A stretch of DNA of 63,876 nucleotides, the filler included, from Phoronis australis (taxonomy: Eukaryota > Animalia > Phoronida), in NCBI GenBank assembly GCA_002633005.1. It is 9 parts of 9 records of this genome, joined end to end, with 100 filler letters (N's around TTAATTAATTAA, not from the genome) between each part and the next. Parts side by side here need not be neighbours in the genome. Positions count along the whole stretch, not along the records: positions 20,167 to 38,803 come from NMRA01001197.1; 8 more parts are not named here. The stretch is one strand, 5' to 3'. Position 1 is the first letter of the stretch. Each line of letters begins with the position of its first letter. Of the stretch, positions 1 through 63,876 are shown one piece after another. A program made the translations under genes and the position numbers. The notes beneath the pieces are model-generated. The model did not search any database and was not told the DNA's origin. It was given only the letters and a program-made list of their open reading frames with translations.

Positions 1-215
1 TAGATAGGAATTATGCAAGTTTCACTGTGCTTAACAATAGTTAACATGTTGACTGGTGAGAGTTTACTTGGGTACAATATGACGTATGTCGGGGGTGGGA
101 TCGGGATGTCCTTTCGCATTCAATAACCTAGGTCCTCCCGACAAACCTGAGCAAATCAGTCAAGATAGGCAATAAAATAGTTACATTGGTTATTCTTAAT
201 TTCGAGAACCAAGCA

Positions 216-448
216 CATAAGCGCACCAAGGGGAGGCTCGAACGAGCACCCCCCACTTGCCGAAGTGGGCATGAAAAGGTCAGCCTCACAGAAACAAAAA
301 AATTGAGAAAACGAGACACGAGTCCACTAAAAAGCTGTAATTCAGGAATGCACTGTGCACAGCTCTGAACACATCACGTTGTTTTAGTAAAAGGTCAACA
401 TGCCCAAAAATTTGAGCACCCCCATATTTGAGGATTGGTACGTGGATG
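216..448. mobile_element. Non-autonomous hAT-like MITE with 5-bp TSD (hAT5-like), copy 1
   Basis: Ends CATAAGCGCACCA...TGGTACGTGGATG match the copies at 11191 and 50609; flanks AAGCA/AGGCA. Confidence 0.55.
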
Positions 449-491
449 AGGCAAGTGAACCTTGCAAATTATTGACCTGTAGTGGATATGA

Positions 492-640
492 CAGGGCTCA
501 ACACTAACGGTTGCCCGATTGCCCGTGTACATGTAGATTTTGCGTCGGGCAAGTGGAATTTGAAAAGTAATTGCCCGATGGGCAAGTTAAAAAGCTAGCT
601 GCATAGGCAAGTAAATCCTAAGATTGTCTGCTCGACATTT
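492..640 (+). mobile_element. Left end of a hAT-type MITE
   Basis: CAGGGCTC terminus followed by repeated TTGCCCGA/GGGCAAGT subterminal motifs; other end not found. Confidence 0.45.
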
Positions 641-1659
641 GCTCCAAAGTAACGAACACCGACACAAGCCTATAAAAACTGTCGAAAAAGCCCCTGTGGT
701 CGTCAAAGAAAATCCCGTCTTCGAATGAGCACAGAAGGAAAATAGAACGAGTGTGATGCAGCGTGCACAGATGACGCTCACGGTCAAATCCTTTCGATTC
801 TCTGAACGTGCCCTGCAGTTTCTGAATAAGTTGTCACGTGATACTACTGATCGTCTGGACTCTGGCAAAACGTCTAAACATGGAAGCATTGGTTTAGTTG
901 CTAAAAAACGAGTTCAGAAAGAATCAAAGCAATAATATGAAACAAAAAGAGTGCGGGGATGGGTTCCATCATGAGAAATTAGGTTTTCTGGCCTGCGAGA
1001 CAGTGACGTTTGTTTTTTGCCGGCGTTTACCCATGCTGGAAGCACCGCGTTCGTCAGCGGATGTAAGTCATACAGATAAGCGCAAAAGCTAAAAAGTGAA
1101 TGATTGACGACATATTTTCTACACTACACAGCAGTTTAAAAGGCCTGGTATTTATTCAGGGGGAATTCCAAAAGACAGTCTTATGAATTCCCGGCTCCGG
1201 GTGGCGACTCCCAAAAGAAGAGGAATACGGTCTTAAGGATTGCCGCTCTGAAGTCTGAAGGGTGACGTTTTCGCGGTCTATCTATTTTTCAAAAATGTAA
1301 TTATTTATTGAAAATAAAAGTATATGTGGCATCATTATATGTTAAAATTTGGTTTTAATTTAATACAAGGTAGCGATGACCAAAACTGTGCAAGATTTTT
1401 ACGGATAGCAAAAAATGAAATTCAGATTAGCAACAACTCAAGTTTAATGCATGAGGGCGTATGAACTAATGAATACACAGAAGTGTCTAGAGTTCGTCCT
1501 AGCTCATTTCGGCACCTGTGAACATGTGACAATGGTACAGATACCATCGTTACTCTTCTAATTTGGGAGACGACTACACTTTGCCTTGGTAGTCCCCCCC
1601 CTCCCCCTTTGCATTGATCACACTGCCACAACCTCAGAAGACAGAAATATAATAGAGTA

Positions 1660-3060
1660 ATAGCCTTATGTGAACGTTATGGCTTCCCCTGAAGTATATT
1701 AAGCGTTAGAAGTTTAGATAATTCTCACACATAATGAGTCCATGTCGTGTGTGACAGCGTGACTCGTGAGTGGCTGACAATAACAACTGAACTTCTCAAG
1801 TCTAAACTTAACACGTTCGTTGGAAATCACAGCACCGATTGTGGCCAATCGATTTTAGAACGCTCTCTGGCACTAACCTGACTTCCAAAACTTCTGAAAT
1901 GTCTTCTTGCTGGCTCTGCTCGCAGTAATATAAACTTCATTGTCGCAGGCTAGCCAACACACGACTTTTTCTTCGAAGTTGACTGTCGGTTATAATATTC
2001 AAACTGTTGACTTCCGGTGGAAACTGCCTTACGAATACAACTCAACACAAACGAAACGTGCACAAGAACTACATTTTTTTAAGAATTGCATGAATATAAT
2101 TGATTACATTGTACTGACCAGGTCAGTGTCTCAGGGGATTAACATTGGGTGCATTCTTACTGCTGTTGGTCACCGGATGTTCGTCTACATTTAAATTCAC
2201 AAAGACGTGCCGAAATGATTACATAACTGCACTAATTCTGTACTGACCAGGTTAAATGTTCGTCGTTTTGTGGTATTCGCATCTATATAAATGCTAAGGA
2301 AACATTCGGGCAACATTTTTTTGAGATGATGCGTTTTGCATGAGCAAACAATAATTTTTTGTTGGAAATAATGGGAAAAAATTTCGAACCAAAAATTAAA
2401 TAGATCTCACAATATTCAAATTTTAAAAACTTGAAAACGTAAATTTTCATCACATAGAAACCTCAAAGTTTTTAGAAAATTCAAGTTTTCCACAAATGAA
2501 AAAATCCAGTTTTCTGAAAAACTTAAGAAGTCAGGAAAACTTAAGTTTTTAAAATTACAAAAACTTAAGTTTTGTGATAAACTTGAGTTATCAGAAAAAC
2601 TTAAGTTTTGTTAGTACAAAAAACTTAAGTTTCACGAAAACTTAAGTTATTACTTGAAACTTAAGTTTATTTGTGAAAACTTAAGTTTTACACTTGAAAA
2701 AAGTTAAGTTTTCTGAAAAACTTAAGTTTTCTGAAAAACTTAACATTGTGCTGAAAAACTTAAGTTTTTGGCGAAAAACTTAAGTTTTTCGACAGAACTT
2801 AAGTTTTTCCTCTAAAACTTAAGTTATTTTCCAAAAACTTAAAACTTCAGTTTTCAGCGAAAAACTTAACATTGTGCTGAAAAACTTAAGTTTTTGGCGA
2901 AAAACTTAAGTTTTAAAAACTAAAGTTTCTTTTAAGAACTTAAGTTTTTCAGAAGAGCTTAAGTTTTTCCTCTACAACTTAAGTTATTTTCCAAAAACTT
3001 AAGTTTTTTCGCCAAAAACTTAAGTTTTCAGCGAAAAACTTAAGTTCATTTTTGTAAGGG
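1660..3060. mobile_element. Non-autonomous DNA element with a subterminal AAAACTTAAGTTTT palindrome array (possibly EnSpm/CACTA- or foldback-like), copy 1
   Basis: About 1.4 kb similar to 11590-12851; array at about 2450-3050; ends CATTTTTGTAAGGG. Confidence 0.6.
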
Positions 3061-3949
3061 CAACACACAGCTATGTTCCCTTGTCTGTGTTTCGCGGAAG
3101 AATGATTTGAAGTTATCACCAAATTCCCGCAATCGACCACGTTAAATTGGCCTACCGAAGCCTTTAGGCAACGGTACGTGCAGATAGGTATAAATCCGTA
3201 ACATTGAAATAAAACAGCACATTTCTTCAAGAGGTCGATGTGTTCCAAAGGGGTTTACATCGAATTTTGATGATTTATTGTTGTAAAACAATGATTTAAA
3301 GCGAGAACTTGACACCAGTAAGCGTGTTTTGAACGGCTGAACAGACTCCGTTTGAACCAATTACGCCATCTCCGTCTGCCGTTAGGTGCCCGAGAAAACA
3401 ACTGAACTTGCTGTTATCGAGTGGAACTACTGGATCTAAGTTGATACAAAATATGTTGCTTCGGGTGGCATTCTCCTTTAGTAGGTTGGTTTTCATATCC
3501 TGAATAGCTGAGGTCTAGAAACAAACACGTTGCCGAGTGGCCGTCAAAAGTTCGGATATAAGCGAAAACCGTTTGCTGGTGCATCACAATATAGCCTCCG
3601 TGAAATTCTGAAAGTATTTTTCTATTTTTTGGTCCAGTCACCAAATAAATACAATTTGGTGTGACCAACTAAAAGGAGGATTCCAAAGATCGGATTCCAT
3701 ATAATTCAACGCATATTTGAGTAGAAAATTCATATCATACTGATTTTTATCGTCTAAACTTCACGTTTTATCGGAATGGGTAATGGTGCAAAAGGTTGTG
3801 TTATGTTGTTGTGGTATCTCGAGGTTTTATCAGTTATTACCTGACTCTAACATGTATGGGCAGATAGCGCAAACGTACGACTTGACATCGTGATTGCACA
3901 ATCAACAAATGTAAACAAGCCTTTTACAAGCATCAAACATATACATACC

Positions 3950-4233
3950 CGAACGCTGAGAGTGCATTAAATAACCGGATAACTTTCCATTGCACATCTT
4001 AGTGTACTTCCCACGGCAAACTCTCCTGCATTCCCCATCAGAAACTTTTGAATCTCCAAAGAAGTCATCTGCACACCAGCATTCCCGTCCTCTTACTAGA
4101 GCAGAATATTTCATGGCTAGTGCTCCACATAATGAACGACAGAATGATTTGGAATTTTTTTTTCCTTCATACATTTTTTTTGCCACTCCATTCTGCGACA
4201 GCTTCCAGCACTTGTGTACGTCGTTTACATGTG
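3950..4233 (-). CDS. Exon encoding a WSC domain
   Basis: CW...CRSLC...YSALVRGRECWCAD...SDGECRRVCRG...MCNG matches the WSC cysteine pattern; tttcag acceptor and GTATGT donor on the minus strand (boundaries approximate). Confidence 0.7.
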
Positions 4234-5956
4234 CTGAAATATGACCTCAAAAGTTAAGAAATGCATGTCACTATCAATTTCCTTTCATACACGAATTAAC
4301 TTAAGCTTCTTTAAAACTTGTTGTTGGCGCAAAAATGGTTTTAAAAAGAAACTTAGTGCGTTTTAAAATATCAAACTATGTTTATTTTTAGAGAACTTAA
4401 ATTTTTTCTAGTATAAAACTTTCGTTTTCATGAATAAATTTAAGTTTTAAGCAACTACTTATTCTTTGTGAAATGATTTTGACAAGAACTGAGTTTACCA
4501 GTTACATGTATAAAATCTTTAGTTTTTCCGGGTTCTAAAGTTTTTCAAACAGCTTAATTTTCCATGAAAACTATATGGATTGTTCTAAAACCCTTTCTCC
4601 CCCCTTTTCACTGACAACCCGCGACTCCCTCTACACCAACACACGATGAGCCCTCGGCAGCCACACCCGACGACCCCCTTGACCCACGGCCCACGACACC
4701 TCGAACCACATCTACACAAGCTCGACTCGATCTGAAAAAAGATCAAGCGCAGGCTCTCATGACCAACGAGTTGGCCCTTGAACTCGGCTGATTTTTCCTG
4801 TTTTTAAAGATAAGAGAGTGTATTCAGCAAGTTTGAAACCGAAAATGAAAAAAATGACGAAATCAACGTTTCAAATTATGTTGCTGGCAGAGTGTAATCG
4901 CCTCGTCTGACAATGGTAGCTTGAAAAACAAAGTGTTAACTAAAAAGTTTTTCAACGTCATATGCAGTATATTAAAAACATAATACAACAGGAAGCAAAC
5001 GGGGCCATTGGTAGCCGATCGTGAAACACGACGATAGCGCGCTCGCAATGCACTATTTCAGATCACGTTCTCACGCCACTTTGTGCTACTAATGAACAGA
5101 CGTGACCCAGAGCAGACCGTTGTTTAGCTATGTCTCATGGGAAAGTCACTCAGCGACGTAATAAATTATTGAAATTTGTAAAAGGAGCAAAAATACCTCT
5201 ATCGTCACAGGTCGTGGGTTTATGGGGTTTGTGTGTCGAGAGGTCTTCAGTCGTGGTGGCACACTGTAGAACAATCTCTGTAAGGTTTCTATGTGGTAAA
5301 CCTTTTCATATGCTGTATTTAGTGTCATCTTTAATTTTTGTTGTGGGTAGTGGATTGCTATAAAACTCCCTTGACTCCCTGGAAAGCCACAACACGTGAC
5401 TCATGACCCCCTCGAATCACGACCCCCTCGGCTCACATTGCACAACTTCCTCGACCCAATGTACAGTACGTAAGCTCGACTAGATTTGAGCATAGAACAA
5501 GCAGGACGATATGGTCGGGCCGTGACCTCGGTTGGCTTTCCTTGTTTTTTTTTTCTTTTTGCATTTAATTGAGTCAATTCACAAATGTGAAAGTTAAAAA
5601 CAAAACAATCAAATCAAATGAAAGAGTCAACAACGTCTCGTCTTCTCTTCAGTGACTGGCAGGTTCGAGCTGTTTATGGGAGAGTGGGAGGAACCGAGGA
5701 ATTTGTAATTTATTCAATAATTATATTTTGAAAAAAATCAATAAAAATTTAACCAAGTATCTGTCTCTGACATCATGTCTTGTGTTCGCACTCTTCAGGT
5801 CGCACTTCTCGTCCAATTGGCAAATAGTCACTCACAACCCTAGTTCCGGAGGTGCTGGAAGTCAATTGTCTTTCATCATAATCAAATTCAAGATGTCGGG
5901 CTTGTTGGCTATTTTGTTTTTCTAAGTCAGGTTCAAATGCTCATAGAGGAAGCATT

Positions 5957-7230
5957 TTTATGCACTCACATATTTATATTATTATAAGTGGCGCATATTG
6001 CCTTCATCCCTGTATAGGTGTCCGACGTCCGCAGCTGTATCTCATGATGCCCTCAAAGAATATCTGATGAAATTTGGCAGATAGGTTTCCATGCAGATGG
6101 CGAGAGATGACGACGAATGTCTGGCGAATCCGACTACCAATGTCCCCCTAGTGACAATCTTACTTTTTATCTTAGTCTCTGTATCTTTTAAGGTCGTCAA
6201 CGGATTTTTTGTGAAACTTGACAAAAATACATCTATTAGTGCGATGACGATGCACTCTTGTTTTTGTAAGGATTCGAGGATTTTGTACCAGGATTTTTAC
6301 TGTTTTCAAATCTGTTATTTGGTGTCTGGCCCCCTATCAACCAAACCAGTCTGATGGGTGACTGTGAGAACTGACATGTACGCTCTTTTTACAAGGAGGA
6401 ATGCTGAAGATGATTTTCCGATTATTGCAGCTACTGTGGCGCCTCCAGTTGGTATCTCTTTAACACTCTATCGGACCTTCACTAAAATTTAGCAAATAAA
6501 TTTGTTATCAAGTTGACAACGGACAATGATGACTTTCTGAGGGATCTGTATACTGGTGTGCCCCATAGTGGCCTTTTTTATTTTTTTGCATTCACCTCTG
6601 TATCTTCAAAGGCCCTGAACCGTTTTTCATAAAAATTGTATTATAGGCATCTATTGGTGGTTTAATGCTATCTTTTTATATAGGGCAATATTTGAGGCAT
6701 TTTGTATCACCTAGCGGCTATTTTTGATGTTTACGAATCTGTTTTTTATGGGATCCGCCCCTGAAAATTGGCATATCAGTTCTCAGAGCGAAGAGGACGG
6801 TTGAAGATGGCGATTTCAACTACTGTGGTGCCTCCTAGTGGCATTTTTTTGCGCTTGTACCTGTATGTCCTGAACCCAATGCAAAATTTTTATTGATTTT
6901 ATTAATTGTATTCATATGAAGTTGAGAGCAGATTTTGACGACTTTCAGATGCATTGTCTCCTGGTGACAATTTAATTATTTTTCAGCTTTCCTTTGTTTC
7001 TTTGAAGTTTCTTGACAGATTTTCATGAAAAACTGTCAATAGCTTTCTATTAAAAACGATGTCATGTTTCAATTTTCGAATGGATTTGACATATTTGCGC
7101 CATCTGGTGGACATTTTTTATGACACAAATAAACATCCCAAGCACTATCGCTCGCCGTTTACGGTACATTCGTATGCGCATTTCAATGTTCCGAGTTGCT
7201 TCTGTTTGACATATACGACTGCAAATCGAC
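5957..7230 (+). mobile_element. Helentron-associated (HINE/DINE-1-like) element with an internal degenerate tandem array
   Basis: Start TTTTATGCACTCAC with partial inverted GTGGCGCAT and a GTCC-type microsatellite remnant; about 145-bp subrepeats (GAAATTTGGCA...) shared with 46400-47735 and 62838-63876; 3' end approximate. Confidence 0.6.
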
Positions 7231-7373
7231 ACGGAAATAGTAGGAGACATCAACTGCAGTCAAATATAGGGGAAATTTCGGCCGTAGAGGAACCTCTTAG
7301 AGGCTTTTGCTGTCACTGAAGAGGTCACCCTCATTTTAATTATCAGTAAATAAATAAATTTCGTATTGGTACT

Positions 7374-8168
7374 TGTCAGACGATTGACCGTGGGTTTGAT
7401 TTAAGGGTAGCTATGCTTTGAGAATGTTCGTAGATGGAGAGTGAATAATAAAATCCAGTAATTAATTTATTATATGATAACCCATACTTAGACAAATGAA
7501 ACCTATTGTTAATTAAGTTATCAACTACAAAGAGTAACTACGCTTGCGCCCTCTGTAAAGATTACTTTAACCACACAACAAAAACAATCAAATGTCTTAT
7601 CCGCAATCCAAGCTAGGACTCTCCACTTGTTGGATGTCTGTCCTGTTGGTGAATCTTCGAACTATACACACTGTATAGCGACAGTGTACTTGCTGGTCAC
7701 CGTCTCTGGTGATTCAACACTTGCAGGCAATTTCTTCTACCCGCAATTCTTCTTGCTGGCCACACTCTCTGGGTGATGACGCAACACTTCAGGTAGTATC
7801 TTACTACCCACATTGCAAGTGACAAGGTCTTAGTTAACTTCCTGTTCGCTAAACCTTGCCCTTGCCAAGATCCTTTCTAGAATCTTCCACGAGATGGCTC
7901 TGTTGTACAAATGCCTCTGTACACTGTAGCAAGTCTTTATGCTTCAACTCCTATAGCGCATCTAATTATCTTGTTGATTTCAGCCCATAGCATAACATTC
8001 TACTTATTTAGTGATTGACTATTAAAAACCACATGATCATATCCACTCATATTATTGGCTGTTCCAATTTGTTTCAGAATTTTCTAGAATTTCTAGAGTA
8101 CTTTGACCCCAGAACCCAAAGTTGTAAACACCATCTAAAAATAGATGTTGACGTTAAAGTACATGACA
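7374..8168 (-). mobile_element. LTR of an LTR retrotransposon (probable 3' LTR on the minus strand)
   Basis: TGTCA...TGACA inverted ends, AATAAA on the minus strand near 7465, and a purine-rich tract just upstream on the minus strand. Confidence 0.5.
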
Positions 8169-11100
8169 ACAAGTCTGACCCCATCATTTAAAAGTCCTTA
8201 TGCACAAATTTTGGGAAACTTAAAATGGATATATTCTTATTAATTACTTAAACAATATTTAATCTGACAGTACAATTTTGAGGCAAACACGTCTTGTCCT
8301 GTTGAGGGCCCACTATCAGCCCAAATGTTTCGATTTTTTCATGTGATGTTTTTGCAATTAGCTATTATCAGGAAGAGATAACCAGGAAGGGACAACTAGC
8401 TTAACCGCCGTTTTTGGCCACCTTCCCCGGATTAATTTCAGGACCTAAGTTTCGTTTAATAGGAAGCAGATGATTTTATCAGAGAGATTAACGATTTTTT
8501 TATAGAAGGATATCAAAAAAAACTCACTTTGCGTACTTAAACAGTGGTGTAATTGTACTTTGAAAATATCGACTTCAGCGCACACAATCGCAACTTCCCA
8601 CACGCAGTCACGGGTATTTAAGCTTTTCCGTCGATGTATAGATGGCACACTAGTCAAGTACTCATCCATTTGCATATAAAGTTTGCATGTGGGAGTTCTG
8701 AGACTCTCGTCAGTTTAGTTGTTGTCGAGCGCCTGAGAGGATAAAGCGGTGACCTCCCGCTGAGAGCACGCGCTGATGAAGATACCACAGCTGACTGGAT
8801 CGCTTCGCAATCAGGAGGTGAAAACACTATCGTGACTGCAGTTCTGAATTCCAGCTAAGCAAGCCCTATTTCGAGCAGTAGATTGAATTGTTTTCGTCCC
8901 CAGACTGGATTGCAGAGAAGTTTAGAATGAGGTCAACATCGAACTGTCTGCGGCTACCTATCGTGTTGACAAAAGTTTGAAGTATCAGAACCGTAGACGG
9001 AGCGCGGGGGATGTCTATGGTTCCGGTTCATCTTCAGTTGACGAAAACATTGCTATCGACATAAAGAATGACCGTGGGAAATTCATTTTGAGGTGGATAC
9101 CTCTATCCAACAATAAATATTTTAATACTAAAAGTACTCTGTAATATCTCACCCTCCGCGTTTCGTTTCTTTGACGTTGTTTGAGGTTGCGGTATCGTGA
9201 AACAACGCCGTCAGGTGAGAGAAGTTGCACCAAATAACTGGAACTGGCTGCAATTCTTTCCTTTAGGATGCCCGGACTCAACTGTGCCATTTTCTTGGCA
9301 AGTCTCTTGCCTGCCGAAATTTTTCTGAGCATTGAAGACATCGGCCTTCTCCTGCTCCAATCAACCTTTTTCTCTGCTACAGAAATGTTATGCCTAATTT
9401 TCTACCATGTTAGCACACTTTGTGGCTCTGCTACAATTAGCACTGCCATAATCGTATTTTTTAATTCCGCCACAGTATGCATACCTGGAAGTTAGTTTTG
9501 CTAAGAGTTTTTTCCAAATTAAGCCACAACAGTTGTTCATCATTAAATGCCTCAGATTCCTCGACGCCATGGACATTTCCGTCAACACAAAACGCACCCT
9601 TGCCATTCTTAAAAATTCGTATATGTATATAAGTGCTATAATTGCTTCGAAGGACCGACAGTAAGCGTGGCTGGAATGTCGGCAGCTTCGCGACTATGTC
9701 TACAGGTAACTCCTGTTGAAATTCTCCATACTTCAAAATTCTTTTATGCAGGTGCTGATAATTGCCTTCAATGGTTTTCATAATAAGAGACTAGAAATCC
9801 GATTTGTCACACACGCCCACTGGCCTGGTGCTGTCTTACATTTTCCATGGCCACCTTGCTACAGTCGACTTGCGCAATAGCCGAATTAGTGTCCACATTT
9901 GTGGTCACGTGCCGGATACAGGCCCATGAGACAAGTTGCAGCAACAAATTCAGTACGAATCCATAAACCCTTTTACACCCACAGTTAAATGCGCAAAACT
10001 GCTCCTGTATTTCTTAAACATTTAATTTAATGCTCAAGCTATACAACGAATGCGTGTTGAAACACAATATAGACTTTGGAACAAAGATGGACTCCTTGCA
10101 TCAGGACCTTAGTAAGCGGGGAGAGGGCGAGTGCCACCCCCAAAAAATTGCATGCCTCAGGGTTTAACCATGGCAACCGACAAAGGTGTGCTGCTCGGGA
10201 AAGGCAAAAAAGAAAGACTTCGAATACTGATCAGAGAGAAAACTCAATATAACTTTGACAACTCGGTATCAGTGTATGGTTTACCATTTGAGGGCCCTAA
10301 GCAGGAAAATTGTTGTTAGGGTCTTTGTTTTTGCAGCATAGGTCGTCTAAGTGCTCTTGAAAATGTGCACTTAATCATTCATGCATGTATTTCGAAAATT
10401 CTAGAACATTTTTAAAGCAAAAATTTTGCAGAGCGTATTAAAGGAGCATGCCACCCAAAAACAACCTAATTTGTATCAACTTAGATCGAGTAGTTCTACT
10501 CCATAACGGTACGTACGGTTGCGTTACCTGTCACCTGACGGCAGACTGAGGTGTCGAAATTATACAATGACGTAATTGGTTTCACACGCAGTCTCTTCAG
10601 CAGTTCACAACACGGGTTACTGGTGTAAGCTTATCGCTTACATTCCTCGTTTTACACCAATAAATCATCAAACTTCGATGTAAAACCCTTAAAAATACAC
10701 CCAGTTCTTATAAAAACGTGTTGTTTTATTTCGCTGTTACGGATTGTTTGGTATTTGGACACGGCCGTAGCCTAAAACGGCTCGGCAGGCCAATAAGGTC
10801 CGTAGCAGGTGTTTGGCGACTGTTCGGAGATAAATTCGAATTATTTTTCCGTGAGATACAGACAGGAGAACCTAGTCTGTGTTGTTTAGAATTGTGATTT
10901 TTTTGAGTTCTAAACACGCAAAACGCTCGTTATCTTGGCCAGTGGATCGGAGCCAGATCAGGCACGTCGCGGCCGGCCGGATTGACTCGTTATCCCGACC
11001 AGTGACTCGGAAACTGATCAAACATCTCGAACATAAACCAGCCAACGTTGGAAACTAAACTTCTAGTCAGGAAAATACTATACTTGTGAGCCAAAGTAAT

Positions 11101-11190
11101 GTGCACGTGATTATGTTGGTGAATTAGCCACGAAACTGCAAATCGTCGGGGCCGCGAATTGAGGCTCCGCTTTGTCCACAGCACCGTCAG

Positions 11191-11424
11191 CATGCGCGCA
11201 CCCAGCCCTCAATATGGGGGGGGTCGAATTTTTGACGCTGTGGACCTTTTGGTAGCAAAAAAGCGGGTGAGCTAAAAAAAAAAACGGGGGCACAACGGTG
11301 AATTGCGCGATTGTGCTTATTAAGAGGACTTGTCTCATTTTCTAAGACTTTGTTTCCCAGAGGCGGACCTTTTTGCCCACTTCGCCACTTTGCCCTCGTT
11401 CGAGCCCCCATGGGTGCGCACATG
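11191..11424. mobile_element. hAT5-like MITE, copy 2
   Basis: TIR CATGCGCGCACCCA / TGGGTGCGCACATG; perfect 5-bp TSD GTCAG (11186-11190, 11425-11429). Confidence 0.7.
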
Positions 11425-11589
11425 GTCAGGGCAGAAGTTGTACATTGACAATCATTATTTGAATAATGTAAATATAAATACAGATTCCCCTAACACTTGG
11501 CCGTGGGATGGAAATCGAGTTGTTTCACAACACTTTCTGCCACCATACACTAAATTAGCATGGACTCACACGGCCTCGGTGTCCCGTCA

Positions 11590-13166
11590 ATTAGCCTCAT
11601 GTGAACGTTATGGCTTCCTCTGATGGACCTCCAGAAGTATTTTGCGCGTAAGAAGTTTAGATAATTTACACACAGAAAGAGTCCATGTCGGTATGTTACA
11701 GCGTGACTCGTGAGTGGCTGACAATATAGACAATAACAACTGAACTGAACACGTTCGTTGGAAATCACACCACCGATTGTGGCCAATCGATTTTAGAACG
11801 CTCCCTGGCACTAACCTGACTTCCAAAACTACTGAAATGTCTTTTTGCTGGCTCTGTTCGTAGTAATATGAACTTCATTGTCGCGGGCTAGCCAACACAT
11901 GACTTTTTCTTCGAAGTTGACTGTCGGTTATCAAATTCAAACTGTTGACTTCCGGTGGAAACTGCCTTACGAATACAACTCAACACAATGAAACTTGCAC
12001 AATAACTAATTTTTTTTAAGAATTGCATGAGTTCTATTGATTACATTGTACTGAGCAGATCAGTGTCTCAGTGGATTAACATTGGGTGCATTGTTACTGC
12101 TGTTGGTCACCGGATGTTCGTCTACATTTAAATTCACAAAGACGCGCGATAATGATTACGTAACTGCACTAAATCAGTACTGGTTAAACGGTCGTCCTTT
12201 TATGGTTTGTATCTTTATAAGTGTTAAGGAATCAGTCGGGCAACATTTTTATGAGATGATGGGTTTTGCATGAGCAAATAATTATTTTTTGTTGGAAAAT
12301 AATGGGAAAATTTTCGAACCAAAAATTAAAAAATATCTCACTATATTCAAATTTTAACAACTTGAAAACGTAAATTTTCATCACATAGAAACCTTAGAGC
12401 TTTTAGAAAATTCAAGTTTTCCACACATGAAAAAATCCAGTTTTCGAAAAACTTAAGAAGTCAGGAAAACTTAAGTTTTTAAAATTACAAAAACTTAAGT
12501 TTTGTGATCAACTTAAGTTATCAGAAAAACTTAAGTTTTGTTAGTTCAAAAAAATTAAGTTTTCATGAAAACTTAAGTTGTTACTTGAAATTTAAGTTTA
12601 TTTGTGAAAACTTAAGTTTTACACCTGAAAAAACTTAAGTTTTCTGAAAAACTTAAGTTTTCTGACAAACTTAACATTGTGCTGAAAAACTTAAGTTTTT
12701 GGCGAAAAACTTAACTTTTAAAAACTTAAGTTTCTTTTAAAAACTTAAGTTTTTCGGCAGAACTTAAGTTTTTCCTCTAAAACTTAAGTTATTTTCCAAA
12801 AACTTAAAACTTAAGTTTTCAGCGAAAAACTTAAGTTCATTTTTGTAAGGGCCCCCAAATTTTAGGATGGGTGCGTGGATGAGTTTTCATGAAAACTTAA
12901 GTTATTACTTAAAACTTAAGTTTATTTTTGAAAACTTAAGTTTTCCACCTAAAAAATGAGTTTTCTGAAAAACCTAACATTGTGTTGAAAAACTTAAATT
13001 TTTGGGGAAAAACTTGAGTTTTAAGAACTTAAGTTTCTTTTAAAAACTAATTTTTTTCGGAAGAACTTAAGTTTTTCATTTAAAACTTAATTTATTTTCC
13101 AAAAACTTATTTTTTTCGCCAAAACTTAAGTTTTCAGCGAAAAACTTAATTTCATTTTTGTAAGGG
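11590..13166. mobile_element. Second copy of the AAAACTTAAGTTTT-array element plus an extra terminal array
   Basis: Colinear with 1660-3060; terminus TTTTGTAAGGG at about 12851 and again at about 13166. Confidence 0.6.
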
Positions 13167-13199
13167 CAGGACTTAATATTACTGTAAAAGACTTTCACC

Positions 13200-14190
13200 C
13201 ACCTTCTTATAGACCAACCAAATTGAGGAAGGATATGTTTTTTGAAGAAAATTCCACGACAATGAATCAAATGCTTTCTCAAAATCAATCAGTAAAACAA
13301 TCCAGGGTTTATAGCAGCCTGGGCGTAAAACATTAATTCACATAGCACGCGGATATTCTCATTCTCACTTCTTCCAGAAACGAAACCTGTCTGGTCTTTC
13401 CTGATTAGTTTTCCCAAAGCTGGTTTCAACCGTTCAGCCACAGCCGAGGAAGACAATTTATATGTCACATCGAGTAAGGATATAGGTATCCATTTTTTTC
13501 AAATAAGGTTTACTTTCATCTGCTCCCTTAAGGATGCAGGTAATCATTCCCTCTTTCTGTGTTGATGATAACTGACCAACTGCAAACCAGTGTTTAGTGA
13601 GCGAACAACGAAATGTCAAATGTGAGTAGAAAAAAACTTAAAAATTACACTGAAAAACCGCCGGAGCCTGGGCACTTGTTGTTTTTAACTTTTTTTCAAG
13701 CATTGTGTGACTTCTTCTATTTTTTTCTTTTTCTAACTCATTCCGTTGTGAGACACCAACCGTATCAAGAAGAGTCTCTTAAGCAGTTCTGTTATAATGT
13801 CTATAATTGTATAGATTTTCGTAAAAAAATGGTTTCCTGAATAACCTCTTCTTCACTAATGGTTTTAGTATTGTCAGATTTCCACAAAAAGATATATACT
13901 TAGTTGAGTAATGCCTATTTTCCAAAAGAAGAAGGTATTTAGAAGGTTTTTCACCCTCTTCAATCCATCTTTCTCTCGACCTAATCATAAGACCCTTAAC
14001 TTATTCTGCCTTAGCTAGCCAATTCGATTATTTTTTGTTCCAGTAGTTCCCTATCAAGGCCTAGACCTGTTTCCAACAAGCTCATTTTTTCGATAAGATG
14101 CTGTTAAGCTCTATCACATTTTCTTTTTAAGTAAATAGCAAAGGAAATTATTTTGCCGCGATTCTCCATCAATAACGTTTAAAGAAAAAA
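13200..14190 (-). pseudogene. Decayed Tx1/L1-clade LINE ORF2 fragment (linker to RT start)
   Basis: IRSRERWIEEGEKPSKY, PISLLDVTYKL and KDQTGF motifs, with stops and frameshifts. Confidence 0.7.
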
Positions 14191-14191
14191 G

Positions 14192-16680
14192 TTGAATGAA
14201 GTCAAACGTAACAGAAGGTTCCGTAGACGAATCACTAGGAAGACTTTAACCTGCGAAACAAACTACGTAGTTAATTTATCTAACCATAACTTAACTGATA
14301 GTGAGGTTAGCCTACTTTCTAAAGGACGTTACTTCTGTCTTACCAAAACCAATATTGACAAAGATGAATTACTACTCGATATTTACACTTTAGCTAGATG
14401 ACTTAGATTAGTAGCTTATTTTGACAATCCTTTCAAAGGTGAAAACCAGAACTCCCCTTTAGAAATTAATCCTTTCAAGAAAAAAAAACAATTGAAATCC
14501 ACCATTTCCATGAAAGTTACATCGAAGCGATTACTATTGACGCTATGAATTACAAAAAGCAAAACTACAAATATATTATTACTAAGTCCTAAAAAGATGC
14601 CCTTACAAATCTCGCTAAAAACAAAGAAATCATAATTAAACCAGCTGATAAAGGATCAGCAGTTGTTATAATGGACAATCAGAAATATATTGACGAGGCT
14701 CTCCGACCACTTAATGACACAGCGTACTACAAACTTTTAGATAATAACCACAACACAAAACATATCAGCCTTATAACTAAAACTATTTTGAATGCTTTCC
14801 AATTAGTCCACATTGACAAAGAAACAAAAATTACCTCGTTCCTAATGATGCTCAACTTAGTCGCTTTTATCTCCTTCCTGAAATCTACAAAGAAGGTAAT
14901 CCTGGACGCCCAAATATAGCTAGCAACAACTGCCCTACAGAAAAAATTCTCAGTTTGCCAACAACCATGTTCAGCAATTTGTCCCCACAATTCTTTCGTA
15001 TGTTAAAGATACGAATCATTTTATTAATGCAATTAAAAACATCAGGGATTTAAATAAAAGTACCCTTCTCGTAACACTTCATGTCAAAAGCTTATACACT
15101 AATATTCCTCAACATGAAGGCATAGAAGCCTGTTTCAAGTTTCTTAGTCAACGAAATAATCCTAATGTACCTACATCTTGTATTCGCTCTCTTCTTGAAC
15201 ATGTACTTACCATGAATCATTTTACCTTTAACAATAATCACTATCTCCAAATATTAGGCACAGCTATGGGTATTAGGGTTGTTTCTACTTTTGCCAACCT
15301 TTTTATGGGAAATTTTGAAAACAGCTTCATCAAATCCTGCTCTGAAAAACCTATTCTGTGGCTAAGGTATATTGATGACAATTTTATGATCTGGACCCAC
15401 GGCCCACAAAAGTTAGATGTAAATTAAAAATATTAACGAATTTCACCTACTATAAAGTTCACTTATGGCATTTCTCATAATAAAGTCTCACTTTTAGATG
15501 TAACTGTCATCCTTAAATAGTGATAAACTAGAAATTGACTTAATCTGTACAGAAACTGACAAACACCAATACCTGTCACAACCCTCGTGTCATCCCTTCC
15601 ATTGCAAGAAAAGCCTTTCATATAGACTTGCCCTAAGAATTCGACGCATTTGTTCAGAAAAAACTTCCTTTAATAACCGTTTAAAAGAACTCAAGTACTA
15701 TCTACAGTGTAGTTCAACGTCATTTCCCGTTACATCTTATACACAAACAGTTTGACAAAGTCCGTTCAATCACACGAACTAAAACTAATGGCAATACTAC
15801 TAAAAGAATACCATTCATAACTATATTCAATCCATGTTTAAACGTAATTAGCCAAGTCTTCAGAAAACATTTTTCCAGGCTGCATATTTCCCCTCAAATG
15901 AAAAACCTATTTCCTCATTCACCTATAATTTCTTGGAGAAAATGTAAAAATATAAAAAAATGCTTAGTTAAAGCTAATATCGACAATATACACCAAACTG
16001 AAAAACCGATTGGCAACACACACTGTAACAAAACTAGGTGTAAAATGTGTAACTTTATCAACGTTATTACTTTTTTCCAATCTTCCCAAACCAATGGAAA
16101 CTTTGAAACAAAACGTTATTCTGATTGCACCACCAACAGTATTATTAATCTTATAACTTGTAAAAAATGTTCTATCCAATACGTAGGACAAACTCAACAT
16201 AATCTACAAACTCGGTTTCTTAATCATAGATTGATCCTAATACATAAAAACATTTATGATACTATAGGTAATAATTTCAATTCCAAAAACCATAATATTC
16301 AAGATCTTTCTGCACAAATAATAGAAAAACTCCAACACCCCAGTACTCCTCACAGACTCAAAAGAGAACAATATTGGATAGACAAGGTCAATACAATAGA
16401 GCCTCATGGATTGAACATAAAAACTTAAAATATATCATGGAAGTTGTTTACGCAAAAATGTATCATACTTTATTACACCTTATCTTAAATGTCATTTGTC
16501 GTTTAATGTTTGATTTTACTTTATTTCTGTTTCTGTTGACAACGGACGTTTTTACATCCGAAAATTTCAGTTGATCCATTCTTGTTATTTTTTACCAATT
16601 TATATTCTACATTTCGTGAAACAATAGTATACTTGGGAGAATCTGGATCACCTTATTTAGTTTCAGATTTATTGTCTACG
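14192..16680 (+). mobile_element. Decayed Penelope-like retroelement (RT + GIY-YIG, Neptune-like)
   Basis: VVNLS...LLSKG, IKPADKGSAVV, KSLYTNIP, GTAMG and WLRYIDD motifs; linker CNKTRCKMC; GIY-YIG-like ITCKKCSIQYVGQT...REQYWI...PHGLN ending at 16428; multiple stops and frameshifts. Confidence 0.85.
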
Positions 16681-17100
16681 TTAAGAAAAAGTATAGACAA
16701 TTGTAAGTCTGAATTACTTATACTATCAACTGTCGGAATATTGTCCGTCATATGCTGGTTTTTAACTAATTTAATAGTATCCTTTACTGCAGCAATATAC
16801 TTATATTTTTTTTAGGAGAGAGTTATTGAACTTCCAAAATGATTTCCTCCTCCTGGAACCATCACCTTTAAAGAAATTGTTACCGTTTAATGATCAGACT
16901 GGTAACCTAAATGTGTTATGGAGTATTAAATATGGCTAAAAAGGTTTTAAGAAATTAGAGAAAACATAGTGTGGATCGTTTACTTCCATCTCCTCAAGCT
17001 GTCTTGTGAGCAAAAGGCAAAGACATTCTCTACACAGTCCAGGTAAATTTTTTACAGATATTTAATGGATTCAAACCATTAAATGTCATATTTTTACTGG
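16681..17100 (-). pseudogene. Upstream part of the same Tx1/L1 LINE (end of APE endonuclease)
   Basis: GYQSDH and WKFNNSLL motifs; the reading continues into the 14190 fragment if the Penelope insert is removed. Confidence 0.6.
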
Positions 17101-17789
17101 TGTTAGCCTTATTTTGAATAATGTCCTGTTATGTAAGTGTGCTTGTCCTAAAAACCCATGTTGCATTATTGCAACACCAGGCTCTGACATCACCATGCCA
17201 ACACTTGTGTTTAGTCTTCTGTCTGACCCTAGGTAGTGTTATGCCCAGTTAATGCTATTTTATAGCAAAATCACAGTATCTTTTAGCAGTATATCTATTC
17301 TTCTAAACAATATTTAAGTTTGACTTGTTAGATTGTAATTTTTGTGTAAATAAGGTAAACAATTTGCTTTTTCGTGCTACCGGGGCTTTCGTCCGTTGTC
17401 TCTTTGGCATCACATTCAAAATCCTGACTGTATAGGATCTCAACCATCGTCTTCATGTACTTATATTATTGTTTATTACTCGCTCCTTGTCAAGACTGTA
17501 CTTTGAAACACATGTATTGTAGGACATCAATTGAATTAGATAATCGATTTTCTGGTTAATTTTTAGATTCAAAACGACAAGGAAAATCCTCAAGTTGGGT
17601 ATACGAGCCAATCGTAACAACGGGTACCGTCTTAAAGAATAAGGAAGAAGTTCATTTGAAGAAAAAGTCAAGATCGACGAAAAACATCTGCATTGTGCAC
17701 TGATATGACATCGAGGCAGTAACTGTCAAGTCACATTTTGATGGTGCTAGTCCTACTGATAATGTCATATTATGAGACAAGAGCTCTAA

Positions 17790-18724
17790 TGCCCATTTTT
17801 AACTCCCAAGGCCATTTTGTGTGCGGCCAGTGATAAGTTTATGGTTGGTCTCGACCTGTTGGATGCTCTGTCAGCAATCTACAACTACGACATCACGCCC
17901 GGAAGGTAGTATCTGTACCTCTTTTGGCACATTTTACCCTTGTTGTGGTCAATCTTTGGCTTATGTACCAAAGTGTGCTCTTCAACGCCCGAAGATGAGC
18001 TCACGAAGCTGAGAATTTTCCAGGCCCATATTGTGACATCACTGTGCAAAGCTCCCAATCAAGGCTGGCCATCTTTGGATGAGGTTAAGTCGCCAAAATC
18101 TGCACCAGCAAAGATGACAAGAAAAAACGTTTTTCCTCGTGACGTTAGCTACAATGGTGTAGGTTGTTGACCCATAGACGTTACTAAAATAGGTCATTGC
18201 AAGTAGTGTGATGACGGCATACCGGAAGTGTGTGCGAGAAATGCTTCACTTCACAAAAACTGTTTCTGTCTATATCACATTTAGTTTTACAACTAAATTG
18301 TCTTGTGTTTAGATGCAACAGTGAGAATCAGTGACTCATAGAGGCTACGGAAGAGACAACAAACTGTGTTGACTTTATTACAGGAATTGTAAGCGAACTA
18401 CTAAATTTATGAGTATATTTCACTAGTATAACAAACTTAGAATCTTAAATTGAGCAGAAGGAAACTTGGTAGCTTATGCTGATAATTAGAGTAATTGTTA
18501 CATAAAAAGTATCTCATCTCATGTTGCTTTGTAGAGATATTCACAAATAAATGGACATTTGCTAATATCAACTCCCATTGTTGCAAAATTGCAACATTCT
18601 ACAAAACGAGGTCATTGAGTGTATTTTTTTTAAATGTTACCCTCATCATCTAGTGACCTAACGTCAAGTGTTTTTGAGCTCAAACAAATTTTTATTACAT
18701 TTTGAACATCTGGGCCTTCTAGGG
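17790..18724 (+). mobile_element. 3' remnant of a piggyBac transposon
   Basis: DKFMVGLDLLDAL...Y...YLYLF (MGGVD-like motif), C-terminal ...KNCFCLYH Cys-rich end, terminus ...CTAGGG|TTAA at 18724/18725. Confidence 0.65.
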
Positions 18725-19440
18725 TTAACTTACAGTACAGCCACTGAATTATTAGACTCTCTCCGGTTTCTCTCCGGTCTAGCTACAGTGACCGTAACCG
18801 GAGACAGACCGGAGAGTGAGGCGTGAATCAACCGTGACAGCTGGCGTGAGCCTAAGTGCGACTGTACCCTGAGCTGACCATGAGTTAGGCGTGAACGATG
18901 GGCGAGCCAGCCGTGAGCCAGGCTTGAGTTTACCTGCATCACAGATGAAAATGTAATTTATTGAAATTATATCAGTAACTAGCAGTGATGTGTGTATTCT
19001 CATAGACTTTTGCTCACGTGGGGTTTAGTTTTTTTTTGAAATCGTCACGTTCAGTAAAAGATCAAAATTTACTTCTCAAATCTTAAGTCACTTCAGGAAA
19101 CAGACATGTGAACTCTACTTTTCACTTATATATAAGCATTTGTTTTTATATAAACCAATAAAGAATCTTCACACGCTTGTACATGGCGTAAATATTCAAT
19201 TGCCTTCACGATATGAAGAAGAATAGCATGTCAATTCTGAGCGTATTGATCACAAGTTCCGGCATCATGCGGAGAAAACGCCAGTGCTTTGCAAAAAGTT
19301 ACAGAGTGACACAATAATTCACAAGATGCGTAGGCTATTTTTGGGGCGAATTAACTAGTTTCATTGAGTCCACAGCCATGTAAAGACGACTCTGGACACA
19401 GGGTCGCGTATATTCGTATTTACTAACCGTGGTTACTGTA

Positions 19441-19645
19441 CAGCACACATCACGAATTTTTGGCCGACCGGTCGGAAATTGGTCGACGACCGGCCGTCGA
19501 CCGGTCGTCTAGCCGACCACCAGCCGACCAACAACGGTCGGCTAGGAGCTGTCGGCTTAGTCGCCTCTGTGGTCGGCATTTGGGTCGGCTAATTGGTCGC
19601 CTAGCGTAGACGACCAATTTGGATTAAGCGTGTTCTTGGTCGGCA
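19441..19645. repeat. Cluster of CCGACC/GGTCGG subterminal repeats, probably a DNA-transposon end
   Basis: Many direct and inverted (G)CCGACC(A) motifs following a CAC-starting end. Confidence 0.45.
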
Positions 19646-20066
19646 ATTAGCATTTTATGACTTAGCGGGTGAACTTTTGACAAACAAACATTTAACTGTT
19701 CGCTGTTCGTTTACCAGTGGCAACTCCGGTCTTGACATCGGTTTATCAAATTTTGTTCAACTATTAAATGGAGGTAAAATCGAATCAACCTACAAATACG
19801 AATTGCGTAGCATTACACAAGCCGAATACCTTATGTTGAATTAATGACGGCGTGGTAAAATCAAACGTTAAGTGATATAGCGGAAAAATAATTTCTAACT
19901 TTAGATATCAGACATTTTATGCAGTGCATTATGCATAAAAACAAGCACGAAATTTGAAATTTACAGCAAAATTGCATAAAAATCAGAATACAACACTGGA
20001 TATTTTACGACCTCACATGTTTTCATGCCGCGGATTGCTCAACAAGCAGCACGCATTTGCGCTCAT

Positions 20067-20166
20067 NNNNNNNNNNNNNNNNNNNNNNNNNNNNNNNNNN
20101 NNNNNNNNNNTTAATTAATTAANNNNNNNNNNNNNNNNNNNNNNNNNNNNNNNNNNNNNNNNNNNN
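20067..20166. other. Assembly gap with artificial TTAATTAATTAA linker (also at about 38804, 42351, 48832, 51638, 54335, 58517 and 61751)
   Basis: Identical N44-TTAATTAATTAA-N44 spacers giving stops in all six frames. Confidence 0.95.
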
Positions 20167-21351
20167 ATTTTAGGTGATATCTCTAAACTAAAAGAGTAGC
20201 CTCAACTCTCTTGTCAGTCAGAGTAAGGCCACATCACAAAAAGCCCAAATTCGCGGGCCTCGTTTAGTACTAAATATATAAGAGACAAGTTTTTTTAAAA
20301 GCAATTATCAACGTTCAATCTTAGAAGTGTCTACAAAGAGAATTTCAACTTCAAATATATTCCGATATAGCAGGCAGGTTAAGCAACATCTAGCCACTTG
20401 TGACTGGCCTGAAAATGGTCTTGGAGTTTTCTCCCCTGCTGGAAATTTAATTGTACCTATGAGTTGCAAATTTCTTTTTCTTACTAACCTTACATGAGTC
20501 TTTATGACCATCAATGCCAAACTTTGTCACCAGTTTTCCAAGTCTGATTTTTTGCCGTTCAAAAAATGCAGTTTTACTGACATGAAAAAATGCAAAATAT
20601 GACTTTATAGCCAAATAGGTCATATCTCGGTAACCAAAGGTCATTGAGTGCAAATATTGCGGCAATGCACTTTGGGCCAGCATCTCAACACATGCACAAA
20701 GTATTAGTTCTGTATGTATTTTTGAGTATATAGTGATTTTTCATTTTCATATGGTTTTTATATGGAATCATTCTTAAGTTTAGAAATTTTAGGACTTAGG
20801 CGGAAATTTAAAAAACCATATGTCTGCTTACAAAAAAATTAACATTGAAGAATAAAAACAACCTTTACACCCCTCTGGTGTTCCTGTTCCATGTTTTCAA
20901 AGAAGTTGGTTGCAGTTTCATAGACTGCAGTCGAGAGATTTTGTGCGGCATATATTCGACATGAAATGAGTGTGTAACCTGCTGTTGAATTGCGAGATAG
21001 ATTTTGACTGGTCCGGGTGGTTATTTATGAAGTATTACTGTAATCTTTATTCATGTTAAAGGTTTTACCAGCGTTCTATTTATTTGTACACGAATGTGAA
21101 TTTGTTGAAATCGCTGATCCAAATCCCGGCCAAGTGTGCGCATTCTGCTGAGACCAACCGTCTGATCAGGGCCAGCGAAGAGTATTTTGGTTAATTCGCT
21201 CACTAGGCTATGACTGAGCCTCCTCTTAAGGACAAGAGTATACGAAGAAATTTAGCGGATAATTTTCGTCAAAAAGTTTACCAGATAGTTTTCATCAAAA
21301 CGGAGAAAACAAAAATGGATTTGTGAAGACAGGATTGAGTAGTAGAGTCTC

Positions 21352-21552
21352 TTAAAAACATTCATCTTCGAAGTGCCTTGAACAAATGTACATGTATAAA
21401 GTCTTATTGCTGAAACAACTGCCATTCACGTTGACTGTAGAAGTAAGGTTTTCTTCCCACTGCCGATTATGGGGTCTTCGGATGGTATGGAAGCTAATGC
21501 CTTTGCATTTCGCTTGTGTGGCCGAACAACCGGCCACACAGTATCTTACCAT
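21352..21552 (-). pseudogene. Isolated THAP-domain remnant
   Basis: MVRYCVAGCS...SFH...W...ICSRHFEDECF matches the C2CH THAP signature; stop immediately after. Confidence 0.7.
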
Positions 21553-23899
21553 GCTTAGCAGACGACGTACTTGCCGGAAATTGCAACAGATAATTTAGCC
21601 AGGTGTCGCCAGTGAATAATGACGTAAGGGCAAGTGCGTAAGGTCACAGATTTCGTCCATTGAAAGTATACGGAGTTGGCGGTCCATGTACTATAGTCTA
21701 TGATGTAAGTAACATTTTGTTTTTACATAAAGGTACGTTCATAGCACAAATACCCTAGACTTAATGAAACATTTTAATGTCTCTTAAAAACGTTGTTAAG
21801 AATTTCGATTACTGATTTAGATAACATTCTACCCCGAATTAACTTTTAAAATGTAAGGCGTGATTGAGAGTATTGGTTAAAATGCAGTGGTCGTGTTCGT
21901 CTATCTCACAGTTCAATAAAACTTGGACAATAATAATCCAAACAGCTTACATGAAATTGACTGAAAAGTTTCAATGACATACACAGAGCCGTTTTCAATA
22001 ACTCGTGCTCCTCAATTCAGATGAAGGCGATTGGCATCAATATCAAAAATGTTAGAAAAAATTGGTAGGTACTCTGCTTATCTTGAATAACCCCAGTAGA
22101 TGGCGATAGCGTATACTGTGCAATATAATTTGTTTTAACTGTGCCATGTCTAAATTTTTAAACTTAACACTAACGACCGACGTCTGTACGCAAACTTCTT
22201 AAAGCGGTCCCCATGAATTTTCTTTTCTTTAAATATCACATGGGCGTGGTAAAGCATCGCTCCCAGTTGCGACAAATCCGGCACGATGTCAACGGGCTCA
22301 CTAAAAAAGCCACTATCACGCGCCGGGAAACCGATATCAAGAAAACAACCAAAAAATAATAAAAAACCTTCGCGCAACATTGTTACAGTGAAATGTCGAA
22401 TACCTGAGGAAATTCACAGATTTTTGGACGATATACAATTTAAAGCAATGGAACATAAAATCGGACATCGTCACGGCACATCTAGTTTACTTGTTCTCAA
22501 CGACAGTATGCACGCAAATGCACAATTCTCACAGGATCAAAGTTACGCATGCCTTCGCTTTTTGTATCATCTTTCCATGCTATAAACACCTCGTTGACGG
22601 AATGGTATGGCTACTCTCTGAATGAAAGGACTTTGGATACAAACATAAGTGCTCTATTCACGGTGGGAGATTCGATTTGAGTGACCGATTTGTAACTTTT
22701 GATCGTTGATAATAGTAAACACATTTTCAGGCTGGTCTAGGAACTCCTGCTTTCCTGCCATATGCAGGAAAGATGTCAATTTCCAAGTGAACTAGAAACG
22801 AAGACGAGCAATTCACTCACACAGATACTGAATATTGAAAACAACTTTTAGAATTTCTAAGCAAAATGCTACAAATCCTTGTTGTGGCATTAACCAGCCT
22901 TTGGCCATCAAATACACTACTGTAGATTTTTTTAGATTTAATTCGTTAATGAGTACATGTATAATCGGGACGTACTCGGGTTTGAAATTTTTTAAGTCCC
23001 TGACGATACGGGTAAGATTAAATTCAAGATGTGACATGATGGGTCGATTTGGTGAATCACCAACAGCCAGATGTAGTATATGAACCCAATTCATAGGTTC
23101 TTTTAAATTGTTAAACTAATAAAATTACTTACAGACATTACCCAGACATTGTTTTTAGTCTTTTGAGCTAGTGTGTTTTGTCGTGATGTACCTGAACGTG
23201 AATGTAAGTTGATTTTTACATTAAATATGCTGAAATTGATTGTGTCTGGACTTTATGCTATATTTCAAGTTTCATTGTTAAATCTCAAATTTCGTTCGCC
23301 GAGCCAATGATTGGAAATTGGGCAGGATGTAACAAAAGTTCACGGCGCTCTAACGTATCATTTAAAGGACGCGTTTTGTTTTCCTCACCCTATCCTTACA
23401 TATTTTCAAATTATAAACAGCAAATAACATGTTTGGGTTATTGTCAATCTCAGGAGGAAAAGCTAGCCATTCATGTTATACACAAATGACTTATTGTATT
23501 TTATAAAGAAACTGATTTTGTTAATTCAATATTATATCTATAAAACAAGTGAAACTCGTTGGGAACACAATCCTTAAAGTGTTGTTTGGCTTGAATGCAA
23601 GACTAGTAGGTAAAATTGCAGTGGCAGGAGAGGGGATAAATCTGGTTCATCATGAATTACGTAAGGTGTTTTCTATCTAACATAAACTTCCCGGGACATT
23701 ATCGTTCTTAGAACTCCCCCACCGTGGCACTGCCAGCAACTTGGCCGCGCAAGTAGAGCTTACATGCTACTGTATCTGCTATGACTTGCGAGCTGGCACA
23801 AGGAGATTGGCAATAACGGTAAAAAAATCATTTCGACTGATTCAATCGCTGCACAAACTTTGAATTGAAAAATTCATAAAACTCCATACCTTACTCTTA

Positions 23900-25310
23900 G
23901 GATGAATTATACAGAAATATTAAGTGGTTTTGCTGTTGGCCAGTTATCAGCAACACAGAAAAAGGGAGTGATTACCTGCATCCCTCATGGAGCAGATATA
24001 AGTAAACATTATTTGAAAAACTTGAGACCCGTATCTTTACTCAATAAGACACATAACAGGGCTCGACGCTATTAAAATCGCCAGGTCGCATTTTGCGACC
24101 TAGCCAAAATCCCAGGTCGCATTTTCAAAATCCAACTCTCCTTTGTAAATGCCAAGTCGCAAAATTTCCCCGCCATTTTACGCGCCAAAATTGATTTTTT
24201 AGATCATCGAGGACATGTGTAGATTATGCTCTAACCTGCAGCGTTAAATACTCACAAATTTCAGATCGCAAAATTGACTTCGTTCATGCATACGGCGTTA
24301 CTGTTCTTCACGACCGCCATTGAAAGGCTCCAGAGCGCAAGGCAAGTTGCCGACATGAAAGTTGAATCAGTGCTCTCTAACTGAAACGTACATTCGAGTA
24401 GCTAAATTTGCGATGTGAAAATGGAGAAATGTTCGTCGAAAAAGTATCTGGGATTTTGATAGGTCTGACTTGCTACTGGCTGTCATCAAAGTTGTTAAAG
24501 ATTCAAACTAACTCGGAGTGCAAATTCCCTCCACTTTTTGTTCGCAGCCCAAATTTTGCAATTTAACTCGACGTTTGAAAGACATGTGACGAAAAAAATC
24601 CGTGAAACGATTTCCTAACCAAATGACCTATTTGGATGCGTGCAAAAAATTCAGTGCAAATTTCATAACAAAAATGTGGTTCTAATGCTGTTTAGGTACT
24701 CAACAATTAGTTTTCCATGAAATGAATAGCCTCGAAATAATTACCGACTCCCTCCGTGCGGGTTTCCATCGGGTAATGGCGAGTTTGCTTCTTAGTACCT
24801 CCCACGTACGGGAAAAATAGGTCAGTCACAAAACGAAACGCATGTCACTAGTGTTAACTTTCTTTCGGATCGTCAAAGATCGATTCTGCATATCTCATGT
24901 TCACGCGACTTCCTTGCAGGTCATTGCTGTTCTCGGTTAGTGTTCTTTTGAACTTGGATTTGGCAACAACCAAATAACGGTCGGATTAACAAGTGTTGCT
25001 TTATATTTGCCTGGTATCTGCAGAGAAGCGTTAAAACTCGGCTCGCATTCGTTGGAAATTCCAAATAGCTTTTTACGACTTGATACGACCTGACAAAAAT
25101 CTCATCTCGCATTTCTAAATTTCAGGTAGCAAATGCGACCTGCAGCTCGTTATGTCGAGCATAAATTGGCTTCTTCGGCTGTGGCTGACAGGTTAAAATC
25201 TGTTTTGGGAAAAGTAATCAGTAAGCACCAGACAGGTTTCATTTCTAGAAGAAATATGAACGAAAATTTCTGCGTGCTATATGATTTTTGTTTTATGCCC
25301 ATGCAGCTAA
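23900..25310 (+). pseudogene. Tx1/L1 RT fragment split by a MITE
   Basis: QKKGVITCIP...KNLRPVSLLN | KLASSAVADRLKSVLGKVISKHQTGFISRR. Confidence 0.65.
24057..25160. mobile_element. Non-autonomous hAT element inserted in the LINE fragment
   Basis: CAGGGCTCGAC start, ...GTCGAGC end (clipped); GGTCGCA/TGCGACC subterminal repeats at both ends. Confidence 0.6.
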
Positions 25311-25317
25311 TAAACCT

Positions 25318-25600
25318 GGGCCCGGTCTCCAATCTCCGTACTCAGACTCGAATCATGCTCAAACTCACACTTCATACTCAACTCGAGTGCAGACTCAGCT
25401 TTGGTGTATTCAATGTCATACTCGAAAAATCTGTACTCGAAATTTCGAGCACGTACTCAGTTTTTGAGGGTACTCGAACTGAAGTGTATCTAATCTATAT
25501 TTCGATTACGATTTTTCGTAAAAATTCGGAATCTATGCTCAAATCTCAAGTTTGGTATGGCAGTGTGCTTGAAATCGTACTCGAAAATAAATACGAGGCA
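25318..25600. mobile_element. Left end of a PIF/Harbinger-type MITE (same family as 41078-41477)
   Basis: CTG|GGCCCGGTCTCCAATC terminus and ACTCGA(A) repeats. Confidence 0.5.
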
Positions 25601-28104
25601 TAGAACAAAATATCGAAAGGGAACCAAGAAACACAGCAAATCTAAAAAAATAAGTCCTCTCACCGTATCTCAGCACTTCAATTTCAGTTCAGACTAAGAT
25701 AATAGTTTTTATCTTAAATCTTCTTATTCCTCACCTTATTAACCCGCCGTATCACTGAATGTTATGGCCGCCATTCTACCTCTACAATTCCTGGCATCAG
25801 GCGTATTGTAATCTCTTGTCGGCGAGTCATAATAAGCGTCGAAAGCAGTTGTGAGAAAATTCGTGTGAGAAGTTTGTGCTGCCCTTATTTCGGTATGTGT
25901 GCCTACGTTTGTAGGGTTTCCAAAAGACGAGGAGGGAGGGAAGTTAAAAAAGTTCGCTTCCCTGTCAGGTACATTTCTCATCATAACTTAGTCATCTATA
26001 ATTCCTCAATCCCCAACCCAAATGGAATTCCAGATTTTGTTTGCCGATTTCTAAGTAGACGTCTCCTCCCGTTCACTGCCCCTGGTGAACTCTGAATGCC
26101 TGCACAAGTATTGTTTTTTAACTCACGTGCCAAATGTCAACTCACTTGATACATCCCGGTAAAATACAAAGATACAGTATCAAAGTTTGACATCAGCATA
26201 GGCCTACACAGCAATGGGTTTTATGTCAAGACTAAATTAGCAACAGAGATGTGATGTGATGTGATAAGCTGTTACAAATTTCAGACATTTTCGGGACTGG
26301 GTGAGGAAGTCAAGAAGTAAAGCTTAAAAATTGCCAAATGTATCAAAGAAATGGCATAAAAATACTTATTGAAACTAAAAAATGAATATCAGTTACAAAA
26401 CACTCAGAATTCCACGTTAGAGACATACTCTTGTAGTTGTAGTAGGGCGGTCGAAGTCGGCCATTTTGTTTTTGGATGGGTCATTTTCAACGTACCAAGT
26501 TCCATTTTCAAAAATTTTTATTAGTTAAACTCCACATTCTTAAGCTACAAAAAGTAAAGTAACAGATTCTCAAATAAACTTTCTAAACGTACAATAAATG
26601 AGTCTGACCTCTCTGTCCACTAAAGTGTGAAATTCCACCTTTGAATGAAGGTCCAGGTTCAGGAATTCCAGTCTCGCGAAACCGCGGCACCGACAAGTAG
26701 GCATTTTTCAGCTCTTTGCGCATGTTGGACTCACCAGTTGGGGGGGTGCATTAAATGTTTTTACATAAAAGAAAGGTCAAATTTTCACTTTCCGGACGAA
26801 GAATTTTTAATTTCGTCCTTAAACATAAAAATTTTGTTAAATTTCAACTTTAGAGCAAAATAAATACAAGTTAAAAATTTTTTTTCAAAATTCTTCGTCC
26901 GGTTCTTTATAGGCCAACCTCCCCTTAAAATATTGGACTGAACTGCATTCAAGTGTCACATGTCTCCGACGTGCGCAAAAGCGTTATGTGAATGTATCTA
27001 CAACAGCATTTGAAATCTTCGTTAGTGACGTCACTTCCGCGTCCTTCTTCTATGGCGCCAAACACCAAGGTGGTTGTGTGTAAGTGAATACCTCTATTTC
27101 ATCCAAATAATCTAAGTAGCTGGAAGAACTTTTATGGAGGATTAATATCCACAGTGCATTAATATATGACATTTATTGTGCAGATTCTATTATTTGTCCA
27201 AAATGTGTGATAGTGGTCGTCGGAATTCATAATTAAGTTGAAGCTGTCTGCATTGCGATTGTACTTGGTAATTGAAATAAATGCAACCGTACATTACGTT
27301 GTTGGTTTTCTTTGTGATGATACTGTGTCAATTGGAAGTACTGTTCTGTGGTAAATGGCTTAGCTATGGTCTATGATTGGATTTTATGAGAAACGCTGAA
27401 ACAAAGGGGAGCGGGCGGCACAAATAAACGAGGACAAGGTGAGTGCCACACGGGCACTAGTCGGATGGCGTGTTCCAAAAAGCTGTGGGTAGGTGGTACT
27501 TTTTCAGCAAATTTTGTGGGTCCCAATAACCCCTAGATTTCTAATTTTTTTGTAAGAAAAGCCAATTGCTTTTGCCTCAACCCTGTGAAAATTGCTGTGG
27601 CAGTCGTCCCACAGAAATTCTGCAACAAAGGATGGGAATTTGACTTGCCTGGTTACTGAAGTGGGGGTCTCGCAACGATTTTTGGTACATGACTTCAAGC
27701 ACCTTCTCAATGTGACAAACTCCCACCCTCAGGTACAACTAGGGTTAATGGAGTGCAGGGAAACTTGGATTCTGTAAATGACAATACGGTGTGTATGTTA
27801 CACTAGTATTCCCTGAGGACAAGATGGTGCTACTTGAATGAAACGTCAACGGATGTAGTTTTTGTTTATTTACAGTTTTTAGTGCATCCCTCAAGTTTTC
27901 GGCTGAGTAAATCTGAAGAAGGTATTTAAGGTTAAACGTTGGATATTGTAATTTCGTGTTGATTCATCAATATTAAAAATGTGAATAACTTGTTATTGTT
28001 CTTGTTTTGGACGTTATTGTTTTGATTGTTCTTGTTTTACTCTTAATTGAGTAAACACAATTGTTGTTCTTGTTAGTGTTATTGACGAATTCATATGATA
28101 TTTG

Positions 28105-29045
28105 TTATTGACTGTGATCCTTCATTGACCTGCTGTTGAAGTTTGACTTAACCCTTTTATAATTTGTTTGTTCAAAATGTGTCTTGCTCTTTCCACATCT
28201 TATTGAATTGTGTTTTGCTTGTCGCACGACCTTCTGGTGGTTTGGTCGTGCTCTTTGCAGGACTTGTTGAATTTTGTCTTGTTCTTTGCAGGACTTGTTG
28301 AATTGTGTCTTGCTCATTGCAAGACCCGTTGTTGATGCTTGACTTAGCCTTGTATAATTTGTTTTTGAATTTTGTCTTGCTCATTGCAGGACCTGTTGAA
28401 TTGTGTCGTGCTCGTTGCAACACCCGTTGTCGAAGTTTGACATAGCCTTGTATAATTTGTTCTTGAATTTTGTCTTGCTCTTTGCAGGACTTGTTGAATT
28501 GTGTCTTGCTCGTTGCAAGACACGTTGTTGGTGTTTGACTTAGCCTTGTATAATTTGTTCTTGAATTTTGTCTTGCTCATTGCAGGACCTGTTGAATTGA
28601 TGTATCTTGCTCATTGCAGGACTTGTGGAATTGTGTCTTGCTCGTTGCAAGACCCGTTGTTGAAGTTTGACTTAGCCTTGTATCATTTGTTCTTGAATTT
28701 TGTCTTGCTCATTGCAGGACCTGTTGAATTGATGTGTCTTGCTTGTTGTACGACCTTCTGGTGGTTTGGTCTTACTCTTTGCAGGACTTGTTGAATTGTG
28801 TCTTGCTCGTTGCAAGACCCGTTGTTGAAGTTTGACTTAGCCTTGTATCATTTGTTCTTGAATTTTGTCTTGCTCGTTGCAGGACTTGTTGAATTGTGTC
28901 TTGCTCTTTGCAGGACTTGTTGAATTGTATCTTGCTTGTTGAACGACCTGTTGTTGAAATTTGACTTAACCCTTGCATAATTTATTTTTGATCTGTGTCT
29001 TGCTCTTTGCACCTGTTGTTTACTTGTGTCTTGCTTATTCACTAC
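28105..29045. repeat. Higher-order tandem array (about 31-bp and 67-bp units) upstream of the transposase
   Basis: Repeats of TGTCTTGCTC(A/G/T)TTGCAGGAC(C/T)TGTTGAATTG alternating with longer units containing TTTGACTTAGCCTTGTAT. Confidence 0.9.
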
Positions 29046-29112
29046 TTGGTCATCATTCTCCACTTTATTTTTCCTTCCTTGAGTTTAGTACTTTAAACAC
29101 CATATTCGTTTC

Positions 29113-32100
29113 GTGAAAAACAGTCATCAACTTGTTACTACTGTTATGCAATTCTTTTCGTTATTGCTAACTATTGTCATGTCTTTGGTGTATTTGGGTG
29201 ATTTTTGTAAGGAAGTTGGTCTAAGTGTCCAGATTTTGGACCAGTTGAGTGCAAGTGTTTGTGATGTTGGGGACATTGGAGGTGATGGTTGGGGGAAGGA
29301 GGGAGATGGTGCCGGTGGCATTGGTAGTGTGTTGGACAGTTTCAGCAGGGGGTTTGGGGACATGAAGATTTCTAGTTCAAAATTGACAGATGGGTTGATG
29401 AATGAGTTACTTGTTCATTTCAATTACAATGTTGTTGTTTTATATAATGTATTACAAAGGTTGCTGTGTGATCCTGAGTGCTTGGGCAGTGTGAAAGATG
29501 GCAACTGGCGTCTTTGTTTGAAGCGCTTTAAGCAGAGACGTCAGTTTCTCATGAAGAATAAATCGAGAGACTGTTTGCTAAATGAGTATGATAGAAGTGT
29601 ATTTGTTATGCCTGGGAAGCGCAAGACCGATGAAGGGAATGATCCTGTGAAGAAGTTGAGAATGCTTGAGTGTTTGGTGGAGAGACAAGCGGGAATAATT
29701 GAGAAACGGGAAAAAAGGATACAGCAAATGAGTTGTGAGAAAGCTTTTATGCAGAATGAGTTGACGAGTACTTGGCAGGACTGTGGCAGTGTGCATGATG
29801 CTAGCGTGAAAGTGAAAGGTGATAGTACTTTGAGTAAGAGGAATGTGAATAAGAGGTTGTCACGTAGAGAAGTGAAGATTAGGGAGTTGGAGTGTCAAAA
29901 ATGTGAGTTACAGAGGCTACTGCGAGAGACAGAAGATGAACTGGAACGGGTACGCGAGTCTACATTAGATCTGGAAGTAAGGTTGGAGGAAAATGAAGGT
30001 GAGCTAATTAAGACAAAGAGAAAACTGTCATATTATAGATGTAAGATTCCAAAATCATTACGTAAGTTACAGGGAGAAGTAAGTAGTTTAAGTGATGAAT
30101 GCTCAGTGCTGGCAACTGAGAGGAATGAACTGGAAGAAAGGTGTGATGAGTTGGAAAGACTGTTGAATGATAAGGTGGTGAAAGTGTTTGAGAATGGGAA
30201 GTACACGAATGAAGTGCGACTGGTTTTTCAGCAGATGCGTGAGATGGGTGTAAGTGCTCGTAACTGTAGCAATATTGTTCATACAGTTTTAAATAACATT
30301 GCAGGGAAAGAAGTTAATCGATTGCCAGGGTCAACATTTCCAAAATATATGTCTTTTGAGATGCGGGGAATGGCAATGAGGCAGTTAGCAGATGAAATTC
30401 TGGAAGGAGAGAACTTAACATTGCAGAGTGATGGTACAACAAAGTATGGAAGGCATTACCAAACATTCGACGTAAGTACAACAACAGGTAGAACGTTTAC
30501 CATGGGGATGAGAGAGGTGGCAAGTGGAGACAGCAGGACAGCACTCGAGACATTGAAGGAAGTCATTGGTGATGTAGCATCGACAGTTGGAGGTGATGTT
30601 GGAATGGTTAGTAAGGAGATGGTTGGTAAGATCAAGAATACGATGTCCGACCGTGCAGCCACTGAAAAGAAATTCAATGAATTGTTGGGTGAGTATAGGG
30701 TAAGCATACTACCGGAGGTTATTCAACAGTATAATGGTATGTCGAAATGTGAGAGGGAAAGCGTTGATAGAATGAATAACTTTTATTGTGGAATGCACTT
30801 TGTTGTAGGATTAGCAGAACAGAGTGAAGGAGCCCTGAAAGTGTATGAGAAACTTGTGTTTAAAGAAAACGTGGGCAAGGTCGGAGCTGGCTCCGTACCT
30901 GGAGTGTTTCCAAAGGCAACTGAAAGTGGAACAAGTAGGCTTATTCGGACGTTGTGTAAGGCAGTGCAAGGAAGAGCTTCTTGCGAAAAATCTGGCAGAG
31001 CTGGTCTCTTCGCAGATTTTTTGCAAGAAGTTCACCAACGTTCAGTGCCTTTAGCACCGTTTCGAGGGAATAGATTTAATATAATATTTCATAATGGCGC
31101 TGGCGTCTATGCTTTATGGGAGAGGGGATATTTGCAGGAATTTTTTGACAAAGTCAAGGATGACAATCTACTATTGAAAGCTGTACATGCTGATCTTGAA
31201 GTGAGCCAGTATGCTGCTTGTGCTCGTGCATTGGGAATAATAGGTAAGACCATGACAGTACCTCTATGGAATGTGCTCGAACAAAAAGGACACGTATGTG
31301 GAATGGGAGAAAGGTTTAGTGTGTTTTTGGACTGCTGTGAAAGGTGGGCACATGATGCCACTGAGCTGTTGAAAGGTGATGGATGTGTGTTTAATGACTG
31401 TGATATAAGCAAGGACTGGGTGTATGAGAGCTTGGTGGCACAAAATAACTTGACTGATGATTACACTAAACAGGTATTGGAGCTGCTAATGTCTTCATTT
31501 GTATATACATGCCGACGGTTGCTGGGTGATCATCTAGAAGGAGGAAGGCACCACAACATGACACAGGGTGTTCGTGAGGAGACAACGAGTGTACCAAGGA
31601 CTAATGTAGCAGCAGAGAGAGATTTTTCCTGGTTGGATAGGTTAGTTCATACGAAGCCGAGTGCTGAGACTGCTACTGTAGAAGGTATAACAATGTTTAG
31701 TAACAATAAAACGTATGAGTGGATTACTTCTAGGACACCAGCAGAAAGAGATGACATCATGAATGCAGCCAGGACTAGTGTGCGTGAGCAGAGGAATGCG
31801 TTACTACAAAGAAAGGTGGCTTTAAGAAACAAAAGGTGTCAGTTGTCCGAAGAAAAATTAGTCAAAAAGCAACGTTTGGAAGAATCAAATCGTGTACGAA
31901 CCATTAAGCTGACACAACAAATAACTAACCATGGCGGCCTTTGGCAAACCTCTGACCTAGTTGAAAAAAATCAAAATTATCCCGCCATAGAATGCCAACT
32001 GAAATTTCGGAAATACGTTTTGAATCAACCAAATACTGAAGGCATTTTGAATCTTTCAACAAAAGGAAAAAAACACACAATTGAGCAGTTGGCAAATAAT

Positions 32101-32742
32101 TTGAAAAGAGCCATAAGCCTTTCAGTGGATGAGGTAGAACAAAGTGTGGTTAACGAGGACGTTGAAGAATATTTCAGGCCCAATAATGAAGACCTTAATT
32201 TTCAGAAAAACCTGTACCTAGAGCGTGCTAGAAAACAGATCTCCATCAGTGCAGTTCCCCAACCAACAGAAACCAACATCACTTGCTGCGAAGATTTAAT
32301 TGGAAAGAGAATAAAGCATTTGTGGATAGAAAACAATGATAGAGTTTGGTTTCAGGGTACAGTTTGTTATGGAGAGAAGAAAGGCCAATCTTATGAATTT
32401 GCAGTGCGTTATGATGGTGATGATGAGCCATATCATCTACGGCTTTGGAGTGATTTAAAGAAGGGGGAGTTGATTGTCTTGCCTGTTTCAGTTGCAGATC
32501 TCATGGGAGCCAAGATTCAACACCGATTTATAGACAGTGATGGCCATGAAAGTTGGTGGAGTGCTCGTGTGGTTGGTGTGGAAGATGCCGATTGTAATAA
32601 CCCTATGTTTCGAATTTTGTATGATGATGATGACGATGACGGTGAACGTGAAATGTCTGATAGTGATGTTGATTGTGAAAAGCGAGAGTGGAAATTTAAT
32701 TTATTTGAAGATTACAGAAGTAACGACCTTCGCCTTTTGTAG
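29113..32742 (+). CDS. hAT-superfamily DDE transposase with N-terminal coiled coil and C-terminal tandem Spin/Ssty-like Tudor domains
   Basis: Uninterrupted 1209-codon ORF (GTG start in the track, first ATG near 29146, true start possibly spliced); LQSDGTT (D440), TMSDRAA (D513), YCGMH (CxxH 559-562), TNVAAERDFS (E835); Tudor-like repeats from about aa 1061. Confidence 0.85.
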   Translation: MKNSHQLVTTVMQFFSLLLTIVMSLVYLGDFCKEVGLSVQILDQLSASVCDVGDIGGDGWGKEGDGAGGIGSVLDSFSRGFGDMKISSSKLTDGLMNELLVHFNYNVVVLYNVLQRLLCDPECLGSVKDGNWRLCLKRFKQRRQFLMKNKSRDCLLNEYDRSVFVMPGKRKTDEGNDPVKKLRMLECLVERQAGIIEKREKRIQQMSCEKAFMQNELTSTWQDCGSVHDASVKVKGDSTLSKRNVNKRLSRREVKIRELECQKCELQRLLRETEDELERVRESTLDLEVRLEENEGELIKTKRKLSYYRCKIPKSLRKLQGEVSSLSDECSVLATERNELEERCDELERLLNDKVVKVFENGKYTNEVRLVFQQMREMGVSARNCSNIVHTVLNNIAGKEVNRLPGSTFPKYMSFEMRGMAMRQLADEILEGENLTLQSDGTTKYGRHYQTFDVSTTTGRTFTMGMREVASGDSRTALETLKEVIGDVASTVGGDVGMVSKEMVGKIKNTMSDRAATEKKFNELLGEYRVSILPEVIQQYNGMSKCERESVDRMNNFYCGMHFVVGLAEQSEGALKVYEKLVFKENVGKVGAGSVPGVFPKATESGTSRLIRTLCKAVQGRASCEKSGRAGLFADFLQEVHQRSVPLAPFRGNRFNIIFHNGAGVYALWERGYLQEFFDKVKDDNLLLKAVHADLEVSQYAACARALGIIGKTMTVPLWNVLEQKGHVCGMGERFSVFLDCCERWAHDATELLKGDGCVFNDCDISKDWVYESLVAQNNLTDDYTKQVLELLMSSFVYTCRRLLGDHLEGGRHHNMTQGVREETTSVPRTNVAAERDFSWLDRLVHTKPSAETATVEGITMFSNNKTYEWITSRTPAERDDIMNAARTSVREQRNALLQRKVALRNKRCQLSEEKLVKKQRLEESNRVRTIKLTQQITNHGGLWQTSDLVEKNQNYPAIECQLKFRKYVLNQPNTEGILNLSTKGKKHTIEQLANNLKRAISLSVDEVEQSVVNEDVEEYFRPNNEDLNFQKNLYLERARKQISISAVPQPTETNITCCEDLIGKRIKHLWIENNDRVWFQGTVCYGEKKGQSYEFAVRYDGDDEPYHLRLWSDLKKGELIVLPVSVADLMGAKIQHRFIDSDGHESWWSARVVGVEDADCNNPMFRILYDDDDDDGEREMSDSDVDCEKREWKFNLFEDYRSNDLRLL

Positions 32743-33539
32743 AGCACATCTATGTTTGAAATAATTAAACTTCTACTTCATTATTTTATTCCTAATCTTA
32801 ATGCATAATTTACTGATCAATTCATTGCATAATTATTTGTATTATATTAATTCATTTAAAAGTTATTGCCTGTCATTTAGCATAATTCATTACTTAATTT
32901 AATGTGTCTTTTATAATTCATGGAATGATTTGCTGCATTGATTCCTAATTTTTAATATATTGTATAAGGTATTGTTTGTCTTTTTGCGTTATTGGTTACA
33001 TCTTGTGTTCTGTTTAATACTTCATTTATTGGATAATTTGTTACTTGGTTGTTACATCTATCTTATTGTGGTATTTATTGATCTACATATTGTGTAATTT
33101 AATCTAAAAACATTTGATTGCCTGACTAACAGCGTAATTCATTACTTAAATTAATATGTAATAATTAATGTCTTGTATACTTTGCAGCATAATTTATTTC
33201 TTGTACTTTATTGCATAGTGTATTGCTTATCTTATTGCGTTATTCATTATTTGGTTATTGTGCTTCATGTATTGCATAATTTATTAATTGAGATAATAAT
33301 TAAATGTTTTATCTTTCACTTAACATGTTATGGAATTTATTGATCAAGAGATTGTGTAATTTAATTACTTGTTGTGTGAAGATGAATGTGAGCGTGTCAT
33401 TGTGATGGTGTTTTTGAAATGCGAGAGCTCATCTATTTTAGTTACAGTTAAATGTAAAATTTGTTGATATTCCTTTTGTAAACATCTCAATGTTTGATAT
33501 ACCTCAACATCCACTTTATTAATTTATCACTTCCTTAAG

Positions 33540-33965
33540 TTGTTGGTTAACTTATTGCTTAAATTATTGGGTAACTTATTGCTTAAATTATTGTGTAACT
33601 TATTGCTTAAATTATTGTGTAACTTATTGCTTAAATTATTGGGTAACTTATTGCTTAAATTATTGGGTAACTTATTGCTTAAGTTATTGGGTAACTTATT
33701 GCTTAAGTTATTGTGTAACTTATTGCTTAAATTATTGCGTATCTTATTGCTTAAGTTATTGGGTAACTTATTGCTTAAGTTATTGTGTAACTTATTGCTT
33801 AAGTTATTGGGTAACTTATTGCTTAATTTATTGTGTAACTTATTGCTTAAATTATTGTGTAATATCATGCTTAAATTCTTGCTTAAACTATTGTAATTTA
33901 TTCCATAACCTATTGCTTAAATCATTGTGTAAATTATTGCTTAACTTGTTGTGTAAGTTATTGCC
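33540..33965. repeat. 24-bp (2 x 12-bp) minisatellite downstream of the transposase
   Basis: (TTATTGCTTAAR TTATTGKGTAAC)n; degenerate TTATTG versions extend back to about 32800. Confidence 0.95.
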
Positions 33966-34091
33966 GAAGTTACGGTGTACTTTTGGTATAATTCAATCAC
34001 TATCTTACTCTATAATTAATTCGCAAAGTTTCAGGTGATATATATTTCATGTTATTCGGTGTTATTACGCATTTGGACTCTGTATTGTGGC

Positions 34092-34160
34092 TGTGTGTGT
34101 GTGTGTGTGTGTGTGCGCCTGTGTATGTGTGTGTGTGTAACGTGTGCGTATGTACGTGTG
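34092..34160. repeat. (TG)n microsatellite
   Basis: Visible directly in the sequence. Confidence 0.9.
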
Positions 34161-35401
34161 ATGAAACTAGTCTTTTGTTGTTTACTAAAGGTTGCTTTCA
34201 AACTCCATTCATACTTCATATCATTTTAAAAGAACTTATTCAATGATTATTTTTGATTAAATTTACTGGAATTTTTCTGTGTTCAACAGGTTGTTTGCAA
34301 TTTCACTATTTTGGTTATTATTAAGTTTTGAAATTTCTTCTCCCTTCAGTGTTTAAAATTTTAAATTAAATTGTCTTGGATGGCCATGGACGTTGATGCT
34401 CTTTAGTGTCTGGATTTTATTGTGTCATATATTTGTTCCTAATTTTATTTTACAGATATAATATATTTAATGTTCTTCGAAGTTACTATTCAAAGTCGTT
34501 TCTCAAGAAGTGACATGTTTTTTAAGATTGATTAATTTTCTTGCAGTACTCATTCACATTTGAAGAACTTACTTATTTCTTGTATGTAAATAATTTTCAA
34601 TCGTCATATTTGCCTATTCCAGCTATCAAACTACGTCAAGTCAGTTTCCATTTAATGATGATATTTATCATTTTAACATGCTCATCCCTCGTTTTCAAGT
34701 TCAGTTGAAGTACAATTTCATTTCTTGAATTTGTTGTTAACATAGGACTTGTACTAATTTGAATTGATTTTTTCCCACAGGTTATTAACTTTTTTCTTAA
34801 TTGTATTTCAGCTTTGTTTGAATGGGGTTCTTGTTTCAGAAATGAATTACACTTCACTTGTTGTGATTTAACCAGCTACCATACTTTTTATGTCATCTAA
34901 TTGCTCCATATTTTATCATTTTTATTAACTTTTCAACAGATTTTAACTGACATCATCAATTCTCGGTATCTCATTGGTTAGAAGATTGTCAATTTCTATA
35001 TTCCTCACATACGTAAATTCCATTTATTATATTGTTTGGTTCCATTTTATTATGTTGCTTTGTTTTGCGTTTCATTTTGTTTTGTTTAACCTCACTGTAT
35101 GGCAGTGCTTTGACGTAGCAGTGAGGCTCGATTGCAGTTTGACTGCACTCGCTAAAGCTGCCATTTCAATTCCGTTTTTATGCTTATTAATTTTATGTCA
35201 TGAAAAATTTTCAGATAGCTGGTCTTCAGTTGAATTATTATTTACTCTCTTATAGGACTCTGTCTTGAATTTTGTCGTAATTGTTACCTTTCCTCCAAAT
35301 TTTCAATTCATAAGCTGATCCAATATCCTAACCCTTCAATTTTGTTTTTTCAGGGTGGAATTGATCATATTTTTGTTTAAATTTCATTTATATCCATAAT
35401 T

Positions 35402-35938
35402 ATGTCTTCTTCCAGTAATCTTACGTTTGATGAATCTTCTGTTTGCACTAAACCGAGGTCTATACCTTTTCGTTGCCGGCATGGTGTAGTAAACACTTCC
35501 GTTTCTGTCGCATCCTCTTCTTATGTTACAACTAATTACATATCTCATTCGTTTTCCGAATTGAGTCTGTTTACCCCTTCTTCTCATTCTGTTGATTCTT
35601 CTTTGTTGCCGTCGTCTGCCTCGTATGTCTTTGGAGGGAGAAACTCTTACTCCGGAATAGGGTTTCTCAATCCAAAGTACATCCCTGTTGCTGACAGACA
35701 CACATATGCTTCAGTTCCTTCTGATTTAGTCAAGTCCTGCTCAGCTCCTGCCTCTCCTCGGTCCAGGTCTCCGATACCGCCTCGGAGATGCTGGAGTGCT
35801 CAAGGCAGGTTAAACTGTGCCTTTAAGGAGAGGGGACCTCATCAGTTAAGTTCAAGTAATGTCTTTTGTTCTGAGTGCGGTCAGAATCTATCTGATCACC
35901 CTTGGCAATGTTTCCCCATTATTTTAGATTCAGACTGA
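35402..35938 (+). CDS. Putative 178-aa Ser-rich accessory protein with a C-terminal CxxC...H...C motif inside the transposon
   Basis: ATG-started ORF, GC-richer than its AT-rich flanks; ends CSECGQNLSDHPWQC; acceptor-like ttttttcag just upstream near 35353. Confidence 0.4.
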   Translation: MSSSSNLTFDESSVCTKPRSIPFRCRHGVVNTSVSVASSSYVTTNYISHSFSELSLFTPSSHSVDSSLLPSSASYVFGGRNSYSGIGFLNPKYIPVADRHTYASVPSDLVKSCSAPASPRSRSPIPPRRCWSAQGRLNCAFKERGPHQLSSSNVFCSECGQNLSDHPWQCFPIILDSD

Positions 35939-37999
35939 ATGTTGGAAATGTTGCCGTTGGTGATTGTATAAAGTTTAACTGCATTCAGGAAAGCTGACTG
36001 TCCCAAATTTGTTACTCAAAATTATAATACCATTTGAACCAAACTAAGTGCATCGATGCGGAGTAGACACAAAGCTGTAGAGGTAATGAACAGCCTCTTT
36101 GTTTTAGTTTCATACTAATGTAAATTGTCTAATCAAGATTGCAACATGTATAGTATGGGGCCAAGATGCACTTGAGCATGCAAGGTACTCTGGAGGAAAT
36201 TTTATTGTTAATAATTGCTATTTTTCTCCCATTCAACATTGTTTGGATTGTCAGCTTTCCTTATTGTTTTTTATTTGCAGTCTGTTCAGTTTAACTTATT
36301 TTTGTTGTATAATATGATTTAAGTGTATTTTGTTATTGGCCTCATTGGTACACAAGAATGCACGTGTAAGTACTTGCTTAAATTGTATTACGTTAACTAA
36401 CAACTGCTTGGTTACATTACTTAATTTTTTCCCATTCAGTATACCATTGGTTATAAACGAACAAAAGTATAGACATCTTTGCACAATCATGACAGTGCAA
36501 CTATTTAATAATTCTTTTATGTTTTGTTTTGTGACTGTCGCAATTTCTGTTGTACTGCTCTTTTTCATTTTATATATTTATCAAAGATACAAGAGTTAAC
36601 AAAGGTCTTTATTTCAGAAACTTTTACATTGATTCTTTAAGTAAAAAATTCATAATTTGAGCCTAAAGTTTCAGTTCTTTTAAATGTCAAAATTTTGAAT
36701 GCAGCAGGTTGATTTATTTAATCACAGAGGAAAGTTACAGTGGAAATTGGTGTTGAGAGTGCTCACAAGGATTCTAACAGCGTTGAAGTTATAGGAATGT
36801 TTAGATGATCAAGTATTAAATGACTCTAACGTGATGGCCATGATTGGTGGAATATTCACAACCAAACTGATCACAAAGATGTAGTAATGTGTGAAAAAGG
36901 GTGTACAATGCACGACCTTATTAGTAGATTACATATTGGAGATAGTCTAACTACAACTACAATTTAATAGACATTGCACTACAAGGGTTTACATGCTTAT
37001 TTGTAGCCTTTGAGTTGTTAATTTTGTAATCTTGTCGTCATTGAAAATATTCACGTGGTAAGACAATTGTGCTTCATATTTGTTAACTTGAGTAACTAAT
37101 GACAGAAATAATACATTTCTGAGCCCTTATAGACTGAAGTCCACTTACCAAAATATTCCAACTGTTTTCATGACCAAAATATAATTTTTTTCTTTGTAAA
37201 TGTAAAATAGTCATTGCACCCGAATTGCAAGCTTTAGAGCGAATTGAACGGGGAAGACATTTTCCACTGCAACTATTTAAATATTTCGTAATCTTTTACA
37301 AATTAATTATAGAAAAATGAGTTAAAGCCTTTAATAAAGTGAGGAATTGCATATTTAAATGTTGGTTACGTCTCATTTGACGGAGAAGCGATCGATTGAA
37401 AGGTAGCTGTAATTCAGTAAAAGTCGCCATGTTGTCGGTGCCGCCGGAAATGAGACTAAGACGAACGTGAATTTGGTGAACTTTGAACGCATACATATTG
37501 GAGTCGTTGTGAAATAGCCGACTTCCAAGTCGCCGAGTGCTGACCTTGGAAGCTGTATTATTGGTTAAAATAATTTCATCTTTAACTGTAGAACACTAAT
37601 GCTTAAAATCGAGAGCTGAAGTCGAAACTTTTCACAACTATCCAAGATGGCCGAACTCTATCCAAACAATTGACCCAAATTTCGCCACAAAAACGGCAAT
37701 AACATTGCACTGCTCTAACCAATTTTCAAAATTTTTCTATTTTTGTGGAGTGGAATACAATATCTTTCCAATGGTGGTAAGATCTTTTTTCAAAACAAAA
37801 AAAAAATTTTGGTTCGACCGCCCTAGTTGTAGCGACAGCAGACGATAATGTAGGCCTAGTTCTTGGGGTGGTCTAATCCAAGCAAAAGGTACCCGCTCAT
37901 CCAAAACCTTTACGGCAAACAGGTGGCTCTTCTCACCAATCACGTGTCATTTTTATCTATACGGTCTCTGGCTCAAATATAGTCGGTGGGCCAGATCTC

Positions 38000-38551
38000 A
38001 TAGCGTTCCTTGCTGGTTCCCTGTGTGCCGCTAGATGGGGCGGTAGCCGCGCCAGCACGCAGGTATCACTTTCTGATTGGCTAGTCGAATTCTCAACAGG
38101 CAGTGCTTTGCGCAAACAAACTGGCATGACTGATGGACTGAAGTGTAAACGTGGTCTGTAGTACAGACAAATCGGTGCTTAAAATTATGTTCAGGAAATG
38201 TGAGGCCTACTAGAAATTGTAATATCGATTGAGCCTTTTCGGAATACATCTTTCTACTGTCGATGACTTTTGTTTACGATAGTGTCCTTATACAGTATGA
38301 ATAACACGCCGGTTAAATCGGCCACATAATATGTGTTTATTGTGCATGTATGTGCTTCAAGCACGCGGCTATTAAACATCACTTCAGAAACGACAAGGCT
38401 AAAAATCGTTCACAGTCCGCCATTTTTTTCACGTTGTTGTAAAGCTAACCAATGACTGCCAAGATTACATCGCCCAATGCTAAAGCACGTGCCACTAGGT
38501 GATACCTGCGTGCTGGCTGGGCTAAGCACGCAGGGAACCAGCGCGATAGCG
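38000..38551. mobile_element. MITE with long imperfect TIRs
   Basis: GCTGGTTCCCTG...GCCAGCACGCAGGTATCAC versus GTGATACCTGCGTGCTGGC...CAGGGAACCAGC. Confidence 0.6.
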
Positions 38552-40019
38552 TTCATCCTTGTGAGTACTTTAGGGGGGCAACCTAGTTTTTTCTATGTGA
38601 CTAGATAATATACCTATAAATCAAATTCCAAAAAGTTCCCACGTCTACACTTGCACATTTTTTTAAAAAAAGGTGTTTTTGTTGCACAAAATATTATGCA
38701 CATTCCTGCCACTTGGTGGCGCTTTTCTATTGAATTGACCAATCAGAGAGCCAGATTGTATTGTTGTGCTTAGTTACTTCAATATGGCTGCTCCCATGGA
38801 GTGNNNNNNNNNNNNNNNNNNNNNNNNNNNNNNNNNNNNNNNNNNNNTTAATTAATTAANNNNNNNNNNNNNNNNNNNNNNNNNNNNNNNNNNNNNNNNN
38901 NNNTTTTTTTTTGGTAATATTTTTTCAATATCAGCTTCGGGCCACAGAAGCTTTGGGTCACCGTACGCAAACGACCAACATGACTGTTAATAAATTTGAA
39001 AGTAAACAGTATCCGTCTTTGTAGTTTTAGAATCGACGCATTATAAGAGAAATTAGCAAATTTCTTCAGCATCGTGGATAATTATAAGCTATGAGCATCG
39101 CTTAATTTGTGAATCGATTAGGACGGATTTATCAGAGTCTGGCTCAGGCTCGCTTGGGCGTTGGGGTGACAAAAGCCTATAATGTTATAGGAGTTGTCTC
39201 ATGGCATGCTGAGAATGAAAAGTTTGTGGTCATTTCACATTAAAAGCCCTACAGATGAGCACATAAACTTTATCCAGTCTTCTATTGTTGTACACTACTA
39301 CTCCTACTGAAAAGCAATGTAGGCTGAGAAAAAAGGGGCAAGAGGTACATAAACTAGACCTTACACCCCAAAACCACCTCTTCTGTGCCGATGCACGACA
39401 TGAGCCAACATAAGATTCTGAAAGAAAATTTCGTACAGATTCATAAAACTTGGTACCAAACATTTTTTGCAATTCTAGCTTTTTTGCAGTTCGTAGTTAA
39501 TTTCTCAGTCGCCACTCAGCTAATGCTGACATACAGCAGAGGGCCGACAGTATCTTGAAGAAAAGTCGAACTAATGGTTTTTATACGAAGACAAGGTATT
39601 TTGCTAGACATACATATGTGAAATATTGTAAATACGGACAATTTTTGTGAATAAGGTTTGATATAGCCTTAGCAGAAAGCGATTACCATGTGCAGATAAG
39701 CTTGGCATAACATTAAATTAGCTCATGGGTTTCTGATGCTGAGCGTGTTATGTACCATGGAGAATAATTAGTGCGCGCATCTTGTTCTATAAATTACCAG
39801 CATCGTGTGAGGAATTACCGACTTCAAGGAAACAACATGGAGGTGTTAATTATGAACGCAGCGTAGATGGATCAATTTTGCCCGCACAAGTATGTTTATC
39901 GAGTCATTGACTTTATTGACTGAGTTGGAGTTAATGGTGGGATTTTTACAACACAATTAATGATATTGAAATAGGGCCGTCCCGGATTGTACACGGCGCC
40001 ATAAGTCTCCTTTGTGTCG

Positions 40020-40176
40020 GAAATAAGAAAGCGCGTGGGCTCGTTTTAGAAATCAGGCACATTTTCATGTCTCTCATTGATGTCACATCACACATGCACA
40101 GGTATTTGTCCTGTTTATCAAACTTTCTCACATCGGAGTTGCAGCCCACAGCACAGCAGTAATACTTTGTTGGCAT
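40020..40176 (-). pseudogene. THAP N-terminal remnant
   Basis: MPTKYYCCAVGCNSD...FLFP; the rest of the domain is not recognisable. Confidence 0.45.
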
Positions 40177-40883
40177 TAGAGGACTAGAGAATGACATATA
40201 GATGGCGCTGGCTATTCGCATAGGACGAATAGATGACCGAGAAAAACTTGAATAACCCGTGAAGTCCAATGGCACGAAAACTTGGCAGCAAATGTGCCTG
40301 ACGGATGTTTACAGCATTGTGGGTAAATACACAAGGGCCCGACGCACCATAGCACAGGCGCTTGGGTTTATCGCAAATGACGTCACTCAATAATATATAT
40401 AAGAAAACATAAAGGTTGAACACTTAAACTTTGCCAAGCCGAGGCTCCCAACTTCAACCGTCCAAAATCCAAATAAAATCTGCGTGCACCTCCCTCAGTC
40501 TGGTGTTGCATAAACCTTCGAAGCCTTATCTTTCCTAGATCCCATTAAAGGCGAAGGCAACCTTTTTCCATGTCATTTTAAGCTAAAATAAGGTTGGTTG
40601 GTTATCCTAGACATATTTTCCACTTAATTACAGCCTTTCGTAATTTTATTAATTACTCGTCCGCTACTNGAAGTGACGTTTTAGGAGGCAAGCGTTTCCC
40701 GCCACTTGGTTTTGCGTTGACTTTACCGTGCGAATCTGTTCTATTCTACTTTTGTTTTGTGCTGTTTTTCAACAATTGTCGCCACCACTTTCCATCGGCG
40801 AGTATTCTGCTGCAAGATAGGTTAGTAGAGAACTCAACTACGTTGGATTTAGGGCGGATTGTTTAGTGTGTTGTAAGCTGAAA

Positions 40884-41595
40884 ATGGCTGGAGTCGGTTA
40901 CCCGTATCACAGTGACAGTACTGTGAGTGACGGAGACCTTGTTCACAGCAGTGGTGACGAGGAATTTTTTCACGGACATTCAGTGGGTGGGTACATGTTT
41001 GAGCCTGAGTATAACGAGACAGAGTACGCACAGGCACAGGCAGCTGTCGAGAGAAACGAGGCGGCTACCGAGAACAGGGGCCGGTCTCCAATCTTTTATT
41101 CGAAATGGAACTCGAAATTAGGTTTGGCATTTTCTACTCTACTTTTAGGCGAACTCAAGATAAGTGTCTATTATTCTATGCTCGAATACACAATAACTTA
41201 CGTAGATCATTTATTGCCCTTAGTTCACAGTTTGTAAACCCAATATTAAAGCAATAAGTTCGAGTTTGAACTCGAAATTTCGAGTTTTTACTCGAGTTTG
41301 TGGCACGAATATAAGGGTCTTCAAGGGCAAACTTGAACTAGAAACTCCTATGTATAAACTATAATGTATCCGAGCACAGTCTGATAACCAATTATCTTAA
41401 GTTCGCACAAAAAGAGCAGAGAAATTGCCAAAAATATTTTCGAGTTCGTTTCGAGTACAAAGATTAGAGACCGGGCCCAGACGTGGTGACACATCTTGGT
41501 GCAAATGCACTGTGTGCGTTGTTATGCCTACCTCAATGGAATGCTTTTGCTGTTCAGAGTTCGAAGAGGCCAAGCCACTACTGGACATGGTTAAG
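40884..41595 (+). pseudogene. Kolobok accessory gene (KolX / P2X7 C-terminal-like Cys-rich protein), interrupted and truncated
   Basis: GYMFEPEY...ENR|RGDTSWCKCTVCVVMPTSMECFCCSE; the frame is restored when the MITE at 41078-41477 and one TSD are removed. Confidence 0.75.
41078..41477. mobile_element. PIF/Harbinger-type MITE
   Basis: TIR GGGCCGGTCTCCAATC / GATTAGAGACCGGGCC; 3-bp TSD CAG (41075-41077, 41478-41480). Confidence 0.8.
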
Positions 41596-41760
41596 TGGAC
41601 CTCCGGCAAACCACGGACAGAGGAACAACTGTCCCACTTGCCAGACCTCAATGGAATGCTTGTGCTCTTCAGAGTTCGATGAGGCCAAGCCACTACTGGA
41701 CATGGTTAAGTGGACCTCCGGCATACCACGGACAGAGGAACAACTGTCCCACTTGCCAGA
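41531..41760. repeat. Tandem duplication of about 115 bp
   Basis: CCTCAATGGAATGCTT...CCCACTTGCCAGA occurs twice (41531-41645, 41646-41760). Confidence 0.9.
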
Positions 41761-42550
41761 GTGTCCCGCGACACACTCCCACTGGATGGTGACCTGAGCA
41801 TCCAAACTGCTTACACCGTGTCGTGTGACTCCCTCGCCACACACCTGGCACCTTCTAAATAGCTCCAACACTTTAGACAAGTCCACAATAAACTTATCAA
41901 AGTTTGGCTCACCGATTTGTTCACTGGACGACGAACTGTCCTCTTCACTGGGTGTCGAACTGAGCTTGTAATCACTCCCAATACTCAATATCGCTGCAGG
42001 GCTGCTTAGAGGCTCTGGGCTGGAGAAAACAGCACAGGGAGAATCACTACTGGTTCCAGGAATTGCACGATCTGGGGTACGTTCGGAGGCACGGGTGACA
42101 GTGGATGAAGTGCCTCCACTGGCTCCAGTCACTGTACTGGCCACAGCTCGCGAGGCTTCTCGCTTCAAAAACGCACTTCTCGGGGGTGGCGACGGAGCAC
42201 TGCCGGGAATCAACACAGACGGAATGGCATCCTTCTTCAGACGTTGTTTCGCAGGGACCTTCATCAGTTAAGTGTACAAATCCCTTTCGTAATCGGACGG
42301 CAGAAAGTGCTTGCCACACACACGGTAATTCTCCACTGCTTTGTACGTTGNNNNNNNNNNNNNNNNNNNNNNNNNNNNNNNNNNNNNNNNNNNNTTAATT
42401 AATTAANNNNNNNNNNNNNNNNNNNNNNNNNNNNNNNNNNNNNNNNNNNNGGCGAAGTGTGTCATCCATCGGAAAGCGATGCAAAGGTACTCCCAAAGCG
42501 CGCGTGAGCCGATAATTAGTACATCCTGGTACGCAGCAACAGTGTGGCAT
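41700..42550 (-). pseudogene. Kolobok transposase 5' part (THAP + zinc-binding region), truncated before the DDE core
   Basis: MPHCCCVPGCTN...LHRFP [gap] RVCGKHF...DYERDL*...LKKDAIPSV; then FIV...LF RRCQVC...ECVAGH...W. Confidence 0.75.
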
Positions 42551-42861
42551 GTTGACTGACTAGTAAATGAAAGCAAACGACGACGGAACTTAACACAACC
42601 GAGGTAGAACAATGACTGACTCGGCAGCTCTCACAGTCAGACTATATGAAAAGAAATTGGCGCGAAATGCTTGCCGCCTAAAACGTCACTTCCGGAGTAG
42701 CGGACGAGTAATTAATAAAATTACGAAAAGCTGTAATTAAGTGGAAAATATGTCTAGAATAGCCAACTAACCTTATTTTAGCTCAAAATGACATGGAAAA
42801 AGGTTGCCTTCGCCTTTAAGAGACAGATCCAGCTAACCAAATCTAAATTTTGACATTTTAG

Positions 42862-42992
42862 GAAAGTGGTTGAATTCCGTCATCCAGAGGAGATAAAGCA
42901 GCTTGTGGATTTGAAGCTTTTGGATAAAGGTCTGACAGACCAGCAACTGTACAGTATTTGCCAGCCTATAATTAAGTACAGTGTGAAAACTG
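42862..42992 (+). CDS. CSAD: CSAD/GADL1-like PLP-dependent decarboxylase, exon
   Basis: KVVEFRHPEEIKQLVDL...IIKYSVKT; ag/gt boundaries; CSAD versus GADL1/ADC orthology not resolvable here. Confidence 0.8.
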
Positions 42993-43778
42993 GTACGTTG
43001 ACCCCTACTGTGTGTGTGAGAGGACAATTTGTGATCTCACTTAGGATCATTGCATGTGTCATTATGAAAGATTTTGGCTTAGATTTGTCTCTTGAATCCA
43101 TCACTGAGACATCACAAGACTGAGCCCTTGGCAGTTGGGGGTGTAATGTTTCTAATCTGACTCAAAAATCAACTTGAAAATTGGCCAATTGCATGTCAAG
43201 CACTGGGTAAAGTTACGAATTTGTACTTGGATCCGACTAAATTTCGAGTCGCAGAGTTTGAGTCCGGTGTGAGTTCAGAGGTTGGATTGTGGACCCAGGT
43301 CTTGATAAATTTTTCTTTTCAATAGACTGCTGTGGTGACAATGTTTGCTTATTAAATACACATGAGACACAAACACAGATGGCAGAGAGTAAAACTTCCA
43401 GAAAACCAACACACATGAGCGCGTGCGCACGAATACATAACAGTTGTTCACGCACAGTTTAGAAACCTTTTGCTGTCACACCAGGAAGGTTACACAACAT
43501 GCAGTGGCTATTAAGGGTGGATGTCTTTAGCTTCACAAAACACCATTCTTTCCTGGTCCAGCTTGGCTGTATGCTCGGTCAATACCTAGTTAATTAGTCT
43601 GGTCTACACACCACCTGTTGGCCATATCTATATTTCCAATCGTCTTTCAATCATAACTGGTTTTCACACAGGCTCCAGTGGGTTTTGTAATGAAAATATC
43701 CCCATCTGTTATGTTCCAGCGAAGCTGTCATGAAATAAGATTGACAATGTGAATTTGGATGATAGCGTTTTATTTCAG

Positions 43779-43869
43779 GGCATCCCCATTTCTTTAACCA
43801 ACTGTGGCAGGGCATTGATCGCTACGCACTGGCCGGGCTATGGTTGACGGACACCCTCAATACCAGCCA
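43779..43869 (+). CDS. CSAD: CSAD/GADL1-like decarboxylase, exon
   Basis: GHPHFFNQLWQGIDRYALAGLWLTDTLNTSQ; phases consistent with neighbouring exons. Confidence 0.85.
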
Positions 43870-45939
43870 GTTAGTTATCTTAATATTAAGTTGTTGCTAG
43901 ACTCATGATGTGGTTTTCTATTCTTAAGTTTCTTCTCAGTTTTTATTTTTTATTTAAAATTTATTTCCAAATGTTTGACAGGCTGCGTTGGACTATTGGC
44001 ATATAGCAGTCTGTCAGTCTCTGTGTCAATGTCATTATTGATAAATTATTTAAAACGACAATGTTATGTTAATTTTGGTTTTAATTCCTTCCTGGCACAG
44101 ATTTTTAGTTGTTCTATATGTAATGGCAGGCTAGTCCAATGATATGTGAAAACCTTTTCACGCCATATTGTGTCACTGCGAGTAAACAGTAAATGAAGAA
44201 GTCCTGTTATCTAGTTTTGAATGTTCATGTGTGCCAGCGGTGGAAATATGTATCTACTGCGGGGGGTACATAAAAATCTTCAAAAATATTTGCCGGAAAA
44301 ATTGTCACATTTCTATTTTTAAGGGCTTACCACATTATTGCAAATGCTCAAAACTTTACCAAAAGTAACGTTGTTTGTTAGTAACTATGCCATACAAGCC
44401 ATGCTAAATGCAAATTTAGTTATCCTGAAAGTTATTTTTATTGAGAAATTTGACGATATGAATTGTCTCTTTTCCGCCTCATTGTTTCACAAACTGATTT
44501 TTACCATAAATTATGTTAATGGAATGGAATACTAGTGTGTTCAGAGTTATTTGAATTAATTTATGACCTGCATGTTGTTATTAAGTGTTCGGTAAAATTA
44601 ATTTTTACACCACTGTGATACAATTCAAGGAAGATTTTAATTTGGAGTTCAGAGAAGGGATGTGGGCCCTATTGTCTACTGGTGTACAGAATACAATATC
44701 AGACAATTATGAAAAGCGGAAAATTAACTTGTGGTTTGTCGCGTTTCATCAGTGTATTGAATTATTGTTAAAGAGGCATGGAACACAAAAGCTTGTCAAA
44801 ATATCTTTTAAACAATTCCTGACGAAAGTACCATCCTTCAATGTCTAGTACAGAGTTATTCACTTTCCCCTGTGAGGAAATTTCTAGAAAAAATTCTCGA
44901 TTTTTAAAATCTGCGCAAAGGGTTACTGTGGTTACGAGAGCATTTCTAATTTCCCTCCCATTTATGGTGAATGCGCACATGCACTCAGTCAGTTGCTTGA
45001 AGTCGCTTGAGGTCAAACGTCACATATTCCATACAAGGGAAATAAGCTCCGTCTGTGTCTTGCCATACTATAAAGGAGATTTTGTGCTTTGCCTTGTGGG
45101 AGAAAAATTGAGGAAGTGACGAGCATTTGGCAGATCGTTTTTTTTTTGAAATTTGAAACTAAAAGAAAAATGTTTTGATATGAACAGGAATTAAAAATCT
45201 TTACAAACAAACCGTAAAGATACCTGGTGAGCAGGTTGAATTCTATTTCAGTAGCAGAGGACCACTTTCAATATTGCAATTTAGTCTGTTTATCGTATTC
45301 CAGACTTCTTTAAGAGATTGCGTTGCATGTTTATGGGTTATGACTGACATTTTTCCTCTGTTTTGTAATGCAAATGACTACAAACTACTACAACTCCAAC
45401 CTTATTGCTGTTGTTCACATTTATCTTTACAGCTGTGCTATTAAGTGGCATACGCGTAAACAAATATTTGAATTTTGAATGCATTGGGTGACCTGATGTA
45501 GTCACCGAGCATGGTGTTGAACAAATTTTCGTGTAATGTTTGAGAATTAACGGAAAACTGTTCAGTGAAGTGATTGATTAGAATCAGTCAACTGAATGCA
45601 GGCATTTATACTGTACACATTCAAGCATTTGAATTGTAATCATTCACAAAACTGCTACTGTCTAATTCTCCATTAGTATGTAGGGTGATTTGGTATAAGA
45701 GGGAAGTTTTCTGAGTGTGACATTTCAAACAGTTGCAATGCATGTTGAACTGTTGATCTACTGCCATGGACTGTGACCTCTGACCTCCTTATTTAAGTTT
45801 TTGTCATCTTGTACAGGATTGTATTAATTGGTCTTGCAGTAGGCTCATTGAGGGGTGTTTCTGTATGTTTATTTTATATGAATGTCTTCCATCAGTGAAC
45901 TGGGATGTCTTCACTTATGCTGCTATGCATTAATTACAG

Positions 45940-46046
45940 ATATACCTTTGAGGTGGCGCCGGTGTTCACAGTAATGGAGGATGTCGTATTCACTCAACTA
46001 CGTTACTTGGTGGGGTGGACGTCCGGCGATGGAATATTCTGTCCTG
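45940..46046 (+). CDS. CSAD: CSAD/GADL1-like decarboxylase, exon
   Basis: YTFEVAPVFTVMEDVVFTQLRYLVGWTSGDGIFCPG. Confidence 0.85.
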
Positions 46047-46399
46047 GTTAGTTACAGCTGCATCAGTGATGGTGAAGTTTTTATTGGAAGGGGAAGTCAG
46101 AATTTTTTCGGACTTGAAGTCATACCTTCCTTGTCATGTTGTTTTCATATGTAGCGATGACTTAATGTCTTTACTAGCATTCTATAAGTACAGTTGTTTT
46201 CAAAAGAAACTAGACAACGTTGAGGTTTTGGTGCACAAAAGTGCAGCATGCATTTATTTTGTGCTAGCATCCATTTCAGTTCTGGCTAAATGTCGACAAA
46301 CTCTTGACTGGTTTACTTCGTCCACATTGTCGAAATCGCGACATCTTTGCTAACAAAAAGTTCATTTATTTACATCATAGATCATAGACAACAGATCTG

Positions 46400-47735
46400 C
46401 AATTCCGACATTTTCTTGTGGGGTATCCTAGAGGAGGCGCCACTCTCCTAAATTACCAATTTCAGTTTCTGGTTAGTGTATTGTGACGGGAAATTCTCGC
46501 ATCTAGAGACCATCCACGATATGTCAACAAAGGACAACAGTTACAATGCACATTTTTCTTTTCTTCTGGACAGCAGTAGTAAACCAAGAAGTTCAAATTT
46601 CGGTTTTAGCTTTTTATACACGACAGTGATGTTTATATTTGGGTGCATTATCCATTGTCCATTGTCTGGCATCCGTCACTCTATCTTCCGGTATGTCACA
46701 GACATAAATATTAATAAGCTCCAAAACCCTTGGAATTGCATGGTCACAAATTTTGCAGATTTACAATTTGGTTCCTTTCATAGATGGGACGACATGAGCA
46801 TATTTTTCACTGATCTGAACACTGATGTGCCCTCTGGTGGCAATTTTGATTTGTTTACGTTAATTGCCTGCATGCATTCGGAGTTCCTTAATGAATTTTC
46901 ATAAAATTTGGCAAATAACTAAATAATATCTATTGGTCCGATGATACCACCTTTCTGTTTTTGGATGGATTAGACACATTTTTCACCACTTAGTGACCAT
47001 TTTTACTGTTTTCGAGGCTGTGTATTGGCATCCGTCCCTTTTTCAGCCAAACCACTCTAAGGATGATTACAAAACTTGGCATTCATGCTCCTACTCAGAA
47101 GATGTCACAGCTGACGACGTTTTTTAGAGGCAACCAACTACTTTGGCACCTCCTAGTATCAGTTTTGTTTTTTGCACCCATGGCTATATCTCATAAACCC
47201 TCTACATGATCTTTATTAAATTTGACAAGGGTTAGTGTATTTATAAGAAGGTGACAACGATGGATAACTTTCGGAATGTTCCGAGTACTGCTGTGCCTCT
47301 TGTGGCAAATTTAATGCTATCCTTTTTCCTCTGCATCTTTGGAGTTCCTGAACGGATTTTTTTGAAATTTGTTATCATGTAAAATGGGTTTCTGTTAAAA
47401 AGGCAATGACATCTTTCCATTTTCAAATGAATCTGTTGTAGTACACTCCAGCTAGTGTCTATTTTATTATTTTTGAGTGTTATCTCGCCCAAAGCACTCA
47501 AAGAATCATTGGTATATGTGTTCCTACTGGGAAGTGCATGGCTGATGAATATTTTGACAAGTTTGACCACTACAGTGACCCCCCCCCCATTGGCTTTTCT
47601 GTTTGTTTTCATATTCACAGCTGTTTCTCCTGAATCCTTGCACGATCTTTGGGAAACTTGGCAAGTGTATTTCTATGAAAATGACCATCGTGGTGACAAT
47701 GGTGGGTGCATATCAACGCTCTGCGTTGCTCTTGT
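46400..47735 (+). mobile_element. Helentron-associated element (3' part) in a decarboxylase intron
   Basis: About 145-bp subrepeats; 3' subTIR GGTGGGTGCATA plus hairpin CAACGC-TCT-GCGTTG followed by CTCTTGT. Confidence 0.6.
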
Positions 47736-48170
47736 ATATTCTGCAGAGTCCAAAATGGGCGAGAAAGCATGTTGCCACAAAACGGGCATTGTTTATCAGT
47801 GTGACACCCATCGCTGTTCCTGAATCCCCAAACGCCAGCCATACAAGTCCAGGCCTTGAGGTAAGTGCCTGTTATAATCCCTGGGGATATGGAGCATGAG
47901 TGGCAGGTTGGGAAATGAGATGTAGCGCCTAGTGCAAATCCAAGATTGGTAGTCAGAGTTCTGTCGCAGTCCGAGGTCTGTCTAGTTTATTTTGAAAACT
48001 ACAGTTGCTGTACTTCATCAGTTGGCTTAGAATGTGAAAACGAAAGTAAGAATTTTTAGTCTTCTCACACACCATATGTGAGACGCATCATGTGACCTTG
48101 TTAGCATAGGAGTTGTCTCATGATCAAACTGGCCATGATTGTCATCAGCCTCTCAGACTGTGTTTTGCAG

Positions 48171-48286
48171 GTGGTTCCATTTGTAACATGTATGGCTTCA
48201 GCCTGGCAAGGTTTCGCAAGTATCCAGAGGTCAAGTCAGTAGGCATGACTGGCATTCCACGGATATGTGCCTTCACATCAGAGCAT
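48171..48286 (+). CDS. CSAD: CSAD/GADL1-like decarboxylase, exon
   Basis: GSICNMYGFSLARFRKYPEVKSVGMTGIPRICAFTSEH followed by gtaagt; later exons not seen. Confidence 0.85.
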
Positions 48287-48556
48287 GTAAGTCATAGTGC
48301 TAATACTGCATTCACATGGGGCAAATAATGGATCAGACGTGTGAATCAGATGGCAGGTCAACTGTCAACGCCTTTGATAAATTAGCATTCTACAGTGACT
48401 ATAAACCTGTGTTCCATCAAAGAAGCAAGCTTATGACTTGGACCGCTCATGGTTATCAAATTGGTATCACCTCTGGTGGTTTCTGGTCTTGCAAAGTACT
48501 GACATGTTGTTATTTCACGAGACCATGCTCTGCTGACAAGTGACAACTTAAGCCTG

Positions 48557-48814
48557 GGGCCTGTTCCAAGAAACTGACTTACCCGCCGGTAAGTTCATTT
48601 TTGACTTAAGTTTAAGATTTGTCTTAATTTCCAAACTTTGAAACTTCCACGTTAGGCAAGTAAGTCAAATTTTAAACAAAACTTATGTCAAACACTTAAA
48701 ACAAACTTAAGATCTCTTTCTTGAATTGGTTTTGAGACAAATTTAACTTTTATATTAAAATTTACAAATATTTAAGATTTGTCTTAGCTAAGTCAGTTTT
48801 GTTGGAACGGGCCC
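48557..48814. mobile_element. PIF/Harbinger-type MITE
   Basis: TIR GGGCCTGTTCCAA / TTGGAACGGGCCC; TSD CTG. Confidence 0.7.
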
Positions 48815-50608
48815 CTGGACTCCAGCAATAANNNNNNNNNNNNNNNNNNNNNNNNNNNNNNNNNNNNNNNNNNNNTTAATTAATTAANNNNNNNNNNNNN
48901 NNNNNNNNNNNNNNNNNNNNNNNNNNNNNNNTGGCATACTGGTATTTATTGGTTACTGGCTGTTGACGGTAACCTAAACAGTCATTTGTGGACTATCCAA
49001 AGTGATAAGTGTGCCCATAGTGAATAGTTATTGTTCCGTGGACTGTGGACTAACGAGATAGTTTTGATTGTTTTAGAGCTTGTGTTGGCATAATGTTGCT
49101 TTGATTGTACTGGATTATAATGCAGTCTCAACAATGTGAGATTCTTCATCCTCCTTGGTATGGATGTTTCTTGTTGTTGATAAGAGGTATGCATGCTTTT
49201 CTGATAGTGATCATATGTTAGTTACCTTGCCCCCACCCCAGAGTCCTCTGGCAAATATGATTGAAAGTGTTACCATGAATCATTCAGCTATCATTTCTCA
49301 GGCTCCCATCATGTATTAACCGTTAGCGATTGTGTGTTTTGGATCTTGATATGATTGCATGCATGCATGTTCTCTCAAACTGACTTCATAAATTGTCCAA
49401 CAGTTTAACCTGTCATTGCTCCTCCTGTGTTTTAAAGTCATTTGATAGTGTTGTTCATTGTCTTGAGTTAAAAATGTTTTGTCTCATGGTTGCAACCACT
49501 AAAAGCTAGATCATGTGTTCTAAATTATTCTGTCCTCATGAAACCCATGTTGATGGATTGGAAATGTAGCGAATAAACAATATCAAATTGTGTTCAGTAT
49601 TGCGACTTTACTTGGCCCTCTTTCAGATGGGAGTGTCCTGGGGTAGATCTGACAATTGTGACAATATTAAGCTACACGAACAACACTACTCGGGCACTCG
49701 CTTACATGGGTTGCAAACCTGTAAACTCAGGTCACTGAGTGGCAAACAGGGCTCCACTCACCTAAAAGGCCTAACAGCTCGGTCTGAGCCATGTTTCCCA
49801 GGGAAGACATTTTTTTTGGATTTGCAAGTGGAATTTTGTTGGTGCAGTGTGGGCAGTGCTATAAGTTAACTTGTAGGTGATCCTTGTTAATGAATGTGGA
49901 GCTATATGGAAGAGCAGTGTTGTGGGGTACCCTGAGTGTCTAAATTCTCACTGTGAACACTCCCTATTGGAAAAAAAGTTGTTAGATTCGCAGCAGGTAA
50001 TGTTCACATTCCTAAATTTAATTTTGAAAATCCAAGTAAAAAACACTACGTTTCATACATAGGAACAATAATGAATTTATTTATATTTCACGTCAGGAAA
50101 TGCCTCACAGACACCAAATTAGTAACATCAAAACGTTAAATGAGTACAAAAGTGAACAGAAACATGACAGAATGTTCCAAAATGTGTTCCAAGCTTCACC
50201 AAACACTGGGGTGTTGTTATACGCTTTCAGGCGAATCACTGTGCTTACTTTTTGGGTCCTTGACGTCTTGATGTTGGTGTGTTAAGTTCCATGTTAAATC
50301 GGGATTGTATCGAAGAGGTATCGTGCCCTGATACCGGGGTGACATTCGGACGTAACACGAAGTCCCCTGAAAATATTAGCCTTCTGTGATGGTTTGCCGA
50401 TCTATTTTGACACGGAGAAAGGGATCCGGTATGAAAGTTCACAAAACTGCAATGTGGCCAGTCGGATAATCACTGGGCTTTGGTTGCATTTTGCACCGTT
50501 TAGCTGGATAAAAACAAAGATGGAAATGGGTCCTCCACTCTCGTAAAATCGGTCTCCTGATAGAATTCTATTTCCTTACTAACTCGAGTCACGACAGGCA
50601 ATATAATG

Positions 50609-50851
50609 CATACGCGCACCCAGGGGGGGGGGGTCGAACTCTTGGCAAAGTGGGCAAAAAGGTTCGAATGGAAAAACAGAAACTCCGAAAAAAGTAGAAA
50701 ACGCGACGAAAGTCCACTAAAGAGGCAGGAACTAACAAAATTCGGCGAAAGCGCAATTCACAGATGTGAACGTACCATGTAAATCTTAGTAAAAAGATCC
50801 ACATTCTCAAAAATTCGAGCACCCCCATTTTTTAGGCTGGGTGCGTGCATG
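50609..50851. mobile_element. hAT5-like MITE, copy 3
   Basis: CATACGCGCACCCAG / CTGGGTGCGTGCATG; flanks TAATG/AAATG. Confidence 0.65.
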
Positions 50852-53096
50852 AAATGTGTATATGCGTTAATCTGGAATTCGCAATTTCAGCGTCAGCTTA
50901 TCGAGAGTTTTCTCGAGTCGCTAATAGTTTCACTGTTCTTCGGAAACAGTAAGGAATGTATCAACGGTTTAATGAGAGTCTAACGCCTAATTAGATTTTC
51001 GTTTCTTGACAACCACACAGGACCAAATAAAACTTTAATAATATAGCCCATTACCATCACTAAAGTGGACGCGTCTAGGTCTAGTTAAAAGCTTTAGACA
51101 AATGAGAATTGCATCACATAAATAACGAAAAATGCCACTTCTTACGTTCAGGTGGTGATTGGGGTCGATCTTCGTCACCGCGTGCATCCCTGAGTAAGTC
51201 TGAAAGGTAATCAAAGACATTTGAATGGTATGTGCATTCTGAACTACCGAATTTTAATTGAAGATTTGAATTACGCTAATGGAGACAACTAAAGAGAGGA
51301 TGGGGGGGGGGGGGGGGGGGNAGACGTGAAATCGTTATCGATTGGGCAAGTGGAAATGCAATATTTCGTCGGACATGAGGACTCACTAGCATGCAGAGGT
51401 TTGGTGATGCTAGGGGGGAATTTTTATTGGATGTTTCTCTCTCTACTCAAATGCATGGATCCTAATACCAAGACTTATGAAACATAACACAAAAACTGTA
51501 ATAAATTTATCTACAAATTAGTCACAATTTAAAACAAAATATTGTTTATTCATGAAATGCCCTCCAATGTGGATGCCTGGGGCAGTTGGCCTCACGTTAT
51601 GGACTGCTGGGCTCTCCAAAATCCACGAAGGTCGAGANNNNNNNNNNNNNNNNNNNNNNNNNNNNNNNNNNNNNNNNNNNNTTAATTAATTAANNNNNNN
51701 NNNNNNNNNNNNNNNNNNNNNNNNNNNNNNNNNNNNNTCCAGTTAACTGAAAAAATGCACTTGAGTCATGTAGCGTGATGGCTGAAGTTTTAAGTCAGAG
51801 TCTGGGTAGAGTCCAGAGACCTTGGCTCCGACCCGTTGATCAGAGATATTTGTAGCCGTGGTAACAATAATGCTCCAGCTCGATGCATCTCTTACGGAAT
51901 TAGCCGATTTCTATGATATTTAAGGAACGACATTTTCAAAACAAAGTGTCCGAAGTACGCGTCTGAGTTTTAATTAATCTGTTTTCAGATTAAATTTTAA
52001 TTTTAGAAAAATAGTACTTAGAAGACACTTAGCCACATCCTACTCCAAAACCAAACATACCACAACCAACAAATTTTTCATTTGGCTTCCTAACTTGCGA
52101 ATCATGCATTCAAGTGTATTTGGGGCTTGCTTTAGAGGTATCGACGTTTAATTCGTCTAAATCGTGCGTCTGTGGTTGTAGATTGTTGATGACAAGCAAA
52201 ACTGTATAGTTACAACACTTGTTTACAACAGGCTATTTTTAGATGGATTGTTTCGTCGTACCTTGTGTTTAAGGTCATGTAGACGCCTAGAGAGATGTGC
52301 AAATTTGGGTGATTTCGGAACGCCATAGTCTCAGAAATAACATTTAGAATACATATGGAATTTTTACATACATCATTCTCCAAAAATGCTGCTGAAATAG
52401 CCTTTAATTTTTTTTATTTTTTAATGAGAGGCTATTAAAATATGGCTTTTATAACTATTACAAAAAACTGTTGCATAAAATGAAAACGAAACGACGTTTA
52501 AGAAAACTAAATAACAAAATTTTGAGTTCATCTTGAATTTTTATATCCAATAATATTTAGTCATGTTATTTATACCATTGTTCCTGTAATCAATGTACCT
52601 TTTTTCTTGGTGAACTTTACTAAAAAGATTGTTACGTGACCCAATTAATGACACTGACATAAATTCAAAAATAAAAGCATACTGGCTTTCCACTTTCAGA
52701 AAACAAACATATACTTTCACAGAGCTAATTTCAACAGTTTTGTGAGTATTGGTCAAATGCACAGCCTTGTCGACGAGGAACTTTATACGTGTAGCCCTTC
52801 ACGCCGCCGTACCCCTCTGTAGGTAGACGTGTCTTGGTACTATATGCAGATGAATTGCCTCCTTCTAAGGAATGCACATATTAAGACGAAAAATATGAAT
52901 ATTACACCACTTACTGCTGTAAAACATATAGTTTTTTAGAATTAAAAAGGCAATTGTTTTGTCAAATTTTAAAAAATTGTGTGACATGTGTAGGGTATCG
53001 TCAACTCCGATTTAATCTAAGCAGAGTGAATGCTGAGCAAAACTTCTTCATTTGCAAAGACAGGAGTTAACTGTACTTGCTCGACTTCGAATTTCT

Positions 53097-53364
53097 CTAA
53101 ACTTTATAATAATACAAATAATATGTCCATGGTTCCGGTACGTAAAAAATTCCGGTATATTTATGTCGCATGGCTTTGTCATCCCACAGAAAACCGACCC
53201 ACGTGACCACGAACACGTGCGCTAGCAGGGTAGTCCAGAATAAAAAAGTCCCATTGCTGTCCAGGTTTTCATTGTGGCACATACTAGTGTATGCTGTATA
53301 GATCATCATGAACAGGAACATGGCGAAGAACGCTGGGAAAATCTGCCCTTCTGTTGCTAAGTAC
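53097..53364 (-). CDS. CLN6: Last coding exon of a CLN6 homologue (ER membrane protein)
   Basis: YLATEGQIF...LDSNGTFLF...WVGFLWDD..MRHKYTGIFYVPEPW matches the CLN6 C-terminus; polypyrimidine-ag acceptor. Confidence 0.85.
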
Positions 53365-53490
53365 CTAGAACACAAAGAGGAAGAATCTTTGCAAGCAATC
53401 TTTTATATTTCAATAAAATAGCTACATGTACAAAAATGTCCCTGAGAGCTCACGACAAAATTTATTTCAAGCATCTACATGCATTTGTTA

Positions 53491-53700
53491 GGAGGCATTG
53501 TGGCTTAGTGTCCGGTCGTGGGTTCGAGTCTCACTGGGACACAATGTTAGACCCTTGTGTCAGGTCTCTAGCTCCTTAGCTCAAGTTTAACTATATATTA
53601 ATAAAGGGTAAATGATGAGCGCAATTGGCCCACCTGAACGGCCTGCGCACGCCTAGTACGGGTCTACAAAGTGTCAGTACCAGATGGCCTGTAATTATTT
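53491..53700 (+). mobile_element. tRNA-derived SINE
   Basis: A-box TGGCTTAGTG, B-box GGTTCGAGTC and an AT-rich tail. Confidence 0.55.
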
Positions 53701-54434
53701 TTTTATTTTTACATGCATTTTTGCAGTGTAAAAGTGCAAATTTCAGCGTATACAGATGTGCCGTTAATGAAGAAGTAGTTTAGGAATCAGTTCGAAGTCT
53801 ACTTGACTTGTAGCGTTATATGAATCATTACGGGATGTTTTCAACTGGCGTCGCAGCGCCACATGGCGGCAACTGAAGCCGTCCTCTTGGTGTAGTGTGT
53901 GGAAATGAACTGGATCAAATTTTCGTAATTTTTTTTAAGCAAGGCGATTGACGCAATTTCCCTCGTTATCCTACATAAGGACGGCAGTTGGATTGCCACG
54001 GAGAATATAAAGTCTCCTTCGACGCCATCTTTGAAAAGCACTGATTAATTGGTTCATGTTTTGGGGTAGAACCCTCGGTTATGTTTTTAATAGGGCGAGT
54101 TAGCGTGTTCCTATTACACAAATGATCAAACCATAGACCGAAGAGAATTCATGGAATACTTGAAGAGAATGATTCACTGCCGATAAATTACTTGCAGTTT
54201 GAAGTATTGTGCATTCGGCTTGACTTGCAATAAAAAGCTAAGCGGGTTTTAAAACGAGGGTAGGTAACTTTAAAGCTGTGCAGTTAACGATTTTCCTAAC
54301 ATGAACAATAAATAAATAAATAAATATATATATANNNNNNNNNNNNNNNNNNNNNNNNNNNNNNNNNNNNNNNNNNNNTTAATTAATTAANNNNNNNNNN
54401 NNNNNNNNNNNNNNNNNNNNNNNNNNNNNNNNNN

Positions 54435-56429
54435 TACACCGACTAGAAACGTTGCGTGTAGTGAACAGCTTGGTGCCTCGAATAGTGACAGTTGTGAGAA
54501 TAGAAGTGACCCTGCAGTTCGCCCCGACATACGCATCAGGTACAAAGTCCTCCCATCGGATGAATGGGTTACAGATACCGTGCTAAGTCGTGAGGGAAAA
54601 CTTTCGGGAAAGTATAAAGACCGGTTTAGTGTGCGGTTAGATGACGGTGGAGAAGAATTGGGCGTTGATCTTGCGAATGGGAAACTATTGCCGAGAAAGA
54701 AATAAATCTCGTGCTTGTTCCCAAATCGCGTCACAACGAGTCCGATTGCGTTATTGCGAAACAAGTTGAACTTGACGAGTTCGGTACCTACGAAGAGGTA
54801 AATGACAACGGACAAAATAGCGTGTCCACCACCTGGGTTTTGTGGAATAAAGGTGATCAAGTGCGAGCGAGATTGGTCGCCAGAGGCTTTGAGGAGCAGG
54901 CAGACGTGCCGCGGGACTCGCTCGCCATTGGTTAAAAGTGCATTGCGGGTGTTTTTGGCAGTGGCCGCTGCAAAAATTTGGACTCTCAAAACCACTGACA
55001 TCAAGTCTGCGTTTTTGCAAGGTCGTAAACTTGAACGCGATATTTTTATCGTTCCGCCGCCTGAGACGAAATGCGCCGAGAAACTGGAAGTTGAACCGCT
55101 GCCAATATGGATTGAATGATGCTGCTCGTCAATTCTTTGAGAGCGTGTGTGAAGAGCTGCAGAAGTTGGGTTGTACCCAGTNGTCATCCCATGATCCCGC
55201 CCTGTTTACTTTCCGCAAGGACGGTCGACTAGTAGGTATGTTATGCAGTCACATTGACAATTTTTTGCATTGCGGCGAAAACTGGTTTGACATGTTGGTC
55301 ATAGCTCGTTTGCGCGAACGCTTTACGGCTGGAAAGTTGGAGGAAGGCGGCCATTTCAAATTAATCGGTTTTCATGTAAAGCAAACTGACGGGAGTATTG
55401 TTCTGGATCAAATCGACTATACTCGCGATTTGGAAATGATTGACGTTCCTCCTGAAAGATTTAATCACAAAAGTGACATGTTGAACACGAACGAACAAAC
55501 CCTGTGCGTATCGTCGGGAGTTTGAATTGGGCCGTACAAGGCTTCCGACCGGAACTGGCGTATGATCTGATCGAGTTGAGCTTGAAGTTCAAAACTGCCA
55601 ATGTTGGTGATCTCAAGCGAGCTTTGAAAGTAGTAAAAAGACTGAAAGACTGTGATTCATTTGTGAGTGACTGGCAGTTGACTGTTTTTAGCGACGCTGG
55701 TCATGCGAATCTGCGATGGTGTAAGCAGTGTTGGCGCGCACATTATCTTTCTTGAGGGCGATAACATTAAATGTTGCCCCCTATCATGGGTGACCAACAA
55801 GATAAAACGGGTGGTGCGGTCCACTATCGCGGCTGAAGTCCTCAGTTTGGAGAAAGCATAGGAGGACGCCATCTATTTGCGCAGTTTACTGGAAGATTTG
55901 TTGGGACTGCCTCCAAAATCAATTCCCATTGTCGCATTCGTGGACAATAAGAGTGTTGTCGAGGCCGTTCATTCGACCAAGTTGGTTGACGATAAACGCT
56001 TGCGGCTTGACATTAGTGCGATAACACAGTCGTTACAAACCAAGGATGTAAACTATATCAAGTGGTGTCCTGGTCATCAGCAGTTAGCGAACTGTATGAC
56101 GAAGCGTGGTGCTTCGTCTGTGAATATTCTTAATGCTATCCAAACCGGACAGTTATAGACTTTCACATTAGTTTAGTCAGTTTTTACTTTAAGTTTTTCT
56201 GTTCATATATTTCCCCACTTTTTACTGCCATCCTCACCATAAAAGAAAAAGGAGTGAGTGTTGGTGTTAAGCTTTGTATTAGCCGCCAGGCGTCTCTGGT
56301 GTTTAACCTCTCCCCACTGGCTGGAGGAGCGTTCCAGAGCGTCCATGTTGGTGGACTGTTCACGTTTATTGTGCTGGCGAATATAATCACTTGTTAGGGA
56401 CATTTGCGTTGTCTTTGAGCGAACTAACA
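54435..56429 (+). mobile_element. 3' part of a decayed Ty1/Copia retrotransposon (RT-RNaseH, PPT, LTR)
   Basis: ARLVARGFEE, DIKSAFLQG, YGLNDA, HIDNF, FSDA, RSTIAAE, VDNKS and QLANCMTK motifs with frameshifts; PPT AAAAGAAAAAGGAG; LTR TGTT...AACA at 56259-56429. Confidence 0.85.
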
Positions 56430-56559
56430 CAAGTAATAATTATTTCGCTTTAAGGTTGTCCTAAAACTCAACTAAAGTCACCTCAAATCTTGTTACATTC
56501 ATTATCAAACCATTCATTGTTTTCAAAACGATTTTGTTGTCACTACTTGATGCATAAAC

Positions 56560-56872
56560 ATTTACACATGCACTCCTCTCTCAACTGTAATGTCTAGAAT
56601 TTTGAAGTTACTTCTATGGTCACTTCTGTACTGATGGATATAATGTTCTACATATTTATTCAACAACACAACCACTTCTCTTGAATTGCTCTTGTAAGAA
56701 CTAAAGTAGTAAGAAAATCGTCACTGACATTGATTGTGGTTTCAAGTTCGTTCAGAAAATGAGCTTCCGGCAGACAGTAGATATTGAAAGGTTTTTTCCT
56801 CCAATACTTCAGGGCGTCTAATCTCTTATTTGGGCTTCCAATTCCACAAAAAATTCGGCAAAGGGTTTCCAT
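56560..56872 (-). pseudogene. L1/Tx1 endonuclease fragment
   Basis: NIYCLPEAHF (CLQETH-like) and an SDH-like remnant. Confidence 0.45.
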
Positions 56873-57100
56873 AAAGGTGATAATTCATGGGAAAATACTA
56901 CTTAATTCTTTTTAATGTACACTGGACTCATCATTACGATGGTTGCAATACATATAAGTTCAACAAAGTACGTGTTTGTACCAGTGTTTATTATATCGAG
57001 ATTCGTTATATGCAAAAGTTTTTGAACAAGGTTGAAGTCTTTTTTTATATAACTCAATAACTATTTAAGTTTTGATATTTGTATTGTCTCTATTTTTAAG

Positions 57101-57705
57101 GCACCCCATATACGGGACTCCTACTGGTGAGACCAAAAAACACCCAGAATAGTTTCATTGTCTCCTGTGACAGCGGTTGGACAGTTATTCAGCGCAGGTT
57201 CGACGGAAGTTTGGATTTCCACAGAACATGGGTGGACTACAAAGTTGGTTTTGGGGAACTGGACGGCGAAATGTGGCTCGGCAACGACAAAGTATATTAC
57301 ATCACTCAGCAGGCTCATTATAAAATAAAGTGTATTATGACGCTTTTTGATGGCGAGCAATTAACATGTGAGCACAATGCTTTTGCAATTGCCAGCGAGG
57401 CCGAGAAGTACAAGGTGACTGTGTCAAATGTGTTTCAGGTGAATGGTAAAACACATTGCATTGGGTATCTCAACGGCATAATGTTCTCTACCATTGACTC
57501 TAAAAATTCTGGGAGACATAAAAATTGTCCTAAAAATACGCTTGGTGATTGGTGGTTCGAAAATTGTGGTCCTGTCACCCTCAATAACTTATACCCCTTC
57601 CACGGTAATTGTTCGTTGCCGCACATTAGCATGTGTATGAGGACAAAATTTAAAAGGACATATATATTATTAAGTCGCTCGGTCATGCAAATAAAGAGAG
57701 TTTGA
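57101..57705 (+). CDS. Terminal exon encoding a fibrinogen C-terminal (FReD) domain
   Basis: GWTVIQRRFDGSLDFHRTWVDYKVGFGELDGEMWLGNDK...FSTIDS...NC...WWFENC; tttttaag acceptor at 57100. Confidence 0.85.
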
Positions 57706-58679
57706 AGAGTTTCAACTTTGGGAAGAAAAATGGACAGACGCGAGAGAAATTAGCCACTCTTAAACTATATGTGGATTCCCGAAATAAATGATTTATTAAT
57801 CTTGCTAAAAACTTTTTTGGATAAATATTTCAAGAACATACATGAAAGGTGCTTTCGTTTGGCTTTGGAGCTATTTTTAAGATCTTAAAAGCTTATAATT
57901 ATTACAAACTGAAATTGCTTAAAGAACACCAGACATACTGTCTGCTAATAAGTTATTACAAAAACCATAAGACTCTAGCCCTGGGTACAGTTCAGTAACG
58001 ATGGAACCTACGCTAGGACCTCGATAAAAGCAAAACTGTGCCATATGACGTAAGATATTGCCGTGTACTTACATATAATGAACTCTACCCTGGAATGCTA
58101 ACTCCAGAATGTGACCAATGCGTTCTGATTAGAGCTTGCGACCCCGAGACTAATCGCAAGAGTTTGCACTATATATTTCGGTCTGTCTGATCGATTGTTG
58201 TAGTTATGAAATCAAGACTAATTTCATTACTTCGTTTTCATTTTGACAAATTTTCATCAAGCGAGAATCTTGAGCTACGGTTTTATACAACCAGGAATTT
58301 CCCAGCGAAGTTAGTAAACAGACCCGACCATTACATTGGTCATTCTCTATACGCACCAAACCGTGGCCCAGGCCCGAAACAATCTAGCCTCTGATATCTT
58401 TCATCTCCAATCTTAAAACCAATTTCGATAACCTCTCAAAATATATTCTAGGAGTAATTCACAAATTATTTTTGGATGATAAAACCGTGTCACTGTGTTT
58501 TGCGGAAAGAAGTCGCNNNNNNNNNNNNNNNNNNNNNNNNNNNNNNNNNNNNNNNNNNNNTTAATTAATTAANNNNNNNNNNNNNNNNNNNNNNNNNNNN
58601 NNNNNNNNNNNNNNNNAGCCTCGTCTTGAGCAATAATGAACTGTCAGCTCTTTCCAAGCCCTGAAATCACATCTATTTT

Positions 58680-58760
58680 GACTAAGGAACAAACTGTGAC
58701 CAATTTGACTAAGGAACAAACTGTGACCAATTTGACTTAGGAACAAACTGTGACCAATTT
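58680..58760. repeat. 27-bp minisatellite, 3 copies
   Basis: GACTAAGGAACAAACTGTGACCAATTT. Confidence 0.9.
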
Positions 58761-59086
58761 CATGACTGTAAGTAGTCTAAATCAAAAAAAAAATTGTGGA
58801 AATTAGGTTTATAACATGCTGTCATATCAAAAACATCGTATATATCATATACATGGTATATATCATCTACATCGTATATGATGGTAGTTTTCAAATAAAT
58901 TTGAAGTTAGGGCAGAAACCAAGAAGGAAGCCGACAAGAAATAACAGTTATCTAAGTCATGCTGAAAATTGTCCAGGCAGTTTGGGTTCTAAATTTCAGG
59001 GATTCTGATATGCAGAAATGCTGTCAGAACTTGTGTGAAAACTGTCATCATGTTTCACGTGTTGTTTATAATTCTTGGTTTTGCAG

Positions 59087-59182
59087 GTAACAGGTGTTGG
59101 TTATAATAACGATGGGTCAGTTCTTCACAATAACAAAGTCATACACTATAATACTCATCCATCGTTGGCAAAACTTGTGGAG
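59087..59182 (+). CDS. ATP2C1: SPCA-type Ca2+/Mn2+ P-type ATPase, exon
   Basis: VTGVGYN...HPSLAKLVE; ag/gt boundaries. Confidence 0.8.
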
Positions 59183-59261
59183 GTAGTGTAATGTTTTAAC
59201 ATTTGTTAACTACTTAAGTACACAGCAAAAGTTTTCGAACAAAATGTCCCAGAATTCCCCA

Positions 59262-59385
59262 TCATGACGACTGGGTGGAAGCTGAATTCATCGTCATGAC
59301 GACTGGGTGGAAGCTGAATTCATGTCATGACGACTGGGTGGAAGCTGAATTCATGTCATGACGACTGGGTGGAAGCTAAATTCAT
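59262..59385. repeat. Minisatellite of about 31 bp, 4 copies (intronic)
   Basis: TCATGACGACTGGGTGGAAGCTGAATTCATG. Confidence 0.9.
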
Positions 59386-59888
59386 TATCAGAGTAGCCTT
59401 TCTTTGTAAGGAAGAAAGATGGGGAATCAGCATGAAGGTTAGAAACTTACCTGGCTTAGCCGTTTTGTAATTAGAAATTTGCTGCTTATGTAGTCATTAC
59501 CAGTTATATTTGCTGTTAACAAAATTAGCTGTCGAGATGGGGAAACAGAATTTTGTCCGATTATTCTGTCCTGTAATGTAGGATGTTACCGTCCTTTGAA
59601 GATTTTCATCATTTCGTTGTGTGTCTTTGACACATGTGGTTTATCAGTTTTGTTGCGTTCATTGCACAGTTGATAATCTAAAATATGATTATCCAGCTCT
59701 CGTGTATTGATGTTTGGAATAAAATTTAAAGTATTCTAATCTGTGTGAAGAAGTTTGTTGTTTTGTTATGATATTAGCTTAAAAAGGAGCTTACGAGAAC
59801 CTTGTTGACCTTCAGCTTTTTCAATAATTGGGTACATATTAAATGCATGTATTCCGTGACTAGTCACTGTCTGGTAACAATTTTACAG

Positions 59889-59978
59889 GTAGGAGTTCTG
59901 TGTAATAATGCAGATATTGAGAGTGGGCAACTCAGGGGCCAGCCCACAGAGGGAGCTTTAGTAGCTGTTGCTCTCAAG
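59889..59978 (+). CDS. ATP2C1: ATP2C1 exon
   Basis: VGVLCNNA...GQPTEGALVAVALK. Confidence 0.9.
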
Positions 59979-60451
59979 GTATAGTTGTGTTGATTGTCAC
60001 TGAATTAGGCGCAATGTTTCAGAACTGAGAGTATGTATGGAATGCCAGTGGAGCAGTTCATTAGTACTTATTTCACCTTTCACTGGAAAAGCAGAGTTTT
60101 GACGTGTAAGAAAAGGTTGTGGGTGGAAGGGGTTTATTTAAGATACTAGTTTGTCTTTTGGACGTGTGGTTTCTCATCGCTTGATCCGCACTCATTTGAT
60201 ATGGCAAGTTATCAGATACAATATGCAACACACACACGCACACGCGCACACACACACGCACACGCGCACACACACACAGCAGCATTATTTGTGCAAAAGT
60301 GATTTGTTTTGTAAAATTAGAAGTTAGTAGTACTTTTGTCAAATAGCTAATAAAGTTATATTTTATGTAGCACATAATGCATGGTCAGTTTGTGTTGATT
60401 TTAGTCAAGTGTCAATCTTGCTGTATATTCTGTGTTGCTGTTCTTTTTTAG

Positions 60452-60550
60452 CTTGGACTGCCAGATGTAAAGAAATCGTATATGAGATTAGAAGAATGGC
60501 CGTTCAATCACGACACAAAGCAGATGGTTGTCAAATGTAAATCAAACAAG
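60452..60550 (+). CDS. ATP2C1: ATP2C1 exon
   Basis: LGLPDVKKSYMRLEEWPFNHDTKQMVVKC. Confidence 0.85.
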
Positions 60551-61108
60551 GTAAGTGTAAGTGGTTGGGCATCCAGGTTTTACGATACTATAGTCAGATT
60601 GCACAATGGTTTTATATTAGCTAACATCCAATTTGTCTTTCCACCGTGAGCAATCTTGGAACCGTGACCACCAAATTTCACAAGAGACTTGACCAAACAT
60701 AGTGTGAAAAAAATTCTTGAATTGTGACATAGGATTCTTGGTTATTTTTTAGTCAGATCTTGAGTAAAGTTTTGGTGTCGTAGGCCCAGATATCTGGGAT
60801 TCTACCTGCTCTATGTAATCCAGGTGATATTCAGTGACTGTGTTGAATTACCAGTGTTACGGTCTTGCTGCTCTAATAGATTACTATAGAAAGTCTGAGC
60901 TAGTTCCAACCTCTGGCTGTTTTCTCATGAATTTACGAATAGTGTCATACAACCTTCACAATATGGTAGTAAACTAAAGATAGTAAGGATAACTACGCTT
61001 CATGGTACTCATAGCTGTCTGTTTTTCCTTAAACTTGATTGCATATAGCTAACTTAAGTTTGTTTTTAAGAATTTAGCTTAAAATTTCTATGCTTGCTCT
61101 TTACCCAG

Positions 61109-61262
61109 GGTGAAGAAATATATTTTGTGAAAGGTGCTGTCCAGAATGTTCTAGAACAGTGCTCAAAGTACTACTTTAAAGGAGCTGGTCTCCCTCTATC
61201 ACAACAAGCAAAAGACCAGTTTAAATACGAGGCCTCGCGACTTGGACTATCAGGGTTAAGAG
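61109..61262 (+). CDS. ATP2C1: ATP2C1 exon
   Basis: EIYFVKGA (nucleotide-binding KGA)...GLSGLR. Confidence 0.9.
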
Positions 61263-61545
61263 GTAGGAATTTCTGCGGCACACTTTCTATAACTCTTAAC
61301 CAAGACAATGCTTTCCTGTTTCCAGGCACCCATTTTGTCTAAAGTCGTAGCCACATGACTGCCAGCACGAAGCAGTTACTTTTTTCAAAAGGGTGGGTGA
61401 AAGTGAGGTAAATTTTACTGCAATTGACATTGACACTTAACTCCATTCAGACCTGTATGTCAGTCAAATGCCCACCTTAGTTGAAATATTATAAATGATG
61501 TCATCCATTAGTCGCATGACCTGTGATTGTTCACGTGTTTTTTAG

Positions 61546-61716
61546 TACTTGCTATGGCCTATGGTCATCGACCAATGGAGCTGGTGTATGTTGGACTGGT
61601 CGGCATAATAGACCCCCCACGGCCAGGTGTGAGGGAGGCCATAGTGACGCTAATCAGCAGTGGAGTGTCGGTCAAAATGGTGACTGGAGATGCAGAAGAA
61701 ACGGCGCAGGCAATAG
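61546..61716 (+). CDS. ATP2C1: ATP2C1 exon
   Basis: VLAMA...[13 protein letters not shown]...VKMVTGD. Confidence 0.9.
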
Positions 61717-62837
61717 GTGAGTTGGTAAAATAGAGATTGATTTTGTTTGTNNNNNNNNNNNNNNNNNNNNNNNNNNNNNNNNNNNNNNNNNNNNTTAATT
61801 AATTAANNNNNNNNNNNNNNNNNNNNNNNNNNNNNNNNNNNNNNNNNNNNGAGATTGCAACGGCCATCATAACTGTCAATGTAAAAGTAGTTGGGGAACT
61901 TGGCTTGTATACTTTTGTTGATGATGAGACTGTAAAGGGCTTGATGGATGTTCATGGAGTTTAACATATGAGTTTATTAATGAGAAGACCGATTCCTTTT
62001 TGGACAACTGGCTTTGCACCCCCAAGAGGCTATATAAGTTTAGTAGTATTTCTCCCTCTAGTGGGAGTGTTTGAAATATTCGTCATTCCTTGTGTCTGTG
62101 TTGTGTGCCATGCACATGGTGGGTGCATATCAACACTCAGCCTTGTTCTTGTTTCTGTCAACACCTGTCTTTTAGCACTGTGTTAATGGAAGTGCTTCAG
62201 GCATGTGTATGAGTTTAAGGTCAAACTAGATCACATGTCCTTGCAAAGGCTGGGAGATAATGTCCTTGTATTGACTTCAAACAATGTCAAAGTACAAAGT
62301 TAAGTCTTGAAGCAACATTGGCCATGCACTGAAAACATCAAAAGAATTACTGAATAGTTAATACCATGGGTGAAATTGCATCTTCACTTTGATTCCCAAG
62401 AGTCTCAGGTCATCAGTTGGCAATGGCTTATGCTTTCTCCATATTTATACGTCTGCTATGAATTTGTGGTGTATGTATGGCATAGCTAAGTGAATCGCTG
62501 AATTACTGAATGCCTAATTGTAAGCTTGTTGCTGTCATTGCAAGATAAATAGGACCTGTCAAATGGTACATGATTTTGAAGAAAATTGCTCTTAAAATTA
62601 GTTCATTGGCTCCAGTAGGGAATTGAGAACAATGANTTAACTATGGACTTTTCCTGTTTTTCAGTGTTTCAATGTGCCTAGACAAGCTATTGTATTACAT
62701 AGGTTCTCTGTTGAGGATGCGTCTGTCACTGGTATTATCATTTGCTTTTTGTTTGTTTCAAAACGAAGACCAAGAACTGCACAGTCTCTCTTACTCAGCC
62801 ATAGTTTTTTCTGTCGTAATTTTTTAGCTAGGGTAAT

Positions 62838-63876
62838 TTTTATGCGCCCACATATTTATGTGGGTGCATTATGTTGTCATTTGTATCCGTCTGTCTGACG
62901 TCTGCAAATGTTCCCAACATGGATAGCACGGCATGAGTGAATTTTTAGACAGATTCAACTTCCTGTTTGCAATTTTTTACGTTTCCCATGGCTGTACCTC
63001 CTAAAGCCTCTTCAGGATCTTAGTTAAATTTGGAGAGTATATTTATGTGAAGGTGGCAACTGATGATAACAACTTTCGGATGGAGCCAACTACGGCTGTG
63101 CCACCTAGTGACAATTTCATTTTTTTGTTTTCCTCTGTATGTTTAGAATTCGTGGACAGATTTTCATGAAATTTAGCAAATAGGTATTTGTTAGGAAGAC
63201 GACGTCACCTTCAGGTTTTCGAATGGATTTGACATATTTTGCATCACGTAATGGCTATTTTTACTGTTTTTGAGTTTTTTGCCTTCTGCCCCTCAATAGG
63301 CCAAATCAATGTATGGGTGAATATGAAAATTGACATTTATGTTCCTACTGGAAAGAGGACTGCTGACGATGATTTTCGGACAGTTTTGACAACAGTGGCT
63401 CTTGATAGTGACAGTTTTGTTTGTTTTACGTCCATGGCTGTATCTCCTAATCCCTCTGCAGGATCTTTGTTAAATTTGGCAAGTGCATTTATATGAAGGT
63501 GACAACAGGTGATAATGACTTTCAGATGGAGCCAACTACGGCTGTGCCCATTATTGGCAATTTTAGTTTTTTCTGTTTTCCTCTATCTTTGGAGTGCCTG
63601 GACAGATTTTCATGAAATTTGGCAAATAGATTTCTATTTGAGGGGCAAGGACATTTTTCCTTTTCAGAGGGATTTGACATAGTGCATGCCACCTACTGGC
63701 CATTTTTATTATTTTTGAGTCCGTTTTTGGCATCTGCCTTTCTTTCGGCCAAACCATTCTTAGGATTATGTTCTCACTGGGAAGTTGATGGCTGGCGATA
63801 ATTTTTGAACAGTGCTCAAACTACTGTGGCTCCTCCTTGTTGCAGTTTTGTTTACTTTGCATCCGTGGCTATATCT
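62838..63876 (+). mobile_element. Helentron-associated element (5' part, runs off the window)
   Basis: TTTTATGCGCCCAC...GTGGGTGCAT inverted pair, (GTCT/GTCC) microsatellite, then a roughly 440-bp repeat made of about 145-bp subunits. Confidence 0.65.

What the first reader, a model, noticed from the sequence alone, without database searches (positions are those of the whole stretch)
26436..37832. Apparently intact, recently inserted 11.4-kb hAT-type element with a non-canonical 7-bp TSD
It has perfect 13-bp TIRs, a perfect GTTGTAG duplication and a 3.6-kb ORF with no stops and an intact D440/D513/CxxH/E835 set. Every other TE coding remnant in the window is decayed. Canonical hATs make 8-bp TSDs, and 7 bp is the hallmark of the poorly characterised hATw group. 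About two thirds of the element lies outside the transposase ORF, which is unusually large cargo. It may still be active.
Basis: partly seen in the sequence, partly recalled or inferred. Interest (0 to 1): 0.7.

Follow-up and report, generated by a model that had tools for sequence, protein, structure and literature searches.

The report
Intact transposon carrying twin Spindlin readers
This is a complete cut-and-paste jumping gene, likely from a marine invertebrate and likely recently inserted, whose unbroken cutting enzyme ends in two small domains predicted to fold like Spindlin, a reader of methyl marks on histones, so it likely reads chromatin when it picks where to land.

Summary
The element is real: 11,383 bp (26443-37825), perfect 13-bp TIRs, a stop-free 1,217-codon ORF with D448/D521/C567xxH570/E843, and a predicted Hermes-like (hAT) fold (Z 16.5). 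The duplication is real, since reads show the uninterrupted target. Its length cannot be read here alone, because the flanking repeat is 9 bp. A whole relative (L001, TAGGG ends, CTGAAGG duplication) leaves 7 bp as the only length fitting both. The family profile hits Spindlin-1 at E 1.7e-23, 29 of 34 family proteins carry the domain, and 37 of 42 Tudor-profile hits carry transposase parts. My paper searches found no report of this fusion, but this scan noted it before in other genomes (six notes). The 'cargo' is non-coding: repeat arrays and AT-rich sequence, with no second gene found. Activity is not shown: no near-identical sibling copy appeared, and 0 of 45 RNA reads on the ORF came from the intact copy. 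The hATw label is recalled and untested. Verdict: new variant of a hAT-fold transposon, likely chromatin-reading; binding and targeting are untested.

The parts
26443..37825 (+). Whole DNA transposon, 11,383 bp
   Evidence: TIR pair plus duplication; no assembly gap inside
26436..26442 (.). Left TSD GTTGTAG (the local direct repeat extends to 9 bp)
   Evidence: uninterrupted target in reads
26443..26455 (+). Left TIR TAGGGCGGTCGAA
   Evidence: relative L001 also begins TAGGGC
27052..27079 (+). Candidate short first exon (ATG followed by a GTAAGT donor); unverified
   Evidence: sequence; donor-consensus match at 27077-27085; no RNA laid here
28178..29048 (.). Minisatellite array of 31/67/98-bp units, non-coding (periods not multiples of 3)
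29089..32742 (+). Transposase ORF, 1,217 codons stop to stop; first ATGs at 29146 and 29179; true start or upstream exon unknown
   Evidence: exact-match DNA contigs over 29060-30651, 30755-31290 and 31264-33500 (run X1 may be the source sample)
29644..30168 (+). Predicted long coiled coil (about residues 186-360) after a small helical N-terminal domain; no BED-finger pattern
30304..31725 (+). DDE catalytic core with helical insertion (residues 406-879): D448, D521, C567xxH570, E843
   Evidence: Hermes match Z 16.5, rmsd 3.6, 343 aligned; residues kept in 36, 36, 36, 36 and 35 of 36 long family proteins
32284..32487 (+). Spindlin-type Tudor A (residues 1066-1133); cage W1079/F1088/Y1108/Y1115, acidic D1122/E1127
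   Evidence: Z 10.6, rmsd 1.7 to Spindlin-1 128-194
32488..32739 (+). Spindlin-type Tudor B (residues 1134-1217); cage F1147/W1157/Y1178/W1201, acidic D1208/D1213, acidic loop insert
   Evidence: Z 10.6, rmsd 2.2 to Spindlin-1 127-193
33534..33964 (.). 24-bp tandem array, 18 copies
35381..35938 (+). 185-codon Ser-rich ORF, probably not a gene
   Evidence: no Pfam hit under E 0.1; 2 of 7 tested differences to a diverged copy are silent and one variant has a 1-bp insertion; no match in related loci
37371..37823 (.). Right subterminal region; parts are shared with abundant short repeats (37413-37473; bin 37673-37823)
   Evidence: summed contig depth 19,240 and 4,920 against 13-114 further inside; a joint skipping 37474-37659
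37813..37825 (-). Right TIR
37826..37832 (.). Right TSD GTTGTAG

Best explanation
This is a full-length, likely recently inserted cut-and-paste DNA transposon whose hAT-fold DDE transposase likely uses two C-terminal Spindlin-type Tudor domains to bind methylated histone tails (most likely H3K4me3) and so bias where it inserts. Shown: TIRs, duplication, uninterrupted target sequence, intact ORF, conserved catalytic residues, and family-wide retention of the Tudor domain and its cage residues. Predicted: the Hermes-like and Spindlin-like folds. Inferred from hAT biochemistry (established knowledge, recalled): a transposase oligomer binds the TIRs and subterminal sequence, excises through hairpins on the flanks, and inserts with a staggered cut, here 7 bp. 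Inferred: the Tudor pair tethers the complex to marked nucleosomes. The tandem pair likely arose once, by duplication of a single Tudor within the family. The non-ORF two thirds is likely untranslated, intronic and repeat DNA, not a cargo gene.
For: Termini and ORF. The empty target appears in 71 and 56 RNA reads whose loose ends match the left flank at 29 of 30 bases. Whole relative L001 has TAGGG ends and a 7-bp duplication. The model (pLDDT 87.8) matches Hermes best, then Spindlin-1. The family profile hits Spindlin-1 to -4 at E 1.7e-23 to 1.3e-19. A Tudor was found in 29 of 34 family proteins, and the other 5 end at or before that region. The Spindlin-1 cage is F141/W151/Y170/Y177 and its H3-anchoring residues are D184/D189 (passages of PMC3967050); all six map to aromatic or acidic residues in both repeats of this protein. 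Two-Tudor members form one branch at SH-aLRT 100 (17 two-Tudor proteins plus 2 truncated). Some relatives occur as several copies at 90% identity or more on different contigs.
Against: No binding or insertion-site data exist. This copy sits inside a very high-copy repeat, not in an evident promoter. This protein alone gives no Pfam Spin-Ssty hit (only Agenet, 20.8 bits against a cutoff of 27) and a modest PDB hit (E 1.5e-4). The first Tudor has lost the F141 aromatic in 13 of 14 two-Tudor proteins, and the Y177 position is aromatic in only 9 of 15 single and 8 of 14 second repeats, so specificity may vary. The model does not pack the two repeats as in Spindlin-1 (Foldseek rmsd about 15 over both). 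No sequence-level match to any hAT family was found. Recency rests on perfect ends and an intact ORF; the empty-site reads may come from paralogous copies of the host repeat. 0 of 45 RNA reads on the ORF were 95% alike or more. Only one other whole element supports the 7-bp length.
Confidence: 0.6

Rival explanations
1. The transposon is as described, but its Tudor domains do not choose the target. They bind a methylated host protein or the element's own chromatin, for example to load the transposase on its ends or to blunt silencing, or they act as a plain protein-interaction module.
For: Mammalian SPIN1 binds H3K4me3/H3K9me3 on young transposons and works in their silencing (abstract and passages of 10.64898/2026.08.20.746118), so a transposon-borne copy could bind donor chromatin or compete. 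Cage residues vary among members. This insertion lies in a repeat.
Against: The cage and the two acidic residues that hold H3 A1 and R2 in Spindlin-1 are both kept here. A reader fused to the catalytic chain is how chromodomain integrases target (recalled).
Confidence: 0.3
2. It is a MULE- or P-type element, with a 9-bp TSD read locally or a Galileo-like 7-bp TSD, and not hAT-like.
For: A 9-bp direct repeat is present. ISCth4 (IS256/MULE side) also matches, at Z 10.3. Galileo makes 7-bp TSDs.
Against: The 9-bp reading removes the last two TIR bases and fails in L001. Hermes stands 6 Z units above ISCth4. TIRs are 13 bp. No THAP Pfam hit.
Confidence: 0.05
3. The ORF is a domesticated single-copy host gene, and the TIR and TSD are remnants or chance.
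For: Only one intact sequence type was seen in the DNA run, with no SNP-bearing siblings.
Against: Perfect ends and duplication (0 of 200 shuffles). The target occurs uninterrupted. RNA from other individuals holds no read of this copy. Relatives are multi-copy and one has its own TIR and TSD.
Confidence: 0.05

Closest known systems
Hermes and the hAT superfamily (PDB 6dwz, 4d1q, 8edg, 2bw3)
   Same: Predicted RNase H-like DDE core with helical insertion over 343 residues (Z 16.5); CxxH motif; short TIRs starting TAG.
   Different: 13% identity and no Pfam or HMM match; 7-bp rather than the usual 8-bp TSD; no BED-finger pattern; long coiled coil; C-terminal Spindlin-type Tudors; 11.4 kb.
hATw group (Repbase/RepeatMasker label DNA/hAT-hATw)
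   Same: 7-bp TSD and aquatic-invertebrate range, both recalled from memory. The label is used for amphioxus and Hydra repeats in PMC12905397 and PMC13465017 (passages), with no definition given.
   Different: No reference sequence was available, so identity is untested. No passage that I saw mentions a Tudor domain.
Spindlin-1 to -4 / SSTY, Spin/Ssty repeat 2 (Pfam PF02513; PDB 4H75, 4MZG)
   Same: Fold (Z 10.6), cage and acidic H3-anchoring positions. Rat SSTY-like repeat 2 is 48% identical over 63 residues to a transposase Tudor (P0056).
   Different: Two repeats fused to a transposase, not three free-standing ones; acidic loop insert in repeat B; binding untested.
Fungal hAT7 (PMC12730594)
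   Same: [quoted passage not shown]
   Different: Fungal and grouped with Ac/Tam3 in that paper, some with a TET/JBP cargo; no such cargo here. The relationship was not tested.
Chromodomain-bearing chromovirus integrases; RAG2 PHD finger (both recalled)
   Same: A histone-mark reader coupled to a DDE recombinase.
   Different: Different reader fold and enzyme family; RAG2 is a separate subunit.

Membership tests
hAT superfamily | DDE RNase H-like core with large helical insertion, as in Hermes | tested here: met
   Predicted model: Hermes is the top match by Foldseek (E 3e-5) and VIA-align (Z 16.5)
hAT superfamily | DDE triad and CxxH motif after the second D (motif recalled) | tested here: met
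   D448, D521, C567 and H570 in 36 of 36, E843 in 35 of 36
hAT superfamily | Short TIRs starting YAG (recalled) | tested here: met
   13-bp TIR starting TAG; 15-bp TAG in L001
hAT superfamily | 8-bp TSD (usual; 5-, 6- and 7-bp lineages are accepted in PMC12730594) | tested here: not met
   Only 7 bp fits both this element and L001
hAT superfamily | N-terminal BED zinc finger (common, recalled) | tested here: not met
   No CxxC..H..H/C pattern in the first 450 residues of 36 proteins; no Pfam hit; the model is helical
hAT superfamily | Sequence match to hAT families such as Dimer_Tnp_hAT PF05699 | tested here: inconclusive
   No Pfam or PDB-sequence hit; the nearest named Atlas clusters are hAT-type but score only 0.76-0.77
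hATw | 7-bp TSD (recalled; no defining paper found) | tested here: met
hATw | Transposase groups with Repbase hATw elements | not testable with these tools
   No Repbase or Dfam sequences; the supplement search of PMC12730594 found no hATw term in the 1 file held
hAT7 (fungal) | Groups with Ac/Tam3-type hATs | not tested
   No hAT7 sequences were fetched
MULE | 9-bp TSD and long TIRs (recalled) | tested here: not met
   The 9-bp reading breaks TIR symmetry and fails in L001; TIR is 13 bp
P superfamily (Galileo) | N-terminal THAP domain (recalled) | tested here: not met
   No THAP Pfam hit in this protein or in 27 family members
Spin/Ssty repeat | Spindlin Tudor fold | tested here: met
   Z 10.6, rmsd 1.7 and 2.2 for the two repeats
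Spin/Ssty repeat | Aromatic cage F141/W151/Y170/Y177 and acidic D184/D189 | tested here: met
   W/F/Y/Y + D/E and F/W/Y/W + D/D by alignment
Spin/Ssty repeat | Passes the Pfam PF02513 cutoff | tested here: inconclusive
   This protein has no hit; 11 of 27 family members hit at E 0.05 or better; 12 of the 25 transposase-type proteins pass the 25-bit cutoff
Spindlin protein family | Free-standing protein of three repeats | tested here: not met
   Two repeats at the end of a 1,217-codon transposase ORF
Spin/Ssty repeat | Binds methylated histone H3 | not testable with these tools
   Needs a binding assay

The most novel reading that the evidence does not exclude
A widespread animal transposon family reads histone methylation through Spindlin-type domains to choose its targets, and the vertebrate Spindlin/SSTY genes, which now help silence young transposons, were themselves domesticated from the tail of this transposase. 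In support: 37 of 42 Tudor-profile hits carry transposase parts, a coral protein named 'Spindlin-3' is a transposase tail, and the three repeats of a rat SSTY-like protein fall among single-Tudor transposases. Against: that placement has weak support (SH-aLRT 60/83), the tree is unrooted, and only one vertebrate protein was sampled.
Probability: 0.3. Interest if true: 0.88.

Novelty: new variant of a known kind. Interest (0 to 1): 0.62.

Why it matters
A cut-and-paste transposase with a built-in histone-mark reader would be a natural chromatin-targeted integrase. I found none described for hAT-type enzymes in my searches. This copy has both ends, a defined TSD and an unbroken ORF with two complete cages, so the targeting idea can be tested directly with peptide binding and an insertion-profiling assay. 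The family also offers a candidate origin for vertebrate Spindlins, readers used in germline and stem-cell transposon silencing. The 7-bp TSD and the large size are minor points on their own.

Tried and rejected
No whole genome is held, so no genome-wide table of copies and TSDs could be made. TIR/TSD scans gave a convincing whole element in only 1 of the 17 longer related loci examined (16, 1); most loci are too short. Viral contigs held no relative. The 3 hits in prokaryote genomes look like eukaryotic contamination or weak matches. A second gene in the non-ORF DNA was rejected: 185 six-frame peptides gave only weak, off-target hits to the 55 loci then held, there was no Rfam hit, and the 185-codon ORF shows no coding signal. 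A short Tudor-only query found nothing by word search. The N-terminal model matched only coiled coils, so its small helical domain is barely tested. No RNA run was listed as a holder; X7 gave 0 reads and is no test. The profile search of 1.84 billion representatives was still queued at submission, so the full range of the domain is open. The careful Tudor tree did not finish, and the quick tree was used. The bacterial promoter scan is not relevant to a eukaryote. No complex prediction was run, since a methylated peptide cannot be modelled. Three papers I wanted were not held. Supplements of bioRxiv preprints were not seen, and Repbase Reports are outside the library, so a description of the fusion there is not excluded.
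Full report
Observation. The ends are as reported. TAGGGCGGTCGAA is a perfect 13-bp inverted repeat at 26443-26455 and 37813-37825, with GTTGTAG directly outside each. These are the only two matches in the window at up to 2 mismatches. Inverted 13-mers alone are common in these AT-rich flanks (4 observed, mean 2.0 in shuffles), but one with a 7-bp duplication arose in 0 of 200 shuffles. The element lies in one gap-free contig. The ORF 29089-32742 has 1,217 codons without a stop, and no other ORF in the window passes 272 codons.

TSD length. A scan of metagenome contigs gave 55 related loci. One, L001 (42% identity), is a whole 7,833-bp element with 15-bp TIRs starting TAGGGC and CTGAAGG on both sides. 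There the longest direct repeat is 7 bp; a 5-bp reading with 16-bp TIRs is also possible in L001. Seven is the only length that fits both elements with symmetric ends. This rests on two insertions. Passages of PMC12730594 say hATs usually make 8-bp TSDs and name hAT5, hAT6 and a fungal hAT7. Passages of PMC2775673 give 7 bp for P-superfamily Galileo. That hATw makes 7-bp TSDs is recalled; five searches gave only papers that use the label.

Insertion and copies. Reads laid on 34200-38700 show loose ends before 37824 in 71 (X5) and 56 (X6) RNA reads. Their consensus matches the left flank at 29 of 30 bases, so the target exists with a single GTTGTAG. The flank is a very abundant repeat (summed depth about 85,000 against 13-114 inside), so these reads may come from paralogous copies and do not prove an empty allele. 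On the ORF, DNA run X1, which may be the source sample, gives contigs with 0 differences at flat depth 20.8-23.2, two of them 1,753 and 2,314 bases long (8 of 23 pieces listed). No near-identical sibling with SNPs shows up. A decayed relative, about 10% diverged with many frameshifts and a stop, covers 30620-31730 at about twice that depth. Of 40 listed differences, 23 are at third codon positions, and 17 of 34 changed codons are silent. The tool warns that depth is not copy number; the simplest reading is one or very few identical intact copies. Two right-end bins have depth 19,240 and 4,920, and one contig joint skips 186 bases. This suggests many short relatives that share the subterminal DNA; whether they keep the TIR was not shown.

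Expression. On the ORF, 28, 17 and 0 RNA reads were laid from three runs of other samples, about a fifth of each run being read. None was 95% alike or more and all had the first mate on +, so they come from the decayed relative, probably antisense. Low one-directional RNA over 35100-37370 also carries the diverged alleles. There is no evidence of transcription of this copy, and no evidence that it is silent in carriers.

The enzyme. Pfam knows no part of the core. A search gave 33 homologues at 28-46% identity; named ones are from mussels, a sea urchin and a sponge, which points to a marine invertebrate host (inference). The catalytic residues are kept in 35-36 of 36 long family proteins. An AlphaFold model of residues 350-1217 (pLDDT 87.8) matches Hermes best: Foldseek E 3e-5, and VIA-align Z 16.5, rmsd 3.6 over 343 residues at 13% identity, ahead of ISCth4 at Z 10.3. 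The N-terminus has no BED-finger pattern and is modelled as a small helical domain plus a long coiled coil.

The missed feature. Residues 1068-1181 match Spindlin-1 at E 1.5e-4. The family profile matches Spindlin-1 to -4 at E 1.7e-23 to 1.3e-19, best with repeat 2. Atlas features point to Spin/Ssty clusters at 0.88-0.89, a lead only. Both repeats superpose on Spindlin-1 repeat 2 (Z 10.6; rmsd 1.7 and 2.2). Passages of PMC3967050 name F141/W151/Y170/Y177 as the H3K4me3 cage and D184 and D189 as anchors for H3 R2 and A1. By alignment these map to W1079/F1088/Y1108/Y1115 with D1122/E1127, and to F1147/W1157/Y1178/W1201 with D1208/D1213. 29 of 34 family proteins carry one or two such domains, and the other five stop at or before that region. 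In a core tree of 47 rows the two-Tudor proteins form one branch with SH-aLRT 100, so the pair likely arose once by duplication. Against over-reading: this protein alone has no Pfam Spin-Ssty hit, the first repeat has lost the F141 aromatic in 13 of 14 two-Tudor proteins, and the Y177 position varies.

Link to vertebrate Spindlins. A Tudor-only profile returned 42 proteins; 37 carry transposase parts, 4 are Tudor-only fragments, and 1 is a rat SSTY-like protein. The query was built from transposases, so this ratio is biased. A coral protein named Spindlin-3 is a transposase tail. Twelve of the 25 transposase-type proteins scanned pass the curated Spin-Ssty cutoff. Rat repeat 2 is 48% identical over 63 residues to a transposase Tudor, and in a quick 96-row, 70-column tree the three rat repeats lie among single-Tudor transposases with weak support. 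The direction of transfer is not established.

The non-ORF DNA. It holds a 31/67/98-bp minisatellite, a 24-bp array and a TG run in T-rich sequence. No second gene, related-locus match or Rfam family was found. L001 also has 54% outside its ORF. A short ATG-donor exon at 27052-27079 is possible but unverified. 'Cargo' is not supported.

Mechanism. Shown: ends, duplication, intact ORF, conserved catalytic and cage residues. Predicted: both folds. Inferred: hAT-type excision and a 7-bp staggered insertion, with the Tudor pair tethering the complex to methylated nucleosomes (0.6).

Novelty. Searches for spindlin + transposase + tudor (1 listing), for any three of spindlin, transposon, domesticat and invertebrate (none of the 30 listed of 706 contains 'spindlin') and for ssty + transposase (6 listed of 8) showed no paper on this fusion, judged from listings. 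Passages of 10.1101/2021.09.26.461848 hold no 'tudor', 'spin' or 'hATw'. Repbase Reports and most subscription journals were not searchable. This scan noted the same fusion on other DNA in six earlier AI notes. I had identified the domain before those look-ups and tested it here. What this locus adds is a complete two-Tudor member with both ends, a 7-bp TSD backed by a second element, and read evidence for the uninterrupted target. Verdict: a real, intact hAT-fold transposon and a new variant of a known kind; interest 0.62.

Noticed in passing
window 26403-26442 and 37826-37881: The element sits in an unnamed high-copy repeat. In other copies that repeat continues after 37881 with a different sequence starting TAGGG (82 and 69 RNA reads).
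   Followed up: partly
window 37882-38700: A second, extremely abundant repeat (summed depth about 85,000) begins at 37882, with variable left flanks in reads. It is a nested insertion 50 bp from the transposon.
   Followed up: no
window 14924-16428: Broken reverse transcriptase (Pfam RVT_1, E 3e-8) followed by a GIY-YIG-like frame (E 0.0011): a decayed Penelope-like element.
   Followed up: partly
window 57100-57705: Fibrinogen C-terminal domain frame of 201 codons (E 5e-39), probably an exon of a host gene.
   Followed up: no
window 1661-3062 and 11592-13168: Two 85%-identical copies of a repeat containing arrays of a palindromic AAAACTTAAGTTTT-type unit.
   Followed up: no
window 20067-20166 and seven more sites: 100-base gap fillers (44 N + TTAATTAATTAA + 44 N) join the contigs of this scaffold; none lies inside the element.
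   Followed up: yes
protein P0063: The database name 'Spindlin-3' for a coral protein covers a transposase C-terminal fragment; other invertebrate 'Spindlin' annotations may be the same.
   Followed up: partly
L057:9530-12559: A frameshifted single-Tudor member lies on a 970-kb record titled as a bacterial MAG; likely animal DNA in the bin, not tested.
   Followed up: partly
The closest Atlas clusters for the catalytic core are unnamed and mostly Basidiomycota (0.94, 0.92), so the family may extend to fungi; whether those carry the Tudor is unknown.
   Followed up: no
window 25130-25603, 41578-42267 (-), 54893-55525: Short frames that look by eye like LINE reverse-transcriptase, THAP-type and Copia-type remnants; the first two gave no relevant Pfam hit and the third was not scanned.
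   Followed up: no

Follow-up and report, generated by a model that had tools for sequence, protein, structure and literature searches.

Why a DNA transposase should end in two repeats resembling the Tudor domains of the Spindlins is the question raised by a locus of the phoronid Phoronis australis. The locus lies in a stretch of 63,876 nucleotides, here called the window, in which nine genomic parts are joined end to end with filler between them. An earlier note on this DNA had read the locus as a hAT-type transposase fused to tandem Spindlin-like domains. The coding frame at 29089-32742 was the sole long frame of the window and contained neither a stop nor a frameshift. Read from the N-terminus, the protein has a part with a long coiled coil, an RNase H core interrupted by a helical insertion, a helical C-terminal domain and two Tudors. 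The parts preceding the tail are as follows.

29089..32742 (+): transposase ORF, 1217 aa stop to stop, first ATG at 29146
30430..30432 (+): catalytic D448, D in 151 of 153 aligned cores
30649..30651 (+): catalytic D521, D in 153 of 153 aligned cores
30787..30798 (+): CxxH motif, C567 (C in 151/153) and H570 (H in 153/153)
31615..31617 (+): catalytic E843, E in 152 of 153 aligned cores
31831..32124 (+): helical C-terminal domain (aa 915-1012), family-wide, in the interval between core and Tudors

The glutamate named E835 in the earlier note is E843 of the stop-to-stop frame. In the core alignment the DDE triad was intact in 105 of the 108 Tudor-bearing proteins. A model of residues 355-1217, made with 51 alignment rows, had a pLDDT of 90 and showed an RNase H fold in the core and, within it, a helical insertion. 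The top VIA fold match of the core was Hermes (Z 15.3, rmsd 4.0 over 343 residues), followed at lower rank by ISCth4 (9.4), the P element (8.2), RAG1 (6.3) and Transib (6.2); the Foldseek list for the model was headed by chains of Hermes and of Spindlins. The conserved triad and the best fold match of the predicted structure thus uphold the proposal of a hAT-type core. The tryptophan of the RW motif is the hairpin residue of Hermes. R662, which we equate with the arginine of that motif by position only, was kept in 152/153 aligned cores, and the residue following it was F in 129/153. No Pfam match to a BED zinc finger or to Dimer_Tnp_hAT was found at E values up to 1. The lack of a BED finger, taken with the 7-bp target-site duplication (TSD) described below, places the element outside the canonical hAT groups, and the enzyme is best described as hAT-like. 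Since the Repbase listing includes hAT families with a 7-bp TSD, that length bars the canonical groups and not the wider hAT-like set. The label hATw was the earlier reader's; neither a definition of such a group nor mention of a Tudor tail in it was found in the literature searched.

The ends of the element were sought by an inverted-repeat and TSD scan of 23000-29146 against 32742-40500, and its extent was also followed in summed contig depth.

26443..37825 (+): whole DNA transposon, 11,383 bp
26443..26455 (+): left terminal inverted repeat (TIR), 13 bp (TAGGGCGGTCGAA)
37813..37825 (-): right TIR, 13 bp
26436..26442: left TSD, 7 bp, GTTGTAG, identical to 37826-37832
37826..37832: right TSD, 7 bp
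26684..26696 (+): subterminal 13-bp inverted repeat, left copy, partner 37432-37444
37432..37444 (-): subterminal 13-bp inverted repeat, right copy
26469..27072: left-end sequence common to many related genomic copies, from summed contig depth
28127..29039: 31/98-bp tandem repeat array, 5' of the ORF
33531..33979: 24-bp tandem repeat array, 3' of the ORF

The 13-bp TIRs match perfectly and the same 7 bp flank both. One such TIR and TSD pair was observed, and 100 shuffles gave two at the laxer 10-bp level. At the left boundary the summed contig depth, which is not a copy number, dropped from about 36,600 to about 1,300; it stayed at 583-1331 up to 27072 and was then 21.6 inside the element, the depth of unique flank being 24. 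By this profile a high-copy repeat adjoins the element, many relatives exist for the left end of the element, and the depth of the ORF is that of a single copy. Diverged relatives of the ORF were seen over the core only. The neighbouring sequence at 24057-26442, which the left end of the transposon abuts, consists of nested, very high-copy repeats with sharp ends near 24057, 25160 and 25314, and these are abundant in RNA reads of both strands. A relative locus (L001), which encodes a two-Tudor protein (P0003), has a 15-bp TIR beginning TAGGG and a 7-bp TSD. It was the only locus to give a clear TIR/TSD pair among the 19 scanned of the 41 related loci fetched, most contigs being too short. None of 51 frames of at least 40 aa outside the ORF and repeats matched the 41 related loci or the collected proteins, so a second gene within the element was not found. 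One frame inside the element, at 35381-35938 (+), encodes 185 serine-rich residues with a possible zinc-ribbon end; it had nothing significant in Pfam and no homologue among the related loci and collected proteins. The element is intact, of the cut-and-paste type and hAT-like. In other hosts, near-identical full-length proteins on separate contigs (P0004, P0301 and P0302) point to recent activity.

The rest of the window holds other elements. Two frames at 14924-16428 (+), with matches to reverse transcriptase (E 3e-8) and GIY-YIG (E 1e-3), form a broken Penelope-like element, and a weak RVT_2 match (E 9e-4) at 54893-55525 (+) is likely a copia-type remnant. Inverted arms of about 170 bp with 92% identity, at 40545-40713 and 42649-42819, lie 2 kb apart with an N gap between them and possibly belong to another DNA element. 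A direct duplicate of about 1.4 kb (1661-3046 and 11592-13020, 85% identity) contains internal tandem and inverted repeats. The frame at 57100-57705 (+) encodes a fibrinogen C-terminal domain (Pfam E 5e-39) and is probably a host exon. Apparent 100-nt inverted repeats at the eight gaps, e.g., 20067-20166, were rejected as artefacts of the filler, in which a 12-base spacer stands between two runs of 44 N.

The tail of the transposase has these features, the cage residues being given as equivalents by alignment with SPIN1.

32293..32481 (+): Spin/Ssty-type Tudor repeat 1; cage equivalents W1079, F1088, Y1108 and Y1115; D1122 equivalent to SPIN1 D184
32497..32739 (+): Spin/Ssty-type Tudor repeat 2, with acidic loop; cage equivalents F1147, W1157, Y1178 and W1201; D1208 equivalent to D184
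32623..32688 (+): acidic insert in repeat 2

The two repeats make up the last 149 residues of the ORF and are in frame with the transposase, so that the pair of similar C-terminal repeats quoted in the earlier note is present as described, with no stop or frameshift. A mismatch-free DNA contig, from a sequencing run that may be the window's own source, spans 31264-33525, and the end of the core and the tail are therefore not an assembly join. When the tail alone was compared with the PDB by phmmer, only Spindlin-1, -4, -3 and -2 chains were found at E < 1e-3 (17 of the 19 sequences listed), the best at 9e-7. A profile of the transposase Tudors found the Spindlins at E 1e-33 to 1e-36, and the next match was at 0.005. 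In Pfam the tail alone scored 19.3 bits against Spin-Ssty (PF02513), below the cut-off of 25, and 29 bits against Agenet, above the cut-off of 27. The tails of relatives do pass the Spin-Ssty cut-off, with a maximum of 47.2 bits. Modelled with AlphaFold from a 13-row alignment (pLDDT 90), the tail consists of two beta-barrels, and the best match of this model among 48,161 chains searched by VIA was Spindlin-4 (Z 9.5, rmsd 2.6 over 67 residues); the Tudor of RDM15 followed within 1 Z, at 8.8. The anticipated Tudor fold was thus obtained in prediction, with a Spindlin as top structural match. The superposition on Spindlin holds for one domain at a time, the Foldseek rmsd across both repeats being about 15. 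The Foldseek matches included SPIN1 structures with SPINDOC and HBx peptides. Judged by sequence comparison, the tail domains are homologous to the Spindlin repeats, yet the protein is not a Spindlin.

The fusion was next followed through the family. The homologue query was residues 400-1198, and because the Tudor tail lay inside both homologue queries, Tudor-bearing matches were favoured in the counts that follow. Among 53 homologues, 45 carry the tail, eleven with two Tudors and 34 with one; the other 8 end early. A family profile matched 2,028 clusters at E < 1e-30. The best 150 included 141 new proteins, 67 of them with a Tudor and 9 with a long Tudor-less extension, and 65 that end before or just past the helical C-terminal domain. 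A search with the Tudor only returned 93 proteins, in 92 of which it was joined to this transposase's core or C-terminal domain; since no vertebrate Spindlin was returned, that search is not exhaustive. Named members come from a sponge, molluscs, echinoderms, a hemichordate and fishes. Distances among the Tudors vary together with those among the cores (Mantel rho 0.53, reached in 0 of 999 permutations, 67 proteins), and the fusion is therefore old. Both gars have two-Tudor proteins: an alligator gar protein entered as 'SPIN4 protein' (P0006) and spotted gar LOC107077401 (P0286/P0146) are two-Tudor transposases with intact DDE, and the idea that they are catalytically dead was rejected on that ground. 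The two are 61% identical in the core and are vertebrate members of the tandem group. In the ESM Atlas the gar tail led to Spin/Ssty clusters at 0.87-0.88, which are leads only. RNA of the P. australis copy was sought in three RNA runs labelled with this species but taken from other samples, about 18-19% of which was read, and no read of at least 95% identity and none on the tail was seen. The runs gave 15, 9 and 0 reads, all of them 90-95% identical and all on the core; at that identity they come from related copies.

In SPIN1, repeat 2 binds H3K4me3 via F141, W151, Y170 and Y177, and the D184A change lowers binding about 90-fold (PMC3967050). The window protein has aromatics at all four cage positions, and the D184 equivalent, in both repeats. 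The claim that the aromatic positions are retained is accordingly correct, four of four in each repeat by alignment, with the column of W1201 less sure than the others because this position follows the acidic insert. Family-wide counts were made after gappy rows were dropped and the set was dereplicated at 70% identity, which kept 135 of 184 domains. In the 110 dereplicated single Tudors, whose mean identity is about 35%, the positions of F141, W151, Y170 and Y177 are aromatic in 91, 100, 110 and 93 domains, respectively; the cage is full in 71/110, and D or E stands at the D184 position in 108/110. Conservation of Y170 and D184 may be for folding. In the tandem group a full cage was found in 2 of 12 repeat-1 domains and 4 of 13 repeat-2 domains; the two full cages of the window protein are unusual there, and many members of the group may lack a SPIN1-like way of reading methyl-lysine. 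The D184 equivalent is kept in 13/13 repeat-2 domains. Across 11 non-identical pairs, which are not independent of one another, conservation was higher in repeat 2 than in the preceding linker for 10, and for repeat 1 the same held in 8. By analogy, the tail likely binds methylated histone H3 tails, with H3K4me3 as the mark suggested by SPIN1 repeat 2.

The two repeats of the window protein share 29% identity. The two-Tudor proteins formed one group in the core tree with a FastTree support of 0.94; a quick IQ-TREE run of 45 rows gave the group an SH-aLRT of 57, the careful search being unfinished. A single origin of the tandem is, from these trees, likely and not firm. A relative outside the tree (L030, 6323-6693) has two Tudor-like stretches with a stop between them, perhaps an independent duplication. 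The earlier comparison of the tail with the Spindlin repeat pair did not survive profile scoring. The repeat-1 profile gave 30.2, 35.4 and 12.7 on Spindlin repeats 1, 2 and 3 (single transposase Tudor medians 36-45), and the repeat-2 profile gave 17.6, 23.1 and 2.1 (medians 24-34). Both repeats thus score best on Spindlin repeat 2, and are not counterparts of Spindlin repeats 1 and 2. The tandem was also rejected as direct ancestor of Spindlin repeats 1-2, since its scores on the Spindlins are no higher than those on single transposase Tudors. Because of the profile scores and the one-domain structural match, we conclude that the tandem goes back to a duplication that took place in the transposon family and is not Spindlin's repeat pair, and the double readout of K4me3 plus R8me2a cannot be assumed for it. 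At the Tudor position nine relatives have a different module with conserved aromatics (P0202, P0211, P0213, P0221, P0222, P0242, P0243, P0275 and P0277); these are seven of the nine proteins with long Tudor-less extensions, and two others. The module had no significant Pfam match. A profile of eight such modules placed plant Agenet-domain proteins first in the PDB, with weak E values of 4.5e-5 and 9e-4, and HHalign against the Spin profile gave a probability of 37% over 14 columns. If the alternative module is of the royal family, one reader has replaced another, and the position would be under selection for chromatin reading.

The relation to the Spindlins themselves was addressed by profile scores. 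The profile of one transposase clade, marked by the motif VPGFP and represented by 31 fragments, gave 60.2 bits on Spindlin-1 repeat 2, against a median of 94 on its own clade and maxima of 52.3 on sponge-type Tudors (n=16), 37.2 on basal Tudors (n=21) and 38.4 on tandem repeats (n=29). The sponge-type and basal profiles gave Spindlin repeat 2 scores of 29.2 and 24.5 bits, respectively, lower than the medians of 36 and 32 that they gave VPGFP domains. PMC3967050 describes the Spindlins as conserved in vertebrates. The simplest reading of the score pattern, a comparison made with no tree, suggests that Spindlin derived from a Tudor of the VPGFP lineage. The rival readings are that the VPGFP lineage recaptured a Spindlin-like domain from a host, or that the closeness of the two reflects differences in rate. 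The broadest picture is of a large animal family of hAT-like DNA transposons that carries its own histone-methyl reader for target choice, has duplicated it in one lineage and exchanged it in others for a different royal-family reader, and gave rise in one clade to vertebrate Spindlin, the transposon silencer, by domestication; we regard this whole as possible and put it forward tentatively.

We consider the reading of methylated histones for target capture the most likely use of the Tudors, a view held by analogy and with modest confidence. As we infer from the ends of the element, the DDE transposase would excise it by its TIRs and insert it with a 7-bp stagger. The Tudor cages would bind methyl-lysine on the histone H3 tail, H3K4me3 if SPIN1 repeat 2 is a guide, and the bound mark would tether the transpososome to marked chromatin, giving an insertion bias at target capture. 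The duplicated second repeat might add avidity or a second mark. The present copy adjoins a very high-copy repeat and not an obviously active promoter, but one site tests nothing.

The cage evidence would serve equally if the Tudors read methylated histones at the donor locus, for finding and excising copies or for shielding them from silencing, and not in target choice. Many related left ends in the genome are available to the enzyme, and a Spindlin-type domain does meet transposon chromatin if, as the title of a 2026 preprint states, SPIN1 silences young transposable elements (10.64898/2026.08.20.746118). However, the known integrase readers act in targeting, according to PMC12477816, and we regard a donor-locus role as distinctly unlikely. 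Tudors also bind methyl-arginine on PIWI proteins, and the tail might be a protein-interaction module for a non-histone partner, which could be PIWI or some other methyl-arginine protein, a cofactor of the host or a further subunit of the transposase. The decay of the cage in most tandem members, the long acidic loop in repeat 2 and the SPIN1-SPINDOC and SPIN1-HBx peptide structures among the fold matches would all suit such a partner. On the other side, the basic-tail anchor equivalent to D184, with its retention in nearly all single and all repeat-2 domains, fits an H3 tail, and a non-histone partner appears unlikely. A last explanation, for which the Spin-Ssty score below cut-off and the RNA of this copy being unseen in three runs might be cited, is that the tail represents host sequence captured as a passenger, or that an artefact of assembly or prediction created the fusion. 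The single open frame and the contig support speak against it, as do the family-wide presence of the Tudors, the conserved cage and the co-variation with the core; family conservation largely refutes this explanation, which we hold to be very improbable.

If reader-guided target capture is correct, then the steering of insertion by a reader, known from retrotransposon integrases, would extend to a natural chromatin-guided cut-and-paste system in the form of a Spindlin-type DNA transposase family. The intact single-exon copy with defined ends makes the proposal directly testable. Should Spindlin derive from this domain, then an epigenetic regulator of vertebrates that acts against young transposons would itself be transposon-derived. 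The database entries 'SPIN4 protein' (gar) and 'SPIN3-like' (Mya) are explained, as they are transposases.

Like Hermes and the canonical hATs (PDB 8edg, 4d1q, 6dwz and 2bw3), the enzyme is predicted to have a DDE core of RNase H fold that holds a helical insertion, and it has a CxxH motif and short TIRs beginning TAG (13 bp here, 15 bp in L001). The canonical hATs make an 8-bp TSD, whereas it is 7 bp here and in L001, and unlike them this protein has no BED finger or Dimer_Tnp_hAT match; in most aligned cores of the family the RW arginine is followed by F. It also differs from Hermes, with which it shares 12% identity, in its size of about 1200 aa, the coiled coil, the extra helical C-terminal domain and the Tudors. 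With Spindlin-1 to -4 the tail shares the repeat fold, as predicted here, the cage positions and the D184/D189 equivalents (profile E 1e-36), but Spindlins are stand-alone proteins with three repeats in one globule, and here two repeats with a short linker and an acidic loop are borne on a transposase. In full-text searches of openly accessible papers no DNA transposase with a Tudor domain, of Spindlin type or otherwise, was found. RAG2 reads H3K4me3 through its PHD finger. The RAG1-RAG2 pair is similar in combining a transposase-derived enzyme with a methyl-histone reader, RAG1 being a weaker fold match here (Z 6.3), but it carries the reader, a PHD finger, on a separate protein, and its ends and TSD differ. 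The chromoviruses and Ectocarpus Gypsy-10_Ec32 also have a royal-family reader C-terminal on a DDE enzyme. Reader domains on integrases have a role in targeting, and Gypsy-10 is called the first reported transposable element with a Tudor domain, in a 2025 paper (PMC12477816). The Gypsy elements are LTR retrotransposons, whereas the element described here is a cut-and-paste DNA transposon with a reader of Spindlin type.
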